Shown here: positions 1 through 64,000 of the stretch, piece after piece
Position numbering within the stretch: position 1 is the first letter of the stretch
Layout of the letters: each line of letters starts with the position of its first letter
NCBI GenBank assembly: GCA_000004985.1
Contig: GG738926.1
Source of the DNA: Naegleria gruberi
Taxonomy: Eukaryota
Direction: 5' to 3' (one strand)
DNA length: 64,000 bases
The notes under the pieces: model-generated
Told to the model about the DNA's origin: nothing
What the model saw: only the letters and a program-made list of their open reading frames with translations
Databases searched by the model: none
Position numbers and translations under genes: made by a program

Positions 1-1964
1 TTGAAGTAATATATGAAATTGATATTTCCTCCCACTCATCAGATGCTGTTTATAGAGCAAAATTGAAAACTACTGTCTTTGCTAAAGTTGTAATGGACTG
101 CTTTTATAATATTGCAGACCTTAACTCCACAAAGAAGGAAGGGAATTCATTTCGTGTTGTTTTGTTGATTATAGCCAAATTGTCTCACGTATCTCCTCTC
201 CACTATGATCTATTAATGAAGTTAATGGCACATGACTATGAACAGATCAAAAATACCCCTGACTCGACTGTGCTTTCTGCCAATGATATTTCGAAGTCTG
301 GAGAGATTGCCAACTCTAAATACTGTGGAAAATATGCATGGATAATTAAGCACAAAATATTGAGCATAATAAGTTCACTACTGAATGATGTTGCCGGACT
401 AGGAACAAATATGCAATTTGTTTCAGATTATTTTTATTATTTCAATTTCATTACTGAAATGTTGAAAAATGAATCTGAAATTGAATCAGGAAGTTTATTG
501 GGACAGCAGGCAATTATTACTGCAATTGAAACTATTTCATTGAATGCCAATTTAAATAGAGAAGAGTGTACAGTGCTTTCAGAACATGAATCGAACGTAT
601 TGAATTACTGCAAGAAGTTGATCTTCTCAAAAAATAGAAGATTAAGAAGACTGACTAATACCTATCTTGGTAAATTCTTTGACAAAACTGAATATTGTTC
701 TGATGATTTACTAAAATCAATTATTCAGTCTCATGAATTGGTTACTGATGATGTCACTGATTTTTGCGAGATGCTACAGGGAGTAGCTAAATGCTTTGGA
801 AATGATCATTCAATTGTTGGAGAATCAGTTTTGGAAAGCTTTGGATCATTAATTTACAAAATCTTTGAAATAGTATGTGTGGATGATAAAAAGAAATATT
901 TGCAAGATTCTAAAGATAAAGGTGAAGAAGGAATGATGAAAATTCATAAGAGAAATGTAGAAAAAGTATTTGAGTTACTTGAAGAAACCTATTCATTAAT
1001 TCAAAAACATATCCAACTTGAAGTACTTCTTACATATATGAAGAAAACAACAGAGGAACTGGTTGACAACGTTGGTGCTTTAGATACATCTATTCTTCCA
1101 TTATTTTCTCTAGTTCTTAATGAAATTTGTGTGTCAACCAAAACAGATGATTTAGTAGAATCGTTTGAAAAGCTTGGATATTATCAATTCCTAATTGAAT
1201 TCATAGAATTTTTCATTAATGAAGGAGAACATTTTTCACTTATTGAAGTTGGCCCAATATTCATTCTCATTGCATGTCTGAGTGATATTCAACTATTACA
1301 CACCAAATTTACAATAGATATGGTTAGTGAACACAAAATGCATGGAAAACAAAGTATTAGGAATTTTGTTTACGATTACCTCATTCCAATTATTATTAAG
1401 AGCTCCAATTTACCAATTGATATTCATGAATACATCGGAGGGGAACGCTACTTTTGTTATTTGGATAAAATTAGTGAATCTTACTACGCATGGAACAGAA
1501 TAATGTTGAATGATATTGCATACACTGGACGATGTCAGATACTGCCTTCAATTATTGATAGCTCAACAAAACGGATAAGGGAAGATCTCCAAACTCTATT
1601 AGGTTTAGAAAAGCCATTGACTGAAGAAGATGCTTTGGATGAAGCAATATCAAATGCAGTTATTACTTTGATACTACTAAATAGACACCAAATAGAAAAG
1701 GTAGCTGAAATTGTTATGCAATTCATGCCAGTAATATACAAGGATTCCTTTTATGAAATTATGGTGCACAGATATGGAAGGGTTAATATTTTAATCACAT
1801 TAATGGAAATAGTTGAATACTCAATGTATATTGGCATTTTCAAATTTAATTATTTAACAGAGGAGTGGATAATTGGTTTGCTTGAACAACCAATGAACAA
1901 TATCTATTTAAGAGCATTAATTCAAAGAGTTTTTGCTCACATTGAAATTTCGAATGCTTATTAG
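1..1964 (+). CDS. Hypothetical α-helical protein, 5'-partial. The ORF is open from window position 3 in the same frame, so the gene starts upstream of the window
   Basis: Frame 0 is open from nt 3 to the TAA at 1962-1964. The TTG at 63 is only the ORF-caller's pseudo-start. Codon usage is coding-like and the sequence is long and non-repetitive. No recognisable catalytic motifs. Confidence 0.5.
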   Translation, partial: EVIYEIDISSHSSDAVYRAKLKTTVFAKVVMDCFYNIADLNSTKKEGNSFRVVLLIIAKLSHVSPLHYDLLMKLMAHDYEQIKNTPDSTVLSANDISKSGEIANSKYCGKYAWIIKHKILSIISSLLNDVAGLGTNMQFVSDYFYYFNFITEMLKNESEIESGSLLGQQAIITAIETISLNANLNREECTVLSEHESNVLNYCKKLIFSKNRRLRRLTNTYLGKFFDKTEYCSDDLLKSIIQSHELVTDDVTDFCEMLQGVAKCFGNDHSIVGESVLESFGSLIYKIFEIVCVDDKKKYLQDSKDKGEEGMMKIHKRNVEKVFELLEETYSLIQKHIQLEVLLTYMKKTTEELVDNVGALDTSILPLFSLVLNEICVSTKTDDLVESFEKLGYYQFLIEFIEFFINEGEHFSLIEVGPIFILIACLSDIQLLHTKFTIDMVSEHKMHGKQSIRNFVYDYLIPIIIKSSNLPIDIHEYIGGERYFCYLDKISESYYAWNRIMLNDIAYTGRCQILPSIIDSSTKRIREDLQTLLGLEKPLTEEDALDEAISNAVITLILLNRHQIEKVAEIVMQFMPVIYKDSFYEIMVHRYGRVNILITLMEIVEYSMYIGIFKFNYLTEEWIIGLLEQPMNNIYLRALIQRVFAHIEISNAY

Positions 1965-2206
1965 AAATGCATCAAGGAAGTATTAGATTTTGTAAAAAAC
2001 CTTTCTTAAGCCACATATTTCCTAGATTTTCGATAAATTTTTAAATTAAAAAAAGTTTAAAAAAAAATTCAAAGACTTTTTCTCTTCTTTTGAATTCACC
2101 GTAATTCTTTAATTTGCTCTCGTTTCTTCTTACCTGGCAAAAAGCAAACCATCCAACTACAACACTTCAACCACATCCACCATTTCTTTGTAGCTTTCTA
2201 TAGAAA

Positions 2207-3202
2207 ATGTACACTAATGAAAATACCTTTAGCGACAATACTGATGAAGAATTGTTTGACTTTAATTTTGGTTTTCCGTTAACTCATGATGATGAACAAG
2301 TATTGTCAACAACCACTGAATATTTAGGTAGCTTCCAACAACAAAAAGAACATTTACAAGAAGATTTTTCAACAACTTCAGTTGATTCTGTCTTTGTTGA
2401 TGATCAAGATTTGGTTGATGGTTTTGCTGCTTTGGAGCAACAAGAAGCTCAACTTATGAGCAATTTGCATGCTTTTGTCTCCATGTATTCTACAGTAGAG
2501 ATGGATATTCTTGTTGATCAATATTCATTAGCTTCACCAACAACAAGAACTTTCCTCAGTCTTGATCAAAACACTTCTCCTGAAAGTGTTGTCGATCAAG
2601 TTGTTATTGGCAAGAAGTCTTCCAAAGACATCTCCAAAGGAAAGTTTGAACACTCTTCGTTTGTGGAAAAGAGAACCAAGAAGGCAAAGAAATCAGAAGA
2701 GCAATCGATCAAGAAACGTGCAAAGAAGTCTTCTCCTGATTTATGGGAACACACAAAATTCTCTGAGAGTGCACCTTACTTTGAGATTGTCACTGATGTG
2801 AAGGAGATGGAGCTGATTCTTGAAGTAGCTCAAACAAAACGAAGACAAAATGGTCCACTAAATTCAGATAAGAATGATATTGTCCATTACTGTGATTTGT
2901 CGTACAAGATTGAACAATTGGATATCAACAAGGTAAATTATGTTTCCCTTAAAGGTTTACTTGATAAGAAGACCATTTACAATGGTGAAAAGTCATCCAA
3001 AAGTTATACATGGATTAGATTGAAGGGTACGTCAGAGTACTTCTTTTTATATTGCCAAACTGGCAAAACCAATGCTGTTCATAACATCATGTCAATCAAC
3101 AATACTGAACTGGTCAGTACAAGATCTGACCATCTCTCTAAATATTCTGCAAAATGTTCTGACACTGTCAGAATCATAGGTCCAAAACAAACCAAGTACT
3201 AA
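2207..3202 (+). CDS. Hypothetical protein with an acidic N-terminus and a Lys-rich bipartite NLS-like stretch; possibly a nuclear regulator
   Basis: ATG at 2207 and 331 codons. Acidic D/E-rich N-terminus, then a KK..KRTKKAKK..KKRAKK block, then a C-terminal globular part. No family assignment is possible by eye. Confidence 0.5.
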   Translation: MYTNENTFSDNTDEELFDFNFGFPLTHDDEQVLSTTTEYLGSFQQQKEHLQEDFSTTSVDSVFVDDQDLVDGFAALEQQEAQLMSNLHAFVSMYSTVEMDILVDQYSLASPTTRTFLSLDQNTSPESVVDQVVIGKKSSKDISKGKFEHSSFVEKRTKKAKKSEEQSIKKRAKKSSPDLWEHTKFSESAPYFEIVTDVKEMELILEVAQTKRRQNGPLNSDKNDIVHYCDLSYKIEQLDINKVNYVSLKGLLDKKTIYNGEKSSKSYTWIRLKGTSEYFFLYCQTGKTNAVHNIMSINNTELVSTRSDHLSKYSAKCSDTVRIIGPKQTKY

Positions 3203-3935
3203 CCTACCTGGTTTGCTATGAACCTCGCAAGCGAATACTTAATTTCCCTCAATATTACTCTCAGTATCATACATAAGGATTCACCCATCTTATGTGTGAT
3301 ATTGCTGTGATACGGATTGGAAAATAAGGTTTCTATTGCGAATTGAATTCAATCATTGTTTTAATAATTAAATAAAATTCTTTGTAAATAACATAATTAA
3401 ATTTAATACTCGGATCAGCATTGAAATTAATCATTTAAAAATTCAATAATTCAATGATGTTAAGGGTGGAACAAGTTTTATTATTACATTCTTTGCACGT
3501 TTCTTCAAAAAAGGATGATGAAAATCCACCTTTGAACAACGTGATTTCCAACCTCACGTTTCATCCATTTCAATCCTGCACCTAAAGTGATGATTTCAAA
3601 GCTTTAAAGAAGGTTACGTTCCTTCATCAAAGCCTAAAAAAACAACACAAAAACAATTCGAAAAGTTCTTTCAATACAATAATAACGGCCGTTATTAGGA
3701 GGCTCCTATTGATTCAGGAAATTCATTTTGTTATATAGATAATATATATTAGTGTGAATTGAAAACGGACGTTAATCATTTTACATTCATCATCACATTT
3801 GGGAAAATTAAATTATAAAAGTTGATAAATCACTTCCGATTATTCATCATCATCATCAGTGTAAATAGTAACACCACCAAATAATTGTAGTATATAATAG
3901 TAGTATTTAAAATAGTATATTAATAATAATTGAAA

Positions 3936-5141
3936 ATGCTCAATACAACACTTCATAAACAGAAAAAGAAGGTGAGCAAGAAATCTCAACCTAAAATTCA
4001 CCAAATTACCATCTCTAAATATATCAATGATAAATATGCTCTAAAATCTGTTGAATTGGGAACTGGTTCCTTTGGGGATGTTTATTTGGGAGAGGAAACA
4101 GATCCGATCACTAGAAAGAAGAGAGATGTGGCTATTAAGAGAGTGAGATTGGAAAGATATGGTCCTGAACATTTCAAATATTTGGTGGCAGAAATTGAAA
4201 TTATGGCTGGTTGTCAAAATGAGTTTGTCATGTCACTTGTTGATAAAATTGAAATTCCAAGAAAGGAACTCTATTTGGTAATGGACTTGTGTGAGGCAAA
4301 TTTTAAATATTACATGAATAATGCACGAAAGAGGAGGCAAGATAAGAGATTGCCTTTACTTTCAGAGAAGGAAATTCAATATTGGATAAAACAAATTAGT
4401 AGTGGATTGGGATATTTACATTTGGAAAAGAAGATTTGCCATCGTGATATTAAACCACATAATTTGCTACTCAAGAAAAAGGGTCACGAAGTTGCTTTTG
4501 ATTTCTATGCCAAGATTGGAAATTATGATGAATATACCATTCTGATTAGTGACTTTGGTCTTTCCAAAGTGTTGGATAGCAATCCAATTGCAGAGACAAT
4601 TCTTGGAACTCAATGTTATAGATCTCCACAGCTGGCACTCTTCCAACCATACTCATTCGATGCAGATATATTTGCTTTGGGTGTGGTGCTGTTTGAAATG
4701 ATTGCTGGTTACTGCTTGTTTGGTGCTCAAGTTACTAATCCAAAGCCAAAATATGGTGAAATTATTAGTACTTTAACAGAGAATATTGACTGGAGCTTTT
4801 TATCTGATGCACTTGATATTTCTCCAGAGCTGGTAGATCTTCTCTCTGGCATGTTACAATTTGAAGTGGAGAAACGTTTGAATATTGAACAAATTTTGCA
4901 ACATCCCTTCCTTAATATGGATTTTTCAGAAAGTGAAGTTACTACTACCAGGTCATTCCATCTGAAACTATACCAACTGTATCATATATTGAAATTCCTC
5001 TTACTACCACTACTACAACTGACAATGATTCTCCAAACAACTCAACTCAACAACAGCAACAAGTTCCTGTACAAATTATACTACCAACCAGCGAGGAAGA
5101 AAAAGAAAAAGAATTGCCAGTTAACGAACCAATCCAAGTAA
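3936..5141 (+). CDS. Serine/threonine protein kinase
   Basis: Motifs seen: Gly-loop LGTGSFGDVYLG, VAIK lysine, HRDIKPHNLLL catalytic loop, DFGLSK, and GTxxYRSPQ in the activation segment. The true ATG is at 3936; the TTG at 3930 is an ORF-caller artefact. The ORF stops at 5141, but frame +2 is open from 4937 into ORF 5114..5611 (see findings). Confidence 0.8.
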   Translation: MLNTTLHKQKKKVSKKSQPKIHQITISKYINDKYALKSVELGTGSFGDVYLGEETDPITRKKRDVAIKRVRLERYGPEHFKYLVAEIEIMAGCQNEFVMSLVDKIEIPRKELYLVMDLCEANFKYYMNNARKRRQDKRLPLLSEKEIQYWIKQISSGLGYLHLEKKICHRDIKPHNLLLKKKGHEVAFDFYAKIGNYDEYTILISDFGLSKVLDSNPIAETILGTQCYRSPQLALFQPYSFDADIFALGVVLFEMIAGYCLFGAQVTNPKPKYGEIISTLTENIDWSFLSDALDISPELVDLLSGMLQFEVEKRLNIEQILQHPFLNMDFSESEVTTTRSFHLKLYQLYHILKFLLLPLLQLTMILQTTQLNNSNKFLYKLYYQPARKKKKKNCQLTNQSK

Positions 5142-5611
5142 TACAGTTGGAACGTGATGAGCCAACTCCTACAACCTTTTCAGAATTTGTCTCCTTCTCC
5201 TATGAAAGAGTTGGACTGCCCCAAGATTATACACGAGTAAGCATTATCAAGGATGAGATTGGTTGTGAACCTGCCCTTGTTAAAACTGAAAAAATTTCCA
5301 AGAGCAAACACTCCAAAGTTCTCATTCTTCTCAGCAGTGACAGCAACAAGGCAATTAATTATTCAATCAAGGTACTAGAGTCGCCAGTCAAACACACACA
5401 AACAGGAACAGTTTCTTCTACTGTGGAATATGAATTGGAGAATATTGAAATGGAAATGATTACTCTAGAGTTTGAATTTACTCATTCTCTCACCAACAGA
5501 TGGCTTTCTTATTTCACAACTCCAGAACAGATTCCATTCACTATTGAAATTTATGTTCAATCGAGAATTCCAGAACATACCTCAACTCTTTCTATTGAAT
5601 CAATCAATTAA
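5114..5611 (+). CDS. Possible C-terminal tail of the kinase at 3936 (T/Q/E-rich low-complexity, then a globular region), reachable only through a frameshift or unconventional splice
   Basis: The frame of this ORF is open back to nt 4937, overlapping the kinase ORF by about 200 nt with no stop. No ATG start; the caller's TTG pseudo-start is at 5114. Confidence 0.3.
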   Translation: MPVNEPIQVIQLERDEPTPTTFSEFVSFSYERVGLPQDYTRVSIIKDEIGCEPALVKTEKISKSKHSKVLILLSSDSNKAINYSIKVLESPVKHTQTGTVSSTVEYELENIEMEMITLEFEFTHSLTNRWLSYFTTPEQIPFTIEIYVQSRIPEHTSTLSIESIN

Positions 5612-5933
5612 AATTATTTGTGACTCTTTCAGAATTGTGAAATTGAGAAATTTGTATGAGAACAATTAGGATAAATGTAAATTTGCAGTTGTTAACTATC
5701 CAACGCCTACTGACCTTTCTTTTTCAATAGCAAAGTTTATAAAGTACAAGTTTACAACATGTTCCTTTGCTTACGGTTTCAATTAGAAACCATTCGAAAT
5801 TAGATGAATTCAACTCATTCATTTTAGAAGAATGTTCTCTTAACTTCCCAAGGGCGCCATCAATTAAAACAAAAAAACCTTCAAATAACAAAGACATGCT
5901 CACCTGTCAACATTCAAAAAACAACAAAAAAAA

Positions 5934-6746
5934 ATGTCACTACGGGACACTATGCGTGAATATAGAAAGGCCACTTTCACCATCTTTGCAGGAATTGGCC
6001 TCATTATCTTTGGATTCATCGTTGGATTCGTCAGTATTGCCCTGGGAGTCCTCTTCCTCTACACTCCAAGTGATTATTCGTATTCGTCTTCCAAATCCGA
6101 TTCTGAACTATTTAAATGGGCTGTGAGTGCTGGTGCATTTGGATTTTGTTGTATCATTGCTGGATATTCAATGATTGGAGGTGGATGCAGAATGTGTTTC
6201 TCAAGTTGTTCCGAATGTTGTTCGAATGGATGTGGACGAATGGATTGTAGTGATTTTGAGTGTTGTGATTGTGGGTCATGTTGCTCAGATTATTGTTGGA
6301 GTTTGGGAGAAATGATGAAGAGTTGTTGTGGATGTTGTGTTGGAAAGGTAGCAGAGAATCAAGTTTCGTATAATATGGATTCGTATGAGGCGAGTCGTCA
6401 GGAACATACTATTGTGCATTTGGTGTATGAAAATAATGAAACGAAGGAGGAAATTCCATTGGAAGTTCTTCAAATGCAACAACAACAATTATCAGTGCAA
6501 CCAATTCATGCTGCAGATGTGAAAATTCAAAATCCAAACGTTCCAGCTGAAGATTCTGATAATAATTATTCGAATGATCATCAATATGGTGGATTTAGTG
6601 GAGTTGTTGCACCACCTATTCAAGAAGAACCAACTGTTTCTTCTGCATTTGTGCAAGTTGGCATAGTTGACCAAGCAATGGTTGAATATCATAGATCTGA
6701 ATCTAATAATGAAGTGATGGAAATCAATGCTCCAACACAAGTTTAA
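5934..6746 (+). CDS. Cysteine-rich two-pass membrane protein
   Basis: ATG at 5934. Two hydrophobic helices (IFAGIGLIIFGFIVGFVSIALGVLFLY and AVSAGAFGFCCIIAGYSMIGG) are followed by a CC/CxxC-dense segment (CRMCFSSCSECCSNGCGRMDCSDFECCDCGSCCSDYCW..CCGCC) and an acidic tail. The overlapping ORF 5767..6126 in another frame is judged spurious. Confidence 0.55.
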   Translation: MSLRDTMREYRKATFTIFAGIGLIIFGFIVGFVSIALGVLFLYTPSDYSYSSSKSDSELFKWAVSAGAFGFCCIIAGYSMIGGGCRMCFSSCSECCSNGCGRMDCSDFECCDCGSCCSDYCWSLGEMMKSCCGCCVGKVAENQVSYNMDSYEASRQEHTIVHLVYENNETKEEIPLEVLQMQQQQLSVQPIHAADVKIQNPNVPAEDSDNNYSNDHQYGGFSGVVAPPIQEEPTVSSAFVQVGIVDQAMVEYHRSESNNEVMEINAPTQV

Positions 6747-6781
6747 ATTTCATAAAATCTTAATATCAGGAAATAATTTTT

Positions 6782-7744
6782 TTATTGATCTAGAATTGTA
6801 ACTGAATCATTGGCATTAAACACATTGAGGTGAAGATAATAAGTGTTAGGAGGGAGGTTTTGCCATTCTTCATATTTGCCAGTATTCAAATTTGTAATTT
6901 TCAAAGTGTTTTTGCTGCAATCGAGGTCAACTTGGATAATATGTCCAACAGCCCAATCATTTGATGCAGTGGTTGAGGAGCTTGAACAGTCAGTAAATTT
7001 TTGATTTCTACTTGAAATACCAAAATTATTTGGTTGCTCGAACGAGTTTTGATAATCAGTTAACGGCTTACTTGCTACACCAACCATAATCCAATGGGAA
7101 GTTGATGCAAAATGATTCATTCTGAGCTTCCAAGTTCGTTTTCCACTGGAAATACCATCACTACCAAGTGCACAAGTATTACCTGTTTGAGAAGCAGTTG
7201 CCGTCTTGTTATTATCAGACAAGTCAGTATAGGGTCCTTTAAGATTCATATCAAATGTATCAGCAATGCCATTTCGTTCCTGATCAGCCGATTCATCAGA
7301 AAACATTTCAGAGATCAAATAATAATCTGCCTCCTCTCTCAACAAATCTCTTTTAGATTTATCGAGTGCTGATAAATCAACCTTTCCATATCTCATAAAA
7401 TCCAAAACATAGTGAAATAGTTTAGGATTTCTATCAATGAAATAGGATCCGTCCTCATCAGGCAACCATTTTCCACTCGAAATCATTGCATAAAAGAAGG
7501 TATCCTTCTTTGATAGCAATGTTTCCCTGCTCGTTTTAAAAATCTTTCCTCCGACATCCAATTTAATTGTGGATTTTGCCTTGTTGGCATTTTCTTCCAT
7601 TAATTTTTCCTTCTCCGACCATTCTTGCTCCAATTTTAAAAGATGGGAAATTCGTTCCTCAATGGAAAGTTGTGCAGCGAGAAGTTGTTTGGCGCCTTGA
7701 TCGAGTTGGTTTTTGAGAGATTCGTATGACGAGTTGTTGGACAT
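6782..7744 (-). CDS. BTB/POZ protein (T1 / K+-channel-tetramerisation, KCTD-type) with an N-terminal coiled coil and an uncharacterised C-terminal domain
   Basis: ATG at 7744 (MSNNSS). Motif IKLDVGGKIFKTSRETLLSKKDTFFYAMISSGKWLPDEDGSYFIDRNPKLFHYVLDFMRYGKVDL is a classic BTB_2/T1 domain. Confidence 0.7.
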   Translation of the reverse strand: MSNNSSYESLKNQLDQGAKQLLAAQLSIEERISHLLKLEQEWSEKEKLMEENANKAKSTIKLDVGGKIFKTSRETLLSKKDTFFYAMISSGKWLPDEDGSYFIDRNPKLFHYVLDFMRYGKVDLSALDKSKRDLLREEADYYLISEMFSDESADQERNGIADTFDMNLKGPYTDLSDNNKTATASQTGNTCALGSDGISSGKRTWKLRMNHFASTSHWIMVGVASKPLTDYQNSFEQPNNFGISSRNQKFTDCSSSSTTASNDWAVGHIIQVDLDCSKNTLKITNLNTGKYEEWQNLPPNTYYLHLNVFNANDSVTILDQ

Positions 7745-7913
7745 TTTTTTTTTTGAACAGAAAAGAATTCTATAAATAATTCACAAATTACGATGGGAAT
7801 TGGTAAATTGGACAAGAAGTTGTGAAAAGAAGAAGATAATTTTATATTTAATGTTTATTATTTGGTATTGAAATTAGTTTTCAATTTTTTATTAGAAAGT
7901 TCTGTTAAAAAAA

Positions 7914-10900
7914 ATGAAACTATTAAACTTGTTTATTTTTCTAATATTATTTCCCACACTAATTTATTCATCATCCGCAGAGGATACGAGAAATTATTCC
8001 AGCTCATCCATTAATAATTCGAATAATTTTCCTTCATCCTCTTTGAAAACTAATGTTGTTAACTATTCGAAAGGAATTAATTTACAAATAATTTATTACA
8101 TTAATTCTGATGATGTCAAATATCAGAATACAACTTGTCAAGACGAAAGTCATCCATGTTCAGATATGAACCAAGTGATCTTGGCAGCAAATACGAAACT
8201 ATTCGAAATATTTCATGAAAATGATCAAACTAAATTAGATTCTTTTACAATGATTGTCATGATTGATTCGAAATTGGAATGTAACAAACTGCTCTTTGAT
8301 TTTTCAAATTATACGAAACGATTCGAAATGAGGTGGAAAGGATACGAAAATGGTTTATTCTCTGCTTGTCTAAATAGTTTAGATGAAAATTCCATTTTAG
8401 ATGCTTTCACTGTTGAGAATGGAAAGATTTCAGGCGAATTGAATAATAGATTAGGTATCAAGAATTTGGAAATTCGAAACTGTCACGATGGTGGAATGAT
8501 TTACTTTTATACTAAAATAGAAAATTTGCTGATTGCTGACAGTTTCTTTCATGAAGATACTGAAATAACTGAGATTACAAATGTACGAGTGGAAAATACG
8601 CAATTGGATGATTTTGAAATTGTTTCGAATGGAGCAAGTGTTGAAATTTCAAATTCTAAAATTCAAGGAATTGTTGATTTGCAGAATTTTAAATCATTTT
8701 CTATTCGAAACTCAATTTGGAAAAATAACCGAGTTCATGAGGATTATTCATCAACATTTAATTTAGGACAAGATGTTTCATTTGATAATGTAACAACTAA
8801 TGCTAAAATTGTGTTTATTTCAATCAAGTCAATCAAGATGAATGGGCTAATTGTACACAATTATGGAAACGGATATTTCTTGTATCAAATGATACGAGTT
8901 TCTCATTTCTATCTAAGCAACAGTTCGTTTGTGGGAAATTTCGTGCTCAACAACTATTTACTCTCCTTGCAAATAGTTGAATCTATACAAATTGAAAATT
9001 GTACAGTTTCTAATAATGTTGGAGGTTTCATCATGGTAACAGATGCTACTTTGATAATGGGACAGGTGAATATACGAATTAGTAAGAGTGTATTTCAATC
9101 CAACGAGATGCTGTCAGATATTGCTCTAATTGACATTGTGGATCAAACAAGAGAGATGTATTTTATCACAGTTGACCATTGTAAATTTTTGGAAAATACA
9201 GGAGAATCCACTTTACACATTGATGGAGGACTTGCCCAAATTTCCAATTCAGACTTCTACTTTAATATTGCAAACGAACATGGTACTGCATACTTGAATT
9301 GCTATGTTACAATTTCAAACTCTAAATTCATCGCTAATCAAGCCAAGTTAGGAGGAGCCATTTACATTGGTCCTGCTGGAAATATTGATGCATCTCAAAC
9401 AATTGATTTTACTTGTGATAATAATTGGGCAACCTACGCTGGAGGATGCATTTATTCAGAAAATTTGGATTTTTCAAAATTGAAACGCATGAATGGAACT
9501 AATATTGCTAAATATTATGGAAATGATGTGGCCACACCTATTGTGAGTCTGGATGCTACATTTGATGAGGTAGATTCTAATGGAAATATTGAGGTTTACC
9601 CAGGTCAAGCATTCCAAATTAATTTTTTCCCAAGAGACAAGTTCAATCAGAGCACCTCTTATTTATTGAATCAATATTTGTTTATCAATTCAGAAAAAGG
9701 TCATTTTACAATCTCTCAGAATTTTTTAGATGGAATCCATTCTATTCCAGTAGTTTTGCAAATATTTCCAATTGACGACTACAACCCATCATTGCCACCA
9801 CTTGTAATATTGATTTCTTCAAAAATTGAAATCAAAATTCCTGTAAATATTCTCCCATGTCCAGATAGTTCTTTCCTGAAATTATCTCAAAATGGACATT
9901 ACTGTGAACAAATTCCATTAGCAGCGATTCTGTCATCTGTAATTTTGGGAATTATTTTGATAACCATTATATTGGCAGCATTAATAGTGATAGCTAGGAA
10001 ATTATTGAAATTGAGAAAACAGGAACGTGCTGAAAAGAAAATGGAGCTATTGTTCAAAGATAAGGAATTTATATTCGAAACAGAACAAGCACCTCTATTA
10101 CTTTCTAATACCATCAACAGTAGTGATTCAGGTGAAAGTAGATCAATAATTGGAAACAGGCAACAATACATCATTCCAATTTCTGAAATTAATATTTTGA
10201 AAAGAATAGGAGAAGGTGGAATGGGTGTCGTATATCACGCGAAGTGGAATCGAACTGATGTTGCCATCAAACAATTGAAAACAGATTCCAATGATGAAGA
10301 ATTCGAAAATGAAGCAATTTTAATGAGCTCACTTCGACATCCATGTATTGTGAGCTGTTTTGGAGTTTCTCTGACAACCAATGGAAAATATATGATTGTA
10401 GAATATTTGGAAAATGGAAGTCTAGAAAAGGCAATTTATAATTCAAAGATGGGAAGAGCAATTTTGAGATTTGAAACCAAGTTGAAAATATTAACTGATG
10501 TTGCCAAAGGATTAGTTTATTTACATTCAATCAAACCTCATAGAATTATTCATAGGTATGTTTACTACTTTTATTGGAATAGATATTAATTATGGAATAG
10601 AGATTTGAAACCAGGAAATTTATTACTCGATAAGAATATGAATGCAAAAGTTGGGGATTTTGGATTGAGCAAAATTGTTTCGAATAATTCTGCAACAATG
10701 ACAGCAAATGTAGGAACTTTACTTTACATGGTAAGTCTAGATAATTTCACAAATTGAATTAAATTGTTATCAATTTAGGCGCCAGTAAGTAATTTCGAAA
10801 TTTAATTTATTAAAATTTCGAATATTTTACAATAGGAATTACTTTCGAATGATCACAAAGGTCAAAGTACAAAAGTGGACGTTTATTCATTTGGAATTAT

Positions 10901-11243
10901 TATGTGGGAAATTTTATTCGAAGAATCACCATTTTCAAATGAAATTGATGGTTTCACTAATGTTTTCCAAATATTGAAGAAAGTTACAAAAGGTCATCGA
11001 CCACCCTTACTATTCGAAACTAGTGCTTTATTGGAGGCAGATAGAAATCAGAAAGTTGATGAATGGATTGATCATAACTTTACAAAGAAACAAATCGAAA
11101 CTATTGGAAAGGAAAATATTTCTAAATTATATGAATCATATATAGAAATTATGGAACACTGTTGGAATCATGACGCATCTAAAAGACCTGAATTTATTGA
11201 AATTACAGATCAATTAGAAACCTTGCAATCGAACTTTGCTTAA
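7914..11243 (+). CDS. Receptor-like protein kinase: signal peptide, β-helix-like (pectin-lyase-fold-like) ectodomain, one TM helix, TKL-type kinase. Four exons
   Basis: Exons: 7914..10555, 10601..10730, 10779..10784 (6-nt microexon GCGCCA = Ala-Pro), 10836..11243. Introns: GTATGT..AATAG (45 nt), GTAAGT..TTTAG (48 nt), GTAAGT..AATAG (51 nt). Signal peptide [24 protein letters not shown] helix [26 protein letters not shown] (~9918..9990). Kinase motifs [19 protein letters not shown]|DLKPGN (split by intron 1), DFGLSK, YM-AP-ELL, DVYSFG. Confidence 0.75.
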
Positions 11244-11274
11244 TTTCCTTTTCCAATCTTTTTTCAAAGGTTTA

Positions 11275-11970
11275 TTATTTCTTATTATTATTAATGTCAC
11301 TAAATTCATAGATTCCATTTCCATATTGTGCCATTTCTTGCATGTTAGGTGCAGAACCTGACCCAATTCCAGTAAAATGGAATGCATCTCTAATAGATTT
11401 AAAGGCATCAACAGAGCTGATATCCTGAATATGACCATCACACATAATCAAAATATTTTCAATCTTTGGAAATTTCCTAAAAGTTTGGTTTAGGGCTTGT
11501 TTAAGCAAAGTATTACCCAATAATGGAACTGACCACACATTAAGAAATTGGTTTAGAGCATCCAAATCAGTAGGTTCAATTGTGTCTCCGTGTTTAAACC
11601 ACTCAGTTGTAGATCCCCATAAGGCAATGGAAATTTTTAGATCTCCAGTATTAAACGCCTTGGATTGAACAAAATTATTAAAACAATCAATTAAAGTTTT
11701 GAAAGGAGATCCTTTCATTGATACGGAAGCATCACCCAGAATAACAATCTGGCCCTCTTCAATGATAGATGATCCAGCAAGTTTTGAATTCTTACTGGTT
11801 GTCTTGAGAGAGGTATTGATTTTCAAAGCATCTGCTCTAGTGGTCACTTGAGCTGGTTCAATAATCTTTGAATTCACCTCGATACCAAAAGAAGGTATTT
11901 TCCTTTGGAACATTGTGCTTTGAGCGTTTAATATTGGTTCTGGCATCAGGTTATTATGATTATGATCCAT
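11275..11970 (-). CDS. von Willebrand factor type A (vWA) domain protein with no signal peptide, so probably intracellular
   Basis: ATG at 11970 (MDHNHNN). MIDAS-like DxSxS motif in IVILGDASVSMKG. Overall vWA-like α/β alternation. Single exon, 231 aa. Confidence 0.6.
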   Translation of the reverse strand: MDHNHNNLMPEPILNAQSTMFQRKIPSFGIEVNSKIIEPAQVTTRADALKINTSLKTTSKNSKLAGSSIIEEGQIVILGDASVSMKGSPFKTLIDCFNNFVQSKAFNTGDLKISIALWGSTTEWFKHGDTIEPTDLDALNQFLNVWSVPLLGNTLLKQALNQTFRKFPKIENILIMCDGHIQDISSVDAFKSIRDAFHFTGIGSGSAPNMQEMAQYGNGIYEFSDINNNKK

Positions 11971-12037
11971 GGACCTACTACTTACTTTTCAGCATCTTTG
12001 TTCTTCTTGTCAATGTCTTCTACGTTGTTCTTGACAG

Positions 12038-12322
12038 CTACAGTTGCAAAGACATCATCAAGTTGGAGATCTTTGAGCTGTTAGAACCCTCTCCACTTTT
12101 AAACTTTTCCTGCATAGCTTTAATGCTACCTCTTCTTTTTGACAATTCAGTTACTTCCTCTCTTTCCTTGGTAATTGGACTGCTTGAAGTAGAAGCAATC
12201 AAAGGAACTTGAAGTAATGATGGCCTGACTGGAGTCCTCAAATACTTTTGATCAGTTTCATTGCTTGGCTTTTTCTCAAATTGTTGGGAAAGATTTTTAA
12301 CACTGTTTGTTGTTGGTATCAT
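12038..12322 (-). CDS. Small hypothetical ORF (94 aa), Ser/Lys-rich. An in-frame TAG precedes the only nearby GTAAGT, so I keep it separate from the vWA gene
   Basis: ATG at 12322 and stop at 12038-12040. Low-complexity composition. May be a genuine small protein or part of a UTR. Confidence 0.25.
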   Translation of the reverse strand: MIPTTNSVKNLSQQFEKKPSNETDQKYLRTPVRPSLLQVPLIASTSSSPITKEREEVTELSKRRGSIKAMQEKFKSGEGSNSSKISNLMMSLQL

Positions 12323-13165
12323 GTTAGAGTTGATTTTTTTTGATCATTATTTTCCATGACAGCAAGTCAAATGAAAGAATTTCAAATAATTATTGTAAAC
12401 TGATTTTTTAGCAAATTTGCACCAACCTACCCTGTTTGATGGAAAAGAGCAACCAATCCCCAAACAGAAATAAATCAAACATGTCTATGCTGACCTTATT
12501 TCATAATTTTCTGGAAACTAAAGGCAAGAAATAGTACTCTAGTACCGATAATAATTCTTTACAATCTTTTACTACAGTTTTCATGTCAAATCACCTGATA
12601 AATTTATCAACCATGTTCCATTCCGACCAAATTGTAATCCAACATCTCAGTTCTTGAGTGAGTAAAGGAGTTGTTCGCGAAAATTAAATTGATGATGGAA
12701 AGCAAGAAAGGATGCTAAATATTCTATTATACTATTACGAATATTCTTGTTGTTATTGGCTGATAATTTATTATTAATCTCCATTGAATATTATTCTTGA
12801 TGATGAATTTAAAATCCAAGGAAGGCTTCCGAACAACATGTTTTTTCTTGATTGTTGCGCTTTCATTTTCCGTTACAAATTTGCAAATAAAAAATATTTC
12901 AAAATTAAAATCACTGATGATGAAGCCATCAATTATTTCAAATAATACTTGTATCTATTCCGTACAGTAATGATGATGAAACTGGCCAAAACTCTAGAAA
13001 GCCAGGAAGATCGGATTTTTTACTGTTAGCATTCTTCCGAACCTTCCTTTCTCTAAGCCTTCCTTTTTTCAACACCATCACAAAGCCTTGTTATAATAAT
13101 TTAATAATTTGCAACGTTTATTCATCATCAAATTCCTTACTTTCAAAGCCATGAATCTTCATTCA

Positions 13166-13345
13166 GGCAACAAACCTTCCTCCTTTATCACAACAATTAA
13201 TCATCAATTCTACAACATATGATCTTATATTCAATTGTTCATAGATGAAATAATTGCCCTTCATCACAAAAATTAATCATATCAATTCTACAACTTGTGA
13301 TCTTATATTAAATTGTTCATAGATGAAATAATTGATCAGCCTCGG
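13166..13345. repeat. Tandem duplication of a ~90-bp unit, about 450 bp upstream of the pyruvate carboxylase start
   Basis: Unit 1 ~13166..13255 (cctttatcacaacaattaatcatcaattctacaacatatgatcttatattcaattgttcatagatgaaataattg). Unit 2 ~13258..13345 (ccttcatcacaaaaattaatcatatcaattctacaacttgtgatcttatattaaattgttcatagatgaaataattg). Identity ~90%. Confidence 0.6.
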
Positions 13346-13795
13346 CAAATTAGATTAGTCCCCACCTTCACAATGGCATAAACAATCTCATCATTAGCAA
13401 CCAACTTTCTATTATGTTGCAAAAGGGCCTGAAAAAGATCTTGAAAATTCGCGAAAGATTTTCGCTTATTTTTACAATGAACACTCGATTCGGATTTTTG
13501 AGGAGAATAACAAGCAAGAAATTGAGCGAGTACAGAGATAAGCTATTTTGTAAACTCGAGTTGTCTGTATTGGTTGGCGACTTTTAGGATTAATTTGGCC
13601 AGTAGGAAGTGTTCACCTACTCTCTCTCTTTCCACAACTGCAGTTGTTGTTGTGAAAACATTTCACAAACAAAAAAACACAACGAAAACACACTTGTCAA
13701 TTTGTTGCTGTTGATCAAAGAATTTCAAATTTTGTAAAATAGGTAAGCTAATTTGAAAAGAGCTTCTTGAGATTTATAATTTGATCAAACTATTT

Positions 13796-16700
13796 ATGAA
13801 ACCAAACACCAATGTGGATCATTATCAAAAAAAGGACCACATCAAGTCAATCACAACAAGAATGAAGAAAGTTTGTTTATCCAAGTCAACTTCATCCTCT
13901 ACCTCTGCCAAACTCAATTTTGCTATTCAAAAGCATAAGAAGAATGGTAATTCATCTTCAATCTTTAACAGATCTACTCCAATTTCCTTCTCCAACACTG
14001 ACTATATTCAACAATTATATCGTCAATATGGAACCACAAGAATCTCCTTGAAGGAATTTGAAAAGTTGCTTGTGGCCAACAGAGGTGAAATTGCCACGAG
14101 AATTTTACGTTCTGCCCACGAAATTGGTTGCAGAACTGTTTCGATTTATGCAAAACAAGATGCTTCCTCTGTGCATCGTTACAAAGCAGATGGTAAGTTG
14201 TTTTATTTGAATATGTTATTATAATAATTGATCGTATTTTGTAATAATATTTGATGAAATAATTGTAAAAATTCCGATCAATAGAAAGTTACTTGATCGG
14301 AAAGGACAAGGAATTAGGTCCAGTTGAAGCTTACTTGAGCATTGATGAGATTATTAAAATTGCCAAGGAGAATGGAGTTGATGCCATTCACCCTGGTTAT
14401 GGATTTCTTTCAGAGAGAGCTGATTTTGCACGTGCTTGTTCTGAAAATGGTATTCAATTCATTGGTCCAGTAAGTATTTCATGTGATTGCAATAATATAT
14501 TTAACAAATTGTTGGTAGACTGCTGATGTTGTTGAATCTTTTGGTGACAAGACAAGAGCTAGAAAGGTTGCTACTGATATTGGAATTCCTGTTGTTCCTG
14601 GAACTCCAACTGTAAGTATTCTATACTTCTTTAATCCTTAATCGATTGTAAATTATTCAAATAACTTATGTTCATTCCTATTTATAATGAACTTGTCCAA
14701 TTGACCAAAATATTAAGGCAGTAACAAGTATTGCAGAAGCCAAAACCTTCTGCTCCCAAATTTCCTTCCCAGTCATTTTGAAAGCTGCCATGGGAGGTGG
14801 TGGAAGAGGTATGAGAGTTGTTTCCAAAATGGAAGATTTAGAAGAAGCATTCCAAAGAGCTTCCTCTGAAGCTTTGAATGCTTTTGGTTCTTCAGCAATT
14901 TTCATTGAAAAGTTTGTTGAAAAGCCACGTCACATTGAGGTTCAAATCTTGGCCGATAAGTTTGGAAATGTTGTTCACTTGTACGAAAGAGATTGTTCAG
15001 TGCAAAGAAGACATCAAAAAGTTGTTGAAATTGCTCCAGCTCCACATTTGAATCCTCAAGTGAGAGAAAAGATTTTGGCTGATGCTGTTCGTCTTGCTCG
15101 CCACGTCAAGTATCAAAATGCAGGAACATTTGAGTTTTTAGTCGATTCTAATGGAAAGGATTATTACTTTATTGAAGTCAATCCACGTCTTCAAGTCGAA
15201 CACACTGTTACTGAAGAAATTACAGGTGTTGACATTGTCCGTTCTCAAATCTTAATTGCCGAAGGAAAGAGTTTGGACGAAATTGGTTTAAAACAAGAAA
15301 GCATTTCAGTCAGAGGTTCTGCCATTCAATGTAGAGTTACCACTGAAGATCCATTGAATGGATTCCAACCAGATACTGGTGTATTGGAAGCTTTCAGAAC
15401 TGGTGAAGGTATGGGTATTCGTTTGGATATTGGTTCTGGTTATGTTGGATCAAAGGTTTGTTTTTTTAACACTTTACAAAATATTTAATTCTTCTCGTTC
15501 TTTCACATCAATAGATTACACCATTCTATGATTCGCTCCTTGTCAAGGTCATTGGTAAAGGTCTCACTCATGAAGAAGCTTCCAACAAATTGAGACGTGC
15601 CTTGGCTGAATTCAGAATTCGTGGTGTCAAACACAATATTCCATTCTTGCAAAAGGTCTTATCTCATGAAAAGTTCTTAAATGGTTATGTTGACACCTCA
15701 TTCATTGATACTAACCCAGAACTCTTCCAATTCTCATCCAGTGGTAACAGAGCTCAAAAGCTCTTATCATTCTTGGCTGAAAATGTTGTCAATGGACCAA
15801 CTACATTACTCGTCACTGATTTGGAACCATCCAAGAAGAATCCAACTGTTCCAAAGACACCTACTGGTGCTCCTCCACGTGGCTGGAAACAAGTTCTCGA
15901 TGAACAAGGTCCTGAAGCATTTGCAAAGGCCATTCGTGATAGAAGTGAATTGCTCATTACTGACACAACCATGAGAGATGCTCACCAAAGTTTATTGGCA
16001 ACTCGTGTCAGAACCAGAGATTTAATGTCTATTGCTCCATATACTGCTCACGCCATGTCAGATTGTCTTTCATTGGAAATGGGAGGTGGTGCAACCTTTG
16101 ATGTTTGTTTGAACTTTTTGAGAGAATGTCCATTCGAAAGATTGGCTAAGTTGAGAGAAGCCATTCCTAACATTCCATTCCAAATGTTATTCAGAGGTGC
16201 AAATGCTGTTGGTTACACTGCTTATCCAGATAATGTTGTTTACAAATATTGTAAGAAAACAGTTGAACATGGTATGGACATTTTCAGAATCTTTGACTCA
16301 TTGAACTATGTTCCAAATATGGAGTTGGGTATTGATGCTGTTGGTAGCGCTGGTGGCGTTATTGAAGCAGCCATTAGTTATACAGGAGATGTCAGTGATC
16401 CTAAAAAGTCCAAGTATAATTTGGAATATTATTTGAAAGTTGCCAGATCACTTGTTGAAAAGGGAGTTCACATTTTGTGTATCAAAGACATGGCTGGTTT
16501 GTTGAGACCTAGTGCAGCAACCTTATTGATTGGTGCTTTGAGAAAGGAATTCCCACACATTCCAATTCATCTTCACACTCACGATACTGCAGGAACTGGT
16601 GTTGCTACTTTATTGGCAGCTGCTGAAGCTGGTGCTGATATTGTTGACGCTGCTATTGATAGCATGTCAGGATTGACTAGTCAACCTAGTTTGGGAGCTA

Positions 16701-17871
16701 TTGTTGCTTCATTGAAGAACACTCCATTGGATACTAAATTGGATTTGGGTAAACTCTCCAAAGTTTCTGATTATTGGGAACAAGCCAGAGGATTGTATGC
16801 TCCATTCGAATGTACTACTACTTTGCGTTCTGGTTCTAGTGATGTTTATGTCCATGAAATTCCAGGAGGTCAATATACCAATTTGAATGCTCAAGTTTAT
16901 TCCATCAATGGTTCACTTGGTAAGTTTAATTTTTTTACTTTCTAATAGCTAATTATTGTTTTTTTAAATATGAATATAATTTCAGATGGATTCCCTAAGG
17001 TTAAGGAATCATATGAAATTGCCAATAGATTATTGGGAGATATCATCAAGGTCACACCAAGTAGTAAGGTTGTCGGTGATTTGGCTCAATTCATGGTTCA
17101 AAACAACTTGGCTGAAAAGGATGTTATTGAAAAGGCCGATCAATTGTCATTCCCTAACTCTGTTCTCGAATATTTTGAAGTAAATTGGGTATTCCATATG
17201 GTGGTTTCCCAGAACCTTTGAGAACCAAGGTTATGAGAGGAAAACCATCCATTGAAGGAAGACCAGGTGCTAGCATGCCAGATTTTGACTTTGTCAAGTT
17301 GAAGGACAAGTTGAAGAAGGATTTGGATTATGATGCCTCTGAAGAAGATTTGATTTCTTCATCTCTCTTCCCAAAGGTATTTGAGGAATATGTTCAATTC
17401 AAACAACAATATGGTGAGGTCACTAATTTGGGAACTCGTCAATACTTTAAGGGAATTAAAGTTGGTGAAGAAACTGAAGTTGAATTAGAAAAGGGTAAAG
17501 TCTTACATATCAAATTGAAGGCCATTGGAGAAGTTGGAAGTGATGGTAAGAGAGAAGTTTTCTTTGAAGTAAATGGTCAATCACGTCTTGTTTTGGTTCA
17601 AGATAAGAAACTCTCCAAGACTATTCAAATCAGATCAAAGGCCAATAAGAAGGATCCAAATGAAATTGGAGCACCAATGCCAGGTAAAGTTATTGACATT
17701 AAAGTCAAGGAAGGTGATAAGGTCAAGAAGGGAGATACTTTATTGGTCCAAAGTGCCATGAAGATGGAAACTCAAGTCAAGTGTAACTTTGATGGTATTA
17801 TCAAATCACTTGGTGTTAAGGTTGGTGATGAAGTTCAAGGTGGAGATTTGTTATGTATTGTTTCTCAATAA
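13796..17871 (+). CDS. PC: Pyruvate carboxylase (biotin carboxylase + carboxyltransferase + biotinyl/lipoyl domains); six exons with an apparent 1-bp frameshift in the last one
   Basis: Exons: 13796..14192, 14285..14469, 14519..14611, 14718..15455, 15515..16919, 16986..17871. All introns are GTAAGT/GTTTGT…AG, 49–106 nt. Collinear with established pyruvate carboxylases. Motifs: [85 protein letters not shown] (carboxyltransferase), [18 protein letters not shown] (biotinyl-Lys). The N-terminus is a basic/Ser-rich presequence-like region. Expected GAA GGT AAA TTG reads GAA G-TA AAT TGG around 17180, which is one G short. Confidence 0.9.
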
Positions 17872-17888
17872 ATTATTATTATCTTTCG

Positions 17889-19301
17889 TTAAAATTGGCT
17901 TGACTGGAGCAAATTTGTCTTACATCGACTTGATATTTCAGAATACATTTCAGAATACCAACTTTCTGGCAGGGCACCTTGGAGAGCCATTTTGTTCATC
18001 AGTTCGGTATCATCCAAATATTTCAAATTTCCCAATCCAAATAATTGTTCTTTTCGTTGATTGAATTCTTGTTGTGAGAAACGCCACATGAAACCCTTCT
18101 CCCTGGCCAAGTTTACAAAGAAATAATCGTCAATGAGTGAGGGATGGACATATCTCAGAACTGCAATGTTTTCCTGAACTAATTCTTTGACTAGCTCTAG
18201 ATTAGTTTGAAGCTCTTCGGAGGCGTATTCAATTGAGCGAGGTTGATTTTTGACAGCCTCTGTGAGGATTTCAAAGTTATTGATAATTTTTGGATAGGAT
18301 TTTAGATATTTCAAAATCAAGCCATTAATGGAGGCAAATCTTAATATGAGATCAGGAGATCTCTTAACTTTTCTATGAACAAATTCGAATAATCTGATAT
18401 CCTTTCGAATAACATATTCTATAATATCCAAATCCCTTTTAATGAATCCAGGAGCAACTCTGAAAGCTTGAGGATTGACCATTATCAACCTACGCATAAA
18501 TCTTCCACTATTTCTGAGTTTCTTTGAAATACTTGGCACTAAACCAGGAGACAACACACAAGCCATGTGTATAATTTCTCTATCTTCTGAAAATTCAGAT
18601 AAAATAATTTCCAAAAATGTTTTACACGACCCAATCAATTGTGTGTAATTTTCCATGATTTTCAGAATGAGATCTCTATTATCCTCAATGAAAAATTCAA
18701 CAGGTATATATGAAATAGCCTTTGGATATTGTCTCAATAGTTCCATTACAATATCTGGATCGAAGGAGAAAGGTTTCGGCAGTGAGAAATAATTAATGGC
18801 ATCATGGCAGACCAATTGTAAAGCATCCAATCTCTTAATGGACTTGTTTTTGAGAGGTTTCACTGTAATGGGACGATCCATAAATATCTTTTCAAGGTTA
18901 ATTTCATCAGTGATAATTTGAAATTGTTGAATGGCAGGTGAATTTCTAAACAATTTACTGACAGCTCGCTGGATTTCAGGACTGAGTGCATAATTATATG
19001 TAAAATAGTCATGAGTAGTGAAAAACTTGGCCAGGAATGTAAAACTCTTCGAATACTCAATTGGAATGTAATCATAATCTCTCGACATGTCCTTCCAAAA
19101 TTTTCTGGGAAGAGAAAACTTCTCTCGGAGCCAACTAAATTGTTCCGAATACTTTTCCTGACAAAAATCTATAAGTATAACAACTGTAGAATAATCAGTG
19201 TTATTCCCAACCGATGCCGATGAAGAATATTTGGTAAATTTGGTCGACGGTTGGAATTCGTTTTTTTCGAGTTGATTTTCTGCTGTTCGCTTTTTGTGCA
19301 T
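17889..19301 (-). CDS. Repeat-containing protein with DUF4116-like repeats (tentative); basic N-terminus
   Basis: Likely ATG at 19301 (MHKKRTAENQ…); the caller's TTG is at 19358. Recurrent ~35-aa units with A..NP.A..Y...E...D.E.. spacing, for example IMVNPQAFRVAPGFIKRDLDIIEYVIRKDIRLFEFV and AVKNQPRSIEYASEELQTNLELVKELVQENIAVLRYV. Family assignment is from memory and is uncertain. Confidence 0.45.
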   Translation of the reverse strand: MHKKRTAENQLEKNEFQPSTKFTKYSSSASVGNNTDYSTVVILIDFCQEKYSEQFSWLREKFSLPRKFWKDMSRDYDYIPIEYSKSFTFLAKFFTTHDYFTYNYALSPEIQRAVSKLFRNSPAIQQFQIITDEINLEKIFMDRPITVKPLKNKSIKRLDALQLVCHDAINYFSLPKPFSFDPDIVMELLRQYPKAISYIPVEFFIEDNRDLILKIMENYTQLIGSCKTFLEIILSEFSEDREIIHMACVLSPGLVPSISKKLRNSGRFMRRLIMVNPQAFRVAPGFIKRDLDIIEYVIRKDIRLFEFVHRKVKRSPDLILRFASINGLILKYLKSYPKIINNFEILTEAVKNQPRSIEYASEELQTNLELVKELVQENIAVLRYVHPSLIDDYFFVNLAREKGFMWRFSQQEFNQRKEQLFGLGNLKYLDDTELMNKMALQGALPESWYSEMYSEISSRCKTNLLQSSQF

Positions 19302-19470
19302 TTTTTTGGTTTTTTTTGGAATTTTGTTTTGTTTGAAGGTTTGCAGAAAATTTTGCAAAACTCAAATTGTCAATAATCAAATGAATTAATGAAGAAATAA
19401 TTGATTTTAAAATCATGGAGTTGTAGATATTTGTGTAACTTAAAGATTGAATGCAAAAAATCTTGGTGGT

Positions 19471-19923
19471 TTATTGCTTGGTATTGAGTAATGCAACCAT
19501 GAATGTCCAAGCAACTTTTGTGGCCACAGTCAACCCATTAGTGCCAAAGAAATACCACAAAATCAGCCCAAGAATTGAACAATAGAGAATAATTCTCCAA
19601 ACAACAAATCCAACCATTTTAAAAAACAATCTTCTCATCAAACTAACTATTGGCTCAATAACAATTTTGGCAGATCTCAAAAACTTGAATGTCAACCTAG
19701 TGTTGATGTTTTCCATTGCATTCTTTGCATTTTCTTTTTGAGCTGGTTCTGAGAATCGACGTAAGCTAGAGGAAAATTGATAGTGTTGAGGCAATGAACT
19801 GAATTTTGTAAAGGAAATCAACTTTTTGGATGAAATCAAACCAATCAAAGATGATTTTTGATTGTGGGAAGCAAATCTTGACCGTGTGAATAAAGAACGA
19901 CTTGGTTTAAAGTGTGAAAGCAT
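19471..19923 (-). CDS. Small membrane protein, paralogue A: presequence-like S/R/K-rich N-terminus and two C-terminal TM helices
   Basis: ATG at 19923 (MLSHFKPSRSLF…). The C-terminus MVGFVVWRIILYCSILGLILWYFFGTNGLTVATKVAWTFMVALL aligns with the 20129..20614 product. Confidence 0.5.
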   Translation of the reverse strand: MLSHFKPSRSLFTRSRFASHNQKSSLIGLISSKKLISFTKFSSLPQHYQFSSSLRRFSEPAQKENAKNAMENINTRLTFKFLRSAKIVIEPIVSLMRRLFFKMVGFVVWRIILYCSILGLILWYFFGTNGLTVATKVAWTFMVALLNTKQ

Positions 19924-20128
19924 TTTTTTGATTCTTGTTTTTCTGGATCTTTTAAATACAGAGCTCAATCAAATAGAAGCAAATTGATTGAATTTTACAA
20001 AAAACTTGCTTTCCAGGAGTTTTTAAAGGAATAGAAATTTATCTTTACAGGAATGATCACAGCTCTCAACATTTTGTCCACATAAGCTGATGAAAGAAGG
20101 AAACAACCACAAAAATTGATTGGAAACT

Positions 20129-20614
20129 TTATTTACTTTCCTTTTCATTCTTGGCATCACCAGATGCAGTGAAAATGGCCACAATAAACACCCATGCCAA
20201 TGTCAATGCCGTCGTCACACCAGAACTTCCAAAATAAAACCAAACAATGCAAAGAATTGGCACCACAAATATCAACAATCTCCACAATATCATTGAGGCC
20301 ATTTCCTCCAAGAATTCTCCAATAAATTCCATAACATTTCTAATGAATGATTTCTTTTCCTCTCGAGGCACAGCAGCATCCTTATTTTCATCAACATTGG
20401 TTGGTTTTTCAGCTGCCTGATTTCTCCTTATAATTGATGAAGAAAATTGACGATTCGGATTGATTAATGATTGAATATTTGCCAATCTTTTAAAAATTGA
20501 TTTAAATTGCTGCTGATGATGATTATAATGACATAATCTCATGGAAGCCGAAGCAGTAACAGAGGATGAAGATAACAATGATGATGGAAATTTAGTGGTG
20601 AGCTTTCGCAACAT
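20129..20614 (-). CDS. Small membrane protein, paralogue B: mitochondrial-presequence-like N-terminus and two C-terminal TM helices
   Basis: ATG at 20614 (MLRKLTTKFPSSLLSSSSVTASASMRL…). The C-terminus MASMILWRLLIFVVPILCIVWFYFGSSGVTTALTLAWVFIVAIF shares the WR(L/I)(L/I)..C..(V/L)W(F/Y)(Y/F)FG(S/T).G(V/L)T.A...AW.F(I/M)VA pattern with paralogue A. Confidence 0.55.
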   Translation of the reverse strand: MLRKLTTKFPSSLLSSSSVTASASMRLCHYNHHQQQFKSIFKRLANIQSLINPNRQFSSSIIRRNQAAEKPTNVDENKDAAVPREEKKSFIRNVMEFIGEFLEEMASMILWRLLIFVVPILCIVWFYFGSSGVTTALTLAWVFIVAIFTASGDAKNEKESK

Positions 20615-21028
20615 TTTTTTTTATTAATAATTTTCTCTGATTTTTGATATTTCCAATTGAAATCAAATAAAAGCGAGCTTTGTTATTGGAACTTGTTTTA
20701 ACGAAGCAATTCAATCAATAAAGTTGGGAATTGCAAAGTTAAAATGTAACCAATCAATTTCCTTTGAAAAATTGCTCCACTTTTTACTGGAATTGTAGTT
20801 CACATTTCACAATGATATGAATATTTTACAATAAGAGTTACCAGTATGCTGCAGAGAACACAATATTAATTATTGCTACATTTACAATTTTAAATGGTGG
20901 GTAAAAGGAAATTTGTTTCGCTGTTTCATCATTCAATTGTCAAGGAAATATCATTTGTTGTGTAACAATCTCATAATAATATTGCCAATATGACCACAGC
21001 CAACAAATAGCATTTCCAATAACAAAAA

Positions 21029-21595
21029 ATGTCCAAAGTTGCTTTTACCATTGTCCTTGCCGATCAAAAAGCTGGCTACGCCAATGAAAACGTTGCTGGT
21101 AACTTGTTCAGTGAGCATGGCTTTACCAGTGCAGGCTATTACGACACTTTGCTAATTTCACAAAATAACATTCAACAATTAATGATGAATGCCATTACAA
21201 GAAAGATGGAGCAAGTATTCATCTATTTTTATGGACCATCCAATGGATTAACCTTGCCATTACTCAATAATCCACCTCTGGATGTTCAATTCTTTGAACA
21301 ATTATTTACTCAATTCCCAAAAATCAAATTTACCATCATTTTGGACACTCATGATGGTTCAAAGGAAATTTTAGAGTATTTCACACAAAATAAGGCCAAT
21401 ATTCCAGCTTTATTTACCATTTTGGGAACCAATACACATGTTAAAAAACCAGGTTTTCTTCAAACATTTGCTGAAGAATTGAACAAACTCAAAACTCCAC
21501 ACGAAAAGAGAAAGGAAGCATTCAATATTTTCAGGCAAGTGACAAAAGGAGAGGTTGTTTCCAATCATGATGGACATTTCCTTGCAGACAAATAA
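21029..21595 (+). CDS. Hypothetical protein (188 aa)
   Basis: ATG at 21029, clean single ORF with coding-like composition. No motifs recognised. Confidence 0.45.
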   Translation: MSKVAFTIVLADQKAGYANENVAGNLFSEHGFTSAGYYDTLLISQNNIQQLMMNAITRKMEQVFIYFYGPSNGLTLPLLNNPPLDVQFFEQLFTQFPKIKFTIILDTHDGSKEILEYFTQNKANIPALFTILGTNTHVKKPGFLQTFAEELNKLKTPHEKRKEAFNIFRQVTKGEVVSNHDGHFLADK

Positions 21596-21657
21596 ACAAG
21601 TGAATTTTCTTGTGCAAAACTCTGGTAATAAAATCTTTGGATGGCTCGCCACGTTTA

Positions 21658-21728
21658 CCGTCTCGGGAGGAATCGAACCTCCGTCAATGGATTCAAAGTC
21701 CACTATGCTACCATTACACCACGAGACG
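21658..21728 (-). tRNA. tRNA-Gln (anticodon UUG)
   Basis: The reverse complement folds as a cloverleaf: CGTCTCG / TG / GTGT-AATGGTA-GCAT / A / GTGGA-CTTTGAA-TCCAT / TGAC / GGAGG-TTCGATT-CCTCC / CGAGACG / G. Anticodon loop CTTTGAA gives TTG. T-loop is TTCGATT. Architecture matches a canonical eukaryotic tRNA-Gln(UUG). ORF 21555..21743 overlapping it is spurious. Confidence 0.8.
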
Positions 21729-22429
21729 AGCACATTAATTTGAGAACCTTAATGGATATTGAGGAATCAAAACAAAGTTTTCGTTGAATTCAACAACACA
21801 CACATTGATGAGGGATTGACAGCTTTATCGGATATGATGTGGATGGAATGTTGGTTGTACTTTTCCGGTAGAAGGAATTAATTATTCTTGAAGGATATTG
21901 TTAATACGGTGGTTGTCGCTTCTTGTTGAACGTAACTGGAGTGTTTAAATAATGTTGTTTTTCAAAAGATGAATCACACTCATCCACTAATTATTGTTTT
22001 GTTACCATCATCATTAAAATTCATCTCGATGCATTAACGATATTTTTTAAAATATTAAAAAAATCTTCACAATACGTCCACATATTTATTATTAATATCA
22101 TCTTTGTTGTATCATCATGTAACAGATCTACAGAAAAATTAAGGAAGAGGGATTAGAATTTTGAGAGATTCGCTATGGGTCAATCATCATGAACAGAATC
22201 TTTTGGCTCATTCGGATTTCCAACATCAAGCATCATAGCTTTGCCTCAATAACAATGAAGAAAAGAGAGTACAAAAAAAGAAGTTTAAAGGTCCTTATGC
22301 CGCCTAATACCTCCGACTAACTAGGAAAATTAGAAAATACTAGATTAACTCTTCAAGCAACCTGGAACAATCAATCAAACAACCTAACAAAAAAAAAGAT
22401 AATCACAGTTGACCTGCTCATCATCTAGA

Positions 22430-25400
22430 ATGCGAACAATTTTTGTGATATGCATTGCTGTTGTGGCATGGTTTATTCTTCTCTTTCTAACAAGTGAAAT
22501 CCACTGTCAAACTGTCAAGTATTCATTCACTGTTTATCAGAAGGATTTGTCAGGGCCATATTGTGCAGCAAAATCTCCAAATAGTGATGCTGTATACATG
22601 TCTGAATATAGTGGACATCGTGTGAAGAAGAAATCCTATCTAGGTCTTGTTGTTATTGCAGGAACAGGATATGAGGGTTTTAATGGTGACATTTTGGCCA
22701 AACAGGCCAAACTGGATAATCCTGGAGGTGTTCTAGAATATAACAATGAGCTGTATATTATGGACTATGGAAATAATAGAGTGAGAAAGATTAACAGTGA
22801 AGGTGTTCTGGTAACAATTGCTGGAACTGGTACACGATCTTCAGCAGGTGACAGTAAGTTTTATTTCACACAATTGAATAGACATTCTTTCTTCTTGGCA
22901 TCATAATCTCACACATTAAAGATGGTGCAGCTACTTCAGCATCTCTCAATGGACCTTGGGGTATTCATATACCAAGCAATGGAGATATATACATTACAGA
23001 ATATGTCGGAAATAAGATAAGAAAGATTAGTGCATCTGATAATAAGATTTACCTGGGTAAGTGTTTTCAAAGATTATTGTTTATTCATTCCGAAATAATT
23101 AGTGGCTGGAACAGGATCATATGATTTTTCTGGAGATGGTGGCAATGCTGTTAGTGCAAAATTGAAGAGCCCTTGGAGTGTCTTTGTAAATGCAATTGGT
23201 GAAATATTTATTGCTGATACGGATAATGACAGAATTAGAAAAATTGCAACAAATGGAATTATAACAACTATTGCTGGCTCTGGATCGAGTACTAGTGATG
23301 GAGTTCTAGCAACTACAGCTTCTTTGAAAAAACCAACCTCTGTCTTTATTTCACCAGCAAATGAACTATTCATTGCAGGTATGTGTTTTCACAATTTCAT
23401 TAATGAATTTTAACATGTCTATTAGAGGCTGATGGTGGTAGAATCAGAAAGGTCGATCTGTCAACAATGAAAATTTACACAGTTACTAGTTCACTGAATT
23501 ATCCAACATTTGCATTTGTTGCTGAAAATAGTGATCTATATATTACAGAGAAAAACAACAACCAAATCAGACTTGGAACAGCTTATTGTGATAGTGGTTA
23601 TCAAATTAATTCGAATGGAACTATTTGTAATCCAGTGTGTAATTCACAAATTGGAAGAGCTGGATGCAGTAATCATGGATCATGTACTAGTCCTAATACT
23701 TGTACATGTGATACTGGTTATACATTATCTGACTGTTCTCAACCTATTTGTTATGGAAAATATGGAAGTACTGCTTGTAGTGGAGCAAATCAAGGAACTT
23801 GCTCTGCTCCAGATACTTGTCAATGTAAGAATGGATTTTCTGGAAGTGATTGTAGTGTTTATTATTGTGGAGGGGTTGTTGCAAGCTCAGCAGGTGTCTG
23901 TTCAGGTAAAGGAACATGCTCTGCTCCAGAAACTTGTTCTTGCCAAACAGATTACGTTGGATCAGTATGTCAATATCCTGTGTGTAACAGCATTCCTTCA
24001 AATAACCCAAATGTTTGCAGTGGTGGTGGTACATGTACTTCTCCAAATTCATGCCAATGCTTTACAAACTATTCAGGAACTCAATGTCAGTACACTACTT
24101 GTTCTGGAATAGATAGTACCAATTCGAATGTGTGCTCTGGTAGAGGAAGTTGTGCAAAATATAATAATTGCACATGCACAGCCAACTTCTTTGGCTCAAA
24201 TTGTGAGCTCACTCAATGTTATGGAATTATTTCAAATTCAGCTTCCACATGCGCTTCACATGGTAGATGTGATGGCTACAATAAGTGTACATGTGATTCT
24301 AATTATTTTGGATTGGACTGTAGTGTAACAAGTTGTTATGGAGTGTGGAGTAATACTTCTAGTGTTTGTACTGCACCAAACAGAGGTACTTGCAATTCCT
24401 ACAATAATTGTACCTGTACAAACTCGTATTATGGAACTCAATGTCAAGATTATGATTGCTTTGGAATTAACAAATCTAATAGCTCAGTATGTTCTGGTAA
24501 AGGAGCATGTTCTGCACCAAATACTTGTTTGTGCTCTGATTCTAATTACTCTGGTTCTAATTGTGATGCAGCTGTGTGTTATGGAATTTCAGCAAATGAC
24601 TCTAGAGTTTGTTCTGGATCAAGAGGTGCCTGTAACTCTCCAAACACTTGCTCATGTTTTTCAAATTATTTTGGACCTCAATGTCAATATACACAATGTT
24701 ATGGTATTGACAGTTCCAACACAACTCATGTTTGTTCTGGTAGAGGTACTTGTTCTGATTTCAATAAGTGTGTTTGTAAAGATGGATACTATGGATCCAA
24801 TTGTCAACTCAGCAAGTGTTTTGGAGTTTTATCAAATAGCTCAAATGTTTGCTCAGGTCACGGAACTTGTTCGGATACAGATACTTGTAATTGTGATTCT
24901 AATTATTCAGGTAAAAATTGTGATATTACATCATGTTATGGAACCTCAAGTACAAATCCACTGGCATGTTCATCTCATGGCTTTTGCTCGTCCTATAATA
25001 ATTGCACCTGTTCATCAAACTATTACAGCCAACAATGTCAAGAGTTCAATTGTTTTGGTGTGAATAAGGCATCTACAAGTGTATGTTCTGGTCATGGTAC
25101 TTGTTCAGATATTGATACATGCTCCTGTACAGGAAACTGGATTGGAGGAAATTGTAATCTCACAACCTGTAATGGTGTTTGGAATTATAATTCATCTGTT
25201 TGTTCTGGAAACGGTGTTTGCTCATCTCTGAATAATTGTACATGTAATGTAGGATATTATGGTGCTAATTGTGATTCCTTTGATTGTTTTGGATCTGTAT
25301 TTACAAACGAAGGTATTTGTGCAAACAATGGTTCTTGTACAGGTCCTGGTGTTTGTTCCTGTATTGATGGATATTCTGGATCTCGCTGCCAATATCCTAT

Positions 25401-28400
25401 TTGTTATGGCATTAGTGGTGGTAGCTCAAGTGTCTGTTCTGGAAATGGACAATGTATTGATAGGAATATATGTTCGTGCAGTGCTGGATGGACTGAAAAC
25501 ACTTGTAATGTGACAACATGTTCTGGTAAAAGAAGTGATAATTCATTAGTTTGCAGCTCTCAAGGTTCATGTGTGGGACCAGATAATTGTTATTGTAACA
25601 AAGGTTACACTGGACCTAATTGTGAATTTAATGTCTGTTATGGAAAGAGTCAGAATGATTCTTCAGTTTGTTTAGGCAGAGGTAAATGTTTGAAACCAGG
25701 CGAATGTACTTGTAATACTGGATTTAGAGGTACAGAATGTCAATATTATCAAATTGATTTTGATGAGAAATTGGCCACTCTCAAGCCAACCCTAACTTCA
25801 GTTCTACAATATTCATACCTTTTCAATGGAACATGTGAAACCTTATTCGAAAGTAGTGATTTACCAATAATTGGTGAATCTCCAATATGTTTATGGGATA
25901 GTAGCAAGATGATTATTTATTTAGGTTTTGGAACTCATCTTCAAACTGGCAATTTACTAAGAGTGAAGAATAGCAACTTAGCATTCTTTGTTGATACAAG
26001 CAACTCTCTTTCCTATACTGGATCTGGTATTACGCTCAAGAAATTGATGACAAATGTTCCAACAAGTAATCCTTTACCTCTTAGACCTATTGTTGATAGC
26101 AATTTCCAATCCTACACCAATTTCTCAAGTTTAGTTTGGTCATGTATTAGTTGTTCTACAAGTTTGAATGATTACTTGAAATCTCAACAACGTGAATATC
26201 TCTACATTCCTCCATCCTACTTGAAATCTCTATCAGCATTATATCTGCAATTAGCAGTCTCAAATTTTGCTTCTAATTCCAAAGTTGCAAGTCTTTCATT
26301 TACGTTTTCTCAATCAGCTGCTCCTAATCTTGATTTAATTACTGACCTGAATAGTGATTCACAAATTTCTTGCACAGGATATGACTGTATTATAGAAACA
26401 GAACCAATTGGTTATGGAAACAATGCAGGATTATTCTTAGGTTCATACCCATCAATCAAATACAATGTCTACCTGTCCAGATTTTTCTACACAGACAGCA
26501 GTGGCATTTTGGGAAGTGGATCTACTACTGGAAGTGTCTTGCTATTGGCCAAACATACACAATCCACAACTTCAAAAGATTTCTTCATTCAATATTCATT
26601 CAATGCCTATGAAAATAAGCTTCCTGTTGTTATTTCAGCAACAAATCCTGTCTTTTCTCCTTCATCTTTCATTAGATTTAAGGCAACAATCTTCAATCCA
26701 ATGGTATTCGTGAAAACCGTTCAAGATACATATTATCTTTGGAAACTCTTCAAATTTGACGAAACAGGAAAAGCTAAACAAATGAGCACTGAAATTTACA
26801 TTGATCTGAATTATGATGAAGTAGTTGTACAGAGAGAATTGGAGGCAGGTACATATTTAGTGAGTCTTAATGCAGTAGCTGCTTATGGATCTACTCTCAT
26901 GAATACTACCTTTACTGTATTGAACACAACAGATAGATTGGCTTCCATCAGTTTTTCTCCTGTGCCAACAATAGTTTCAATTTCAGAAGATTTGACAATT
27001 ACTGCAACAATTAATGGAACCATAACATCATTTGAATGGATTCAAATTTCTGGAAGGATAAAACCATTGTGCTCTTTGCAAAAAGTAACAACACAACCAA
27101 GTGAAAATATTACACAAAGCGAATTGACTATAACCAGAGATTGTCTTTTTGAAGGTGAAATTTATATATTCAAGGTTGTTGCTAACAATTCAAATGGCAT
27201 TTCGTCTTCAGCTGAAATTCAAACTCAAACAGATATCTCACCAAGTATTCATTGTGATTTTTATTCTACATCTGAAGATGGCTCTTTCGTTGCATTGGAC
27301 AGCACCTTGCTAATGACATGTAGAAATGGAGCTAAGGATACTATCAAATCTTACACAGTTGAAATTCATTATAATGGAGAAAGAAAGTTTATTGTTTCCA
27401 ATACTCAAAAGAGAAACCTCTATTTTAGAATGCCTTATCTAATTGAAGGAAGCCAATTGGTTGTCAGAGGTCTCAATTTTTATAATACTGAAGTCATTTA
27501 CAGAAAGAATTTAACATCAACTCTGACTTCTACTGACAAGGTTCAACTCTTTATTGATGGTTATAATAGTATTACAACTAGTGAAACAACAAGTTATTTT
27601 GGAGCTATTAATTCTTTAAATTCTCTCTTGACATTATTTGAATACCAACAATTTGATTCGCTTGAAAATAAGAACTCTCTCCAAACTACTTTGAAATCCA
27701 TGCTCAGCCTAATCTCTAATCTGAGAGCTACTGGTGTCAATGTTGATGACAAACTCACTGCTCTCTTACTTCCTCCAGTGTATAGAATTCACAAATACTT
27801 GGATAGTATTAATGGAACTAGATCAAGTGATGATTGGAGAGTTGATGATCTCCTTTCTTGGACATCTTACTTTACTGAGTCTATTCTCAACACCCTTCAA
27901 TACTATTACTCAACTCAATGGAAATTCCTTATTGATCAAATTCATTTGAATGAATTGGATGAACTTATCGAACTTGGATCGAGTATGAATTCTGAAAAAT
28001 TTGTTCTCGTTCAAGTTCAATATGAATTATTAACAGATAGCTTGAATGGAGTCGCATCTAAGAAATCACAAACACAGCTCTCTAATGGTATCTTGCTAAG
28101 AGAAAAATTGGACTCTGTCGATTCATTGAGAAGTCACATTATTAACTTGTACTATTCCAACACTAATGTTTCGATTCAATTCCCATCTGATGTTGCTGAT
28201 ACTTTAGCTTTTGGAGATACAACCACAGATAATTCACTCAATTCATTTGTTAAAGTTTCCAAGACTACAAACTCAAAGATTATTGGTGTCATGACAAGTG
28301 TCAATATTCAAACTCAAAAATTCAAAGAATTGGAAATCCAAAACCTTACCACCTCCATCAATATTGCATTCACAGGCTCTCAATATCCTTCCTCCAATGT

Positions 28401-29786
28401 AACTTGCAAATATTACAATTCCTCATCTCAAGAATGGCTCACTAATGGTGTTCAAACTTTGATTTCTTCTTCCAATAATTTGGTTACCATTTCTTGCTTG
28501 ACAAATCACCTTACAACATTTGCAGTTTTCAAGAATGATATTATTTACATTCCACCTACAAATTCTACTACTAATGGCGTACAAACTTCTGATCCAGCTC
28601 TTGCAATTGCTCTTGGAATTATTCTTCCACTTTTGGCAATTGCAATAATTATTGTAATAATTATCATTGTTGTGATTCTGGTATTGAGATATAGAAAGAA
28701 GAAACTTTCCTCTGAAGTTTCCAATACTTCAGCCATTGAACTGAGAAATGAAAATAAGAGAGGATTATTCGATACTGACATTTCAGACTTCCCTTCAGAA
28801 GCAAGTGTCTATTTCAAACATTTGAATTCTTCCTCAATGGCTTCAACTGTTTCTTCCACATCTTCTTCTAATGATCCATTCTCTCGTTACAAGGACATGG
28901 TTAAAATTGGAGAAGGTGCTTTTGGTTCAGTCTTTAAAGTTATTGACACTAAAAATAACAATAAGGTGAAAGCCATCAAAGTTATTCGATACAAATCAGT
29001 GGAAGAATTAAACTCCATGATGAAAGAAGGAACTCAATTAATGAACATTAGCCATCCAAACATTCTCAAAGTGAATGATTTCTTTGTGGAAAAGGACAAT
29101 TTACTATGTATTGACATGGATTTCTATCCACAAGGTGATTTGAGTACCTTAATCAACCAACAGGAAGATTGTAAAGAAGTACACATCAAGCAAATTATTT
29201 ATCAAATGTGTCATGCTTTGCATTTCATTCACAATGATTTGAAATTAATTCACAGGTAAGTTTTTTAAGTTTTTTTATGGAATTTCAACAACAAATTCAA
29301 TTCACAGAGATGTCAAACCTTCAAATATTTTCATCAAGGTATTAAACGGAAATGTCATCCATACAGTATTGGCAGACTTTGGTTTAGCAAAGGATAATAA
29401 GAATTCAGCAAGTATGAGCTTTGCTGGTACTCCACTCTGTAAGTATTTTCATAACTGTCAAAATTCATAAACATCAAATAGACATGAGCCCAGAATTGGC
29501 ATTAGGAGGTAAATATTATGCCAACACAGATGAATACTCTCTCGGAGTGACTGTCTATCAATTAATTACCAAAGACACCATGACTGCCATCAGTCACTTG
29601 TACATGTCAAAAGACGCAAAAGAAGTACAAACTCTTACACGAAAACGTTTGAAGGAGAGTGGTGATTATTCTGATAGATTAATCGATATCTGTCTACAAA
29701 TGTTGGAAAAGGATAACTGTGCACGTCCATACGCTCAAGATATTTTGGAAAATTCATACTTTAATGATATTAGAAAGATTAGATAA
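22430..29786 (+). CDS. Large type-I receptor protein kinase, ~2366 aa, six exons: signal peptide, NHL-repeat β-propeller, ~19 tandem tenascin-type EGF repeats, ~900-aa Ser/Thr/Asn-rich ectodomain, GPS (GAIN-type autoproteolysis) motif, TM helix, protein kinase
   Basis: Exons: 22430..22853, 22922..23056, 23103..23378, 23426..29255, 29308..29438, 29482..29786. Phases checked: total 7101 nt = 2367 codons. NHL motifs: LYIMDYGNNRVRKIN, IYITEYVGNKIRKIS, IFIADTDNDRIRKIA, ADGGRIRKVD. EGF units follow C..G….S.VCSG.G.C…..C.C…Y.G..C. GPS motif LVTISCLTNHLTTFAVF at ~28488..28530 (C-x-C-x-HL|T-x-FAV). TM helix AIALGIILPLLAIAIIIVIIIIVVILVL. Kinase motifs IGEGAFGSVFKV, KAIK, IHR|DVKPSNIF (split by intron), DFGLAK, GTPL|YMSPE (split by intron). 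Confidence 0.8.
23590..25745 (+). repeat. In-frame tandem array of ~19 EGF-like (tenascin-type) coding repeats, ~96–102 bp each, inside exon 4 of the receptor gene
   Basis: Periodic cysteine spacing C(T/S/Q)C…(N/G)(Y/F)(Y/F/S)G..C(Q/D/E/N) repeated ~19 times. Other reading frames across this array yield long spurious ORFs (23510..24112, 24338..25063 and others). Confidence 0.7.
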
Positions 29787-30033
29787 CATGTTATTGAATA
29801 AACCAACACAATATTAGTAATATTTGTCATGATATCAAAATTTGCCAGGCTGTGTTGTGTTAAAACATCAACAATATTGTTGATGACATTTTGACGGTTG
29901 AAAGATATCATCTCACACACAAAACATATCATCACGAAATACAACAATTATCATCATCACAATACAACAACAATCAACAACTAAATTATATTTAAAAAGC
30001 TATTTTATTCTTCTGCACAAGTTTGCATCAAAA

Positions 30034-30273
30034 TTATTGAGAAGCTTGATAAATCTTGAAACCCCACCAGATGGACCAGAACCAACCGATCAAGAAATAG
30101 GCCAAGATGAATTGGAGAATACCAACAATAATAGCTGGTGACTTCTTTTCAGCTTCTTGAGTCAAAACACCGGCAATGACGGTACCCCAACCTGGGAAGA
30201 AGATGTTCAAGATCAAGACGATCAAACCCATGGAGGATTCGACCTTTGGAGTGGAGTTGTTAATCATGTCCAT
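30034..30273 (-). CDS. Small (79 aa) two-helix membrane protein with a Trp-rich C-terminal helix (GWFWSIWWG)
   Basis: ATG at 30273. Hydrophobic segments LIVLILNIFFPGWGTVIAGVL and IIVGILQFILAYFLIGWFWSIWWGF. Family not confidently recognised; Pmp3/UPF0057-like size and topology. Confidence 0.45.
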   Translation of the reverse strand: MDMINNSTPKVESSMGLIVLILNIFFPGWGTVIAGVLTQEAEKKSPAIIVGILQFILAYFLIGWFWSIWWGFKIYQASQ

Positions 30274-30600
30274 TTTGAATTAGTTTTGTTGTTTTTTTTT
30301 GTGAATAGCAAATTGAGTTGAAATTTTTATTCGAAAGGTTGAAAAGGTTTTTGGGGGCGGTCAGTGAGATGGAGAGACTTCGCTTGGTGTTCATTGTTGG
30401 GTAACGGAAGTTCCAGTAAAAAGGTGTTTGTAATGATTGTAAACGATAATGAGAGATTTTGATTGGACGAAAGGAAGCGAATATTTAGGAAATATTTATC
30501 TGATTTGATTACTCTGTGTAATCGGAAGAAAGTTTTCTACGGAAACGAATGCTACCATTAATAGGAGTTGTTACGGTGACTTGTATTAGGTTTAGATATT

Positions 30601-30672
30601 GATATTAATAATAATAATAATAAGAATAATATTAAGAATGATATTTATTTAATATAATAATAATAATAATAT
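30601..30672. repeat. AAT/ATA microsatellite-rich stretch
   Basis: Reads gatattaataataataataataagaataatattaagaatgatatttatttaatataataataataataat. Confidence 0.5.
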
Positions 30673-31718
30673 TCGGGTGATGATGAAGGTGAGAAGAAAA
30701 AGTTTGATGAGGAGAAAAGGAAAAATAAAAAAGGCGGGAGATTGAAAGGTAATTGAATCATGAAGAGGAAATAATTAATTGATAGGAAAGAATCGTTTGA
30801 TTATACACTGAATCAGAAATTTACAACCATCAAGTTCGACTTGAATGAAATGGATGCAGAAAAAATCTAAAGTGACAATTCTTAATTGTGTGGAAAATTT
30901 CGTTTACATGCCCTTTCATCCTGATTCTTAAGCACATGTGGAGATGCAGAAACAATTGAGAATTATGAATTTTGTTGTGGATACAATTCTTGTAAATTAC
31001 AGATTGAAAATAACTAAATCAAGAAACTAACTTTACTATTCTATTTTGAGAATGAAATTGTATTTTTTAAAGAATGAAGTCTGAAAAGAGAGAACTAGAA
31101 AACATGATGGTACAAATTTGATAATATGACAAGGCCACACCCTTTGACAACATTGAGATAATACCAATCAGAAAAACTAACTTTGAAACATCTCCACCTT
31201 AACTCCATCTCTACTACCAATTGAAAGAAATTACAACTGTAGATGATTTTTTAAGCAATGGACTGATTTGTGCTCGTTCACCATTACCAAAATATCACCT
31301 GTCTCAATAACAATAATGCAATATTTCAAAAGGACAAATAGAGAGATTACAGTCATTGATGGGAACTTAATTCTCAAACACCAACATGTGACATTAATAG
31401 AGATTGACAACCATTCTAACCTATCAAACTAACCTCATACTTGGAGAAATTGCATAGACAGATAACCAAGACTAAAAGGAAAATTTTGGAAGGTTGCTTA
31501 ATTTCTGTTTTAAAATTCCCAACTTGGCCTTATCGTTCATTAACCACACTAGTAGTGAGCTCCTATTACGATGTAAACGTCGAATGTCAGCACTAATTGT
31601 TAGTAAGGAAACTTTTATTTAGCCTATCTATGGATTTAATTACAAAAGTAAATTTACAGAATTGTAAGGATGCTCCAAAATTGTTTTTTTAAATGTTTTA
31701 TTTACACGCGTATGGTTT

Positions 31719-33315
31719 TTAAGGTACAGTTACATTCGATGACTTCTTTCTCTGGTATTCTTCATACCAATTTCTGTTGAGCTTCAAGTTTTCTTCGACA
31801 GCTCTCATGTATTGGAAGTGATCGTTAATCTTGGTTGTATCTATTGATTTGGTTCCATTCTCTGTCTTGAGAGCTAGCAAAGTTTCAAAACCGTTTTGTA
31901 ATTGTTTGCTTCTCTTCTTCCAAATTCTATTCAGTACAATATCAGAATCCATGATAACGTGAAGATCTGTATAAACAGTGTGGATGAATCTTGTTGAACG
32001 ATCACCCATTCTATAGAACATGTAATTAAAAAGAATTTCAGCATCAACACGATCCTTTCTTGCAGGTCTGAGTGTTTCTTCAATATCACAAGTATGTCCA
32101 ATATTCATGTAACAATTAATGGAAGGATCGTAAACAGAAGTCATGGTATGAGGCAAATCTCTATTCTTTAAAAGTGGAATGTGCATATCAATACCAAGAG
32201 CTCCAATTTGAAGAGCAAGTGGTGGATTGTCAACTGTATAATTCTCATCTCTATCTATTACATCTCTCATCGAGGAAGTTGTAATGTTTCTCTTCTCAAT
32301 TGCTTCTGGAGATGGTGGAATATATCTGAGTAATTTAAAGTCCTTCATCAAGGTTTCATCAAGTGTAAATCTTGTATCCATATCACAATAGGTAGCCCAA
32401 ACATCTTCAACTGCGTAAGGCAAATGCATTACAAGTTTGAACAGTTTCATACCCTTCATTCTATCCTGACCTATCACATAGGATGTCTTGGAGACAAAGG
32501 TTTGAAGCATGTTTGGTTTTTCACTATAGGTCAATTCTTTCCAATCAGGTGTGTCTTCAGCAAGAGTATAGGCAAAGAAAACGTCCTTCTCAGTCATGAG
32601 TTGTGACTTGAAATCGTTTGGTTTAAATCTTACATCAACACTGTAACCATTAGAAACGTTCAAAGCAATTGAACGAGTAAATTCTTCTCCCTTCTTCCAC
32701 AAGAAGCTAATCAACAAGTGAGATCTAGCATATCTAGGAAATTGATCATACTATTATTATTATTATTGGTTAATATCTCTATAACAATTATTCTAAACTT
32801 ACCTTCAGATCAAGAACTACATGTGAGACAATTCTATCAAAAAGTTCGAAAGGATCCAACAATGAAATCAATCCCAGAGGTTTCATATCATTCTGACTTA
32901 TCAGTGTAGTAAGTCTATCGAAGATATCCAATGTTGGTTGATAGGTTGGCTTGCTGAGATTCAATTCCTTTGGTTTTCCTCCACCAATATATGTATCAAT
33001 AATATTCTTCAAAGCATCAACGACAACACTCATCAATTTAATGCACTGTGTATCGAATTCCTTGTTTTGCAACTCTCCAGTCTCTGATCCTGGAGAAATA
33101 CATGTATTGGTGTATTGAGTAATTTGCTCCTTTGTCTTTTTATATAAAGTTCTATAGGCATCGACATCATTCAGGAAGAGAATTGGTTCTTCATTGTGTG
33201 CTTGTTTTAAAAATTCATGAAAGTTATCCCTAGCTTCAGAAACTTTCATCAACTCTTCATAGACAACCATATAATTGTCAGTATTAAACTTGTTAGCCTT
33301 CCTAGACATATTCAA
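31719..33315 (-). CDS. Hypothetical ~495-aa protein, two exons; no family recognised
   Basis: Exon 1 is 33315..32803 (MSRKANKF…VLDLK), with donor GTAAGT read on the minus strand. The intron ends either at tttcctag (which forces a stop) or, more plausibly, at …tgtggaag. Exon 2 is ~32693..31719 (KGEEFTRSIALNVSNGYSVDV…), phase 0. The acceptor position is inferred to avoid an in-frame TAG and is uncertain to within ±3 nt. Confidence 0.45.
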
Positions 33316-34187
33316 CTATTATCTATATTCGATTCTTCAATAAATTAAATGAAATTCTTTAGCAGCAATAACAAAAGAGTATGTTCGTGCCCGTGATAAT
33401 GTTTGCTGCACAATCTTCCGTAATGTAAAGAGTCAAATTGCGCTCTTTTTGTTTTTTTTAAAGTGTTGTTTTGCCCATTTTGCGTCGTGTTGAAGTTTTG
33501 ATGATCTTTGTCAAGCAACCAACAAAAAAACAACAAAACGGCGGAAAATGATGGCGCTGAAAGCTAGGGAACGAAGCGTGGTGGAGGGAAAATATCGAAA
33601 ATGACGCCAACACGTTGAATGGATTTTGGCAGTGAAATTGGATGCTTAACGAATTGTGTTTGTGACGGCTGTGGAAAGTGTTGAAAATCAGTGATGGATG
33701 ACATTTTTGGGTGAGTCTTTGTTTGGGAAGACATGGATTAATATGGTTAACTGTTACGCAATGTAAGATTATATCAAAATATCAGTTGATAGAGCTCAAA
33801 AGTAGTAGGGAATGGATTAATACAACCATGTATCTATGTTTTTAAAACGAAACCTTACAATATTTCACAATTTTTTATATTGAATTTCAAGATTGACCAA
33901 ATTTTTGTAAACTCTCATTTTCCCACCAAATTGTGATAATAATTGTGCTGTTAGGGAAGGTCGCATAAACAATACGAAAGTCTCTTCGTGGGGTGAAGAA
34001 ACCACCAAAAAAAATGTCTCTAATCATTCCAATACTTTGTCAACTGGCTTACATTCCTTTTATTTACTGGTTCGTAGAGTTGGCACAGAATAATTTATAC
34101 CTCAAACTCACTGGAGCGTAAGTTGTTAAATTTTCACAATGATATATATTAATATATGCCAAATGTCATCTTTGACACTTCATCATC

Positions 34188-34655
34188 ATGATGATATTTG
34201 ATTGTGTGGAACCAAACAACGCGCGTTTTGACAGTTACGGATGGATCTACCCAACCTCAGAATACAATTACTTTGAATTTGCTTCCATCAAATCGTGGGC
34301 AATTTTACCAATTTTATTTTGGTCAATTTATTACTTTTTCTTACTTCCAAAGAAGATCAATATCTGGTTGGGTTTTTTTATTAATGGAACAGCTGGTTAC
34401 ATTACTGAATTCATTGTTGGATATGTTTCGTCTGTAATCTTTCACGAAACTATGCAATATTGGCCTAATTCTAGATTTGCTTTTGTTGGAGGTTTGGGTT
34501 GTTATTTGTTGTGGCAATTTGATGCCATGCTTTACTATTTGTTAGTGTTCAAGATGCCAAACATTTTGATAAAGAGTTTAGAATCGTATAGTGAAAATAC
34601 GAAATCAGTTTCTAGTGGAGGCTCCACTGCTAAGGTTCATCAAGTTAATCATTGA
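34188..34655 (+). CDS. Multi-pass membrane protein of unknown family; a possible additional 5' exon lies at 34007..34110
   Basis: ORF with 3–4 hydrophobic helices (WAILPILFWSIYYFFLL, IWLGFFINGTAGYITEFIVGYVSSVIF, FAFVGGLGCYLLWQF…LLVF). Upstream, ATG 34007…ACTGGAGC|GTAAGT (hydrophobic MSLIIPILCQLAYIPFIYWFVELAQ…) could splice to TTTTGACAG|TTACGG at 34238 in frame. Confidence 0.45.
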   Translation: MMIFDCVEPNNARFDSYGWIYPTSEYNYFEFASIKSWAILPILFWSIYYFFLLPKKINIWLGFFINGTAGYITEFIVGYVSSVIFHETMQYWPNSRFAFVGGLGCYLLWQFDAMLYYLLVFKMPNILIKSLESYSENTKSVSSGGSTAKVHQVNH

Positions 34656-34943
34656 TGAAAATGAGATGAATAAATAATCTATTGATTATTGTGAAAGTTT
34701 GTAACAAACCTTTCGTTTAGTTTTGGAAATAAATGGCGGAAAGGCTTCGATATCTTTTAGTAAAATCTGCCGAGCGTTTTGTTCATTTCAATCCAGATAA
34801 TTCAAATACCGGTATCCTCTTCCATCTTTATCATTTAATTCAGAAAGAAAAGTTTGGTTTGTGTTAAAGAATGCAACTGTCAGTTAGTAAGCTAATAGTT
34901 AATATTTATATTTACAAAAAGTTAATATTCATACTGAAATGTA

Positions 34944-35016
34944 GCCCGTCTAGCTCAGTCGGTAGAGCGCAAGGCTCTTAACCTTGTGGTCGTGGGTTCG
35001 ACCCCCACGGTGGGCG
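34944..35016 (+). tRNA. tRNA-Lys (anticodon CUU), copy A
   Basis: GCCCGTC-TA-GCTC-AGTCGGTA-GAGC-G-CAAGG-CTCTTAA-CCTTG-TGGTC-GTGGG-TTCGACC-CCCAC-GGTGGGC-G. Canonical eukaryotic tRNA-Lys(CUU) architecture. A T-rich tract follows (attctcttttttctctttttt). Confidence 0.9.
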
Positions 35017-35116
35017 ATTCTCTTTTTTCTCTTTTTTCTCTTTTGAAAAGAATAGTTTAATTTTTGGAGATATGAACTTTGCAAATATTGAGCTATTGAT
35101 ATGTAGCTTTTGAAAA

Positions 35117-35908
35117 TTATTCCGTTTCTTGACTTTTTTCAATTCTAATAACAGCAAAATCCGTTTTCTCTGGTAATATTTCGGCAATCTTTGTATTTTG
35201 AGTAATGTTAGAGAATATGAGTGTTTGTATTCTTGTATATGATAGCATTTTAGCAATTTCTTTCAATTCTTGCTCAAATCCCATTCCCACCATAAAATCA
35301 ATATCATCCAATACAAGTGAAATCAAATTGGAATGCATAAATCTTGTTGTACCGAATAGGTGGTCCAGTAAGCGACCTGGAGTGGCTATCACAACAGAAC
35401 AACCCTTTCCAAGAGTTTCAACTTGTTCTTGTAGCGATTGAGCACCAACTAACAAACAAGAAGTTTGTGGCATAAATGTCATTAATGATTTACAAACAGC
35501 ATGGGTTTGAATGGCCAATTCTCTAGTAGGACTCACAACAATAACACCTGTTCCATTTCTTGGTTTGAATTTAGCTCTATGTAATGCTTCCAGACATGGC
35601 AAGAGGAAAGCCAATGTTTTACCACTTCCAGTATTAGCTTGAACAAGTAAATCTTTACCATCCAAAGCAATTGGAATTGAATGGGATTGAACAGGTGTCA
35701 TATAAGTAAAAGAAAGTTCTGATAGCGCTCTTGTGAGTGGTTCACACAAATCAAGATTAGTAAATTGGTCATCGGTTAAAAAAGTTGAATTGGATGTGTT
35801 TGTAGATATTTCTTCTTTGGCTTCAGAATTGCTGGTTTCCGATAATGATCCTACAACATCATTCTCTTCCAAAAGGTAGTTGAATGTAGACATTTTTTTT
35901 GTTTTCAA
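35117..35908 (-). CDS. DEAD-box helicase-like protein consisting only of the N-terminal RecA-like domain; DEAD motif degenerated to DDID. Possibly a pseudogene or a truncated regulatory paralogue
   Basis: ATG at 35908. Q-motif F…TPVQ, motif I ANTGSGKT, Ia PTRELA, Ib/GG-like TPGRL, motif [11 protein letters not shown]. No SAT/HRIGR C-terminal domain precedes the stop at 35117. Flanked by tRNA-Lys at 34944 and tRNA-Ile at 36002. Confidence 0.55.
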
Positions 35909-36001
35909 CTCAACTGGCTTTTAGAAAATGTTCAATGCTTGTTCTTAATCCAACCATAGCATAAATAAATATATGGTGAATATATTTCTTATGAACAAGA
36001 A

Positions 36002-36074
36002 GCTGGCGTAGCTCAGTCGGTAGAGCGTTGGTCTAATAAGCCATTGGTCGCCGGTTCGATCCCGTCCGTCAGCA
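36002..36074 (+). tRNA. tRNA-Ile-like (anticodon AAU), with one mismatch each in the anticodon and T stems
   Basis: GCTGGCG-TA-GCTC-AGTCGGTA-GAGC-G-TTGGT-CTAATAA-GCCAT-TGGTC-GCCGG-TTCGATC-CCGTC-CGTCAGC-A. The overall plan and loops match a canonical eukaryotic tRNA-Ile(AAU). Mismatches are 27T·43T and 50C·64T. Confidence 0.6.
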
Positions 36075-36088
36075 GTTAATTTTATGTT

Positions 36089-36382
36089 TTATTCCCAATC
36101 ATATGGAATACTAACCCCATATGTCACTTCCGATTCTGGATATTTACAAATTGTATATGGAGTCTTATGAGGATGTTGTTTTAATTTCTCAAAAACATCA
36201 TCAAAATCATCGTCCGAAAGAGAGAAGAATCTTACATAGTCCTTATTTTCACAAATATTGTGGAATTGATAATCTTGTCCTTCTTGAAACCAAAACTTTT
36301 GCTTTAAACTGTTCCGAATATTGGCCTTGTTGATAGATCCATTTTTAAAATCAATAAACAGGATGATGTGATACGTTGACAT
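36089..36382 (-). CDS. Small hypothetical protein (~97 aa)
   Basis: ATG at 36382 (MSTYHIILFIDFKNG…). Acidic DDDFDD stretch. No family recognised. Confidence 0.3.
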   Translation of the reverse strand: MSTYHIILFIDFKNGSINKANIRNSLKQKFWFQEGQDYQFHNICENKDYVRFFSLSDDDFDDVFEKLKQHPHKTPYTICKYPESEVTYGVSIPYDWE

Positions 36383-36536
36383 TTTTTTGATTGATTTCAA
36401 GTCCAATTTCTTTTTACAAGATTTCAAGAATGTCGGGTTTAACCGCTGTGTTTCATTTTGAAAATTGAAGTCTTTCAACAAGAATATATTAATCCTTGGA
36501 ATGGATATCAACTTTACAACTTTATTTTACAATAAT

Positions 36537-38825
36537 TTACAGGTCCAACATTTCCATACACTTTTCCTTGATTGGTACAATTCTATGAGCTCTTCTATCT
36601 ATGGTTTCAATCTTTTCGACAATTTCCATACATTTCTTGTATTGTTGATCACTATAACACTCAACTGCATCAGCATACAAATCACAAACATTGATTTCTG
36701 CCTCTGGAGCGTTCTCAGTTTCACAAAGGAGCTCATAAATTACTAATGGCTTGGTCTTACCCTTAACAGTAACTGAATCTAATGGAACACAGAATAATCT
36801 ATTCGAAACTTGAACATAAGTAGCTTGACTGATGGCAAGATAAGTTCCATAATTCTTATTAATTCCTTCAATACGAGAAGCAGAGTTGACATTATCACCC
36901 AATGCTGTATAATTCATTCTTTCAGGAGTACCAACATTTCCAATAAAGGCAGATCCTGTGTGAACTCCAATTCTTGTCTTGAATTCTGGAAGACCCTTCT
37001 TTTCCCATACTCTATATAGATCTTTCAATTCTTTTTGAATTCTGAGTGCTGAATTACATGCTTTGTAAGCATGATCTTCAATTGCGAATGGAGCATTCCA
37101 GAATGCCATGATAGCATCACCTAATTTCAATGTCAGTTATCAATGAATAATTGAAACTTACCAATAAATTTATCGACTGTACCTCCAGATTCAATAATGT
37201 GATGGGTTGCTCTTTCTAGATATTCAGAAAGACATTGAACAAGAGTATTAGGATCCATCTTTTCACAAATTGTTGTAAAGTTTTCAATATCTGAGAAGAG
37301 CAAGGTCACATTCAATTCTTGCACTCCAAGACATGCTTCCTTTGAACTTTCTAATAAAGCTTTTACAAGAGAGCTAGGAACATATTTGTTAAATGAACGA
37401 AGACCAAATTTCATCTTGTCAACAGCTAATTGAATTTCTTTGACTTCTGTCAAGAAACTTCTACGTTGTTTTTTTGAAGAAATTTCCAATCTAGCAATCT
37501 TGTTAATATCCTTACTAAGGGATGATAATGGAAAGGTAATCAACAAGGAGAACACAAAGACAACTGCAGCACCGAATATCATAATTCCCAAACTGATCAA
37601 CAAACCATTTCTGAATTGAATCCAAATGTCTCCCAACACGTCAATTTGTGGAGAGAAGATTACAATAATCCAATCCATTCCATTAATTGAGGATGAGTAA
37701 CTGTATGGAATGGCATTAACGTCAACATCATAACCGTTCCATTGAATACTAGTAGAAGCAGTTCCATTCAATTTCTTCAAATCATACAAACTTAATAATT
37801 TCTGGTAACCTTCTTTTACAAAAGTTGTGTTGCCTTCGAGTGGAGTTGTCTGAACTGGAATTCCATTCTTAATAATGTATGAAGGATCAGAAGGAGATGA
37901 AGAACCAATCAATAATCCGTTTCTGTCTATTAACATGGTCACTGCATTCTTTGAAACTGGTGTGCTTTGCATGAAACTTGATAATGACCTGCCGAATGTA
38001 ACAGAAGACCAAGCATAGTGGAATTCTCCATCAACCCAAAAAGGAGTCACATACGAAATGTAAAAATCTGGATCGACCTGATTGTAACCAACATCCGTCC
38101 AACTTTCTTTTGGATTCGAAACATTCATCAATTTCCAATAGGGTGATTGAGTGTTATCAACACCAGGAACGTGTACAATCAAATTAACTTCACCACTTGG
38201 AGTAACCACAAAGAAATCAGCTCCTTCCTTTGACACAAAGAGTCCATTAGCAAAACTGTAAATGTTCTGAACTCCCCATGCATAGTAACCTGTCTTGTCT
38301 CCTACTGAAGTAAATATAGAATCTGGATTCATACCCTTGAAAACATTATACATGTGATTTACAACTAAAGTGGATTGATCTGTTGTGTTGAATAGTTAAA
38401 ACTTAAAAAACAGTGCTCTACTTACTATGCAGATCCCACTTGAATGTCATGAATTGATTCTTATAAATAGTTGACAAATCAACGGCTGGCTTGAATTTAG
38501 TATTAAGGTAGTTTGCAAGATTCTTCGCATAACCTTCCTTTAATTTCGTGTTCATGTCCAACACTGATGTATTACCCGTGTTAAAGCCAATGAACCAGGT
38601 AATAATCAAAACGACGAGAACAACCAACACGAGAACACACACCAGCAACAATCTAATAGAGAATAAAAAGTTGAGGAAGGAATAGATAGACCGAACAATG
38701 AAAGGAGTCTTATCTTCCCCGTAGAATAGCGAATCGACAGAATGTGCCTTGTGGAGAGCATATACATCTGCCTTGGAACTGTTTTGTGGTGTTACCACTG
38801 GTTGAATACTTGGTGATTTGACCAT
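36537..38825 (-). CDS. Receptor-type class III adenylyl/guanylyl cyclase (~736 aa, three exons): short cytosolic N-terminus, TM1, ~300-aa extracellular sensor domain, TM2, HAMP-like linker, cyclase catalytic domain
   Basis: Exons on the minus strand: 38825..38426, 38379..37162, 37129..36537. Introns are GTAAGT..AACAG (46 nt) and GTAAGT..ATTAG (32 nt); phases verified. TM1 LLLVCVLVLVVLVVLII, TM2 LLISLGIMIFGAAVVFVFSLLI. Cyclase motifs VTLLFSDIENFT, KFIG|DAIMAFWNAP (split by the 32-nt intron), RIGVHTGSAFIGNVG, YTALGDNVNSASRIEG. Confidence 0.8.
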
Positions 38826-39351
38826 GGAGTGTTGTATTAATGCAAGTAAATTCAATAGGCACAAGGTGTATAGTAGTTCAGGCAACTCAATGGTTGTATT
38901 AAGGGTGATTGTTGGTTTGTTTTTTATGTGATTCTAACGTGGAGGAATATCTTGATCAAGTACATTCAATCAGCACGTAAACACTCATCATCTACAGTGA
39001 ATCAGTGATGTGTGGGGTGAATTAACTGAAGCAGGCTTCACTACGTTGAAAACCAAACACTTCCAACGTGCTTGGCAGCAACTGAATATTAAGGTACAAG
39101 AAAACCAATTTAAGCGAAGAGTCAAACTTCCCCCTTAGGATATAAAAGTATATATACGGAGAGTAATCCATGAAGGGCAACATCGATTCTTGTAATATTT
39201 CCCCTCTGCTTATTTGGAAGATGCAGCTATCGGAACTAGATTATAAAAATTAAAGTCTAGATGAACTTGTTGATTCTTAGGAGAAATGAAACACATTTGG
39301 TTTATTTCATTCTTATTTAGTAAGAATTTATGTTGATCAGGTAAAACGCAA

Positions 39352-40755
39352 CTAGTTTTGAGCAAGCAAATTCATTCCATACTCAGTCATGTAAGCGAAA
39401 TACTCGGCTCTTTCTTCTTCTGTGAAAACGGTAACTATTGGACCAGCATAGCCCAATGGCTTCATCAATTGATTGACAACACCTCGAATTGTTTCATTGT
39501 TGAAAATCATAGAATGGACTGGAAGTAACATTAAGGCAATTTCTTCATCAGCTCCAATGACAGTTGAATCTTGCAAATCAGCATTTGACAAGAAGGTGCC
39601 ATCCTTAACTCTAATGTATGCAATCACATCAGGTCCAGTTAATAATGGTGAAGATTGAAGTGAACTGTAGACAAACAAGTTTTCGTTCTGATTGTAAACA
39701 ACCACCTGATTGTTTGGATTGGTATTGTCAATGATAGTAACACTTCCCAAATCAAAACCTCCAGAAGTCACAATTTGTTGCTTGAATGAACCAACAACAA
39801 CCACTTTGCCATATTTGAGCGATTCTTGCAAAGTAGCAAGTGGATTTTCACTAGTGGATGCTAGTTTGGACATGTAGCCAGCAGCCAATGCAATTGGAAT
39901 ACCTCCAGGAACTGAATAATTCTTACATTGTTGACCTGTCATTTTCCACAATGCCAATCCAGCAACTGAGTTGAATTCACTTGATGAAATGATTGGTCTA
40001 GCCAAAGCTTCAACAGCACTTGCACTGTCCAATAAGATGGCCACTGAATCAGCTGGGGTGTTGGCATTTGACAAGATGGAAGGATTTGTGGATATTCCAT
40101 TAGCACTGTATGATGTCATTGTGAGTGTTGGAACAGCTCTTCCCATGGAATCAGACAAAATTACTGGAATTCCAGTTTGAGCAGAAACCAGCATTGGCAT
40201 GAGAGAATTCAATGCTCCAACTTCAACTGGAACAAGATAATCAACATGTTGGCCTTGTGATTGAACAACGTATTGATTGAATGCATTGTAGGCGTTTTGA
40301 GCAATGCAAAACTTGGATGAATCAGTCATGGCAGTTGGAGCTCCCTTAATATAAGAGAAGTTAAACACATATTCATATGTAATGTTGACTTACCATACCA
40401 GCAACGACTACTCCCAATTGATCATCATTCAAGACAGTTGGATCGATGAGTTGAATTCGTGGGACAAGATTTTCATCTTCCATATATTTAACAAGAACTC
40501 TTCCAATTGCAATCTTTAATTAACAAGCCGATGATCGGAATGATAAGTGTCAAATATATTATTTAAATATTATTAATAAATTGATGAGAATCAACCTACA
40601 CTGCCACCACCTCCACAGCCCATTAAGGCTGCTCCGTACATGATTTGTTCCAACTTTTCACTAGTAAGGCCATAAACAGTAGCATAGGCACGATCAATTC
40701 TTTGAATACTTTGAGGAAGATAGAATAATTGAGGATTAGGTGTTGATGAGGACAT
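39352..40755 (-). CDS. Conserved-looking ~422-aa protein with a CGGGGS glycine loop; tentatively DUF917 / hydantoinase-fold-like. Three exons
   Basis: Exons on the minus strand: 40755..40600 (MSSSTPNPQLFYLP…AALMGCGGGGS), 40513..40394 (IAIGRVLVKYMEDENLVPRIQLIDPTVLNDDQLGVVVAGM), 40344..39352 (GAPTAMTDSSKFCIAQNAY…). Introns are GTAGGT..TTAAAG (86 nt) and GTAAGT..ATTAAG (49 nt). The family call is from memory and is low-certainty. Confidence 0.55.
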
Positions 40756-41332
40756 TTTCTTGTGTGAGAAAACATTGTGAAAAAATCAAAAGCAAGACAA
40801 ACAATGTGATAATTTTTGCATCTTCCTCAATAGACATAAAAGTGAAACTGCGCCATGTTGGGAAACCGTAGTAATGAAGAGACTTTTTCCGATGCATTAA
40901 ACAATTAAGGGCAACCTTAGTAGAAATGGCTAAGGAAATTTCCGAGTACAAAAACAGTCTACTCCTAACAAACATGTTGTTTTGAAGACCAAAAACATTG
41001 CTAATCAAGTACATTAAGGTGACCACCTCCAAGAGATGAGAGTGTGTACCTATTATTATGTTGAATGTTTAATCCTATTCAAAAGAGTGAGGGAAATTAC
41101 GGAAGGATTTCAAGTCGGTATACATTTTAAAATAACATTCTTTTTGAATATCTTACTTTGATGTGTGTACAATGAAACAGGAATGTTTCCAAAGAAATTG
41201 GATAGTCAAGTTGTAATATTTAACTGTTCCTGATACCATAGGAATGAGGTTCGGAAAGACACTTAACCAGATAATAATCCAAAACTTCTTTTGCATATTT
41301 TAAAGAAGGAAATCAATGCTATCAAGACATCA

Positions 41333-41530
41333 ATGGAGACTATCTGTTCCAGTCCTCTTTTTCTTTCAGAATTTGATGTTCACGGTGGTGATTGTGGTTG
41401 CCAATTCAAGGAGCATCCTTTTTGGCAAGATTTAAAAAAGAAGAATATTGCCAATAACCTATCTGAGACTTTCATTGCCGTTTATTTTGATTATTATTCA
41501 TGTGTCTTTACTCGAAATGATAACGACTGA
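41333..41530 (+). CDS. Small ORF (65 aa from ATG 41333); weakly supported
   Basis: METICSSPLFLSEFDVHGGDCGCQFKEHPFWQDL… No recognisable motifs. Could be non-coding. Confidence 0.2.
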   Translation: METICSSPLFLSEFDVHGGDCGCQFKEHPFWQDLKKKNIANNLSETFIAVYFDYYSCVFTRNDND

Positions 41531-42076
41531 CACTGGGAAGACTTCTCTATTGCCTATTATCTCTCAAAATGTAAAGACAAGAATGGGTTGAAAAATTAGC
41601 AACGAACTGAACTGAGACGAAGATCACTTGAAATACAATCAATTAATATGCAGGGTGTGTTCTCATTCAATTCGTTCAGAATAAGTTCATTCAATTAGAG
41701 AAGGTGATACTTCCAAAATCAAACATGGACAAGATAAGTTAGTGGATGAGTTATTGAATTCTATTAGTATGGAAAGGTTGAAATTTATCCTTGATTGCTT
41801 TTTTACAACACATCCCCAGTTGATTAACAAAGCATTTAGTGTTTTGCATGAATCAAAGATTGAGAAGGCAGTGCCAGGTTTCATCCTTCAATAAGAGAGA
41901 GACAGCTTTGGCAGAAAGCAATGGTTGCCAAGAAATATCAAATTCTTTACTCCAGAGCATATTTATTGTGAGACTGTTCATGGAATCAAAAAGAGATTTA
42001 ATCTTTAAGGGAATAAAAAGTTAACTTTACAAAAAAGATCTATCCAAATGAATAGTCGAAAAAAGTAAAAGAGAAT

Positions 42077-42149
42077 CGCCCACCGTGGGGGTCGAACCCA
42101 CGACCACAAGGTTAAGAGCCTTGCGCTCTACCGACTGAGCTAGACGGGC
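42077..42149 (-). tRNA. tRNA-Lys (anticodon CUU), copy B; identical in sequence to copy A
   Basis: The reverse complement equals the 73-nt copy A sequence. The same ~35-bp upstream element (atttacaaaaagttgatattgttaatgaaatgtag) and a T-rich downstream tract are present. Confidence 0.9.
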
Positions 42150-42508
42150 TACATTTCATTAACAATATCAACTTTTTGTAAATAAAAATACTATTTTGGG
42201 TGGTGGTAAATCTCCAATATTAAGACGTCACCTAACAATGGTTCATCAAATCAAGTTTTGGTGTGTATTGGTGGATCTAATCAATCAATTCTTTCGCACT
42301 TAATGTGGAGTTAAATTTTCAGTGATGAATTATTCCAACTCGTTGATGGTCTCATTCTTCTCTTGCTTGGAGTCCAATCGGAACAAATGATAGCATTAAA
42401 TCCGTCATTAGTTCCGTTCGCAATTGATGTCGCCAATCCAAGGGAGTTAATTGAAATGTTTCAAGGAACCTTAACAAAAAAAGCAACAACATCAAATTCT
42501 GTTGAAAT

Positions 42509-43312
42509 ATGCAAAATAGTCTGATGAAATATTTAATTGTAATCTTGCTATTAACAATAGCTTTCTCAACAAGAAAAGTTGATGCTCTCAACACAGCTGG
42601 CAAAGATGTATCCAAGTGTTCCTATCAGAATACTGTGAAATTGGGAACAACCATGACTCTGTACTGGAATGTCCTGAAGAATCCAAGTGATTCCACCAAC
42701 CACATTCTTGAATTTGGTTTAATATGCGTCAATGCAGGATATTGTGCTATTGGATTTGATCATCCTCTTGACAAGGGAATGAATTCCATTGACACCATGT
42801 TTGCCTACACAATTTCTGGAACTGCCTATTTGAAAGATGCCTATTGTAAGACCAAACATGTGTTTCCAACAATTGATGAATTGAGTGGAGGAACCAATGA
42901 TTATTTGGAAACCAATGGAGGAGTCATTGATGGTCAGTATCATTATAGATGGAGCAGAAAAGTCAATACTGGAGATTCCCAAGATGCCACTTTCAAGAAT
43001 TCAAATGTCTATGTCAGTTGGGCATATCACACCAGTTTAACTTCAATTGGTGCTACTCACTCTGAAGCTGGACAGAACGTTCAGGTTAATTTTCTTGCCA
43101 ACTCACCAACAGAAACTTACCTTTCTGGAATGATTTATAATTCTTCGTCTCCCTATCCTACTGATTCTTCTAATGATTCTGTGGTAATTGGTGTTGGACA
43201 CAGATATCATTTATATGCATTGGCCATTGCGGTCGGTTCAATGATCATTCTTGGCTTGATTTGTACCTACTTGGGTTCCATCCAATGTAGTTACTCACTT
43301 TTTACTTTATAG
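42509..43312 (+). CDS. Secreted/type-I membrane DOMON-like domain protein: signal peptide, DOMON-like β-sandwich, C-terminal TM helix. May form a single gene with the ferric reductase at 43365
   Basis: ATG at 42509. Signal peptide MQNSLMKYLIVILLLTIAFSTRKVDA. DOMON hallmark GYCAIGFDHPLDKGMNSIDTMFAY (compare GWVAxGFS..G.M.GSD.V). C-terminal helix LYALAIAVGSMIILGLICTYLGS. Only 52 nt separate it from the next ORF. Confidence 0.6.
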   Translation: MQNSLMKYLIVILLLTIAFSTRKVDALNTAGKDVSKCSYQNTVKLGTTMTLYWNVLKNPSDSTNHILEFGLICVNAGYCAIGFDHPLDKGMNSIDTMFAYTISGTAYLKDAYCKTKHVFPTIDELSGGTNDYLETNGGVIDGQYHYRWSRKVNTGDSQDATFKNSNVYVSWAYHTSLTSIGATHSEAGQNVQVNFLANSPTETYLSGMIYNSSSPYPTDSSNDSVVIGVGHRYHLYALAIAVGSMIILGLICTYLGSIQCSYSLFTL

Positions 43313-43364
43313 AAAGGTAACCAAGTTAATTCCATATGATTTTCTAGGAGTTTCCTACATTAAC

Positions 43365-44783
43365 ATGTTCCTAGATTTGACAGTTGGCGAAATGATTGTC
43401 ATTTCAGTCTATTGGGCATTGATGGTGATCTGGTTCAGTTATGGAGTTGTAAATCAAGCAGATCCTTTCATTCCAAGAAAGATTTCTTCTGGATATGTAC
43501 AAATGATCATTTTGAATTACATTTTCCTGTTCATTCCTGTAACTAGATATAATGTCTTGCAAGCATTATTCGGTATTTCATTTGAAAGGTCTTTGAAATT
43601 CCACAAGTGGCTTGGTTTTATGATTTTTGGATTTGCTACTGGACATGGTGTGACGGAATTCGTTTCATTCAGAGATAACATACCTTACATGTTCTCTGCA
43701 GAGGATCAATTCCCACTATTTGGAATAATTGCTTGGTTATCTCTTGGATTATTATTGCTCTTCTCTTTCAATCCTATTAGAAGAAAGCTCTATGAATTAT
43801 TCTTAGTTTTCCACATTCCTCTAACTTTGGTCACTGTCACCTTCTCAATCATTCATGGAGAAGGTTGGATTAATTTACTTCCTTATATGGGATTTTCAAT
43901 TATTTTAATGGTAATTGATTGGGCTTTGCGTTTAATTATTGGATTTGGAATTCCAACCAAGTTGACTCAGATATCATACGATGAGGATTCTGAAGTAACA
44001 ACCTGTGTATTTGAAAAAAGATTCTTGACATTCTTCCATGATCCAAACCATGCTCACTATGTTTTCGTCTACATTCCACAAGTTTCCATCTACCAACTTC
44101 ACCCAATGACAATCAGTTCCTCTGTAAAGCTTGAAAATGGAAATCATCAATTCATATGCCATATTAAACGAATGGAAGGAGGTACATGGGCAGCCAAGCT
44201 TGCTCAATTGGCTAAATCTAAGAAAATGGTTTCTGAATACTACGGAGTCAGAGTGGAAGGAGCATATGGCAACTTGTCAATTCCATTCTTTGCAAAGAAG
44301 AATGATCAGAAGAGAACCATTGTATTCATAGTTGCGGGAATTGGAGCAACTCCTTGTAATGCTATTTTGACAGCACTAGAAGATCCAAAATATAACGATC
44401 CAACTCCTTATAAGGTATATGTTAACTTTACAATGAGAAATGAGGCAACTTTGGCCCAAATGAGTAAGATTATGCAACAGAAACCAAATGTTGAATGCTC
44501 ATTCTATGTAACTGGTGTTAAATCTGTGAAAAAATCAATAGAGTTAATGGAGAAGGGTCAGGATAATAGCGAAGACAAGAGATTTGTCAGAGGATCAAGA
44601 CCTAACTATGTGGAATATTTGGAAAAGATCAAATCTCAAATTATTCAATCAAAATCACTTGAATATGTTTCTGTTTTTGCTTGTGGTCCATCTAAAATGA
44701 TGAATGCAGTGCATAATGCTGTGTGGACATGCAGTGATTCATCTTGCCGATTCGAGTTGCACAAAGAAGAATTTGAATTTTAA
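43365..44783 (+). CDS. Ferric-reductase / NADPH-oxidase (FRE/NOX) family transmembrane oxidoreductase
   Basis: Ferric-reductase TM domain with bis-heme His pairs (FHKWLGFMIFGFATGHG … LFLVFHIPLTLVTVTFSIIHG). FAD-binding HPMTISS (HPFT-type). NAD(P)H-binding IVFIVAGIGATP. C-terminal CGPSKMM. ATG at 43365, stop at 44783. Confidence 0.8.
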   Translation: MFLDLTVGEMIVISVYWALMVIWFSYGVVNQADPFIPRKISSGYVQMIILNYIFLFIPVTRYNVLQALFGISFERSLKFHKWLGFMIFGFATGHGVTEFVSFRDNIPYMFSAEDQFPLFGIIAWLSLGLLLLFSFNPIRRKLYELFLVFHIPLTLVTVTFSIIHGEGWINLLPYMGFSIILMVIDWALRLIIGFGIPTKLTQISYDEDSEVTTCVFEKRFLTFFHDPNHAHYVFVYIPQVSIYQLHPMTISSSVKLENGNHQFICHIKRMEGGTWAAKLAQLAKSKKMVSEYYGVRVEGAYGNLSIPFFAKKNDQKRTIVFIVAGIGATPCNAILTALEDPKYNDPTPYKVYVNFTMRNEATLAQMSKIMQQKPNVECSFYVTGVKSVKKSIELMEKGQDNSEDKRFVRGSRPNYVEYLEKIKSQIIQSKSLEYVSVFACGPSKMMNAVHNAVWTCSDSSCRFELHKEEFEF

Positions 44784-44894
44784 AATTGGTTTTCTTTTTA
44801 ATAAAATCACCAACATCAACGTTATGAGTACATTCCTTCAAAACAAAGCAAACAGTGTGTTAGTACAATCATATTCTAAAGCCAAAAGATAAAT

Positions 44895-44967
44895 CGCCCA
44901 CTGTGGGGGTCGAACCCACGACCACAAGGTTAAGAGCCTTGCGCTCTACCGACTGAGCTAGACGGGC
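44895..44967 (-). tRNA. tRNA-Lys (anticodon CUU), copy C; single-base variant in the 3' acceptor strand (C to T on the + strand, giving a 7C·66A mismatch)
   Basis: The reverse complement equals copy A except for one substitution (cactgtggg versus caccgtggg on the + strand). A related upstream element (aaaagttgatattcaatgtgaaaggtag) is present. Confidence 0.8.
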
Positions 44968-45051
44968 TACCTTTCACATTGAATATCAACTTTTTATATC
45001 CTAAAACTTGAGTTTTTGTAATATTTTGTTTTTTATTTTATTATCACATCA

Positions 45052-46698
45052 CTAATACAATCGGATAAATGGTTTTGGTTCTTCGTAATAAACAATTCTA
45101 TAAGGATAATCTCTCTTATAATAAGTGTTAGAACGGAATTCAATTGGATTAACTTCAACATTTGGAAAATGTGGTTGGAATAATCTTTCAATAATTGCTC
45201 TGTTGTCATTTACATTAACATAGTCCAATTTTGGGAATTTCAGACCGTGTACAGAGCACACATCAGCTGGAAAGTCCCTTTCTAATAAAACAAAATCAAA
45301 AGTAACTTTCTTGACGCATTGTGGAATTCTATAAATGACATCCATCACAGCCTTTGGTTTAAGCTTGTCATTCTCCAATTCTCTTTCCAAATGAGGAGAA
45401 AATAGAACCAATTCTTCAACGTTACTGCAATTCTTCTCAAAAAACTTGTTTAGTTGAACTTCGTCCTTAAACCAAGTATACAATGGAATGTGCAAGACTT
45501 TGACATTTTTCAAAAATCTCTTTTCATAACTGATATATTCATGGTAGACATCCTTAATCCAAACTACAGGATTTGGATCAAAATGGAAAGCATATTCAGT
45601 AATGGCAACCCTCTTGTCCATAACATTTTCAGAATAGAAATCGAATAATGAAGATTTGATGACTTGGTCAAAGATGTGATAAGGTTGTAATGGTTTTTCG
45701 GATTTTCCCTTGGTGGAGTTGAATGCATTCAAGTGTGAATCGATATTGTTGATAAAGTTTTCATAGGAAATGTCAAGATAATCACGTCTGGATAAACTTT
45801 TAGCTGCCAAATGTCTCCACAAACGGCAGGTGGAGGAAACTTGCATGACTGAATAAATTGGAAGGTAGGAAAAGACTGCATAGATGATTTCATCATTGAT
45901 CAATTTGTAGAACATCTTGTTGACCTTGGTTTCATCCTTGAGCAGATCTTGATTCATCTTTAAGATTCTTCCAGTTTCTTCTTGTTTATCCAACTTGTAA
46001 GCATTCTCCAAATCGTTAAGGGATTGCTCACTTGCACTATTCATGAACAAGTAGGAAGATCCTCTCATATAATAACAATAGGCAACAGCTTTAGAATCAG
46101 CAGCTAGATAAATGTCATCAATGATTTTAACACATTCTGCGTATTGGCAGGAATTGTAAAGTGAAACTGCAATGTTGAAATCCAACTCTTCAGCACTGAT
46201 TAGTGAACCAGTGGATGGTGCCTTGGAGAAGAAACTAGACCAAACCTTCTCATAGATTAGTTTGTTTTGTTCACAGCATGCATTAACTTTAGTTTCAATT
46301 TCGGATTTCAAGTGAGCATGTGTTGAATCTTGCAACAAGTCTCTAGTCCTGATCAATAGTTTAGTAGCTTGATCAAAATCACATGCAATAGCATGACAAC
46401 ATGCCTCCAAATATGAGAAAACATAAACATTTCCCACACTTTCGTCCATTTCCAAAGCCAATTCCATTGATCTTTTAGCTTCCTTTTCATGAGCAGCTTG
46501 TACTTCCAGGAATGCTCTCTGTACATACAAGATTGCTTTCACCTTCTTGTCACTTGCCTTCTTCAAATCTTCTTCGATTGATTGCATCGTTTTGCTCTCT
46601 CTATAATTTCTCAACATGCCCAAAAGTGATGATTTGGCCACGAGTGGACAACCAGTATAATGAAGAAAGAGTGAACTGAATGGAGTGTTTGCAACCAT
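45052..46698 (-). CDS. F-box protein (548 aa) with an N-terminal TPR/Sel1-like helical region and a C-terminal repeat region
   Basis: ATG at 46698 (MVANTPF). F-box motif DEIIYAVFSYLPIYSVMQVSSTCRLWRHLAAKS. Helical-repeat N-terminus. Single exon. Confidence 0.7.
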   Translation of the reverse strand: MVANTPFSSLFLHYTGCPLVAKSSLLGMLRNYRESKTMQSIEEDLKKASDKKVKAILYVQRAFLEVQAAHEKEAKRSMELALEMDESVGNVYVFSYLEACCHAIACDFDQATKLLIRTRDLLQDSTHAHLKSEIETKVNACCEQNKLIYEKVWSSFFSKAPSTGSLISAEELDFNIAVSLYNSCQYAECVKIIDDIYLAADSKAVAYCYYMRGSSYLFMNSASEQSLNDLENAYKLDKQEETGRILKMNQDLLKDETKVNKMFYKLINDEIIYAVFSYLPIYSVMQVSSTCRLWRHLAAKSLSRRDYLDISYENFINNIDSHLNAFNSTKGKSEKPLQPYHIFDQVIKSSLFDFYSENVMDKRVAITEYAFHFDPNPVVWIKDVYHEYISYEKRFLKNVKVLHIPLYTWFKDEVQLNKFFEKNCSNVEELVLFSPHLERELENDKLKPKAVMDVIYRIPQCVKKVTFDFVLLERDFPADVCSVHGLKFPKLDYVNVNDNRAIIERLFQPHFPNVEVNPIEFRSNTYYKRDYPYRIVYYEEPKPFIRLY

Positions 46699-48135
46699 TG
46701 AATCTTATTGTTGTTTAAAGTTTGTTTTTTTGCTTTGGTTGTGATATTGTTTACGTTGAAGATTTTAAGTTGGTTTTGATTGTTTGTGAACAATATCCTA
46801 TCATGAGAAAATGAAAATGGCAAAACTGTTGTGGGTAATGTTTGTTTGTGATGTATCCCGAGTTGATGATTTCAAATAAATTAAAAGTACCTACAACGTA
46901 AATAGAAGGTCTGAAACAAATCATTAATTTCTAAACAATGATACGGACGTGATGATTTCTCGCGTGATGAGGAATAATTATACTAGGCCATCTTGCATGT
47001 GCCAACGTCAAACCTACACATCTAATGATTTTGGTAGTGTTTTATTGTTCTGCAAAACCAATAACAATTTGGTATTAACAATATTTTGATGATTGTTTTA
47101 ACAGTGGTAAAATTGATAAAAAATTTTAAAAAGAAAAATTCTTCAACAAATCCAACTCTTTCTCAGTTGGTGATTTTCAACAGCAATACTTGATAACATT
47201 TAAAACGATTGGATGCAGAACATGGAGGTATAATATGGAAGCACCATTATTAGATTTTAGACAATTCTATCATCAATTGCGGATTTTGGAAAGCAATTAT
47301 TAAATTTATAAAAACTTTTTTGTGGATTCATGGCTGGAAACCTTCATCGTTATGAGTAATCATCAAGAATATAACAACAAAGTGGATGCGACCGTTTTAT
47401 TTCAAGAAGATGACCATCAATTTTAATTTTATAATTTTCATCAACATCAACAACATGTAGAACAAAAAGAACAACATTTCCTTGTTCTACATCATCAATT
47501 ACATCACCCCAGAAAGTTTCAAAACTTTCCTTCGAGCAAGTGAAGAGCTGTAGAAGATGTAAGTAAAATTAATTTCAGCAAGCGAAAAACACCTTTGAAC
47601 AAACTTGGTGAGGAGGACGAAGATTTGTTATCGTACCTCATCAGGATGGGTGATTTGCCAATGCTTTTCGAGCATTTTCCATAATTTGCCAAGTTGAATT
47701 TTCACATGCTTCCTAACATTAACCATTCATCATCTACTTCTTTAATCTTCATCACCACAACAATAAATACATCCCAGTGATGTTATCTACCAACAGTTTT
47801 CTTCTTGTTAATTCATATCAACAGCTAACAAAGAGAATCATCAAGCCTTCCACCAACAACAAATTAGTCTTGCTTTCCTTGCAACTACATGTATGACAGG
47901 ATAGACAAGCAACCTTCCTAACCGATTTCATACCAATATTTAAAGTCATATCACAACCATTTTGTCAAGAAATATTAAAATAAGTGAAATGATTCTTTGC
48001 AGCTTGGATTCAACAACATTAGTAACAGAGATGCTGACCAAAATTGGAAAAACTGATGTGAAACTTTGATCAACTTTGCTAAAAAGAGTTGTGACTACAT
48101 TTCAACAGATTGGAATGTTATTACTCTTGCACATA

Positions 48136-48996
48136 TTACAATGACAACTTGTAATTTTTCATGTCAGCTTGTTTGGGAACAATCACCATGCATATTGTAG
48201 CAGTTATTTCCATCTTATCTTCTGGCTTACTCAACAATCTACCAGCTCCAAAAGAATGTTCATTGAAAATGTCCCCTTTCTTTTCAACTAATAGCTCTCT
48301 ACAGAATAGCTTACCAGTTTCTGAATGATACAAATCAATAATTTTCGGCAATTCTTCCTCATCATACTCATCCTCTTCCTCTTCCTCATCATAATCCAGG
48401 TTCTTACTACTAAATATAATAGTTCCATAATACAAATCAAATAATTTAAATCTATTATTGCATCTTGTCAGAAAATCAATAATATTGGCATCATATTTTG
48501 TGGTGCATCGTTTAACATATTCCAGAAACGGCTCATTCTTTCCTCTTCTTGGGTGTTCATTCTCATCATCACTACCCATAATATAAACAGAGAATGGACA
48601 CTCATGATACCTATTGGATTGTTCAATAATAATTCTCAATATATCAGATCTATCTTTTGGATTCTCACTAAAACAAATCTGATTTACTCCACTTCCGATA
48701 CTTAAAAAGAGAGCATCCAATCTTCTAGTCAATGCTGTTGGATAATAATCTTCATCTTCATTATTTCCATCAGATTCAGCATCGAAATCAGCAAGTATAT
48801 CATAAGCTTCCTCTGAAATATCATCCGTAGTGCCAAATAATTTATCCTTGTATTTATCGTACTCATAATATTCTTCACCATTAATTATTCTTTTCCCTAT
48901 TCTAGCATAATCATCTTCGGAATCTTCATCATCTTCCGAAGAAGGGTTTTCGTACTCGGAATTTTCTTCCTCATAATCAATTCTCTTTCTTTTCAT
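48136..48996 (-). CDS. Acidic (D/E/Y-rich) hypothetical protein with an N-terminal KRKR motif; probably nuclear
   Basis: ATG at 48996 (MKRKRIDYEEENSEYE…). Acidic clusters (EEEEEDEYDEEE). No enzymatic motifs. Confidence 0.5.
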   Translation of the reverse strand: MKRKRIDYEEENSEYENPSSEDDEDSEDDYARIGKRIINGEEYYEYDKYKDKLFGTTDDISEEAYDILADFDAESDGNNEDEDYYPTALTRRLDALFLSIGSGVNQICFSENPKDRSDILRIIIEQSNRYHECPFSVYIMGSDDENEHPRRGKNEPFLEYVKRCTTKYDANIIDFLTRCNNRFKLFDLYYGTIIFSSKNLDYDEEEEEDEYDEEELPKIIDLYHSETGKLFCRELLVEKKGDIFNEHSFGAGRLLSKPEDKMEITATICMVIVPKQADMKNYKLSL

Positions 48997-49459
48997 TTTT
49001 TTTAAAATTCTCTTAATTTATTTCACATGCATGAAAATGAATTTTGTAATTGAATTACAGTTTTTCTGGAAAGTCCTTAATAGAAGTGGTTCACAATAAC
49101 AATGATTTAAATAAAAATCTTGTTGAACTCTCAATAGTGATTAGTTTTATTTCAAAGCAAACTGCTTTGATGGTTTGAGAGAGTACCGACAATATTGTGA
49201 AAATCCAAATCGTCACTTCTTATTTTCTAATTGATATCAAATTTAACGTTATCCTCCAATACAGTTCCATAATTTTCAAAATTCTGAATCTTCCATATCA
49301 TTATTACAATGTTATCTTCATTATATTTCTCCAACCTAATACCCCAAAAAACAAACTCGATTACAATGGTTTCTTAACGGAGTTCCACAAACCTTTAAAT
49401 CTCATCATATTCTGTTTTGTTTCGATTTTCAAAAAATCAAAAAAAAAATTCCGATTCAC

Positions 49460-52400
49460 ATGAAGGTGAGTTGTTCACATTTTCTTTTCCTTGGTTAATA
49501 ATTCTCATGGGTTGCTGATGATGATAATATATTCATAATCATCATCATCATTAATGAATGGATGTATAGCTCGATTCCGATGAGAGGACGAGTTTTCTGA
49601 GTACCAACTCGACGATTCATTATAATTACAATTCTACATCAGCAAATGTTGTTCCGATAATACAAGAAGATGATGTTAATGTCGAGGAGGAAAGAAGATT
49701 ATTGTTGAAGAGTAATGATGACAGAAAGGATCGTAAAGATAGTAACACGAGAATTGTCTATGCCAATGATGAGAAATCGAATAGCAAGTATAAATATGTA
49801 AAGAATCAAATCACTACAACAAAGTATACCTATTTGAATTTTTTATTTAAGAATTTGATTGAACAATTTCAGAGATTTGCTAATTGTTGTAAGTATTTGG
49901 TGGAAATTGTTGGATTGAATTATGATTTGTAAGATTTCTTATTTATGGCAATTTTGCAGACAATTCCGACTTTATCACCGACTGGTCAATTCACCAATTC
50001 AGTTCCATTGTGTTTTGGTATGTTTGTAATATGTGAATTCTAACAATGAAACTAGTTCTTTTTGTAACAATGATAAAGGATGCATTTGAAGATTATACAA
50101 GAAGAAGTTCTGACAAGGTAACAAACAATCAACGAGCTCATGTTTTGAGGGGAGATGAATTTGTGGATGTTCTGTGGAAAGATATCAAGACTGGTGACAT
50201 TTTAAGAGTGGAAAATAATGAAGCATTTCCTTGTGATTTAATTTTACTTTCATCGAGCCACAATCAAGGATTATGCTATGTGGAAACATCTGGTTTGGAT
50301 GGGTAAGTGAATGCTAAAAAATTAAGCATGAAATTAACCTTTGTGAAATATATTTAGGGAGAGTAATTTAAAAATTAAAAAGTGTCGTAGTGAGACAATT
50401 TCCCTTAAATCTGCAGAAATACTCAATGATAGTAGGATGATTGTGGAATGTGAAAAACCAAATAATAGATTGTACAAATTCGAAGGAACATTAATGTTAA
50501 ATAGTGAAAAGAAACAAATTGCTTTGGATACAGAACAAATTTGTTTACGAGGATCATCATTGAAAAATACTGAATTCATGATTGGAATTTCAATTTTCAC
50601 AGGATCAGATACCAAGTTAATGATGAACACCAAGTAAGTTGACATGACACTCATTCTATTAACATTAGTAAAGAGCAACTCCTCACAAGATTAGCAAAAT
50701 TGAAAGAATGATTAACAAATTAATTTTACTAGTATTTGCCTTTGAAATCATGCTGGCTCTTGGACTTGATGGAGGATATATTGCATGGACCTATTTTAAC
50801 ACAGACGCTTGGTATATTTTCAGTGACCAGAAAGTTAATATGGACTATTTGGCATGGAATGGATTTAAAGGATTTTGGACTTTTCTGTTGTTATTGACTG
50901 ATTTAATTCCAATATCTTTATATGTTTCAATTGAAACAGCAAAACTTTTCCAAACCATGATGATAAGCAAAGATTTGAAAATGTATAACGAGACAACGGA
51001 CACTCCTACCATAGTACGTTCTTCAGCATTGCATGAAGATTTGGGACAGATCAATTACATCTTCTCAGACAAAACTGGAACATTAACGGAAAATAAGATG
51101 GACTGTAAGTATGCAATTGGAATTTAGTGTAATAACATTGAATAGTTATGAAGTTTTCAGTTTCTGGAATTATGTACGGAACAGGTATTACAGAAATTTC
51201 TAGAATAACAGCGAGGAAACATGGACAAGAGGTTGTGGATGAACGACCTGCTCATGTAAGAAATTCTGATTTCCATTTCTACGATGAAAGAATTAATGAT
51301 GGAGCATGGGTGAAACAGGAAAACTCTGCAGATTTATTGAACTTTTTCATAGTGTTGGCCATTTGTAATACAGTTATTCCAGAGGAAAATGATGATAACG
51401 ATATTGTTTATCAATCTTCATCTCCAGATGAAGCAGCACTTGTCAAGGCAGCAAAATATTTAGGTGTAGAACTAGTTAACAAAGCAATGAACACAATAAC
51501 CATAAGAGTTTTAAAGGAAATTAGAGAATACACATTAGTAGAGGTTATTGAGTTTTCGAGTGATAGAAAAAGACAATCAGTAATTGTTAAAGATCCAGAA
51601 GGAAGATTATTGATAATGACCAAGGGTGCTGACTCTGTTGTCTCTAGATTACTTTGCAACGAGTCCAGAGAGCAATACGGAAAGGTTACAATTCAACATT
51701 TAGATCATTTTGGTAATGAAGGTTTGAGAACAATGATTTGTGCTCAAAGTTTCCTAGATGAAGAAGCTTTCAAAATTTGGCGAGAAGAATATGAAATGGC
51801 AAAAATTTCAATTGAAAACCGTCAAGAAACTATTGAACTAGTGGGTGCTAAAATTGAAACAAATCTTTCTTTTGTCGGAGCTACTGCAATAGAAGATAAA
51901 TTACAGCAAGGAGTTGGAGAAACAATTTATGATTTGAGAAAGGCAGGAATTAATATTTGGATGTTAACCGGTGACAAGTTGGAAACTGCAATTAATATTG
52001 GATATGCATGCGACTTGCTAAACTATGGAATGAATGTATTGATTGTGGATGGAAGCTCACTGGAGGAACTTCGATCTTTCTTTGAGAAGAATTTGAGTCT
52101 CTATGAAGATGCTTCTCCAGAGTCCCTAGGGCTTGTTGTTGAAGGAGAAAAGCTATTGACCATTTTGGATGAAGATCAACATGGTGACAAACGTACAAGT
52201 TTACGAAATTTATTCCTTAATTTGAGTATCAAATGCAAATCAGTTATTTGTTGCAGAGTTTCTCCAAAGCAAAAATCTGACATTGTATTGTTAATCAAAA
52301 ATAATGTAACTTGTGTAACGTTGGCAATTGGAGATGGTAGTAATGACGGTAAGTTCAAAACACAGTTTTAATAATTAACTTTCTAAAGTGAGCATGATTC

Positions 52401-53333
52401 AAAGTGCCAATGTTGGAATTGGAATTTCAGGAATGGAAGGTTTACAAGCTGTCAATGCTTCAGATTATGCAATTGGCCAATTTAGATTCCTCAAACGTTT
52501 ATTACTCGTTCATGGAAGATGGAACTATAGAAGAGTTTCCAAGTTGGTGGTTTATGTTTTCTACAAGAATATTCTCTTCTTCTTAACTCAATTGTGGTTC
52601 AATATTTATAATGGCTATTCAGGAGCTTCACTTCATGATAATTGGACAATAGCACTCTATAACACAATTTTCACTGGACTTCCAATTGTTGCCCTCGCAT
52701 TTATGGATAGAGATGTACCTGATTATATTGCTGAAAAGTATCCAGAACTTTATTTCCAAGGACAAAAAAACAGATATGTAAGTTCAAGTTACTTGTTTTA
52801 ATTTATTAATTATCTTCGAATAGTTCAATGCCAAAATATTCATTTCATGGATTGTGAATGCAGTATTCCATTCTACAATTTGTTTCTTCATTCCATACTA
52901 TTGTTTAGTGGATAGCAAATTCATTGATGGACAAGATATTGATACACAAACTATTGGAATTGCAGTTTATTCCTGTGTTCTGGCTGTAACATTATTCAAG
53001 TTGGCAATTGAGACAGCCTCTTGGACCATTGTACATTGTCTCTTTTATTTTGGATTTTATCTTTCATTTCCTGCATTTGTCTTCTCATACGGAAGTGTTT
53101 ATTATCTAATCAAGTATCCTTATCCTGTCCTTTCTGAAACCTACAGTATTACACAGAGATGGAGAATTTTCCTCTCACCTCAATTTTATTTCATTCTAAT
53201 GTTGGTTGCCTTTGCATGTTGCCTTCGTGATATTTTCTGGAAAGGTTTTGTGAGAATGTATGATAGAAATTTCCTCTATGAGTTACAAGAAAAAAGAAAA
53301 CAAATTAGAAAGGAGATGCAGTTCATCAAATAA
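49460..53333 (+). CDS. P4-type ATPase (phospholipid flippase), ~1149 aa, nine exons
   Basis: Exons: 49460..49465 (ATG AAG only), 49570..49888, 49934..50017, 50056..50302, 50358..50633, 50674..51104, 51161..52348, 52389..52777, 52824..53333. Phases verified: 3450 nt. Motifs: RIVYAND…NQITTTKYTYLNFLFKNLIEQFQRFAN, FLFMAILQTIPTLSPTG, LDGESNLK, TGSDTKLMMN, DKTGTLTENKMDF (phospho-Asp site), GDGSNDVSMIQSANVGIGISG, LLLVHGRWNYRRVSKLVVYVFYKN. Introns are 38–104 nt, GTAAGT/GTGAGT/GTATGT…AG. Confidence 0.85.
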
Positions 53334-53639
53334 GTTTTCAACCTTAGGACTGTAAATGTGATTTTGGTTGTAAAATAAAGCACTGAATTTTAATGCAATA
53401 TTTGGAAATCTGAGAACTTTTCAAGTGCAATCTTTCCAAATTTTATTGGAATAACTGTTGTAAAAACCTTATTCATCTCAATCCTCCACAACTCACTGTT
53501 ATCATTTCAAACAATTTATAGAAATGGTTATTGTATTGCAACTAGTACAGATTAGAGTGATGGAAGAAATTTGTAAATTCACTTGATTAACAATATTCCA
53601 GCGAACTTCAAAAAACATAGTCGAGTATATAGCAAAAAA

Positions 53640-54707
53640 ATGTCAAAACTCGATAACCCTAGTGCCATTTTTGTTTCCAATGACGAAGTATTTATTGCTG
53701 ATACGGGTAATGATCGAGTGAGAAAATTGCTTCGGAATGGTCAAATTGTAACAATTGCAGGAAATGAGCGTGCATCATTGTATAATCCATCTTCTATTGT
53801 TGTTTCATCATCAAATCAAGTTTATATTTCGGAAAATGAGCGTCATTTGATTTACAAGATTGATGAATTTGGAATCATGACAAAAATTGCCGGAACATGT
53901 GAAACAGAATACAATGGAGATGATCAATTGGCTGTAAATGCAAACTTGAACTCTCCTTGTGGTCTTTTTGTTACTGATGATGATGAAGTATTATTTTGTG
54001 ATAGAAGAAATCATCGTGTGAGAAAGATTGATAGAAATGGAATCATTACAACAATTGCTGGAGATGGAATTGAAGGATACGATGGAGATAATCAATTGGC
54101 AACATTGAGTTCATTGAAACACCCTTGTAGTGTATTTCAATACAAAGATGAAATTTACATTGCAGATTCCTTCAGTAATAGGATTAGAAAAATTGATCGT
54201 GATGGAATCATCCACACAATTGCAGGAAATGGAATTGAAGGATACAATGGAGATGGAAGGAATGCCACTGATACAAGTTTGAACAACCCTAATTCTCTCT
54301 TTGTTCACAATGATGAAATTTACTTTTCAGATTTAGACAATCAAGTGATAAGAAAGATATTACCCAATGGAATCATCAAAAACATTGCAGGAATTCCAGG
54401 AAAAAAAGGATATAATGGAGATTATAAATTAGCAACAAGAACAACACTTAGTTGGCCAAAAGGAATATTTGTTGATTCAAAAAATCAAGTTTATTTTGCT
54501 GACTACTATAATCATTGCGTAAGAAAGATTTTCAAGAATGGAAATATGAAAATAATTGCTGGAATTGGAGATGTATTTGGATATTCAGGAGATGTTCCAT
54601 TTGATTTCCAACAATATCCACATATTGGACCACCAAGAAAGAAATCACCAATCAAACCATTCCCAAAATCATATCATGATTTGATTTTAATTTGTCAAAT
54701 TGTTTAA
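53640..54707 (+). CDS. NHL-repeat (six-bladed β-propeller) protein with no TM segment; paralogous to the N-terminal propeller of the large receptor kinase
   Basis: ATG at 53640. Six repeats of the type (V/I)(F/Y)(I/F)(A/S)D..N.R(V/I)RK(I/L)..NG(I/Q)I.TIAG.G and …GY(D/N)GD..LA. Single exon, 355 aa. Confidence 0.75.
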   Translation: MSKLDNPSAIFVSNDEVFIADTGNDRVRKLLRNGQIVTIAGNERASLYNPSSIVVSSSNQVYISENERHLIYKIDEFGIMTKIAGTCETEYNGDDQLAVNANLNSPCGLFVTDDDEVLFCDRRNHRVRKIDRNGIITTIAGDGIEGYDGDNQLATLSSLKHPCSVFQYKDEIYIADSFSNRIRKIDRDGIIHTIAGNGIEGYNGDGRNATDTSLNNPNSLFVHNDEIYFSDLDNQVIRKILPNGIIKNIAGIPGKKGYNGDYKLATRTTLSWPKGIFVDSKNQVYFADYYNHCVRKIFKNGNMKIIAGIGDVFGYSGDVPFDFQQYPHIGPPRKKSPIKPFPKSYHDLILICQIV

Positions 54708-54756
54708 GAATCAATTGGAAAAGATTAACCTTATAAAATTTAATATTTATTAAATA

Positions 54757-56330
54757 AAAGGTGTAAGGTTAGGATTCAGAATTGATTTATTTGGGTTATT
54801 TAATAGATTACTTAGTGAAGATTCATATCATTGATTATATTTCTTATCATCTATAAATGATGTAAATTTGATGGTTTCATTTCTTATATTGACAGATATT
54901 TAAAGGTCAGGTCAGTATCAACTTTTGTATTATGGACTTTGAGAAGTAGATTGAATCAGGTTGATTTGCATGCAATATGAATAAGTAACATTATCAAGAG
55001 TGATTATTCACCAATTCAATAATCAATATTCAATAATCGGTTGGATTTCAATCAATAGCTTGCTCATCAAGCTTTGAATATTAATATTCCAGTAATTAAC
55101 GGCAGTCTATTTTTAAATTTAATCAAAGACCATATATAGTATCTTGACTTTTATGATCTGGAAACTATCTAGATGTGTTCTATATTGAATAATCTATTTG
55201 AAAATGAGAAGAATTAACTCTTCTACTGAGTTTTATTGGTATTGCATGGAATTACGATTATAATAATCTACACAGAAATCACTCTTGAAATATAAACTGT
55301 ACTAAAATGTATGAGAAACATACTGTTGGTGGAATTAACCAATAAATCGCTGAAGTGACTGAGATGGAATGTAAGCAATGGACTATTTGTCATGTAAAGG
55401 TGATTAGACAGTGTCAATTTCATCAAATTGTTTCAAACTGATTACATTCAATAAAAAAACCGTTCTATACATCACGTATGTCATACAGAATGAGTTTCAA
55501 TATTTAAGATTGTGAACTGACTCTGTTGGATACCATCTCTATAAATATAACAAGATGAAAAGTGTCAATATTCAATTTCACATGTATGTTACTATGGAGA
55601 GTCATCATTATATCATCTGGATAGGTAATATTTCAAGTTTCAGTGGAATAGACAGTCTAGATATTGAGATGTGTATAAGGTGAAAGAAGTGTCACCTTCA
55701 CTGATTACTGACATGAATATAATAATTGAATGTATTATTCTTGTATAATTAATTCATTATTCAATGATTTGGATTTTGGATATGATGGTAAAAATTAATT
55801 TTGAAATTAAGATTCTTCCCTTTTGATTACCTTAGATGGAATGTTGCCATGAATATAAAACTTTCTCAGATTGTTCTCCTCATCAAGGGAAGTGTATTCA
55901 TATTTGATACAAGTATGATATTTTGTAAACTGACTGAGATGGTATTCATTCTATATGTTGAAATATGACAATTTGACAGATTGTTATTATTATCATATTG
56001 AATTCAATTCTAAAACACTAAAATTGATACCAGATGTATATCAGTGTGAATAAATGTATCTGGTAAAGTTACATGATGTTTGGATATACTTTCATTGAGA
56101 CAGAGTGTACAATTGGATATAAGCATATTGACATTGAACATTTACTGATTGACTGAATGAAAGTATCATGAATTATTTCTAAACTTGTATAGATGTATAT
56201 AAATGGTGTATAGAATTTGTGTTATCAATTCTAGACTAATTACATATAAAATAAGTGATTTGGAGCATAATCTTTGTTTTTATGTCAAAGTTCTATAGTA
56301 AAATGATAGAGTTGTCAACTCAATATCTTT
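54757..56330. repeat. Dispersed non-coding repeat family, copy 1 (~1.6 kb; its 5' ~1.1 kb matches copy 2 and its 3' ~0.5 kb matches copy 3)
   Basis: 54757..55840 aligns by eye to 56617..57850 at ~90% identity, with a ~180-bp indel around 56800-56990 in copy 2. 55860..56330 aligns to 63080..63570 at ~75–80%. No ORF longer than 60 aa. Confidence 0.6.
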
Positions 56331-56616
56331 TTTTTTTTTTTTTGAATGACTTCTAGTCTATTTATTAGTTTTATCTCTGATGTACTAAATCACATCTTCT
56401 AATCCATGTCCGGTGGACGTATCTCATAATACAACTTCTTATTTTGGTGATTTGCTTTTTCGTAACAACTCCTAATTTCCTTGCTGTATTCCTTGTGATT
56501 AATCCTCCCATAAATGGAAAACATTCAGCCATTTTTTCCTTGCTAGCAAGCAATTCCATTTCAATTAAGCTTCCTGTATTTTCTTTTTTAGATATAGGGT
56601 TTGGTTCTACTGGGTT

Positions 56617-57850
56617 TGGTTAGGATTCAGAGTTGATTTATTTGGGTTATTTAAGAGATTACTTAGTGAAGATTTATATCATTGATTATTTTTCTTATCA
56701 TCTATTAATGCTGTTAATTTGATGTTTTCATTTCTTATATTGATAGATATTTAAAGGTCAGGTCAGTATCAACTTTTGAAATATGGACTTTGAGAAGTCA
56801 AATGTTTGGGACGTGAATCTACTCATTGGATTGAATATGTATTGCTAATAAAGGAACATTTCATTGATTTATTGATTATAACCGTCAAATTGAGTTGAAT
56901 GGAAGTGATTCTTATGTTGATTGATCGTGGATGGGTAGTTTCGCCACGTAGTGGTGCAACTACCAACCTTTGTAGATTGAATCAGGTTGATTTGCATGCA
57001 ATATGAAATATGTAGCAGTATCAAGAATCAAGAGAGTGATTGTTCACCAATTCAATGATCAATATTCAATAATCGGTTTGATTTCAATCAATAGCTTTAT
57101 CATCAAGATTCCAGTAATTAACGGCAGTCTATTTTTAAATTTAATCAAAGACCATATATAGTAGCTTGACTTTTATGATATGGAAACTATCTAGATGTGT
57201 TTCTATATTTAATAATCTATTTGAAAATGAGAAGAATTAACTCTTCTATTGAGTTTTATTGGTATTGGATGGTATTACGATTATAATAATCTACACAGAA
57301 ATCACTCTTGAAATATAACCTGTAGTAGAACGTATGAGAAACATAATGGTGGTGGAATTAATCAATAACTCGTTGAAATGACTGAGATGGAATGTAAACT
57401 ATGGTCTATTTGTCATGTAATGGTGACTAGACAGTGTCAATTTCATCAAATTATTTCAAACTGATTACAATCAATAAAAACCCGTTCTATACATCAAACA
57501 TGTCATATAGAATGAGTTTCAATATTTAATATTGTGAACTGGCTGTGTTGGATACCATCTCTATAAATATAACAAGATGAAAAGTGTCAACATTCAATTA
57601 CACATGCATGTAACTATGGAGAATCATCATTATATCATCTAGATAGGTAATATTTCAAGTTTCAGTGGAATTGACTGTCTACATATTGAGATGTGCATAC
57701 TAAGGTTAAAGAAGTGTCACCTTCACTGATTACTGACATGAATATAACAATTGAATTTATAATTCCTGTATAATTAATTCATTATTCAACGATTTTGATA
57801 TGATGGTAAAATTTAATTTGAAATTAAGATCTTCCCTATTGATACCTAGA
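56617..57850. repeat. Dispersed repeat family, copy 2 (truncated by the assembly gap)
   Basis: Long collinear identity with 54757..55840. Ends at the N-run. Confidence 0.6.
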
Positions 57851-57900
57851 NNNNNNNNNNNNNNNNNNNNNNNNNNNNNNNNNNNNNNNNNNNNNNNNNN
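57851..57900. other. Assembly gap (50 N)
   Basis: Run of 50 n characters, next to a repeat copy. Typical of a scaffold gap placed at a collapsed repeat. Confidence 0.95.
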
Positions 57901-59460
57901 TTTTATATCTACAGACTTGAAGTTTAGAAATGTGATATGAAAGTGATTATAAATGTTGTTAATGATGATATAGACTATATAATCTCATTAAAGGATTTTG
58001 AAATTGGGTTTGGATTAGAGAACCTCGGATACCTCTTACTCCAATCTCTTATTGATTTAAGATTTTGAAATTGTTTATTGTTGATACGAATCAGAAGCTT
58101 CTTATTGTGACAACACTTGATAGAAGAATGGGAAAGTGGTTGCATTAATTCAACATATTGAAAGTGAACAAGGTTCTCATCTCAAGATTTGGAACTCTTC
58201 TTCATGAAGAGGAGGTTATTGGGTGGTGACTAGAGAGAAACATTTCCTTGTAGCTTTTCTACTAGTAAATGATTAATTGACCAAGATGTTGACCTATAAT
58301 ATGGAAACACAATAAAATTCAATAATACTGATAAATACAGTAGTGAATATGAATGGTAATTATAAATCACTGAAAAAATCATGATTGGATCCATTTTGAG
58401 ACTTTTGGAAGTCAACTTGGATGGCAATAGGGGAGCTTTCGATGTGGTTAACACTTTTAAAGGGATCTGAATATTTTATTAGATAATATATGTCATCACT
58501 GTACTTTATCAATAAATATTGAATATCATGATGTTATAATCTATATTTCCAATTTGGGAAATGTTGCAATGTCAATGTTTAATTGAAATATTGCCATCAT
58601 ACCAATAATTGATTTTATACTACAAAACTGGTATTATACACTATAATTGATATATATATGAATATATGATTGAAATATTTCAATTTTAACATTTATTAAT
58701 GACGTGGGTTGTGCACTAAGGTAGTAACTTTGTCATATGATAATTATCTAAGATGATATTGAAATCATTCCAAAATTGATTTTATGAGAGTATTTGATGA
58801 TTATAACATGATAATATTGAATTAGTATTGATTATTACCATTCATGACATGTAAGAATGTTACCTTTTTGTCAATTGGGACAGTAGCTTGACAGATATTC
58901 CAATTATATAGATGTTGATTTATATTACTCAAATACGTTATGAATATCAATTATAAGAGTAGTTGTATGATATTCTATCTTGTTGTACATCTTGATATTG
59001 ACTTGTAATATTATCATGAGTAGTTAGTGACATGGTTTAATGGCATGAACACTGAATGATGTCCAAATGATTTGAAATTGATAGAAACCTCAGTATATAA
59101 TGTTAATAACATATTGTATCAATTTGGTATTGAATCTCATTGTCCTTAGGGTACTTTCCTATTGAGGTACCTTAATTGACCATCTCTATATTTAAATTGA
59201 GATAAGATATTTATTTCAATTGTATCATCATTTTGTAAATGATAAGTAGTCAAGTTGTGTATAGGACACTGAGTGGTGTAGAATTGGTATAACATTATTT
59301 TCAACATTTACAAGTGCCATTTCTCATCATCTGTTGGACCAAAACAAAATTTTTTGTTATAGTGGTGGTTTTTTTACTAATATCCACATGTACAATATCG
59401 GAACAAGGAGATGCTCTATAGTTGTGCAGAATCATTCCACCAACAATAAGTTTTTGAAAT

Positions 59461-60109
59461 ATTCTTTTCTTAGTGAACTTTGCTTGCATCATAATTATTA
59501 AGGAATTGTTTCAAGTAGATGGAAAGTGTTCTAAAATTGCTGTAGATGGTAACATTCCGTTACAGCATAGTTAAATTCTAAGAAATGATTGAGATTTGTG
59601 ATTTTTTCACAACTGTAATCTTTAAAACAATGGTTGTTATCCAACCCGATGTAAAAACTTTTTGAAATTGTTTCAAATGAACGTGGAGTGGCTCAAACCC
59701 GTTGCTTCTTTTCAAAAAAGAGACTTATCCAACCTTTTGAATGAGAATGTATTAACTATACAACAAACTGAAATTTATTTTTTCTTACTGAACTTTTCTT
59801 ACTTCACAATTATTAAGGAATTTTTTCAAGTAGATGGAAAATGTTCCAAACTCGATGGAAATGGTGGCAGTCCTTTAAAGTGTACTTAAATTCTCAATAA
59901 TGATTGAGATCAGTCGATTTTTCACAACTGTAATCTTTAAAACAGTGGTTGTCATCCAACCCGATGTAACAACTACTATTAAATATTTCAAATGAGCTTG
60001 GAGTTGCTCAAACCCGTTGCTTCTTCTCAAAAGAGTGACTTATTCAACCTTTTGGTGGGGATTGTACAATACTGTTCAACAAATTAACATTGTCTTTTCT
60101 TAGTGAAGT
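59461..60109. repeat. Satellite-like tandem array, part 1 (~2 units of ~315 bp)
   Basis: Units are marked by ataattattaaggaat…ttcacaactgtaatctttaaaaca(g/a)tggttgt(c/t)atccaacccgatgtaaaaac…gctcaaacccgttgcttcttttcaaaaaagagacttatccaaccttttgaatgag. The anchor attattaaggaa occurs at ~59494 and ~59809, so the period is ~315. Confidence 0.65.
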
Positions 60110-61645
60110 TTTCGAGTGAATACTAAGAAACGGAGTGACGGAACACACAGTCTCACGGAATCCGCCTCAAGTAAGAAACTGTCCAACGGGGCAGTCTGAA
60201 GTAAGAAACGGAATTAAGAATGGATATTAAGCTCAATAACACAGTAACATTCTAAAATTGTTCTAATTGAATAAAATAGGCTATTCATTTGTTGTTGGAT
60301 TTAATCTACTTGTTCTTAACGATTTCATTCCCAAGATCAAATTTCACATTATTATTTCATGAAACTTTTCCCACTCGATGTGTGCATTCATATATGTTAC
60401 CAGGTTAAGTTTCATTGTTTGATTTTGTAATTTCAACTAACAAATTAGCAAATCTTTGAATAGATTTGTTTCAAGTTTATTCGCAAATAATAAAACATGT
60501 CAATTACAGTTAGTAGCATTGTCATTATTTATATATCCATAATTATTCAAAAAATTCAGGTTTCGTCATCTGATCCAAGAGTTATTTAGAATTAAGGGAA
60601 AAAAAGAGTGTTAAGGACTGCCTTATATAAAAAATTAAAAAAAAAGTGAAATTTATTATTAATTTGATATTTACTAATACATGGGAAAGTTACATGATTT
60701 GGAAATTTAATTTGGGCGAGTAAATAACCAATTCTTAGTCAACCCAACCGGAACTTGACCAACACAAAAGAAAAGGAATAAATTATAATAAATATGATGT
60801 TTATTATCAATTTAAATAGTACTACTAGAAGAAACTTTTTGATTTGGTGAAGTACATGATGGGTAGTATAATGTGTATTTTCAAATTTCACACATACCTT
60901 TCCCTATCATAACTTGACCAAAAGTCATCGGACAAAATCTTTTCTGATACTATTGACCATTCCGAACAATACTATGTTGACAGATTTCCAATTTGTACAG
61001 TAGATTCCACACTGATGATGAATTTAGTGAAAATGGTGATTTTCAACTAAAATTAAATTACTGAAAATTAATTTCCACAAATACTATTATTATATCGATG
61101 GAAAATATCATTGATGATGGTTGGTAAATGATCAGATGATGGTATCACCAACATGAATTTTTCCATGATGAAAAATAATTTCTAATTTCATGATGATAAT
61201 TTTCCAATAAAAATCACTATTACTACTATATATAGATGATGTAGAGATGACGAGCTGAAATTATTGTGGTATAAAGATGTGAAACCACTCCGTAAATCAT
61301 CAAAGTACATCACGTACTAGATGTTGAAATATTTTTTCTTCCAAAATCCAGTCAGACCAATTTGGTGATGTTTGGATGTGTTAGTTATTGCTTATTCTTC
61401 AGTCAAGCAAGCCATATTAAACAAACAATTGAAAGTAAGCTTAGTCAAAGTTTCAAATATAAAAGGAAAATTCAAAAAGTAATTATGTCTCATTCATTTT
61501 ATTAATGTTACTAAGCTCTCTCTCCATATTTGAATTGCCAGCTTGTAGTATTAAGCGGAGAGAATCTCCCGTTTAGAATAAGAAACGGCCTGAATCCCGT
61601 TCATCCCGTTGCCCGTCTCACCGTTTATTTGTATCAACTCGAAGT
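60110..61645. mobile_element. ~1.5-kb non-autonomous TIR-bounded insertion (MITE-like DNA-transposon relic) splitting the satellite array
   Basis: Left end ttttCGAGTGAATACtaagaaacggagtgacgg. The right end reverse-complemented reads cttCGAGTTGATACaaataaacggtgagacgg, so the imperfect terminal inverted repeat is ~30 bp at ~75% identity. aagtttt/gaagtttt is present immediately outside both ends (60106-60113 and 61641-61648). The interior is AT-rich with no ORF above 60 aa. Sub-terminal repeated aagaaacgg motifs. Confidence 0.45.
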
Positions 61646-62470
61646 TTTCCTTCATCCTAATTATTAAGGAATTTTTACAAGTAGATGGAAAATGTTCAAA
61701 ACTGGCTATAGATGGTATAATTCCATTGAACTATACTCAAATTCTTAATAATGATTGAGATTGGTCGATTTTTCACAACTGTTATCTTTAAAACAGTGGT
61801 TGTCATCCAACCCGATGTAAAAACCACTTAAAATTGTTTCAAATGAGCTTGGAGTTGCTCAAACCCGTTGCTTCTTTTCAAAAAAGAGACTTATCCAACC
61901 TTTTGAATGAGACTGTATTATACTATACAACAAATTAAAATTTTTGCATTCTTTGAACTTTTCTTACTTCACAATAATTAAGGAAGTTTTACAAGTGGTT
62001 GGAAAATGTTCTAAACTGTATGTAGATGGTAACATTCCAATGGACTATACTCAAAATCTTAATAATGACTGAGATTAGTCGATTTTTCACAACTGTAATC
62101 TTTAAAACAGTGGTTGTCATCCAACCCGATGTAAAAACGACTTGAAACTATTTCAAATGAACGTGGAGTGGCTCAAACCCGTTGCTTCTTTTCAAAAAAG
62201 TTCCTGATCGAGCAATGTGATGAGGCTGTAATACACTATTCAACAAAGTAAATTGTTTGCAATCTTACTGAACTTTGAATATTTCAAAATTATTAAGGAA
62301 TTTTTTTACAAGGGGATGGAAAATGTTCTAAACTGTATGTAGATAGTAACATTCCATTGGAGTGTACTCAAAATCTCCATAATGACTGAGATTTTCCATT
62401 TTTTCACAACTGTAATCTTTAAAACAATGGTTGTTATCCAACCCGATGTAAAAACTGTTTGAAATTGTTT
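61646..62470. repeat. Satellite-like tandem array, part 2 (~2.6 units of ~315 bp)
   Basis: The same unit as part 1; the anchor attattaaggaa occurs at ~61660, ~61975 and ~62289. The array ends at …gtttcagggtttggttatcg. Confidence 0.65.
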
Positions 62471-63079
62471 CAGGGTTTGGTTATCGTTTCGTACTCATTG
62501 GATCTTTATTATTACTGAAATACATAATCAATGATATACATCATTAAATAGGTAACAATCTCAGCTATCCAGTGGGCTATAGATTGTGTATAGTTTCTTA
62601 TCTAATTAGGGTTTGGATTAGAGTTGTTTTGATTTGTTACTTCGGTGGCACCATGGTCTTTATGATCTAATATAGAGTCTTTAAGTGAATCTTGGGCTTT
62701 TGGAAAGGTTTTTCAGTAAAGTTTTAAAAAAAGTATATAATTTCTATCTAGATATCGAGATTTGGTGTATTTGTTGTTTGCGTTGTTATTTGGAAAGTGG
62801 TAAAGATTTCGATATTATTGGATTCTTAGATTCGGTTTCCATTTCGAAATTGATTGAAGATTCGCTAAGATTCGAATCTTTTTCCGCAAATAAGAATCTT
62901 TTCCGGTATGAGATTGAATATTCAATTAGCTTTAGGTTTTTAGGTTTAGATTCTTGGGTTTTCGGACAAATAAATTTAAGCTGTTCTATTTTGGCGTATA
63001 ATTTTTAAAATTACTTTTCAAAGTAAATCGATTTTATCTACGTTAAAATATTGTGTTCAATTATTATATGGATTGGTTG

Positions 63080-63570
63080 CAACTTTAAGATATTGATCTA
63101 TGAATATGAAACTGTTCCAGATTGTTATCCACATAAAGAGGAGTGTATTCATATTTTACACTAATATGATATTTTGCAAAATGAATGGGATGGAGTGTGA
63201 TCTTTGTGATGAAAGCTGACTTTTTGGAAGAATGATATTATTATCATACTGAATATAATTCTAACAGACTGTAAATGATACCATATAATTAATAAAGTGA
63301 TTTAATATATATGGTAAAGTTATATATTGATTGAACCTACTTTCATTGAGATAGAGAGTTCACTAGGATATTAATACTGTTGACATTGAACATGAACCGA
63401 TTGGTTGAATGAAAGTATCATGAATTGTTTCTAAACTTGTTTATATATACTTAAATGATGTCTAGATTATGTGATATCAATTTTTGATTTATTGCATGTA
63501 AATTGAGTGATTTGGAGTATAATCTATGATATCATGTCAAAAGTCCATAATAAAGTGATAGAGTTGACAA
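63080..63570. repeat. Dispersed repeat family, partial copy 3 (matches the 3' portion of copy 1, 55860..56330)
   Basis: Collinear blocks such as aaactgttccagattgtt…ggagtgtattcatatttt…atgatattttg…tttcattgaga.agag…tgacattgaacat…gaatgaaagtatcatgaatt.tttctaaacttgt… are shared with 55860..56330. Confidence 0.5.
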
Positions 63571-64000
63571 CAGGACATTTACTGAACCAATATTCATAAA
63601 ATTGATACCATATGCTAATTAGAGTGTCTACATACCATGATATCAATTTCAGTGAAAATGGAGTTGTTTCTGTACCCTTCAGATTTCCATCCATTCACTT
63701 GAAATATCACCATGTACTATCTACCGGATGTATTTCTTGAAATGAAAATATATAATTTGAAGAAAGTCCACTTTATTTGAGATGTTAAACATGATAGTAT
63801 CATTTATTTTGAGATTGGTAACTTTCTCTATAGTGTAATCCTTAATTGTCTTAATTGACTAAAAAAGGTCAAGGAGATATTTCAAAACATAAAATAAATT
63901 ATATTTTCGAGATGTACTATTGATTTCCAATCAATTGATATGTATTTTGTTGATTGAGGATTTGGTTCTCTATATTCAAGATTTCCTCCTTATCCTCCCA

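Follow-up and report, generated by a model that had tools for sequence, protein, structure and literature searches.

A probable six-nucleotide coding exon completes the APE motif of a receptor-like kinase in Naegleria gruberi

Most documented microexons of six nucleotides or fewer come from animals and plants, and we know of no comparable tiny exon described in Naegleria. Two classical examples of very short exons that encode conserved residues and are included constitutively or nearly so are those of chicken cardiac troponin T (6 nt) and potato invertase (a 9-nt mini-exon); unlike the locus described here, these animal and plant exons lie between long introns and are known to require enhancers. 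Splice signals that lie close together or overlap and are used one after another are also familiar from recursive splicing and from stwintrons, the nested spliceosomal introns of fungi. A stwintron or recursive site leaves zero exon nucleotides between excisions, whereas at the Naegleria locus six coding nucleotides must stay and both introns own complete splice sites.

The ultra-short (1-15 nt) microexons of land plants are internal, coding and only a few nucleotides long, are flanked by canonical GT-AG introns and are conserved among homologues, and the Naegleria candidate resembles them in all these respects (PMC8831610). As in Naegleria, they often contribute residues to a conserved protein motif, and annotation regularly overlooks them, which leads to truncated gene models (PMC8831610). 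The introns flanking plant microexons of up to 15 nt are spliced out consecutively, and an adjacent pair of 5-nt and 12-nt microexons in rice was validated by RT-PCR (Yu et al. 2022, Nat Commun, PMC8831610). The locus reported here is very probably a further example of these already known ultra-short microexons. It differs from the plant cases in its host, a heterolobosean amoeboflagellate (Discoba), in its flanking introns of 40-51 nt, and in being supported by sequence comparison rather than by RNA-seq or RT-PCR. According to two reports, the neuronal microexons of animals (3-27 nt; SRRM4-, PRP-40/PRPF40A-dependent) are likewise tiny, usually a multiple of three and in frame, change a few residues on a functional surface, and present the spliceosome with a steric difficulty (PMC8378409, PMC11648925). 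They are, however, tissue-regulated and alternative, and are recognized in genes with long introns with the help of dedicated enhancer proteins, whereas the Naegleria exon is probably included constitutively between very short introns. In addition, its Ala-Pro belongs to the catalytic core, while the residues contributed by neuronal microexons lie on a modulatory surface. The literature searched yielded no link between Naegleria and microexons.

We analyzed a 64-kb stretch of N. gruberi DNA (the window) and consider it highly likely that the hexanucleotide GCGCCA at positions 10779..10784 is a genuine 6-nt internal coding exon in a gene for a TKL-type transmembrane receptor-like kinase. The gene lies on the + strand, with a coding region spanning 7914..11243 and a TAA stop at 11241..11243. 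Its predicted layout is as follows.

7914..10555, + strand: exon 1, taken from the ORF 7914..10589; signal-peptide-like N-terminus, ~690-aa ectodomain, transmembrane helix, juxtamembrane region and kinase N-lobe
10556..10600, + strand: intron 1, 45 nt, GTATGT...AATAG, phase 2, splitting HR/D
10601..10730, + strand: exon 2; catalytic loop, DFG and activation segment
10731..10778, + strand: intron 2, 48 nt, GTAAGT...TTTAG, phase 0, between Met and Ala
10779..10784, + strand: candidate microexon, 6 nt, GCGCCA, Ala-Pro of the APE motif (kinase subdomain VIII)
10785..10835, + strand: intron 3, 51 nt, GTAAGT...AATAG, phase 0, between Pro and Glu
10836..11243, + strand: last exon; kinase C-lobe, ending ...SNFA and TAA

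Exon 1 ends in ...IIH followed by AG, with which the Arg codon of HRD begins; excision of intron 1, which contains an in-frame stop, gives IIHRDLKPGN, and the same splicing appears in the public protein model P0001. Exon 2 ends with GGA ACT TTA CTT TAC ATG (GTLLYM) at the donor GTAAGT (10731..10736). Intron 2 (21% GC) and intron 3 (16% GC) each carry an in-frame stop; the former closes with the acceptor TTTAG (10774..10778), and the latter runs from the donor GTAAGT (10785..10790) to the acceptor AATAG (10831..10835). The last exon begins GAA TTA CTT TCG AAT GAT CAC AAA GGT (ELLSNDHKG), and its frame stays open to the TAA. Read directly, the sequence agrees to the base with the first-pass annotation, which had placed here the exon end LLYM/GTAAGT, an acceptor, GCGCCA, a GTAAGT donor and AATAG/ELLSNDHKG; translation also bears out its statement that inclusion gives YM-AP-ELL and skipping YMELL (GTLLYMAPELL and GTLLYMELL in context). 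The microexon-containing spliced string reads ...CATGGCGCCAGAATT...

The corrected gene model is a complete type I receptor kinase of 1061 predicted residues with an intact catalytic core. The spliced product carries the VAIK lysine, HRD..N, DFG, APE and the subdomain XI arginine, and APE is present only with the microexon included. Judged by Pfam domain scores against the gathering cut-offs, it belongs to the eukaryotic protein kinase superfamily as a TKL-like receptor kinase (Pkinase, 177.3 bits, cut-off 31.7; PK_Tyr_Ser-Thr, 170.2 bits, cut-off 23.1). The ectodomain returned no Pfam domain, even at E = 0.5.

The main competing reading is a single 105-nt intron (10731..10835), which would leave a kinase lacking Ala-Pro (YMELL) and reduce AG-GCGCCA-GTAAGT to a coincidence or a dead relic. 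Allowing at most two introns, we enumerated 61 GT..AG paths, ten of which keep the ORF, and scored them with an HMM of homologues from whose build this gene was excluded. The microexon path scored highest (192.5 bits) and was the only one of the 61 to yield APE (Y-M-A-P-E), so that no alternative donor and acceptor pair encodes the motif. The single intron has GT...AG ends, keeps the frame and comes second (177.6 bits). It costs 17.2 bits on the Pfam Pkinase model (164.8 bits without Ala-Pro, 182.0 with it), and the PK_Tyr_Ser-Thr score is likewise lower without the dipeptide (165.4 against 176.0). Its length is also about twice that usual in these genes. Introns in this gene and its relatives measure 40-68 nt, except for one of 123 nt in N. 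fowleri, and most candidate introns in the window fall between 40 and 70 nt and have GTAAGT donors; lengths of 48 and 51 nt therefore fit the usual size, whereas 105 nt does not.

Chance is a poor explanation for the internal arrangement. The hexanucleotide is bounded by the AG of a 3' splice site and the GT of a 5' splice site, with GT-AG introns of viable length on both sides. Shuffling the 105-nt stretch 300,000 times produced AG/GCNCCN/GT once when each intron had to be 30 nt or longer, and an analytic estimate puts the chance of this arrangement at ~3e-6. The string AGGCNCCNGTAAGT occurs once on the two strands of the 64-kb window, while 100 shuffles gave an expectation of 0. We also compared homologues for a retained dipeptide, as the first-pass annotation had suggested: the 167 retrieved sequences have AP in 128 cases and SP in 13, and the form with the two residues deleted in none. 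Together with conservation of the arrangement in a paralogue (34-73% protein identity) with wobble-only changes, these observations make the single-intron reading very improbable.

This paralogue, L006, is related over its full length, with identities of 34% in the ectodomain and of 73% and 45% in the kinase. At the position of the microexon it has AG/GCACCT/GTAAGT; the differences from the window (GCG to GCA, CCA to CCT) fall at third codon positions only, and Ala-Pro is kept. L006 has, in addition, a 5-nt exon, ATATT, just upstream of its 6-nt exon, and the full layout reads CTATTAT/GTAAGT-45 nt-AAAG/ATATT/GTAAGT-40 nt-AAAG/GCACCT/GTAAGT-49 nt-AATAG/GAGTTACTT. Altogether 1253 splice paths were scored for this gene. 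The best (181.6 bits, against 174.7 for the next) uses both tiny exons, giving GTLLYIAPELLSNHHRG, and the frame closes only when both are used. The predicted L006 mRNA across the tandem 5-nt and 6-nt exons is GGAACTCTATTATATATTGCACCTGAGTTACTTTCT.

A second sequence, L008, comes from the same metagenome-labelled sample as L006 (ERZ929261); on 98.6% DNA identity, both are presumed to be from N. gruberi, with L008 representing a second strain. L008 differs from the window at 7 of 144 intronic nucleotides (including a 2-nt indel) versus 21 of 1858 exonic ones (Fisher p = 0.003), and the exonic changes comprise 17 synonymous and 4 non-synonymous substitutions. Exon 2, the microexon and each of the six splice sites are identical, while intron 2 has four differences (including the 2-nt indel) and intron 3 has two. 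Thus the sequence around the microexon shows intron-like divergence.

The earlier proposal of a 6-nt coding exon that restores APE is therefore supported by a unique and best-scoring splice path with a 17-bit gain on Pkinase, by a paralogue that keeps the exon with synonymous changes, by the divergence pattern in L008, and by the occurrence of each flanking intron position singly in other Naegleria genes. An intron between Met and Ala is the only intron of the region in the N. lovaniensis gene L061 (protein P0020), whose annotated product reads YMAPELLD. An intron between Pro and Glu stands alone in four loci (L001, L003, L005 of N. fowleri and L062 of N. lovaniensis), and both positions are occupied in the paralogue L006. 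We also scanned JGI metagenome contigs, but the 52 loci found were nearly all distant kinases uninterrupted through APE and are uninformative for this kinase family. Most plausibly, the microexon arose when two intron positions, each single elsewhere in Naegleria genes of the family, came to coexist in this lineage; L006 has a third intron as well, which makes its 5-nt and 6-nt exons neighbours. We considered and rejected the possibility that the upstream intron is a duplicate of the downstream one, as intron-intron alignments were no better than shuffles (for introns 2 and 3, the observed score was equalled or exceeded in 72 of 500 shuffles).

As the first-pass annotation had remarked of predictors in general, such an exon is easily overlooked. 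P0001, an NCBI N. gruberi protein and the only public model of the gene, is 100% identical to the gene product from residue 113 on, runs through the donor at 10731 and then stops, without the microexon. This reference protein is thus missing the kinase C-lobe in its entirety, as well as the region of the signal peptide, and Naegleria kinome inventories built on public models would misclassify the kinase. Protein-database queries 1061, 310 and 180 aa long matched only the truncated P0001 and P0135, a genomic ORF of the last exon, and returned no transcript-derived protein across the junctions; the search seems to return only proteins of query-like length, and other fragments were possibly missed. 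One could suppose that the NCBI/JGI model, which ends at this point, is right, and that the downstream C-lobe is the decaying remnant of a truncated gene or pseudogene. However, the downstream frame of 135 codons is open and holds every expected C-lobe motif (DVYSFG, CWxxDxxxRP), the same exon is present in L006, and in L008 it has accumulated only three synonymous changes and one conservative Val-to-Ile replacement. A kinase cut within the activation segment would, moreover, be non-functional, and we give this supposition practically no credence.

In the mechanism that we propose for the microexon, the six bases are flanked by two short U2-type GT-AG introns (48 and 51 nt, both phase 0 with GTAAGT donors), whose removal would give TAC ATG/GCG CCA/GAA TTA, or Y-M-A-P-E, the canonical end of the activation segment. 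As Naegleria introns are short, each is probably recognized as a unit by intron definition, as in other organisms. A 6-nt exon would offer no space for a 3'-splice-site complex and the U1 snRNP side by side, and the introns are therefore most likely removed sequentially, an order suggested by other organisms. Either order should produce the same mRNA, because the first step would leave the sites of the other intron intact beside an exon of normal size. A contribution of RNA structure was dropped from this scheme: the end of exon 2 is predicted to pair with the microexon and its donor in the window (z = -2.6) and in L008 (z = -2.2), but L006 shows no such pairing (z = +0.6).

Inclusion of the microexon is probably constitutive. 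It might instead be alternative, with an active form containing Ala-Pro and an in-frame form without it, probably crippled or a pseudokinase, made in regulated proportions as for the neuronal microexons of animals. The length of the exon, a multiple of three, would allow skipping without a frameshift or a signal for nonsense-mediated decay, and some skipping could go unpunished because it preserves the frame; exon skipping is indeed seen in N. gruberi transcriptomes (PMC6142364). The same study found intron retention to be commoner than exon skipping in all but one of the species that it covered (PMC6142364). We saw no sign of regulation at this locus, the form without Ala-Pro is absent from the homologues, and the frame of L006 requires its 5-nt exon, so exons of this kind are evidently spliced in with good efficiency. 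Regulated alternative use therefore appears improbable, and we retain constitutive inclusion.

In a deeply diverging protist whose introns measure 40-50 nt, a conserved 6-nt exon, together with the 5-nt/6-nt pair of its paralogue, would show that very short exons are handled where exon definition cannot apply, and would offer a compact natural substrate for its study. As each intron position also occurs alone in related genes, it would be a readable case of microexon origin. More tentatively, it is conceivable that in L006, with three introns within 12 coding bases, 5-nt and 6-nt exons are joined constitutively across a 40-nt intron by intron definition alone, that the Y-M-A-P-E spot is either an ancient, differentially lost intron cluster or a hotspot of recurrent gain, and that unannotated ultra-short exons truncate a noticeable number of Naegleria models; we hold this broader proposal to be possible rather than probable. 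A crude scan for further microexons in the window, which needed 60 or more open codons to either side and would miss this locus too, gave hits only inside long uninterrupted ORFs, and these were rejected as spurious.

The alternatives predict distinct transcripts, and an N. gruberi RNA-seq project is available (PRJEB23822; Grau-Bove et al. 2018, PMC6142364). Inclusion, with junctions 10730^10779 and 10784^10836, predicts ...TTTACATGGCGCCAGAATTACTTTCG (longer string, TTTACTTTACATGGCGCCAGAATTACTTTCGAATG). Skipping, with the junction 10730^10836, predicts ...TTTACATG^GAATTACTTTCG (longer string, TTTACTTTACATGGAATTACTTTCGAATG), and read-through of the unused donor at 10731, as in P0001, corresponds to TTTACATGGTAAGTCTAG.

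The gene around the microexon is a type I receptor-like kinase. Its ORF, opening with the ATG at 7914, encodes a hydrophobic, signal-peptide-like start, an ectodomain of ~690 aa in which Pfam finds nothing, a single transmembrane helix and a kinase domain (Pfam Pkinase, 177 bits; PK_Tyr_Ser-Thr, 170 bits), and the public N. gruberi model P0001 ('predicted protein [Naegleria gruberi]') is 100% identical to the translated product. Direct reading of the sequence bore out all coordinates of the first-pass annotation.

Structure of the kinase gene
7914..10555 (+), exon 1, 2642 nt, ending inside the Arg codon of HRD
10556..10600 (+), intron 1, 45 nt, GTATGT...AATAG, between HR and D
10601..10730 (+), exon 2, 130 nt, ending ...GTLLYM
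10731..10778 (+), intron 2, 48 nt, GTAAGT...TTTAG
10779..10784 (+), microexon, 6 nt, GCGCCA (Ala-Pro)
10785..10835 (+), intron 3, 51 nt, GTAAGT...AATAG
10836..11243 (+), last exon, 408 nt, starting ELLSNDHKG and ending with TAA

All three introns carry in-frame stops and have a GC content of 16-22%; that of the window is ~33%. The first-pass annotation had proposed that the GCGCCA exon restores the APE motif, and on comparative sequence evidence this exon is very probably real and rightly interpreted. It has GT-AG introns on both sides, lies on the best frame-keeping splice path and holds a conserved position in homologues. The sequence AGGCNCCNGTAAGT occurs once in the 64 kb (both strands; 0 expected). 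The pattern AG/GCNCCN/GT flanked by viable introns appeared in 1 of 300,000 shuffles of the 105-nt stretch, a conservative figure as the shuffles retain the microexon's own G and C letters, and an analytic estimate puts the chance of the arrangement at ~3e-6.

We enumerated all GT..AG paths with one or two introns from 10700 to 10860 and scored those keeping an open frame (10 of 61) with an HMM of seven homologues, the window gene being left out. The microexon path reached 192.5 bits versus 177.6 bits for a single 105-nt intron, and a search among the 61 paths for another donor/acceptor pair still encoding APE found none. The Pfam models, which are curated and independent of this HMM, gave 182.0 with AP versus 164.8 without (Pkinase) and 176.0 versus 165.4 (PK_Tyr_Ser-Thr). 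Intron lengths in the ten compared genes are 40-68 nt, except for 123 nt in N. fowleri, and candidate introns from a heuristic scan of the window are mostly 40-70 nt with GTAAGT donors; introns 2 and 3, at 48 and 51 nt, are thus of ordinary size, and one of 105 nt would be an unusual intron here.

A form lacking the two residues was found in none of the 167 retrieved homologues. The pattern G[TS]xx-aromatic-x-XX-E fits 152 of them, with AP as the residue pair in 128, SP in 13 and other pairs in the remainder. In several Naegleria-type homologues APE is replaced by ARE, ANE, SNE or PNE (L005:3764-3769, L004:3953-3958, L062:2456-2461, L003:1769-1774), so the Pro is variable in this kinase family and the two-residue spacing is invariant.

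APE (Hanks and Hunter subdomain VIII) marks the end of the activation segment; its Glu partners the subdomain XI Arg, in this protein that of ...SKRPEF, and Ala-Pro sets the P+1 loop geometry. The other catalytic motifs read from the sequence (VAIK, HRDLKPGN, DFG) are intact, so the kinase with AP is expected to be active, and the loss of two residues here would be an anomaly. There is no indication of regulated use, a point in which the Naegleria microexon differs from the neuronal microexons of animals. Skipping of the 6-nt exon would stay in frame, however, and for this reason we give a regulated isoform lacking AP a small probability. A second, unrelated protein kinase ORF in the window (3930-5141, plus strand; CHRDIKPHN, DFG) has a long insert from the catalytic loop to DFG and YRSPQ at the expected place of APE.

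Predictors had been anticipated to miss such exons, and P0001 reads through the donor at 10731 as far as a TGA inside intron 2, so that this model, with intron 1 correctly spliced, goes wrong right at the microexon and lacks the C-lobe of 135 codons. The start of P0001 (820 aa) is a Met inside the ORF, at residue 113 (MIVMIDSK...). As the ORF reaches 112 codons further upstream (7914-8249) with a signal-peptide-like start, the model is probably 5'-truncated too. In N. fowleri (L005:567-4300) and N. lovaniensis (L061:1-2875), the kinase homologue is annotated separately, and the gene immediately upstream of it shows a faint match to Chlam_PMP; each pair is probably one receptor-kinase gene split in two models.

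A contig of ENA sample ERZ929261 (run ERR1078381, project PRJEB11402, filed as 'metagenome'), L008, carries the window gene; over 2 kb its DNA is 98.6% identical to the reference of N. gruberi, which makes the sample usable as a second N. gruberi-like strain. No change touches the microexon or any of the six splice sites. Introns 1-3 show 7 differences in 144 nt, among them a 2-nt indel that makes intron 2 of L008 46 nt long, versus 21 in 1858 nt of exon (Fisher p = 0.003). The exonic differences comprise 17 synonymous and 4 non-synonymous; the last exon has one Val-to-Ile and 3 synonymous. By these differences, purifying selection acts on the whole spliced frame including the downstream exon, which excludes the reading of the gene as truncated.

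The same sample contains a whole-length paralogue, L006 (contig k127_300871; Logan contig L007 is the same contig), with 34% identity to the window gene in the ectodomain and 73% and 45% in the kinase. Three introns inside 12 coding bases (L006:3230-3374) delimit adjoining 5-nt and 6-nt exons, an unexpected extra.

Tiny exons of the paralogue L006
Upstream exon, ending GGA ACT CTA TTA T
3230..3274, first intron, 45 nt, GTAAGT...GTAAAG
3275..3279, 5-nt exon, ATATT
3280..3319, second intron, 40 nt, GTAAGT...TAAAAG
3320..3325, 6-nt exon, GCACCT
3326..3374, third intron, 49 nt, GTAAGT...TAATAG
Downstream exon, starting GAG TTA CTT TCT AAT CAT CAT AGA GGT

Only T+ATATT+GCACCT (TAT ATT GCA CCT, Y-I-A-P) closes the frame, and the 5-nt exon is obligatory. 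Allowing up to three introns gives 1253 paths, and the ORF stays intact in 93 of them; the best includes both tiny exons (181.6 bits; next path 174.7) and yields GTLLYIAPELLSNHHRG. The 6-nt exons of the two genes differ at both third codon positions only (GCG/GCA, CCA/CCT), and their surrounding introns show no similarity above shuffle level, the signature of a coding sequence that selection has maintained since an old duplication.

Intron lengths (nt) at T^AT (inside the Tyr codon), M/A (before Ala-Pro) and P/E (after Ala-Pro)
Window (N. gruberi): none, 48, 51
L008 (second strain): none, 46, 51
L006 (paralogue): 45, 40, 49
L061 (N. lovaniensis P0020): none, 61, none
L001 (metagenome): none, none, 46
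L003 (metagenome): none, none, 43
L005 (N. fowleri P0017): none, none, 123
L062 (N. lovaniensis P0026): none, none, 68
L004 (N. lovaniensis P0021): none, none, none
L002 (P0015): none, none, none

Both flanking introns have positional homologues that stand singly and are needed by the ORFs of their own genes. In L061, TAT ATG is followed by GTAGGT...AAAAG and GCA CCT GAA CTA TTG, the annotated protein reading YMAPELLD; the P/E intron follows YIAP in L001, YMPN in L003, YMAR in L005 and YMSN in L062. With each position thus attested independently, the microexon represents their overlap. Either both positions are ancestral, one of them having been lost in relatives, or each is a later gain; the ten genes would fit both.

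With introns so short, splice-site pairing presumably takes place across the intron. The donor pairs with U1 snRNA from roughly -3 to +6, covering half of the 6-nt exon, and the upstream AG is six bases away, so simultaneous assembly is unlikely and introns 2 and 3 would probably be removed in sequence. Either order would work: removal of intron 3 first would leave an ordinary acceptor (TTTAG/GCGCCAGAATTAC...), and removal of intron 2 first an ordinary donor (...CATGGCGCCA/GTAAGT). For plant microexons of <=15 nt, flanking introns are removed consecutively, the downstream one more often first, and one pair of neighbouring exons, of 5 nt and 12 nt, has been validated (PMC8831610). The Naegleria case resembles these ultra-short coding microexons in size, in encoding a conserved motif kept among homologues, in being missed by annotation and in the existence of an adjacent pair. 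It is neither a stwintron nor a recursive site, since coding bases must stay between the two excisions. In the library searched, we found no paper linking Naegleria to microexons, the two that contain both words dealing with other matters; an N. gruberi RNA-seq dataset is available (PRJEB23822; PMC6142364). The finding corrects a truncated public gene model and provides a case of microexon conservation in a protist whose introns are very short.

All five donors beside the tiny exons, two of them in the window and three in L006, have a perfect GTAAGT, which fits a need for strong sites yet is not special, because this is the commonest donor in the window anyway. A predicted hairpin between the end of exon 2 (UUACUUUACAUGG) and the microexon with its donor (GCGCCAGUAAGUAA) has z-scores of -2.6 in the window (10716-10792) and -2.2 in L008 (1477-1551). 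It is absent in L006 (+0.6) and was left out of the mechanism; it may simply arise because ACUUAC-like exon sequence is complementary to GUAAGU. Intron 3 bears a palindrome-bearing motif, AATTTCGAA(A/T)AT, twice (10795-10825), the copies forming a predicted internal hairpin, and a TTCGAA motif is found too in intron b of L006.

Follow-up and report, generated by a model that had tools for sequence, protein, structure and literature searches.

The GAIN domain is a fold of ~320 residues, built of a helical subdomain A and a beta-sandwich subdomain B, and the bond that is cleaved lies between the final two strands. Research on this domain has asked chiefly how its cleavage and tethered peptide switch on 7TM receptors and how they affect polycystin-1 (PC1), and the known tethered-agonist mechanism needs a 7TM or 11TM acceptor. 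The domain predates adhesion GPCRs (aGPCRs), and GAIN domains outside aGPCRs and PC1 are already known in protists (PMC3321182, PMC12716839), so that its occurrence in a protist is unsurprising per se. It also functions without a 7TM part, since the GPR56 GAIN domain fused to the PDGFR TM helix still self-cleaves (PMC3321182) and a 1TM isoform of Drosophila Cirl occurs naturally (PMC13197933). An intact HL↓T site (the arrow marks the cut) is necessary but insufficient for cleavage, because the BAI3 GAIN domain was crystallized uncleaved (PMC3321182).

The Naegleria gruberi protein described here shares its single membrane pass and cytoplasmic Ser/Thr kinase with the Entamoeba TMKs and plant receptor kinases. 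To our knowledge, neither family has been reported to contain a GAIN/GPS module. These non-animal receptor Ser/Thr kinases form lineage-specific expansions (PMC10463195, PMC2880585), and GPS, GAIN, and Naegleria are all unmentioned in PMC10463195. No GAIN/GPS-kinase receptor was found in the literature, the coverage of which was incomplete, so that this is absence of evidence only.

The window, a 64,000-nucleotide stretch of N. gruberi contig GG738926.1, contains a plus-strand coding region at 22430-29786. Its six exons (7101 nt) translate after splicing into 2366 amino acids with 0 internal stops, which is the length given in the original prediction.

22430..29786, plus strand: whole coding region, 6 exons, 2366 codons and a TAA stop
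22430..22853, plus strand: exon 1, from the spliced translation; donor GTAAGT
22922..23056, plus strand: exon 2; NHL repeat periodicity is carried over the junction
23103..23378, plus strand: exon 3, from the spliced translation
23426..29255, plus strand: exon 4 (5830 nt), a continuous ORF of 1930 codons
29308..29438, plus strand: exon 5, kinase from the D of HRD through DFG to G-T-P-L; exon 4/5 junction LIHR/DVKPSN
29482..29786, plus strand: exon 6, from Y-M-S-P-E of the kinase through the stop codon

All five introns are of the GT..AG type and measure 68, 46, 47, 52, and 43 nt; none of these lengths is divisible by three, so that retention of any intron would shift the frame. Exon 4 encodes the end of the NHL propeller, all the EGF repeats, the stalk, the GAIN/GPS region, the TM helix, the juxtamembrane region, and the kinase N-lobe, and its kinase part stops at the H-R of HRD. 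The joined sequence of exons 5 and 6, GTPLYMSPELALGGKYYANTD, agrees with N. fowleri GTPLFMSPELGLGGKYYANTD. The six-exon model is coherent as first proposed, and its kinase junctions are confirmed by alignment with the N. fowleri homologue, to which the protein is 65% identical without gaps. The gene lies between a tRNA-Gln (21657-21729) upstream and a minus-strand ORF (30034-30273) downstream. An exact-sequence look-up of a neighbouring kinase ORF returned no record. A pyruvate-carboxylase exon, by contrast, shares 100% identity with a gene of the ENA metagenome contig ERZ929261 k127_29330.

As predicted from its sequence, the product is a type I single-pass membrane protein, in which a signal peptide, an NHL propeller, EGF repeats, a stalk, a GAIN domain, a TM helix, and a Ser/Thr kinase follow one another.

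22430..22507, plus strand: signal peptide, aa 1-26, an N-terminal hydrophobic segment
22517..23580, plus strand (introns 1-3 inside the span): six-blade NHL beta-propeller, aa ~30-330, by Pfam NHL and TEN_NHL
23584..25740, plus strand: Cys cap and 18 EGF repeats with a 39-aa period, aa 332-1050, by Pfam EGF_2 and a regular-expression count
25744..27501, plus strand: beta-sandwich stalk of ~590 aa, aa 1052-1637, by AF2 model and Foldseek
27505..28050, plus strand: helical GAIN subdomain A, aa ~1639-1820, by predicted structure
28063..28533, plus strand: GAIN subdomain B, a beta-sandwich including the GPS, aa ~1825-1981, by predicted structure and fold search
28402..28527, plus strand: GPS motif, aa 1938-1979, by Pfam PF01825; C1939, W1949, G1953, C1969, H1973, L1974, F1977
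28507..28515, plus strand: H1973-L1974↓T1975, the predicted site of self-cleavage, which the model places in the turn that links the final two strands
28516..28533, plus strand: last GAIN strand TFAVFK, aa 1976-1981 (model strand 339-344)
28597..28686, plus strand: single TM helix, aa ~2003-2032, followed by RYRKKK, by hydropathy scan
28786..28815, plus strand: conserved juxtamembrane motif DFPSEASVYF, aa 2066-2075, whose P and S never vary in alignment A2
28888..29762, plus strand (introns 4 and 5 inside the span): Ser/Thr kinase domain, aa 2100-2359, Pkinase 170.3 bits

The ectodomain begins with six blades of the (Y/F)I(x)D..N.RIRK type that are readable in the translated sequence and are matched by the Pfam models TEN_NHL (50 bits) and NHL (38.5 bits). 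EGF_2 matches the following array with 206.6 bits over 18 stretches and EGF_TEN with 166 bits; the EGF array had been foreseen, but with ~19 repeats instead of the 18 complete six-Cys repeats and short Cys cap that are present. Teneurins are type II proteins in which EGF repeats precede the NHL part, followed by a YD-repeat shell and a toxin-like C-terminus. The ectodomain had been called teneurin-like, and this holds for the generic NHL and EGF families (TEN_NHL, EGF_TEN, and EGF_Teneurin match) but not for domain order or orientation, since here the NHL part precedes the EGF repeats and the topology is type I. The Pfam models for YD/Rhs and Tox-GHH were unmatched. The AF2 model of the stalk is all-beta with a moderate pLDDT of 65, its Foldseek matches are arrays of Ig/FN3-type domains, and Pfam gives only weak hints of PKD. 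A PC1-like REJ-GAIN ectodomain was considered and dropped: aa 1052-1650 give no REJ match by Pfam at E<=1 or E<=5, the AF2 model is moderate, and the matches are to generic Ig-like arrays. All 33 N-glycosylation sequons fall within the ectodomain.

The GPS (PF01825) scores 25.9 bits in the full protein (E 1.5e-5) and 27.6 bits in the isolated GAIN segment, above the Pfam cut-off of 22.5; other GAIN-family models went unmatched in Pfam. No sequence in the PDB matched the GAIN region, so that fold comparison was needed. In the predicted structure, a helical subdomain A and a beta-sandwich subdomain B are followed by the HL↓T site between the last two strands, and the best fold-search matches are GAIN domains, such as those of the aGPCRs ADGRB3/BAI3, ADGRG6, ADGRE5/CD97, and CELSR1. 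Global TM-scores are low (~0.34), and the helical subdomain exceeds the size of solved GAINs. By GPS and predicted fold, the region is thus a genuine GAIN domain in the model; the possibility of no GPS and no GAIN-like fold before the helix, on which the original prediction would have fallen, does not apply. Two of its details need correction. The HL↓T was read correctly, but the sequence is C-L-T-N-H-L-T and not C-x-C-x-H-L-T; there are only two Cys (C1939 and C1969), so that at most one of the two canonical GPS disulfides can form. The motif is juxtamembrane as expected, at 28 residues from T1975 to the TM helix and not ~25. The 18 sequences of alignment A1 average ~23% identity, yet the GPS residues C, W, G, C, H, L, and F occur in every one of them and the +1 residue after HL is always T or S; 17 of the 18 match the Pfam GPS model. 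This invariance despite such divergence indicates that the GPS residues are under purifying selection.

Beyond the GPS, hydropathy detects one TM helix and, at the N-terminus, the signal peptide, and nothing else, in agreement with the single-pass claim. With the basic RYRKKK on the cytoplasmic side and a C-terminal kinase, the protein has the layout of a type I single-pass receptor kinase. The kinase retains all the catalytic motifs (GEGAFG, KAIK, HRDVKPSN, DFG, and SPE), as had been claimed, and the closest solved kinases are NEK1 (best, E 2.4e-26), ULK3, NEK2, and STK24. It is of the NEK/STE20-like Ser/Thr type and is predicted to be catalytically intact.

It could be argued that the combination is an artefact, either because the GPS match arose by chance or because an adhesion gene and a kinase gene were wrongly merged. 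The GPS score near the Pfam threshold would fit the former, but GAIN domains are the best matches in the fold search, and homologues from three Naegleria species keep the order of parts. As for a merger, which had been named as what would overturn the proposal, GPS, TM helix, and kinase N-lobe share the single stop-free ORF of exon 4, so that the GPS-kinase fusion is independent of every splice call. The artefact is effectively refuted.

With aGPCRs the protein shares a juxtamembrane GAIN domain, HL↓T, a last strand of the TxFAV type, and a long adhesive ectodomain with EGF repeats, and its TFAVFK corresponds to TxFAVLM, the tethered peptide of aGPCRs. It differs from them in having one TM helix and a Ser/Thr kinase in place of the class B2 7TM, no HormR, one GPS disulfide, and a bigger helical subdomain. 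The 7tm Pfam models were unmatched, and the only hydrophobic segment after the GPS is followed by Pkinase. With PC1, PKD1-like, and sea-urchin REJ proteins it has in common a membrane-adjacent GPS/GAIN in a non-GPCR; the animal REJ+GPS proteins P0021 and P0034 were matched in the sequence search via the GPS region. Pfam matched neither REJ nor PLAT (E<=1 or E<=5), and the protein has a single TM helix and a kinase effector, the 11-TM channel-like part of PC1 being absent.

The closest relatives are found in Naegleria itself. FDP41_013523 of N. fowleri and NAEGRDRAFT_70916, _70317, and _49308 of N. gruberi have the same order of NHL, EGF, a stalk of ~600 aa, GAIN with HL(T/S), TM helix, juxtamembrane FPS, and kinase. 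Their kinases are 45-65% identical to the one described here, whereas the ectodomains are only ~22-27% identical and vary in how many NHL and EGF repeats they contain; _49308 is a pseudokinase. With phmmer, four representative Naegleria proteins gave E 1e-44 to 3e-33 over ~970 aa with equal Pfam domain order, and the similarity runs collinearly through stalk, GAIN, juxtamembrane motif, and kinase. In the N. fowleri homologue, one exon encodes GAIN, TM helix, and kinase (aa 706-2266). No gene neighbourhood is shared with this homologue, its neighbours being different, and orthology is therefore not claimed. The family so far comprises type I single-pass receptor Ser/Thr kinases of Naegleria-type amoebae (Heterolobosea). 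The architecture is already present, uncharacterized, in public Naegleria proteomes, where it is annotated merely as predicted proteins or kinases. A word-indexed search with aa 1052-2366 returned distant kinases only, the prefilter having missed the family, which an exhaustive representative search recovered. A profile search returned mostly kinase-only proteins and missed even sequences of its own query alignment, and for this reason it is unusable for the spread of GPS-kinase fusions.

Outside this family, EP01117_P016126 of Protostelium nocturnum (Amoebozoa) likewise has a GPS (41.9 bits), a TM helix, and a cytoplasmic kinase. It differs in that its GPS is of the canonical CxC form, its ectodomain is short and contains neither NHL nor EGF, and its kinase is of the TKL type (PK_Tyr_Ser-Thr 201 bits); it is evidently an independent fusion.

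The best overall explanation, to which we give a probability of about 0.55, is a GAIN-bearing receptor kinase that cleaves itself and whose kinase output is then altered by fragment removal. First, the GAIN domain would cut its own chain during biosynthesis, as in aGPCRs and PC1, leaving an adhesive N-terminal fragment of ~1950 aa held non-covalently on a C-terminal fragment of ~390 aa that consists of the last strand, the TM helix, and the kinase. Second, a ligand or force would remove the N-terminal fragment and so alter the output of the kinase. A 7TM pocket that could accept a tethered agonist is absent here; most plausibly, the freed hydrophobic stub would either let the C-terminal fragments cluster and trans-phosphorylate or expose them to further processing. 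The receptor would thereby signal adhesion or mechanical load via phosphorylation. The GPS score, only ~3-5 bits over threshold, and the one disulfide count against this explanation, as do the low global TM-scores, the large helical subdomain, the missing 7TM or 11TM acceptor, and the relatives whose kinase has no GAIN. That cleavage, a tethered peptide, or shedding gates the kinase is put forward as a hypothesis, and that GAIN autoproteolysis and N-fragment dissociation directly switch the kinase, which would make the protein a mechanosensitive adhesion receptor kinase, is possible but doubtful.

The relatives of the protein also bear on two other explanations. P0295 has the same kinase subfamily, the same NHL/EGF ectodomain, and the DFPSEASVYF motif but no GAIN domain, which means that the kinase needs no GAIN. 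The GAIN domain may accordingly be real but uncleaved, or cleaved without a signaling role, and serve as a rigid stalk or binding surface, while ligand-induced oligomerization through NHL/EGF activates the kinase. We hold this to be a serious, though not the favored, possibility: uncleaved GAIN domains are known, that of BAI3 being one (PMC3321182), a pseudokinase paralogue (P0053) retains HLS, and the relative P0048 has Q for the catalytic H. However, the invariance of H, L, T/S, and F in 18/18 sequences at ~23% identity is hard to explain if the fold alone matters, and the motif occupies the canonical turn in the model. Conversely, P0016, P0026, P0029, and P0031 combine NHL/EGF with GAIN-B and a TM helix but end in a short tail and lack a kinase, so that the GAIN domain is useful without one. 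These fit a purely mechanical autoproteolysis, comparable to that of the SEA modules of mucins, in which the site is a breakaway joint for detachment or ectodomain shedding and the kinase signals independently. This is unlikely, because several Naegleria paralogues share GPS-TM-kinase and Protostelium acquired it independently, which suggests that the combination itself is advantageous.

A natural GAIN-TM-kinase receptor uncouples the module from both the 7TM and the PC1 acceptors. Since its GAIN is acceptor-free and phosphorylation is easily measured, signaling by N-fragment loss without a tethered-agonist pocket becomes directly testable. Among non-holozoans, two supergroups or more have GAIN domains joined to kinases. 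If dissociation indeed switches the kinase, the GAIN "break-and-signal" unit would be a portable module that is older than 7TM/11TM acceptors and does not depend on them, and Heterolobosea and Amoebozoa would have put it to convergent use in their GPS-kinase fusions. For Naegleria, whose adhesion factors "remain mysterious" (PMC8296547), the NHL-EGF-GAIN-kinase family provides candidate adhesion or mechanosensing receptors.

The GAIN-kinase gene lies in AT-rich eukaryotic DNA (GC about 0.28-0.37), with short introns and with tRNA genes dispersed over the window, and is flanked by a tRNA-Gln(TTG) gene 700 nt upstream of its start codon and by a minus-strand ORF downstream. Splicing joins six exons:

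22430-22853, plus strand, exon 1
22922-23056, plus strand, exon 2
23103-23378, plus strand, exon 3
23426-29255, plus strand, exon 4
29308-29438, plus strand, exon 5
29482-29786, plus strand, exon 6

The coherent model of 2366 aa in the original prediction is borne out, as the spliced frame has 7101 nt and 2366 codons with no internal stop. All five introns start with GTAAGT or GTATGT and end with AG, and because of their lengths (68, 46, 47, 52, and 43 nt) retention of any of them would cause a frameshift. Exon 4 by itself is an unbroken ORF of 1930 codons that takes in the last NHL blade, every EGF repeat, the GPS, the TM helix, and the kinase up to H-R of HRD; the GPS-kinase fusion is therefore independent of any splice prediction, and the suggestion that the kinase belongs to a separate gene fails. 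In Naegleria fowleri, aa 706-2266 of the homologue FDP41_013523, comprising the stalk, GAIN, TM helix, and entire kinase, are encoded by a single exon, which, at the level of gene structure, independently confirms both the fusion and the two kinase splice junctions. An artefactual GAIN-kinase fusion is thus effectively excluded. Two N. gruberi gene models of relatives (P0011 and P0012) contain aberrant sequence directly after G-T-P-(I/L)-F-M and then end, apparently because the public annotation reads through an intron near GAIN-kinase intron 5; in the N. fowleri homologue this position lacks an intron.

A Pfam scan of the whole protein matched all the predicted modules: EGF_2 (206.6 bits, 18 stretches), EGF_TEN (166 bits), TEN_NHL (50 bits) and NHL (38.5 bits) over a propeller of six blades, Pkinase (170.3 bits, aa 2100-2359), and GPS PF01825 with 25.9 bits, or 27.6 bits on the isolated segment, above the curated cut-off of 22.5 bits. 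The EGF array was correctly foreseen, its count of about 19 being corrected to 18 complete six-cysteine units with a period of 39 aa by pattern count. Hydropathy likewise agrees with a single TM helix (about aa 2003-2032) besides the signal peptide, directly followed by RYRKKK, and all 33 N-glycosylation sequons are in the ectodomain. In the kinase, GEGAFG, the AIK lysine, HRDVKPSN, DFG, and SPE are all intact; the nearest solved relatives of this domain are NEK1 (E 2.4e-26), ULK3, NEK2, and STK24, and by sequence it is of Ser/Thr type, not a tyrosine kinase. A juxtamembrane motif, (D)FPS(D/E)xS(V/M)xF (window 28786-28815, aa 2066-2075), recurs in every relative that has a kinase, whether GAIN is present or not (P0050, P0011, P0012, P0019, and the GAIN-less P0295), and may serve in regulation or docking.

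A PDB sequence search with aa 1640-2036 gave no match, and no GAIN-family Pfam model other than GPS matched in the scan. The predicted structure of aa 1638-1994 (mean pLDDT 85.4, pTM 0.78) consists of an N-terminal helical half (model residues 2-182), bigger than the helical subdomain of solved GAINs, and a beta-sandwich. With Foldseek, GAIN domains are its top PDB matches (BAI3 4dlo, E 2.5e-9; BAI2 8oek, 3.1e-9; GPR110, 2e-6), at low global TM-scores of about 0.34, and CD97 (2.8e-5) is sixth, below two axonemal chains. The model thus shows a GAIN fold upstream of HL↓T, and both the GPS and the GAIN-like fold expected there were obtained. H1973-L1974-T1975 is situated in the turn joining strand 1964-1971 to the last strand, 1976-1981 (TFAVFK), and the turn before the last strand is where GAIN domains are cleaved. 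Since the GPS has just two cysteines (C1939 and C1969), just one of the two disulfides of a canonical GPS can be formed.

In an alignment of the GPS-proximal regions of 18 relatives, mean column identity is 23%, with C1939, W1949, G1953, C1969, H1973, L1974, and F1977 invariant, T or S at position +1 in every sequence, and a Pfam GPS match in 17. Nearly all of the matches carry C-x-(T/S/C)-x-H-L-(T/S)-x-F-x-(V/I/L), and Q replaces H in one relative. Such conservation is consistent with selection acting on the catalytic motif and not on the fold alone. The preceding region, aa 1052-1650, was predicted as all-beta with moderate confidence (pLDDT 65, pTM 0.36), and is treated as a beta-sandwich stalk. 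A polycystin-type REJ module was set aside here, as the stalk has no Pfam REJ match, only PKD hints below threshold, and its model resembles generic Ig/FN3-type domain arrays.

The architecture, GAIN fold, conserved triad, and intact kinase motifs of the receptor are established. In the ER, GAIN domains undergo self-cleavage at HL↓T, and both fragments remain associated. Cleavage requires the GAIN domain and nothing more, and is retained upon fusion to a PDGFR TM helix (PMC3321182); once the N-terminal fragment has been removed, the last strand is exposed and acts on the 7TM domain as its tethered agonist (PMC12716839). In a 2026 consortium review, polycystin-1 is regarded as an atypical, tethered-agonist-responsive aGPCR, and a 1TM isoform of Drosophila Cirl is recorded (PMC13197933). 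The Naegleria receptor would accordingly be cleaved into a large adhesive N-terminal fragment and a kinase-carrying C-terminal fragment, and their separation would alter kinase output, most likely via clustering of the C-terminal fragment and trans-phosphorylation or via secondary processing, because no 7TM pocket is available. A further possibility is that GAIN has a breakaway role, as SEA modules do in mucins.

When aa 1052-2038 were compared exhaustively by phmmer with 1.84 billion representative proteins, 41 relatives were recovered. The receptor itself is absent from a 15-billion-protein collection, in which the best match is 28% identical. The best relatives, FDP41_013523 (2266 aa) and N. 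gruberi NAEGRDRAFT_70916, _70317, and _49308, are collinear and full-length, all with NHL, EGF, a stalk of ~600 aa, GAIN, TM helix, and kinase; their identity to the receptor is 45-65% for the kinase and drops to about 22-27% for the ectodomain. The receptor belongs to one family with these Naegleria proteins. NAEGRDRAFT_49308 has HGN for HRD and has lost the glycine loop, and is a GAIN-bearing receptor pseudokinase. Other relatives combine these modules differently: some have a short form of EGF, GPS, TM helix, and kinase (P0019 and P0022), others NHL/EGF, GAIN-B, and TM helix without a kinase. An N. lovaniensis protein of the latter kind is named 'GAIN-B domain-containing protein' in UniRef. 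N. fowleri FDP41_002843 has NHL, EGF, TM helix, and a kinase of the same subfamily without GAIN. The existence of GAIN-less paralogues, and of uncleaved GAINs, speaks for the main rival to cleavage, in which GAIN stays intact as a stalk and the kinase is switched by conventional ligand-induced oligomerisation. As to lineages, GPS and kinase were found together in Naegleria and Protostelium; in a protein of the amoebozoan Protostelium nocturnum, a strong GPS match (41.9 bits) is combined with a TM helix and a TKL-type kinase, evidently through a separate fusion that follows the same logic. Further GPS-bearing matches are from Planoprotostelium, Colponema, Trimastix, and animals with REJ domains.

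The window also contains:

7914-11243, plus strand, second single-pass receptor kinase gene: signal peptide, ~650-aa ectodomain with no Pfam match, TM helix, PK_Tyr_Ser-Thr kinase
14778-17871, plus strand, pyruvate carboxylase, at least 4 exons
37133-38353, minus strand, ORF weakly matching dCache_1, with a TM helix and the beginning of an adenylate/guanylate cyclase catalytic domain
42509-44783, plus strand, DOMON-domain membrane protein, multi-TM ORF immediately after
53583-54707, plus strand, NHL-propeller ORF (TEN_NHL 101 bits)
21657-21729, 34944-35016, 36002-36074, 42077-42149, and 44895-44967, five tRNA genes in 64 kb, three being tRNA-Lys(CTT)

A kinase intron of the second receptor kinase gene is identical in codon and phase to GAIN-kinase intron 4 (H-R↓D, AG↓A), and a second one lies after G-T-L-L-Y-M; GCGCCA (10780-10785), which follows the latter, looks like a 6-nt micro-exon for 'AP' of APE. 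The NHL ORF and the NHL part of the GAIN-kinase receptor share about 38% identity. A gene on ENA metagenome contig ERZ929261 k127_29330 (run ERR1078381) matches one pyruvate carboxylase exon with 100% identity; the next-best protein is only 67% identical, and no Naegleria sequence is among the 120 matches listed. The cyclase ORF is probably a further sensor-type membrane protein, and the multi-TM ORF, read as ferric-reductase/NADPH-oxidase-like, may be one gene with the DOMON protein.

GAIN was already known in non-holozoan protists (PMC3321182), and outside Holozoa GAIN and the aGPCR 7TM domain are 'encoded in other genes' (PMC12716839). The Naegleria homologues have been public ever since the genome releases. 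The literature searched, the coverage of which is incomplete, gave no account of a receptor kinase coupled to GAIN/GPS, so that an earlier report may exist; none appears in the consortium review where it was checked for single-pass, polycystin, and unicellular contexts (PMC13197933). By term look-up, a cross-kingdom transmembrane-kinase survey (PMC10463195) does not mention GPS, GAIN, or Naegleria, and an N. fowleri systems paper, where adhesion factors are called 'mysterious', does not mention GPS, NHL, or EGF (PMC8296547). The new element is classified as the kinase serving as effector of a GAIN module.

Follow-up and report, generated by a model that had tools for sequence, protein, structure and literature searches.

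The stretch of DNA analyzed (the window, 64,000 nt) originates from Naegleria gruberi NEG-M. A gene of three exons on its minus strand (38825..36537) encodes a protein of 733 residues with an intact spliced translation; the start ATG (38825–38823) and the stop TAA (36539–36537) fall exactly at the ends assigned in a preliminary description of this DNA. The gene is real, intact and already annotated in the public record (NAEGRDRAFT_75617, EFC36760.1, XP_002669504.1, UniProt D2W2K3), where it is labelled "predicted protein". The 733-residue model is 99% identical to the public one (EFC36760.1, P0038) and differs from it solely by five residues at the intron 1 acceptor. Neighboring open reading frames are exact matches to N. 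gruberi EFC36722 to EFC36762. No paralogue was detected within the window by tblastn, and a literature search by gene identifiers returned no paper mentioning the gene. A second, independent environmental Naegleria haplotype (contig L002) was available for comparison. The features of the locus are as follows:

36537..38825, minus strand: whole coding region of the predicted receptor adenylyl cyclase, 733 residues, spliced translation intact
38426..38825, minus strand: exon 1, encoding the cytosolic N-terminus (residues 1–57), transmembrane segment TM1 (~58–82) and the long first dCache helix to residue 133 plus 1 nt, from hydropathy
38380..38425, minus strand: intron 1, 46 nt, GTAAGT...CAG, phase 1
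37162..38379, minus strand: exon 2, encoding the rest of dCache (distal and proximal PDC modules), TM2, the HAMP-like linker, the CTE-like segment and the first half of the cyclase domain with metal Asp497 and Lys537
38170..38379, minus strand: hyperdivergent patch in the distal Cache module, residues ~134–205 (against L002: nucleotide identity 70%, dN 0.27, dS 0.94)
37121..37161, minus strand: intron 2, 41 nt, GTAAGT...TAG, splitting KFIG|DAIMAFW between Gly540 and the metal-binding Asp541
36537..37120, minus strand: exon 3, encoding the second half of the cyclase domain (Asp541, Thr611, Asn618, Arg622), the three-helix C-terminal tail (~679–732) and the stop codon

Hydropathy and Pfam searches bear out the domain order that had been proposed, that of a receptor-type class III cyclase with an ectodomain of about 300 residues between two transmembrane segments. 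The N-terminus (1–57) and TM1 are followed by an ectodomain of ~305 residues (~83–391), TM2 (~392–416), a helical linker, the cyclase domain and the three-helix tail.

The ectodomain is, as judged from its modelled fold, a divergent double-Cache (dCache_1) domain; Cache had been named as a candidate, together with CHASE or a novel domain. The AF2 model, built on the public sequence and hence five residues short at the intron 1 junction, has a pLDDT of 84.9 and a pTM of 0.83 for this region. Its secondary structure elements follow the dCache_1 order, with a long N-terminal helix, two tandem PDC (alpha/beta) modules and a C-terminal helix that runs into the membrane; one continuous helix (57–127) spans TM1 into dCache. 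Among PDB structures, Foldseek places nothing but dCache ligand-binding domains in its top 50 (E 8.5e-11 for the best, TM 0.56–0.64). A profile that includes the ectodomain, and that is dominated by cyanobacterial rows, matches PscC (6mni, E 4.5e-11) and PctA (E 3e-6), and the ectodomain aligns over its full length with cyanobacterial kinases annotated by Pfam as dCache_1-HAMP proteins, with the common motifs RNGLLIGSSS and G(L/M)DW. A word-indexed search with the ectodomain recovered the Naegleria cluster alone, the index being of low sensitivity, and an exhaustive HMM search was used instead. In the HMM comparison with CHASE, Cache and periplasmic-binding-protein (PBP) models that the preliminary description had called for, only a sub-threshold match to dCache_1 (PF02743) was obtained (residues 172–374, 23.9 bits against a gathering score of 45, E 3.5e-5), and the homologues from Willaertia and Percolomonas show no match to PF02743. 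No CHASE, CHASE2 or PBP family was found in the ectodomain at E ≤ 1; CHASE2 is confined to bacterial proteins whose similarity lies in the cyclase half. Given the absent Pfam matches and the dCache fold matches, a CHASE, PBP or novel-fold ectodomain was rejected. An amino-acid sensor of the dCache_1AA type was also rejected: the AA_motif of Gumerov et al. 2022 (Y121, R126, W128, (Y129), Y144 and D173 in PctA numbering) aligns with D208, P213, W215, K216, G231 and a Val, such that only the Trp is kept.

The gene is under purifying selection, with dN/dS well below 1 (dN 0.004 and dS 0.05 for residues 392–733 against L002). The two haplotypes are 96–99% identical outside the distal patch, whose flanks have a dS of 0.05–0.12. 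It is conceivable, if improbable, that the surface with which a horizontally acquired bacterial receptor recognizes its ligand has been subject to gene conversion, or to balancing or diversifying selection over a long period, and that this mosaic patch of ~70 codons is the outcome. A free-living amoeba would then carry a series of alleles that differ in sensor specificity.

The extracellular dCache_1 domain would bind a small-molecule ligand, probably in its membrane-distal module, and the ligand is predicted not to be a canonical alpha-amino acid. An alternative is that the domain senses an osmotic or physical stimulus, as proposed for Dictyostelium ACG and yeast Sln1, or serves as a mere structural dimerization module; the cyclase would then be controlled at another site, such as the class IIIb catalytic domain if this responds to bicarbonate/CO2. 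Several class IIIb cyclases do respond to bicarbonate/CO2, and both the loss of the canonical amino-acid-binding motif and the hypervariability of part of the distal module would fit such a role. Most characterized dCache domains, however, bind small ligands in the distal module, the top structural matches are all ligand-binding domains, many of them solved with ligand, and, where the distal module passes into the proximal one, motifs show strong conservation with bacterial sensors. Even with the osmosensor Sln1 assigned to dCache_1 by Upadhyay et al. (PMC4822843), we consider this alternative unlikely and favor a ligand-binding receptor.

In such a receptor, the conformational change would travel down the helix that continues into TM2, and next cross a HAMP-like helix-connector-helix of divergent sequence, then a short segment acting as transducer (FNKYVPSSLV...). 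A HAMP domain is taken here as ~50 residues of helix-connector-helix directly after a transmembrane segment that match the profile and have a conserved Pro in AS1 and a conserved Glu where AS2 begins. The linker (residues ~414–462) is colinear with three proteins annotated as HAMP (PF00672; P0276, P0282 and P0286). Its position and length are conserved with PF00672-annotated kinases, and none of the aligned sequences departs from the hallmark residues Pro417 and Glu445. For HAMP, hhalign gives a P value of 1.8e-4 and a probability of 48%, and Pfam PF00672 does not match the linker even at E ≤ 10. The AF2 model, a monomer, shows helix, disordered connector and helix at low confidence (pLDDT 44–65). 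The cyclase transducer element (CTE) of class IIIa/b cyclases is a conserved helical segment of ~19 residues immediately N-terminal to the catalytic domain. The CTE-like segment of the Naegleria protein (~463–480), FNKYVPSSLVKALLE, aligns with (A/S)F(S/G)xY(L/V)SPxVVxxL of bacterial cyclases and may be such an element. At the other end of the catalytic domain, the three tail helices (674–691, 695–708 and 713–727 in the AF2 model, P0038 numbering) have counterparts in bacterial cyclases. The tail is called TPR-like here from the three-helix model and this similarity only; Pfam searches with the isolated tail and the isolated linker gave nothing useful at E ≤ 10.

The cyclase domain (PF00211) spans residues 490–663 (E 2.7e-22, 79.7 bits against a gathering score of 21.9). 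Its best sequence relatives in the PDB, at E values between 1e-30 and 3e-23, are Pseudomonas aeruginosa CyaB (3r5g, E 1e-30), a fusion based on CyaB1 (6fht) and Spirulina CyaC (1wc0). A catalytically competent homodimer requires two metal-binding Asp, two substrate-specifying residues and the transition-state Asn and Arg in one chain. All six are present (D497, D541, K537, T611, N618 and R622) and align with the catalytic residues of 3r5g and 1wc0; the motifs KFIGD and NYTALGD correspond to KFVGD and DFTAIG in CyaC and to KFVGD and DYTIIG in CyaB. The positions that specify the substrate hold Lys and Thr, the latter in place of Asp, in class IIIb adenylyl cyclases, and show a Glu/Cys (or Glu/Arg...Cys) pattern in guanylyl cyclases. 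The protein is therefore predicted to be a homodimeric class IIIb adenylyl cyclase rather than a guanylyl cyclase, the ATP specificity being predicted from the Lys537/Thr611 pair only. Examination of these residues, a check suggested earlier, points to the adenylyl type and not to an ambiguous specificity.

A receptor guanylyl cyclase that makes cGMP, like the natriuretic-peptide receptors, would have a similar overall layout, and PF00211 spans both activities. However, Lys537 and Thr611 stand where guanylyl cyclases would have Glu and Cys or an equivalent pair, and match Lys and Thr of CyaC and CyaB, both adenylyl cyclases; bacterial adenylyl cyclases reach E 1e-30, whereas guanylyl cyclases score much worse (E 1e-8 to 1e-14), and Pfam finds neither a kinase-homology domain nor a PBP ectodomain. 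Guanylyl specificity is thus very unlikely. In the adenylyl cyclase, the signal from the ectodomain would alter the geometry of the class IIIb dimer and so change the synthesis of cAMP from ATP; ligand-dependent signaling and the direction of regulation are both inferred.

That a short intron splits the catalytic motif KFIG|DAIMAFW, as described previously, is borne out. Its length is 41 nt (37161..37121) and not 32 nt; no canonical GT..AG pair 32 nt long restores the frame and the motif. Nor is it an intron that automated prediction missed, as the public model splices it identically. Both introns have canonical GTAAGT..AG ends. Intron 1 went unmentioned in the preliminary description; it measures 41 nt in L002, a difference of 5 nt that is not a multiple of three. 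The public model places the intron 1 acceptor at an AG 15 nt further downstream, which is absent from L002, and the L002 haplotype and the Willaertia orthologue support the 733-residue model instead. In the Willaertia orthologue, intron 1 has a counterpart of identical position and phase, and the intron 2 site is uninterrupted, KFIGDAIMAFW being read continuously. If intron 2 were retained, the frame would end at codon 549, 8 codons past KFIG, truncating the cyclase as anticipated; but a pseudogene, a mis-assembly or contaminating bacterial sequence with an interrupted catalytic motif is barely credible, given the splice signals on both inserts, the same exon structure and intact 733-residue reading frame in L002, the purifying selection, the orthologues in Willaertia and Percolomonas, and the position among eukaryotic genes and tRNAs on a 175-kb N. 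gruberi scaffold.

The receptor cyclase is conserved across Heterolobosea, and its orthologues in Willaertia and Percolomonas, together with the shared intron position, indicate that the bacterial-type receptor has long been resident in the lineage. The resemblance to bacterial sensor cyclases pointed out earlier is confirmed by colinear alignments: the cyclase and tail are 40–50% identical to many bacterial cyclases, and bacterial or metagenomic fragments are colinear with residues 219–666 (P0292, 32% identity) and 253–668 (P0252, 36%). Since the closest relatives outside Heterolobosea are bacterial dCache-HAMP-cyclases and cyanobacterial kinases, these alignments suggest a bacterial origin through an old horizontal transfer, the introns having been gained later. 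Similar cyclase domains also occur in a small number of further eukaryotic records (a chytrid sequence and a transcriptome entry), so vertical descent with loss may be an alternative, as may contamination of those records. The receptor cyclase layout is less unusual among eukaryotes than the preliminary description held; trypanosomatid receptor adenylyl cyclases are another example. A count of at least 81 cyclases is reported for Naegleria (PMC9928731), and Upadhyay et al. 2016 (PMC4822843) already note Cache in a Naegleria "bacterial-type adenylate cyclase" and attribute eukaryotic Cache domains to horizontal transfer.

Taken together, we interpret the locus, with a probability of roughly 0.8, as a functional N. 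gruberi gene whose product, a homodimeric transmembrane receptor adenylyl cyclase of bacterial type, probably makes cAMP in response to an outside signal. The gene opens no new question, because it is already annotated and Cache-linked bacterial-type Naegleria cyclases are described in PMC4822843. It adds one clearly characterized member, with a predicted dCache, HAMP-like linker, class IIIb adenylyl cyclase and TPR-like tail, to a large and mostly unstudied Naegleria repertoire, and suggests that the thresholds of Pfam are too strict for heterolobosean Cache and HAMP domains.

The Naegleria protein shares with Dictyostelium ACG and with vertebrate and trypanosomatid receptor cyclases the general plan of a eukaryotic membrane cyclase with an extracellular sensor. 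The ectodomain of ACG is of the CHASE type, those of natriuretic-peptide receptors and trypanosome receptor cyclases are PBP-like, and the vertebrate receptor cyclases are guanylyl cyclases. Unlike these, the Naegleria ectodomain has no CHASE or PBP family match in Pfam; the likeness to ACG drawn earlier is one of architecture only.

CyaB (3r5g), CyaC (1wc0) and Anabaena CyaB1 (6fht fusion) have the metal Asp pair, the Lys/Thr pair and the transition-state Asn/Arg pair in common with the Naegleria protein. Their sensor modules (MASE2, GAF/PAS and others) are not dCache, and the extra three-helix tail is shared with CHASE2-type and related bacterial cyclases rather than with these three. Within N. 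gruberi, the Cache-cyclases D2V3A4 and D2VLR9, from the list of Upadhyay et al. 2016 (PMC4822843), combine dCache_1 with Guanylate_cyc at a similar size (745 residues, dCache_1 at 68–372); D2W2K3 was not among the entries of the supplementary list that were examined. They are not close ectodomain paralogues, as no protein of 745 or 894 residues is among the best 150 hits of the exhaustive ectodomain search.

Outside Heterolobosea, the named proteins most closely related to the ectodomain are cyanobacterial dCache_1-HAMP hybrid histidine kinases (Microcoleus, Planktothrix, Nostoc and Phormidium), which align over its full length, including the RNGLLIGSSS and GLDW motifs, at an identity of only ~20%, and which differ in output, having a histidine kinase and receiver in place of a cyclase. 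The same order of TM, dCache, TM, HAMP-type linker and cyclase is found in bacterial dCache_1-HAMP-class III adenylyl cyclases (such as metagenomic P0292, P0252 and P0004); Mycobacterium tuberculosis Rv2435c is named as a dCache cyclase by Upadhyay et al. 2016 (PMC4822843). In contrast to these bacterial enzymes, the Naegleria gene resides in a eukaryotic nuclear genome, contains two spliceosomal introns, and encodes a longer cytosolic N-terminus and an ectodomain and linker that have diverged below the Pfam thresholds for dCache_1 and HAMP.

The cyclase gene on the minus strand comprises three exons (2,202 nt in total) and encodes 733 residues. Its start and stop codons fall exactly at the two ends proposed in the preliminary description (36537 and 38825).

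38825..36537, minus strand, cyclase coding sequence (ATG at 38825-38823, stop codon TAA at 36539-36537)
38825..38426, minus strand, exon 1
38425..38380, minus strand, intron 1 (46 nt, GTAAGT...CAG, phase 1)
38379..37162, minus strand, exon 2
37161..37121, minus strand, intron 2 (41 nt, GTAAGT...TAG, separating KFIG from DAIMAFW)
37120..36537, minus strand, exon 3

An intron within the catalytic motif had been anticipated and is present; however, the length of 32 nt assigned to it was a miscount. No canonical alternative of that length restores the motif. If intron 2 is left in, translation meets a stop codon 8 codons on. The gene is already in the databases as a "predicted protein" of 728 residues (EFC36760.1, XP_002669504.1, UniProt D2W2K3, NAEGRDRAFT_75617). 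The expectation that automated predictors would miss the small intron is refuted, since EFC36760.1 splices intron 2 exactly as in our model. The sole difference between the two models is the acceptor AG of intron 1, which lies 15 nt further downstream in EFC36760.1 (window 38364-38381), such that the junction reads ...DLH|IVNH, versus ...DLHNQSTLVVNH in our model. Both a second haplotype and the Willaertia orthologue, through its length, back the upstream acceptor; by using the downstream one, EFC36760.1 probably omits five residues (NQSTL) and reads I for V.

This second haplotype or strain (environmental contig L002, ENA ERZ929261) has the same three-ORF layout, and our splice sites yield an intact 733-residue ORF when applied to it. 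Its intron 1 is 41 nt long, compared with 46 nt in the window, a 5-nt difference that would not be tolerable were the segment coding. The upstream AG is conserved in L002, whereas the downstream acceptor is absent. The Willaertia magna orthologue (P0002) shares 50% identity over the full length and has an intron matching intron 1 in position and phase; it has no intron at KFIGDAIMAFW, and the motif is read continuously. Between the two haplotypes, dN is 0.004 and dS 0.05 for residues 392–733, a low dN/dS. These comparative data indicate that the gene is real, spliced and under purifying selection. A literature search for the gene identifiers returned no paper mentioning them.

Outside intron 1 and one patch of exon 2, the gene is 96–99% identical between the haplotypes.

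~38379-38170, minus strand, hyperdivergent patch between the two haplotypes (residues ~134–205; 38170-38440 with intron 1)

Within the patch, only 70% of nucleotides are identical, dN is 0.27 and dS is 0.94 (0.05–0.12 in the flanks). Since synonymous divergence is raised about ten-fold, old recombination or gene conversion seems a better explanation for the patch than simple positive selection. It corresponds to the first strands of the membrane-distal Cache module, adjoins the conserved SPYW/ESW region, and is also indel-rich in Willaertia.

Several intron-less ORFs in the window exactly match N. gruberi proteins (EFC36722, EFC36724, EFC36754 and EFC36762) from a single 174,974-bp scaffold, and further ORFs encode typical eukaryotic proteins. 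An ORF at 17889-19358 (minus strand) contains DUF4116 repeats (E 1.5e-25), and one at 7914-10589 has a protein kinase domain at its C-terminal end. Five tRNA genes (one Gln-TTG, three Lys-CTT and one Ile-AAT) lie among the protein genes, at 21657-21729, 34944-35016, 36002-36074, 42077-42149 and 44895-44967. Between the cyclase stop codon and the tRNA-Ile, ~460 bp further on, is a 97-residue ORF (36089-36383, minus strand) that is also conserved in L002.

The protein contains two strongly hydrophobic segments (residues ~58–82 and ~392–416) flanking ~305 residues. Five of nine N-x-S/T sequons fall within this stretch, and a Lys/Arg-rich segment follows TM2; both features fit a topology with the N- and C-termini inside and the ectodomain outside. 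In the full-length AlphaFold model (mean pLDDT 79.5), TM1 runs into a long helix followed by two alpha/beta modules; a helix (373–424) then continues into and past TM2, followed by a disordered connector, a second helix (437–459), a short helix (464–473), the cyclase domain, which is modelled with high confidence (pLDDT above 90), and three C-terminal helices. The domain order matches the receptor layout originally described.

We assign the ectodomain to the double-Cache fold, of which it is a divergent member. Its Pfam dCache_1 match is sub-threshold (E 3.5e-5; 23.9 bits versus 45), the Pfam search gave no match to CHASE, CHASE2 or periplasmic-binding-protein families, and direct comparison with PDB sequences gave only a marginal Cache match. 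Cyanobacterial proteins that carry Pfam dCache_1 and HAMP annotations can be aligned with it from end to end, and the motifs (E/D)RNGLLIGSSS and G(L/M)DW are shared. The ectodomain model (pLDDT 84.9, pTM 0.83) follows the canonical dCache order of long helix, PDC, PDC and helix (PDC, the alpha/beta module of the Cache fold), and the best 50 Foldseek matches in the PDB are all dCache ligand-binding domains, led by 3li9 (E 8.5e-11), followed by the uracil receptor 9hvj, PctD, PscC, Mlp24, Tlp3 and TlpQ. A canonical amino acid is an unlikely ligand, since the amino-acid-binding AA_motif (Y121, R126, W128, Y129, Y144 and D173 in PctA; PMC8915833) is not conserved in the alignment, which places D208, P213, W215, K216, G231 and a Val at these positions.

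We describe the linker as HAMP-like, a possible member of the HAMP family. Pfam HAMP does not match it even at E 10; however, it has the right position and length, retains the hallmarks Pro417 and Glu445 (neither varies across the aligned kinases with a HAMP annotation), and gives a probability of 48% (P 1.8e-4) in profile-profile comparison with HAMP. Three bacterial cyclases with a Pfam HAMP annotation (P0276, P0282 and P0286) are colinear through the linker at ~38% identity. Bacterial cyclases also conserve the segment that comes next, FNKYVPSSLVKALLE, and we take it to resemble the cyclase transducer element of class IIIa/b cyclases.

The cyclase domain matches PF00211 (E 2.7e-22). The best-matching solved structures all belong to adenylyl cyclases, namely Pseudomonas aeruginosa CyaB (3r5g, E 1.2e-30), the CyaB1-based fusion 6fht and Spirulina CyaC (1wc0, E 2.7e-23), whereas guanylyl cyclases score far lower. 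Alignments identify metal-binding (D497, D541), substrate-specifying (K537, T611) and transition-state (N618, R622) positions; a single chain carries all six, a pattern typical of homodimeric enzymes, in which the two active sites are symmetric. The Lys/Thr pair is the class IIIb signature, so an adenylyl cyclase of this class is predicted. Several class IIIb enzymes respond to bicarbonate/CO2, and such responsiveness is possible, by analogy, in the Naegleria cyclase. The three-helix tail (~55 residues) is common to bacterial CHASE2-type and related cyclases. In two distant heterolobosean homologues, P0201 (Percolomonas cosmopolitus) and P0053, a Ser replaces the substrate-specifying Lys (ISYIGD versus KFIGD) while the other catalytic residues are kept; their specificity or activity may differ from that of the Naegleria enzyme.

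An exhaustive HMM search with a heterolobosean ectodomain profile against 1.84 billion representative proteins gave only 345 matches at E <= 1e-3. Naegleria and Willaertia come first, followed by P0053 and P0054, in which Pfam finds only the cyclase (the P0054 cluster includes a Percolomonas cosmopolitus transcript), and then by cyanobacterial dCache-HAMP kinases (Microcoleus, Kamptonema, Phormidium) and bacterial dCache-HAMP-cyclases. The proposed likeness to bacterial sensor cyclases is borne out. The cyclase and tail share 40–50% identity with hundreds of bacterial or metagenomic cyclases. Colinear alignment across Cache, TM2, linker and cyclase extends to two fragments from metagenomes, P0292 (residues 219–666) and P0252 (residues 253–668), which suggests that these parts were inherited together, as one complete architecture. 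We favour an ancient acquisition from bacteria by the heterolobosean lineage, with the introns gained afterwards. Two records labelled as eukaryotic make this reading less certain: a chytrid record (P0234, Nowakowskiella sp. JEL0078 HK096_009337) and a EukProt transcript (P0246, GEZU01025585) have similar cyclase domains (40–47% identical over linker, cyclase and tail); both end in a bacterial-type W..V..L..K C-terminus and may be genuine genes or may come from contaminating bacteria. A further bacterial protein (P0056, from a 9.3-Mb contig) combines the same dCache-HAMP sensor type with a different, class IIIa-like catalytic domain (Lys/Asp pair, Pfam E 5e-69) preceded by a long coiled-coil/HNOBA-like linker; the sensor module is thus combined with different cyclase subclasses.

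From alignments and models, we class D2W2K3 as an N. gruberi dCache receptor of bacterial type and a predicted adenylyl cyclase; the preliminary observation was essentially correct, and its interpretation largely right but overstated. The architecture is not new for this species: the gene was already annotated, and Upadhyay et al. (PMC4822843) reported Cache in a Naegleria 'bacterial-type adenylate cyclase' and ascribed Cache domains of eukaryotes to horizontal transfer. Their supplementary tables list N. gruberi D2V3A4 (745 residues) and D2VLR9 (894 residues), both dCache_1 plus Guanylate_cyc, as well as D2V2K8, and count 13 dCache_1 proteins in Heterolobosea. D2W2K3 is not among the entries covered here, which fits its sub-threshold dCache_1 score. 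A pangenome study of Naegleria gives a count of at least 81 cyclases (PMC9928731). New here, relative to these reports, are the assignment of D2W2K3, the absence of the amino-acid motif, the corrected intron-1 acceptor and the predicted class IIIb identity.

Follow-up and report, generated by a model that had tools for sequence, protein, structure and literature searches.

Positions 42509-44783 of the window, by which we mean the whole stretch of 64,000 nt of Naegleria gruberi DNA that was analysed, very probably hold a single intronless gene, a member of the published DOMON-bearing eFRE clade, whose reading frame is broken by a +1 shift near 43280. In the sequence as given, the gene appears as two open reading frames, ORF1 (42509-43312, 267 aa) and ORF2 (43365-44783, 472 aa), and the 52-nt spacing between them was confirmed. 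The initial annotation had suggested that ORF1 and ORF2 are joined by removal of an intron to give a DOMON-FRE fusion. The fusion turned out to be right in substance, as the DOMON and the reductase are found in one protein in all 17 relatives examined, but it is not a new idea. The locus is NAEGRDRAFT_54208, and its product, XP_002669473.1 (here P0001), is 100% identical to the window over the aligned stretches and corresponds to UniProt D2W2K5, which was tabulated by Zhang et al. in 2013 (PLoS One 8:e58126; PMC3591440) as an FRE with "1 DOMON, 1 TM"; D2W2K5_NAEGR is row 174 of their supplementary file 1, with the entry "clade2, 1 DOMON, 1 TM". In the same study, the eFRE clade with domain model M10 comprises the DOMON-containing eukaryotic ferric reductases, with seven N. 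gruberi paralogues and homologues from Phytophthora and Albugo (PMC3591440). Both the DOMON-FRE architecture and this N. gruberi protein itself had thus already been described, and the discovery value of the present analysis is small. What it contributes is a correction of the gene model, in which translation starts at 42509 with a signal peptide, TM0 and the linker are kept, there is no intron, and the frame is shifted by one base. The features of the locus to which we refer below are the following:

42509-42586, + strand: start codon and predicted signal peptide (MQNSLMKYLIVILLLTIAFSTRKVDA), the cleavage site being placed by inference rather than computed.
42650-43030, + strand: DOMON domain PF03351 (Pfam, aa 48-174), with a beta-sandwich that reaches about aa 195.
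42779-42781, + strand: codon of Met91, which may be an axial ligand of a haem in the DOMON.
43058-43060, + strand: codon of His184, which may be the second axial ligand of such a haem.
43184-43316, + strand: 133-nt intron of XP_002669473.1 (GTAATT...GAAAG), judged to be a modelling device that bridges the frame shift.
43205-43273, + strand: TM0, an extra transmembrane helix (aa 233-255; a helix in the AlphaFold2 model) that crosses from the outer side to the cytosol before the reductase core begins.
43277-43283, + strand: site of the +1 frame shift, GGT TCC A TCC AAT, from frame-by-frame homology.
43281-43364, + strand: cytosolic linker SNVVTHFLLYRKVTKLIPYDFLGVSYIN in the ORF2 frame, overlapping the ORF1 tail and the entire 52-nt gap.
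43287-43374, + strand: 88-nt intron of the initial annotation (GTAGTT...CCTAG), judged not to be an intron.
43383-43949, + strand: six-helix ferric-reductase transmembrane core with two haem-b sites (PF01794 Ferric_reduct, E 8.8e-22).
44052-44273, + strand: FAD-binding domain, including HPMTIS (PF08022 FAD_binding_8, E 5.6e-06).
44316-44783, + strand: NADPH-binding domain (GIGATP, CGP), up to and including the stop codon at 44781-44783 (PF08030 NAD_binding_6, E 3e-10).
44800-44805, + strand: first AATAAA past the locus, 17 nt 3' of the ORF2 stop.

The evidence for the frame shift comes from the region between the two ORFs. The ORF1 frame matches its homologues up to ...TYLGS (43279), and the ORF2 frame is open from 43260, with the homologue match resuming at SN (43281). 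In tblastn the repaired protein is recovered as two abutting segments of 100% identity, in frames 2 and 3. Over 28 aa the linker is 75% identical to P0003 (E 2.5e-8) and 68% identical to P0002 (E 3.4e-8), two N. gruberi paralogues in which the match lies at the homologous linker position, and related sequence can be recognised in Willaertia, N. fowleri, N. lovaniensis and one metagenome relative. The other two frames of the linker region contain 3-4 stops and gave no homologue match. In the AlphaFold2 model of the repaired full-length protein (pLDDT 79.6) the linker is structured, with helices at 260-267 and 281-288 (pLDDT 75-85). As the gap and the last ORF1 codons are homologous coding sequence in the ORF2 frame, the two halves are split by a +1 shift, and it is this shift that makes the gene look like two ORFs, by bringing a false stop into frame at 43310. 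Its cause could be one extra base, a tandem duplication of TCCA or the loss of 2 nt from an AAA codon. Either the sequence or its assembly is in error here (or the shift belongs to one allele), or a very recent mutation has inactivated the gene; no other damage was found across the 2.27 kb of the locus. No match to the exact sequence of ORF1, ORF2, P0001 or P0002 turned up in public assemblies, and a metagenome scan for the junction TACTTGGGTTCC N{0,8} AATGTAGTTACTCAC, in which the shift site could hold 0-8 bases, was negative too. We also considered programmed +1 ribosomal frameshifting but rejected it, as TCC-A-TCC would offer the P-site tRNA no re-pairing and no relative seems to need such a shift.

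The relatives are continuous at the place where the N. gruberi sequence is interrupted. DOMON, Ferric_reduct and NAD_binding_6 occur together in 18/18 aligned members of the family, and the repaired 757-aa protein aligns in one stretch over the junction with P0008 (41-757), P0009, P0010, P0011 and P0012; homology is colinear across the junction. The initial annotation named the gene structures of orthologues as a check: N. fowleri P0005 is a single uninterrupted ORF of 3021 nt and the metagenome relative P0006 one of 2112 nt.

This bears directly on the 88-nt intron with which the initial annotation joined the two ORFs into a 728-aa protein. The join itself (...LGSIQ-Y-LTVGEM...) is in frame and free of stops as claimed, it keeps the TM0 helix, and the length falls within the range of 41-92 nt found for candidate introns in the window. 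However, removal of 43287-43374 would delete 28 codons that are conserved as coding sequence in paralogues and orthologues, at a place where the relatives are intronless, and it would put TM0 and TM1 only about 10 residues apart. In addition, the pair is one of 59 GT..AG pairs that equally give a stop-free in-frame join at the junction, and its donor, GTAGTT, differs at +4 and +5 from GTAAGT. The latter hexamer is found in the window at ORF-bridging sites in 15 of its 25 occurrences, a 22-fold enrichment; the intron consensus was estimated from the window by ORF adjacency and not from cDNA. We therefore regard this intron as very improbable. The enumeration of pairs covered introns of 30 nt and longer; shorter ones, for example one of 28 nt at 43263-43290, could restore the frame as well and were judged implausible, with a non-consensus donor and a length far under the local minimum of 41 nt.

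A different intron is used in the deposited gene model. XP_002669473.1 begins at M49, is 665 aa long and lacks the signal peptide and TM0. It reads ...SNDSVV/TKLIPYDF... at the junction, which corresponds to the pair 43184/43316, and the resulting 133-nt intron joins the DOMON to the linker in frame and retains most of the linker. Nevertheless, this intron deletes TM0, which is kept in 17/17 relatives, its donor is GTAATT and not GTAAGT, and the M49 start drops a signal peptide that aligns with that of paralogue P0002. With the signal peptide gone, the DOMON would lie on the cytosolic side, away from the outer haem. The model resembles an automated way round a frame shift, and we consider it extremely unlikely that it describes the gene. 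Without any intron, the corrected model gives a sensible topology, with the DOMON outside the cell and beside the outer haem.

If the shift is genuine, the locus could also encode two proteins acting in trans, an anchored DOMON cytochrome (ORF1, 267 aa) and a separate FRE whose translation starts with the ATG at 43365. DOMON-only haem proteins do exist, such as plant AIR12 (mentioned in PMC10784544). Both ORFs are otherwise intact, and the ATG of ORF2 lies just before TM1, at a position where the relatives have Gln, Ala, Pro, Ile or Leu. On the other hand, the ORFs lie just 52 nt apart, with no obvious room for a promoter and no poly(A) signal in between: a scan for AATAAA and ATTAAA, which assumes that Naegleria uses these signals, found none in 42396-44162 and none in the gap at 43313-43364. 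Reinitiation after an ORF of 800 nt is inefficient in eukaryotes, which also counts against two proteins. Moreover, the linker is still intact in the ORF2 frame 5' of the ATG, which fits a very recent shift and not an adapted split, and there is no split relative among those examined. A pair of separate proteins thus seems very unlikely. We give equally little credence to the more general case in which the living strain does carry the shift and nevertheless uses the locus, be it as a split pair in trans or because a cryptic GT..AG pair (e.g., 43287/43374) has led to the "intronisation" of what used to be coding sequence. If true, this would be a natural experiment on the need for a covalent tether between DOMON and reductase.

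In the single-gene model, the part encoded by ORF2 is a complete FRE module, in which the haem-His pairs and the FAD and NADPH motifs described in the initial annotation were all found. A Pfam scan matched the DOMON, Ferric_reduct, FAD_binding_8 and NAD_binding_6 families that the annotation had named, and the scores for PF01794, PF08022 and PF08030 all exceed the Pfam cut-offs. The haem histidines of the core are H365/H379 and H435/H449 in the repaired protein (H80/H94 and H150/H164 in ORF2), and all four are invariant in 18/18 members. ORF2 contains the FAD motif HPxT[IV]S, of which H531, P532 and T/S534 are conserved across the family, and in the NADPH-binding domain G610, G612 and T614 do not vary among the 18 family members and CGP hardly does. 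Foldseek matched the transmembrane core to NOX2 (8wej_B, E 2.8e-19) and NOX5 (E 3.2e-18), and the NADPH-binding domain to crystal structures of the NOX5 dehydrogenase domain. What marks a NOX is a further His, four residues past the TM3 His of the outer haem (NOX2 His-119; PMC3591440). No His is present at this position in any of the 18 members, and the protein studied here has a Glu at position 383, so the core is FRE-type and not NOX-type.

The signal peptide, DOMON-type motif and terminal transmembrane helix reported for ORF1 are present as described, based on Pfam and AlphaFold2. The N-terminal hydrophobic stretch (aa 4-18) is modelled as a helix, and the N-terminus of ORF1 aligns with that of P0002 (NSLMMLVALISIMLLLGFSQYVEA). 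The DOMON match to residues 48-174 is strong (PF03351, E 3.8e-18, 66.3 bits against a cut-off of 32.7), the motif GYCAIGFDHPLDKGMNSIDTMFAY occupies aa 77-100, and the domain has the beta-sandwich fold of DOMON and CDH cytochrome domains. With ORF1 as a single query, the PDB yielded only a chance match, and it took a profile search to reach the nearest DOMON sequence relative in the PDB, dopamine beta-hydroxylase (DBH), the DOMON of which lacks the Met and is not a cytochrome. Met91 would be analogous to M90 of Arabidopsis HYP1 and to the Met ligand of the CDH cytochrome, and His184 to H174 of HYP1 and H176 of CDH (PMC10784544). Among the 18 family members, the Met91 column has Met in 15, His in 2 and, in 1, a Met displaced by two columns; the His184 column has His in 16, and the remaining two have a His one column off. 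A hydrophobic helix is found at the alignment position of TM0 in 18/18 members. Met91 and His184 would provide the axial Met/His pair that a haem-b DOMON should have, so the three-haem relay put forward in the initial annotation is a reasonable inference, and haem binding by the DOMON and the route of the electrons are predicted on that basis.

The intact protein of about 757 aa would consist, in order, of the signal peptide, the extracellular DOMON, TM0, a conserved cytosolic linker of about 35 aa, the six-helix core with its two haems, and the cytosolic FAD and NADPH domains. In such a protein, cytosolic NADPH would reduce FAD, and the electrons would pass to the inner haem (H365/H435) and on to the outer haem (H379/H449). 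From there they may be transferred to a third haem b, held by Met91 and His184 of the DOMON at the outer face, and finally to an acceptor outside the cell, with chelates of Fe(III) or Cu(II) as the likeliest. In N. fowleri, measurements have revealed an extracellular ferric reductase activity (PMC7326272), for which the DOMON-FRE family is a candidate.

Comparison with known systems places the protein among the eFRE members with model M10, which have the same order of DOMON, extra transmembrane helix, four-His FRD, FAD domain and NADPH domain. It does not differ from them in kind, except that a one-base shift disrupts its frame in the assembly and that the published and database version of D2W2K5 is the mis-spliced one of 665 aa. 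With NOX2, NOX5 and DUOX it shares the fold of the transmembrane and dehydrogenase parts, the four haem histidines and the FAD and NADPH motifs, whereas the extracellular DOMON and the Glu in place of a His-119-type His set it apart; Zhang et al. likewise place it with the metal reductases (eFRE) and not with NOX (PMC3591440). The cytochromes of cellobiose dehydrogenase and pyranose dehydrogenase have a haem-b DOMON-like fold, but identity is only 10-14%, with the equivalence of the ligands proposed from sequence position, and they are tethered to a soluble flavo- or quino-dehydrogenase, whereas the DOMON described here is tethered to a membrane reductase. The CYBDOM proteins (Arabidopsis HYP1/CRR and animal FRRS1/SDR2) likewise have an extracellular PF03351 DOMON with conserved Met and His beside a two-haem transmembrane carrier, and for HYP1 it has been proposed that three haems, with M90 and H174 involved, conduct electrons to Fe(III)/Cu(II) in the apoplast (PMC10784544). 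In those proteins the membrane core is a cytochrome b561, a family that Pfam did not match in the locus or in the family members, whereas here it is a six-helix FRD with its own FAD/NADPH dehydrogenase, and therefore the donor would be NADPH rather than ascorbate. The DOMON-FRE family would correspond to the CYBDOM reductases, driven by NADPH where those are driven by ascorbate.

The DOMON and ferric reductase (FRE) modules of this locus lie in two open frames of an AT-rich Naegleria gruberi window (33% GC), separated by 52 nt:

42509-43312, forward strand, ORF1, 267 aa
ORF1 residues 48-174, forward strand, DOMON domain PF03351 (Pfam E 3.8e-18)
43365-44783, forward strand, ORF2, 472 aa, in a frame different from that of ORF1
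within ORF2, forward strand, Ferric_reduct (Pfam E 8.8e-22)
within ORF2, forward strand, FAD_binding_8 (Pfam E 5.6e-06)
within ORF2, forward strand, NAD_binding_6 (Pfam E 3e-10)

This Pfam scan agrees with the initial annotation, which had placed a DOMON domain in the upstream ORF and an FRE-type module in the downstream one. The other features that it had described in ORF1 (a DOMON-type motif, an N-terminal hydrophobic segment, and a C-terminal helix) are each found there. The top database match of the joined ORFs, with 100% identity across the aligned stretches, is P0001, the deposited product of the locus (XP_002669473.1 = EFC36729.1 = NAEGRDRAFT_54208 = UniProt D2W2K5; "predicted protein [Naegleria gruberi]").

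Judged from the sequence, the junction between ORF1 and ORF2 is a frame shift, and we discard the reading of it as an intron. The ORF2 frame is open upstream as far as 43260 and reads ...SNVVTHFLLYRKVTKLIPYDFLGVSYIN-MFLDLTVGE. The N. gruberi paralogues P0002 (NAEGRDRAFT_69147) and P0003 (NAEGRDRAFT_69148) carry the linker region as continuous protein (...TYLPTAFKSNIITHFLFYRKISKVIPYDFPLVSYVNQFLDLTIGE and ...KSNIFTHFLLYRKVSKVIPYDFPLVSYVNQFLDLTLGE, respectively), in both cases between the extra membrane helix (TM0, 43205-43273 in the window) and helix 1 of the reductase core, and the linker is also discernible in N. lovaniensis, N. fowleri, Willaertia magna, and a metagenome relative. The 28-residue peptide encoded by 43281-43364 is 75% identical to P0003 (E 2.5e-8) and 68% identical to P0002 (E 3.4e-8; both E-values computed for a database nominally holding 1e8 residues); the remaining two frames of this segment contain three or four stops and gave no match. 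The homologue match of the ORF1 frame ends at ...ICTYLGS (43279), and that of the ORF2 frame begins at SN (43281). Removal of base 43280 gives a 757-aa protein, here called the repaired protein, which tblastn places on the window as two abutting segments at 100%, in frames 2 and 3.

When the repaired protein was searched against 1.84 billion representative proteins, many matches aligned across the junction in one stretch (P0008, 41-757; P0009, 33-756; P0010, 50-756; P0011, 49-756; P0012, 9-756). DOMON, Ferric_reduct, and NAD_binding_6 were present in 18/18 aligned members, and the named sources include W. magna, N. fowleri, N. lovaniensis, more N. gruberi paralogues, and, from transcriptome-derived sequences, the rhizarian Leptophrys vorax and the apusomonad Nutomonas longa. 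In UniProt, the Naegleria orthologues go under the name "DOMON domain-containing protein." The gene structures of orthologues place both modules in one gene, as P0005 (N. fowleri) is a single 3021-nt ORF in the GenBank assembly and in an independent Logan assembly and P0006 (the metagenome relative) is a single 2112-nt ORF. The interpretation that had been proposed is partly supported: the fusion is upheld as one protein, the splice is not, and the idea is not new, having been published in 2013. The ATG that opens ORF2 at 43365, because of which ORF2 resembles a complete stand-alone gene, is unique to this gene and probably a coincidence; the aligned residue in relatives is Gln, Ala, Pro, Ile, or Leu. 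A scan for AATAAA or ATTAAA, which could mark a poly(A) site separating two transcripts, found none between ORF1 and ORF2, and the nearest AATAAA downstream of the locus is 17 nt beyond the ORF2 stop. These positions lend weak support to one transcription unit.

The intron of the initial annotation (43287-43374, GTAGTT...CCTAG) does join the two ORFs in frame, as we could reproduce, but it would remove the conserved linker. Near the junction, 59 GT..AG pairs, this one included, give an in-frame and stop-free join, and therefore joining in frame carries no evidential weight for an intron. The GTAGTT donor also departs from GTAAGT at +4 and +5. Of the 25 GTAAGT hexamers in the 64-kb window, 15 occur at sites where they would connect one long open frame to another (a 22-fold enrichment). 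The consensus is derived from this ORF adjacency, and the sites include:

38425-38365, 37161-37121, and 32802-32751, reverse strand, ORF-bridging GTAAGT sites
14193, 16920, 22854, 50303, 51105, and 52349, forward strand, ORF-bridging GTAAGT sites

At three sites inspected by eye the introns are short (41, 52, and 61 nt), and they end in YAG or TTAG. The share of GTAAGT hexamers at ORF-bridging sites suggests that the N. gruberi genome adheres very strictly to its 5' splice-site consensus and that its introns are short, at about 40 to 90 nt. The deposited P0001 model uses another intron, 43184-43316 (GTAATT...GAAAG), which fits its junction ...SNDSVV|TKLIPYDF. Because this segment is removed and translation begins at Met49, P0001 lacks the signal peptide and TM0, both of which are retained in all relatives compared, and such a protein would have its DOMON domain on the wrong side of the membrane. 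We discarded this splice as well.

The local sequence at the shift is GGT TCC A TCC AAT; in the N. gruberi paralogues this point is occupied by Lys. Insertion of a single base, tandem duplication of TCCA, or an AAA (Lys) codon minus two bases would each fit. The frame shift is the sole defect in a 2.27-kb reading frame, and the protein has the family residue at all family-invariant positions. With the frame otherwise undamaged, this pattern fits an error in base calling or assembly, a single broken allele, or a gene inactivated very recently; we consider an error or allele and a genuine lesion about equally likely. No second N. gruberi sequence of the locus was found in the collections searched, including exact look-ups in public assemblies.

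P0002 and P0003 are adjacent genes, tandem paralogues on a different N. gruberi scaffold. Both of their models seem faulty: in P0002, a stretch of about 85 aa is missing from the FAD-binding region (HPMTI|KDPKRT), and P0003 begins midway through the DOMON domain. A systematic error may run through the gene models of the N. gruberi DOMON-FRE proteins, or lesions may be present in several paralogues. Around the locus, three tRNA-Lys(CTT) copies form repeat units of 107 to 127 nt, about 35 nt of which is flanking sequence, and are 93 to 95% identical:

34900-35026, forward strand, tRNA-Lys(CTT) unit
42074-42180, reverse strand, tRNA-Lys(CTT) unit
44892-44998, reverse strand, tRNA-Lys(CTT) unit

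The last two are direct repeats with a spacing of 2818 nt; they exactly bracket the DOMON-FRE gene and could offer a route to its loss or duplication. Just past the downstream unit, a 548-aa ORF (45052-46698, reverse strand) converges on the 3' end of the gene.

The predicted structure of the repaired protein (mean pLDDT 79.6, pTM 0.66) has linker helices at residues 260-267 and 281-288 (pLDDT 75-85). Over the transmembrane and dehydrogenase parts, it matches NOX2 (8wej_B, E 2.8e-19), NOX5, and DUOX1. The DOMON model has a pLDDT of 83.5 overall and of 90-96 inside the domain. The four FRD histidines (H365, H379, H435, and H449) are invariant among the 18 members; at the Met91 position there is Met in 15, His in 2, and a Met two columns off in 1, and at the His184 position there is His in 16, with the remaining 2 having it one column off. 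We infer haem binding by the DOMON domain, the electron path, and the substrate. The signal peptide would place the DOMON domain outside, TM0 would bring the chain inside, and the six-helix core would terminate on the inner side, where the FAD and NADPH domains follow. Electrons would pass from NADPH via FAD, the inner haem, the outer haem, and the DOMON haem to an extracellular acceptor. By analogy with FRE/FRO and CYBDOM proteins, and because extracellular ferric reductase activity has been measured in N. fowleri (PMC7326272), the acceptor is most likely Fe(III) or Cu(II) chelates. The orthologues N. fowleri FDP41_002021 (L001/L002 3001-6021; 1006 aa) and N. lovaniensis P0004 (1007 aa) have two tandem DOMON domains, each with its own Met and His, which may allow a four-haem chain.

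The DOMON-FRE architecture is already known from Zhang, Krause, Xenarios, Soldati, and Boeckmann (2013, PLoS One 8:e58126; PMC3591440), whose supplementary table lists D2W2K5 as "clade2, 1 DOMON, 1 TM"; our additions are the annotation correction and the frame-shift flag. By sequence, the nearest PDB relative of the DOMON domain is DBH (profile E 3.8e-11), which is not a cytochrome and carries Glu at the Met position. The Met91/His184 pair resembles in position M90/H174 of Arabidopsis HYP1, a DOMON-cytochrome b561 reductase; these two residues are proposed to bind a third haem, with about 21 Å between it and the outer b561 haem (PMC10784544). In function, the DOMON-FRE family would be analogous to the CYBDOM reductases, but NADPH driven rather than ascorbate driven, and as it lacks the b561 core it is not a CYBDOM. 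Nor is it a NOX, because the His-119 signature of NOX2 is missing: the position is Glu here and His in 0/18 members, in agreement with the grouping of the DOMON-bearing clade with metal reductases, apart from the oxidases (PMC3591440).

Follow-up and report, generated by a model that had tools for sequence, protein, structure and literature searches.

Non-autonomous DNA transposons that have landed in repeats can be found in almost every eukaryotic genome. The described systems closest to the locus reported here are the Mutator-like elements (MULEs), the Ac/Ds elements of maize and Merlin (IS1016-like). [quoted passage not shown] In Yarrowia, Mutyl has TIRs that are imperfect and 22 bp long and TSDs of 9-10 bp (PMC2725143); in the Trichomonas TvMULEs the TIRs measure 20-38 bp and the TSDs 9-11 bp. 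TIRs exceed 100 bp in many MULEs (PMC5225508), as opposed to 28 bp in the element studied here; short subterminal repeats are present in 10 of 12 long-TIR mosquito MULE families, and the non-autonomous derivatives of mosquito MULEs keep their ends around heterogeneous interiors (PMC5225508). Ac/Ds elements have 11-bp TIRs and multiple AAACGG hexamers within about 200 bp of each end, which are bound by the Ac transposase (PMC3260210), and Merlin elements have TSDs of 8-9 bp, TIRs from 24 bp upward and a conserved terminal 5'-GG-3' (PMC8101967).

We have characterised a 1,527-bp insertion in a short tandem array within a 64-kb window of protist DNA (by window we mean the whole stretch analysed). 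Our preferred reading, to which we would assign a probability of roughly 0.85, is that it is an inserted TIR DNA transposon with MULE as the leading but unproven superfamily. It is like the short-TIR MULEs (TvMULE1-4 of Trichomonas vaginalis, Mutyl of Yarrowia lipolytica and the Muta1-derived elements of Aedes aegypti) in (i) a 9-bp TSD, within the range of 8-11 bp; (ii) imperfect TIRs within 20-40 bp, together with short subterminal repeats and (iii) non-autonomous copies that keep their ends around unrelated filler. It differs from them in having no linked transposase of the MURA type, the DDE enzyme with which autonomous MULEs mobilise their family, and in being known from a single copy, and the likeness is one of structure. 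The case is unusually clean and biologically ordinary, the element belonging to a known kind.

The tandem array and its interruption

The array spans 59461-62472 as a head-to-tail repeat with a period of 314/315 bp (Table 1). The original prediction had placed a ~315-bp array here, and Tandem Repeats Finder (TRF), unit alignment and nhmmer all agree with it; the count of five to six units had to be lowered to four full units and one partial unit (~4.7). TRF assigned a period of 315 bp to 59460-60054 (1.9 copies, 84% matches) and one of 314 bp to 61659-62455 (2.5 copies, 86%). Pairwise identity among the units is 73-86%. A repeat search and an nhmmer profile of the units recovered these five units across the 64-kb window and none besides, with no further copy of the 315-bp repeat in the rest of the window.

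Table 1. Coordinates of the array units, the inserted element and its end structures in the 64-kb window
Feature	Position	Strand	Remarks
Tandem-repeat unit 1	59461-59775	+	315 bp; TRF period 315, unit alignment, nhmmer E=8.7e-98
Tandem-repeat unit 2	59776-60090	+	315 bp; TRF, unit alignment, nhmmer
Unit 3, first 23 bp, left of insertion	60091-60113	+	joined to 61650-61940 gives a 314-bp unit in register
Left TSD copy GAAGTTTTC	60105-60113	.	9 bp; GAAC/GTTTT(C/G) once at the same position in other units
Inserted non-autonomous TIR element	60114-61640	.	1,527 bp; boundaries from TSD and TIR
Left terminal inverted repeat GAGTGAATACTAAGAAACGGAGTGACGG	60114-60141	+	22/28 identical to reverse complement of right end
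Left subterminal cluster, five (A/C)ACGG	60130-60211	+	starts 60130, 60138, 60155, 60186, 60208; two are TAAGAAACGG
Right subterminal cluster, five (A/G)ACGG	61569-61624	-	CCGT at 61569, 61597, 61606, 61613, 61621
Right terminal inverted repeat (reverse complement GAGTTGATACAAATAAACGGTGAGACGG)	61613-61640	-	pairs with left TIR, 22/28
Right TSD copy GAAGTTTTC	61641-61649	.	9 bp; direct repeat of left copy
Unit 3, remainder	61650-61940	+	unit alignment, nhmmer
Tandem-repeat unit 4	61941-62255	+	315 bp; TRF, unit alignment, nhmmer
Partial unit 5	62256-62472	+	~217 bp; array stops after ...GAAATTGTTTCAG; repeat search, alignment, nhmmer

The third unit is interrupted by 1,536 extra bases. When 60114-61649 (the element plus one copy of GAAGTTTTC) was deleted, the two parts of unit 3 gave a 314-bp unit that aligned without gaps to the three 315-bp units, leaving a tandem monomer of constant length (315/315/314/315 bp plus the partial unit). 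Because excision restores the unit in register and the target is single-copy in the neighbouring units, the extra bases are accounted for by one insertion and a 9-bp duplication. The neighbouring units are an internal empty site and the event is a true insertion into a pre-existing array. With the empty site provided by the tandem units, the exact boundaries and the 9-bp duplication could be fixed from a single sequence and a second genome was not needed. In this the locus is like other transposable element insertions in satellite or tandem arrays, where one monomer is interrupted and its neighbours form a built-in empty site, but here the array is tiny (4.7 units) and confined to one locus. 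Unique DNA lying between two independent arrays is excluded as an explanation because the half-units join in perfect register.

The original prediction also had the units sharing long exact blocks. Shared blocks are indeed present; exactness is more limited, since a 53-nt block is found in each of the five units at 0-2 substitutions, with one exact copy, and for a 55-nt block two units have exact copies and a third has 8 substitutions. The 53-nt core of the repeat is much better conserved than the rest of the unit, with variable columns numbering 4 of 53 versus 77 of 217; it is conceivable, though very doubtful, that this core is a functional protein-binding box, for example one related to centromeres or replication, and not inert satellite. 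The label 'satellite' is itself unproven because the repeat is seen at one locus only, in ~4.7 units; a 23-mer from it had zero matches in GTDB contigs and zero in viral contigs. Folding of the conserved core and of both element ends gave z-scores of -0.65 to -1.6, which do not support an RNA structure.

We also considered the repeat as a decayed coding repeat. An 87-aa reading frame in it, compared with 1.84e9 representative proteins, had two weak matches only, one to an ankyrin protein and the other, with a summed E of 1.2e-6 from 6 stretches, to a bacterial Big_12 Ig-repeat protein. We judged both matches spurious: stop codons recur several times per unit in each frame, and inter-unit substitutions fall at 34, 32 and 30 in the three codon phases (p=0.83), indicating no codon periodicity.

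Target-site duplication and element ends

The direct duplication flanking the element is GAAGTTTTC, 9 bp in length. The heptamer aagtttt, on which a duplication of 7-8 bp had been predicted, does occur on both sides, but the length had to be revised. The outermost 3 nt on the two sides of the duplication complement each other (GAA...TTC), so the boundary between TSD and TIR can also be read as 7 bp (TIR CGAG...), 5 bp, 3 bp or an asymmetric 8 bp. When the coincidences that each reading requires were weighed by the base composition of the window, 9 bp took a share of 0.68, the asymmetric 8 bp a share of 0.22 (with no penalty applied for its offset) and 7 bp a share of 0.07.

The TIRs are 28 bp long, imperfect and ungapped, and start at the first base beyond each copy of the duplication. 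The ends as originally quoted align at 24 of 31 positions when the TTC of the duplication is counted in. The local score of the TIR pair is 16. Genomic pairs at equal spacing, used as controls, scored 14 at most, so that none of them (0/4,982) reached it; among shuffled sequences, 2 of 5,000 did. The imperfect inverted-repeat termini that had been predicted are therefore upheld, their similarity being significant on alignment.

Each end of the element also carries a cluster of five ACGG motifs: those of the left end are on the top strand, within 98 bp of the terminus, and those of the right end on the bottom strand, within 72 bp of the terminus. The background for ACGG is 0.81 per kb per strand, so that the end clusters are roughly 60-fold higher, and in the 64-kb window at least four ACGG per 110 bp were found in one top-strand and one bottom-strand region, which are the two element ends (the top-strand stretch is a single region that was scored as two overlapping 50-bp bins). 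The clusters are mirror-oriented. Counted from the left end the motifs start at 17, 25, 42, 73 and 95 and from the right end at 17, 25, 32, 41 and 69, giving matching offsets at 17, 25, 41/42 and 69/73, and two of the motifs fall within the TIR. The exact hexamer AAACGG is present on the top strand at 60128-60133 and 60206-60211 and on the bottom strand (as CCGTTT) at 61569-61574 and 61621-61626. Near the right end there is also one copy in reversed orientation (61583-61588).

GC content is 46% in the terminal 110 bp, 27.5% in the interior and 30.2% in the element as a whole. GC-rich ends on an AT-richer interior are what one would expect if proteins bind the ends and the interior is filler DNA. 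The insertion had been described as AT-rich, which is correct as far as it goes, but this does not make it distinctive given a GC content of 31.4% in the array and 28.5% in the flanks.

Coding content and search for further copies

The element contains no ORF longer than 70 aa, the longest stop-free stretch being 69 aa. A Pfam search of its six frames at E<=1 returned 0 families, and its stop-free segments of at least 28 aa, taken from six frames and concatenated, had 0 matches at E<=1e-3 among 5.8e9 proteins. Lacking an ORF of that length, any Pfam domain and any protein homologue, the element is non-autonomous, and the earlier statement that no transposase ORF is present was correct. Captured host gene fragments of the kind that define a Pack-MULE were found in no frame, nor was there similarity to the rest of the window. 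At 1,527 bp and with a single known copy, the element lies outside the definition of a MITE (below about 800 bp, high copy number). Rfam gave only a sub-threshold snoR66 match to the element (21.7 bits versus a gathering score of 43, E=0.42).

We looked for the element's ends and body elsewhere with several approaches. In the 64-kb window, the two 20-nt termini had no second site with up to 3 mismatches, and neither sensitive blastn nor nhmmer matched the whole element to the remaining sequence. A degenerate TIR pattern, GAGTKRATACWAAKAAACGG, had 10 matches in JGI metagenomes, 2 in GTDB genomes and zero in viral contigs, a number that fits chance (~15-33 expected per 1e12 positions) in collections that do not include the source genome. 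The JGI and GTDB matches were rejected as copies of the element: none extends past the 20-mer, the contigs range from 32 to 66% GC and the two GTDB matches are in bacterial MAGs. As far as these sequence searches reach, the element is known from one copy, and its membership of a dispersed, mobile family is putative.

A single known copy, with nothing related in the collections searched, is what might be expected if the insertion were not a transposon at all and were instead a retroposon, filler DNA from double-strand-break repair or unique DNA between two independent arrays, the terminal similarity being fortuitous; TSDs of variable length are, moreover, also made by retroposons. We regard this as highly improbable. 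A tail, whether of poly(A) or of simple repeats, is absent from both ends, the inverted termini start precisely at the duplication and were equalled by no control pair, the mirror-image ACGG clusters occur at both ends only, and repair-mediated capture does not yield a 9-bp duplication together with TIRs. Other classes of element were considered separately: a Helitron was ruled out (Helitrons make no TSD and have TC...CTRR ends), as were a solo LTR (which would have TG...CA ends and a 4-6 bp TSD) and a retroposon, given the lack of a tail. We consider it very probable that the locus records insertion of a TIR DNA transposon (class II, cut-and-paste). The non-autonomous, cut-and-paste TIR element of the original prediction is supported by in-register restoration of the array unit, end-anchored TIRs, mirror motif clusters and the absence of coding capacity.

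Superfamily placement

The superfamily is more tentative. The duplication had been thought to belong to a hAT/Mutator-like size class, and because it is 9 bp long the best fit among these two is now Mutator-like (8-11 bp) instead of hAT (8 bp). Both the 9-bp TSD, the typical length for MULEs, and the 28-bp TIRs lie within MULE ranges, the latter at the short end of 14-500 bp, and MULE is the best fit because of this duplication, short imperfect TIRs starting GAG and short subterminal repeats. Going by TSD length and end structure, we would put a MULE like the short-TIR ones of protists and yeasts at somewhat below an even chance. Since no second copy and no transposase were found, hAT, Merlin or an uncatalogued family have to be weighed as alternatives.

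The most specific of these is a Ds-like non-autonomous hAT element, whose TSD would be 8 bp (GAAGTTTT or AAGTTTTC) with the ninth duplicated base a coincidence. Its transposase, which in this superfamily has a BED finger and an hATC dimerisation domain, would bind the AAACGG-type repeats in the manner of the Ac enzyme. Subterminal (A)AACGG repeats are a textbook feature of Ac/Ds and point away from a MULE (PMC3260210); like Ac/Ds, our element has short TIRs, clusters of this type in subterminal regions of ~100-200 bp at both ends, with the exact AAACGG at each, and an interior of filler unrelated to a transposase gene, and its size is close to that of Ds-like elements of about 1-1.5 kb such as Ds-l4 (PMC3260210). 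The share taken by the asymmetric 8-bp reading is in keeping with this. However, an 8-bp TSD puts the TIRs one base out of register (CGAGTG... versus GAGTTG...), the duplication is best read as 9 and not 8 bp, the termini are GAGTGAAT... and not C/TAGGGATGAAA, and the host is a protist and not a plant. The terminal consensus of hAT elements is 5'-YARNG and their target consensus is nTnnnnAn; termini of GAGTG/GAGTT or CGAGT do not fit the former, and neither GAAGTTTT nor AAGTTTTC fits the latter. Across kingdoms, so short a motif containing CG is also weak evidence when shared with maize Ac, and MULEs carry subterminal repeats as well. On balance we consider a hAT origin quite unlikely.

Membership of another TIR superfamily (Merlin, with TSDs of 8-9 bp, or P, with 7-8 bp), or of an uncatalogued family from an undersampled lineage, also seems unlikely to us. 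The length of the duplication and the length of the TIRs (at least 24 bp in Merlin) agree with Merlin (PMC8101967), it would take a transposase to fix the superfamily, and the host appears to be a microbial eukaryote that lacks close relatives among sequenced organisms, the best named homologues of its proteins being 63% (pyruvate carboxylase) and 41% (flippase) identical. Against Merlin, the terminal 5'-GG-3' is absent, the element starting GA at both ends (CG, TC or TT in the alternative readings), and Merlin elements have not been described as carrying clusters of subterminal repeats. P-element TIRs start CATG, which is not matched here, and P would favour the 7-bp reading of the duplication with its small share.

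A bolder possibility, which we think is very doubtful, is that the locus offers a first glimpse of an uncatalogued TIR family in a deep and almost unsequenced protist lineage, one combining Ac-like subterminal (A/G)ACGG motifs with a Mutator-size 9-bp TSD. If this were true, the transposase of the family might fit neither the hAT nor the MULE groups cleanly. A functional role for the 53-nt core of the repeat is a separate possibility of the same low probability.

Returning to the TIR transposon with MULE as its leading superfamily, the best explanation is that the 1,527-bp element entered the third unit of the pre-existing ~4.7-unit, 315-bp array, and that a staggered cut in the target was filled in to give the 9-bp GAAGTTTTC duplication. 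A transposase from another locus of the genome would have mobilised the element in trans, and this protein may bind the 28-bp imperfect TIRs and the five subterminal (A/G)ACGG motifs at each end. The terminal ~100 bp provide a concrete probe for the autonomous partner and for the mobilome of the lineage, and the motifs are candidate transposase-binding sites.

Genomic setting

A Pfam search of ten large ORFs in the window found no transposase domains, only ordinary host domains, and a search of stop-free segments of at least 50 aa in the ORF-free flanks found no remnants of transposases or other transposable element proteins. The last 9 kb of the window are repeat-rich and free of ORFs and include a scaffold gap, and the assembly of this part calls for caution. 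Elsewhere in the window, a pyruvate-carboxylase exon has a 100% identical counterpart among the proteins of the ENA metagenome assembly ERZ929261, and the contig of this protein is 95-98.6% identical in DNA to positions 9.2-17.4 kb of the window.

Nature of the insertion

The 1,527-bp segment lying within the third unit of the tandem array is an ordinary, well-delimited, non-autonomous DNA transposon, most likely of Mutator-like type, bounded by terminal inverted repeats (TIRs). The original prediction of a TIR-flanked element in a satellite array is supported with three corrections: the target-site duplication (TSD) is 9 bp long, the array holds 4.7 units and not the five to six claimed, and "satellite" is a courtesy title, unproven for an array seen at one locus.

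Our reasoning that this is a discrete insertion with a 9-bp duplication, which we regard as proven, is as follows: (i) the site that reads ...CTTAGT GAAGTTTTC / GAGTGAATAC... at the left junction and ...GTATCAACTC / GAAGTTTTC CTTCATCC... at the right is present as a single copy, CTTACT GAACTTTTC TTACTTCAC, in the uninterrupted units; and (ii) removing the element together with one 9-mer leaves a gap-free 314-bp unit. The neighbouring units serve just as well as an empty site in a second genome would, and the in-register restored unit excludes two independent arrays on either side of unique DNA. Junctions and excision thus bear out the flanking copy that had been predicted, at 9 bp instead of 7-8 bp. 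The 9-mer is self-complementary in its outer three bases (GAA...TTC), which allows several symmetric placements of the TSD/TIR boundary; the duplication can be read as 9 bp (TIR GAG), 7 bp (TIR CGAG), 5 bp, 3 bp or an asymmetric 8 bp. When the base coincidences required by each reading were weighed with the base composition of the window, the shares were 0.68 for 9 bp, 0.22 for 8 bp (the 1-nt TIR offset being left unpenalised), 0.07 for 7 bp, 0.03 for 5 bp and 0.01 for 3 bp.

The element is non-autonomous. Its longest stop-free stretch is 69 aa, its six frames gave nothing in Pfam at E<=1 and its concatenated stop-free segments had no match among 5.8e9 proteins, in keeping with the lack of a transposase ORF noted originally. 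The interior shows no similarity to the rest of the window. A MITE is ruled out by the 1.5-kb size and the one known copy, and a Pack-MULE by the lack of a detectable captured host gene.

Element ends and superfamily assignment

Starting at the base immediately inward of each duplication copy, the ends read GAGTGAATACTAAGAAACGGAGTGACGG and GAGTTGATACAAATAAACGGTGAGACGG. The predicted imperfect inverted repeats hold up: they are identical, ungapped, at 22/28 positions, an alignment equalled by none of 4,982 pairs of window 40-mers at the same spacing and by 2 of 5,000 shuffles. Five (A/G)ACGG motifs lie at each end, in mirrored orientation; ACGG occurs at 0.81 per kb per strand in the window, and these are the only two clusters in 64 kb with at least four in 110 bp. 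The terminal 110 bp are 46% GC, against 27.5% for the interior. Judged by its anatomy, this end structure is the standard one for a transposon whose transposase would bind the TIR and repeated subterminal sites, for which the motifs are candidates, and we consider it very improbable that the segment is not a transposon at all. An AAACGG near the right end (61583-61588, in TAAGAAACGG, 61579-61588) has the left-end orientation, opposite to that of the remaining right-end motifs.

A hAT element of the Ac/Ds type is distinctly unlikely. The hAT terminal consensus is YARNG, which the ends do not match, and hAT TSDs are 8 bp where the favoured reading here is 9 bp. The AAACGG-like motifs are nevertheless reminiscent of maize Ac/Ds, in which AAACGG-type hexamers bind transposase (PMC3260210). 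Membership in another or a new superfamily is doubtful; Merlin elements have TSDs of 8-9 bp, a size compatible with the element's 9 bp, but a terminal GG is conserved in their TIRs (PMC8101967) and is absent here. We favor a Mutator-like element (MULE), with a probability of about 0.45, an assignment that is provisional because the transposase is absent. The fit lies in the 9-bp TSD, the short imperfect TIRs and the subterminal repeats: across MULEs, TSDs span 8-11 bp and TIRs 14-500 bp (PMC6446971); in TvMULEs the TIRs measure 20-38 bp and the TSDs 9-11 bp; Mutyl combines imperfect TIRs of 22 bp with 9-10 bp TSDs (PMC2725143); and mosquito MULEs show subterminal repeats, with numerous non-autonomous derivatives whose interiors are unrelated (PMC5225508).

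Neither terminus has a further copy in the window. In collections without the host genome, a degenerate TIR 20-mer matched 10 JGI metagenome contigs and 2 bacterial MAGs, none of the matches continuing beyond the pattern and their count being as expected by chance, and matched no viral contig.

The tandem array and the order of events

TRF reported a period of 315 at 59460-60054 and of 314 at 61659-62455. With 60114-61649 excised and the sequence cut at a conserved anchor, the units measured 315, 315, 314 and 315 bp plus a partial fifth of ~217 bp, and a profile made from them found these five matches and no others in the 64-kb window. A conserved repeat 23-mer was not found in viral or GTDB contigs. 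The 315-bp repeat is non-coding. All reading frames are broken by several stops in each unit, and between-unit substitutions are even over codon phases (34/32/30, p=0.83), so a weak match between one frame and bacterial Ig-like repeats was judged spurious.

Each unit contains a 53-nt core, TTCACAACTGTAATCTTTAAAACAGTGGTTGTCATCCAACCCGATGTAAAAAC, with 0-2 substitutions in each of the five units, as against pairwise identities of 73-86% for whole units (variable columns 4/53 versus 77/217 overall; binomial P=2.5e-6). The core matches no Rfam family and does not fold significantly; its conservation may reflect constraint, gene conversion or a protein-binding box.

The array is older than the insertion, as its units are 14-27% diverged; the array came first, and the element then entered one unit without co-amplification. 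The TSD copies match at 9/9 positions, which limits the insertion age only weakly. If all six TIR mismatches postdated insertion, an intact TSD pair would be expected in ~11% of cases ((22/28)^9, our own calculation); the TIRs were probably never perfect.

Host and genomic setting

The host is an undersampled protist. One exon product of the window is 100% identical to a protein of ENA metagenome assembly ERZ929261, and window 9242-17372 is 95-98.6% identical in DNA to its contig k127_29330, indicating that the same or a sister species was present in that environmental sample; intergenic window 12841-13256 reaches only 90%. The best named homologues of the pyruvate carboxylase and P4 flippase are 63% and 41% identical, and only metagenome proteins are closer. 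The element comes from an unsampled protist, belongs to a known kind of transposon and is of low general interest.

The array and element lie in the last 9 kb (54.7-64 kb), which is unlike the remainder, with 28-30% GC, several dispersed repeat pairs and a scaffold gap around which the assembly is uncertain. This tail has no ORF >107 aa, no coding remnant recognisable by Pfam and no recognisable TE protein remnant, and looks like a repeat island. Copy A' of one repeat pair is longer by 174 bp (56798-56971); this stretch shows weak inverted similarity between its ends, lacks a clear TSD and may reflect either a small insertion into A' or a deletion from A.

Features of the insertion, the array and their surroundings
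Feature	Position	Remarks
Tandem array	59461-62472	
Element	60114-61640	
TSD copies	60105-60113; 61641-61649	
TIRs	60114-60141; 61613-61640	28 bp
Left (A/G)ACGG motifs	17, 25, 42, 73, 95 nt from left end	top strand
Right (A/G)ACGG motifs	17, 25, 32, 41, 69 nt from right end	bottom strand
53-nt core	59606-59658; 59921-59973; 61772-61824; 62086-62138; 62403-62455	one per unit
Repeat A/A'	54767-55832; 56618-57847	~1.1 kb, two copies, 1.85-2.0 kb apart, 89-94% identity
Repeat B/B'	55849-56319; 63100-63571	~470 bp, 78% identical, flanks the array on both sides
Scaffold gap	57851-57900	50 N, directly after A'
Five tRNA genes	21657-21729 (-); 34944-35016 (+); 36002-36074 (+); 42077-42149 (-); 44895-44967 (-)	Gln-TTG, Lys-CTT (three), Ile-AAT

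The window as a whole is AT-rich (~34% GC), intron-poor and gene-dense, as from a microbial eukaryote, with long ORFs for pyruvate carboxylase, a P4 flippase, EGF-rich transmembrane kinases and BTB, F-box, DUF4116 and NHL proteins. The tRNA genes are dispersed singly among the protein-coding genes, three of the same Lys-CTT isoacceptor falling inside 10 kb.
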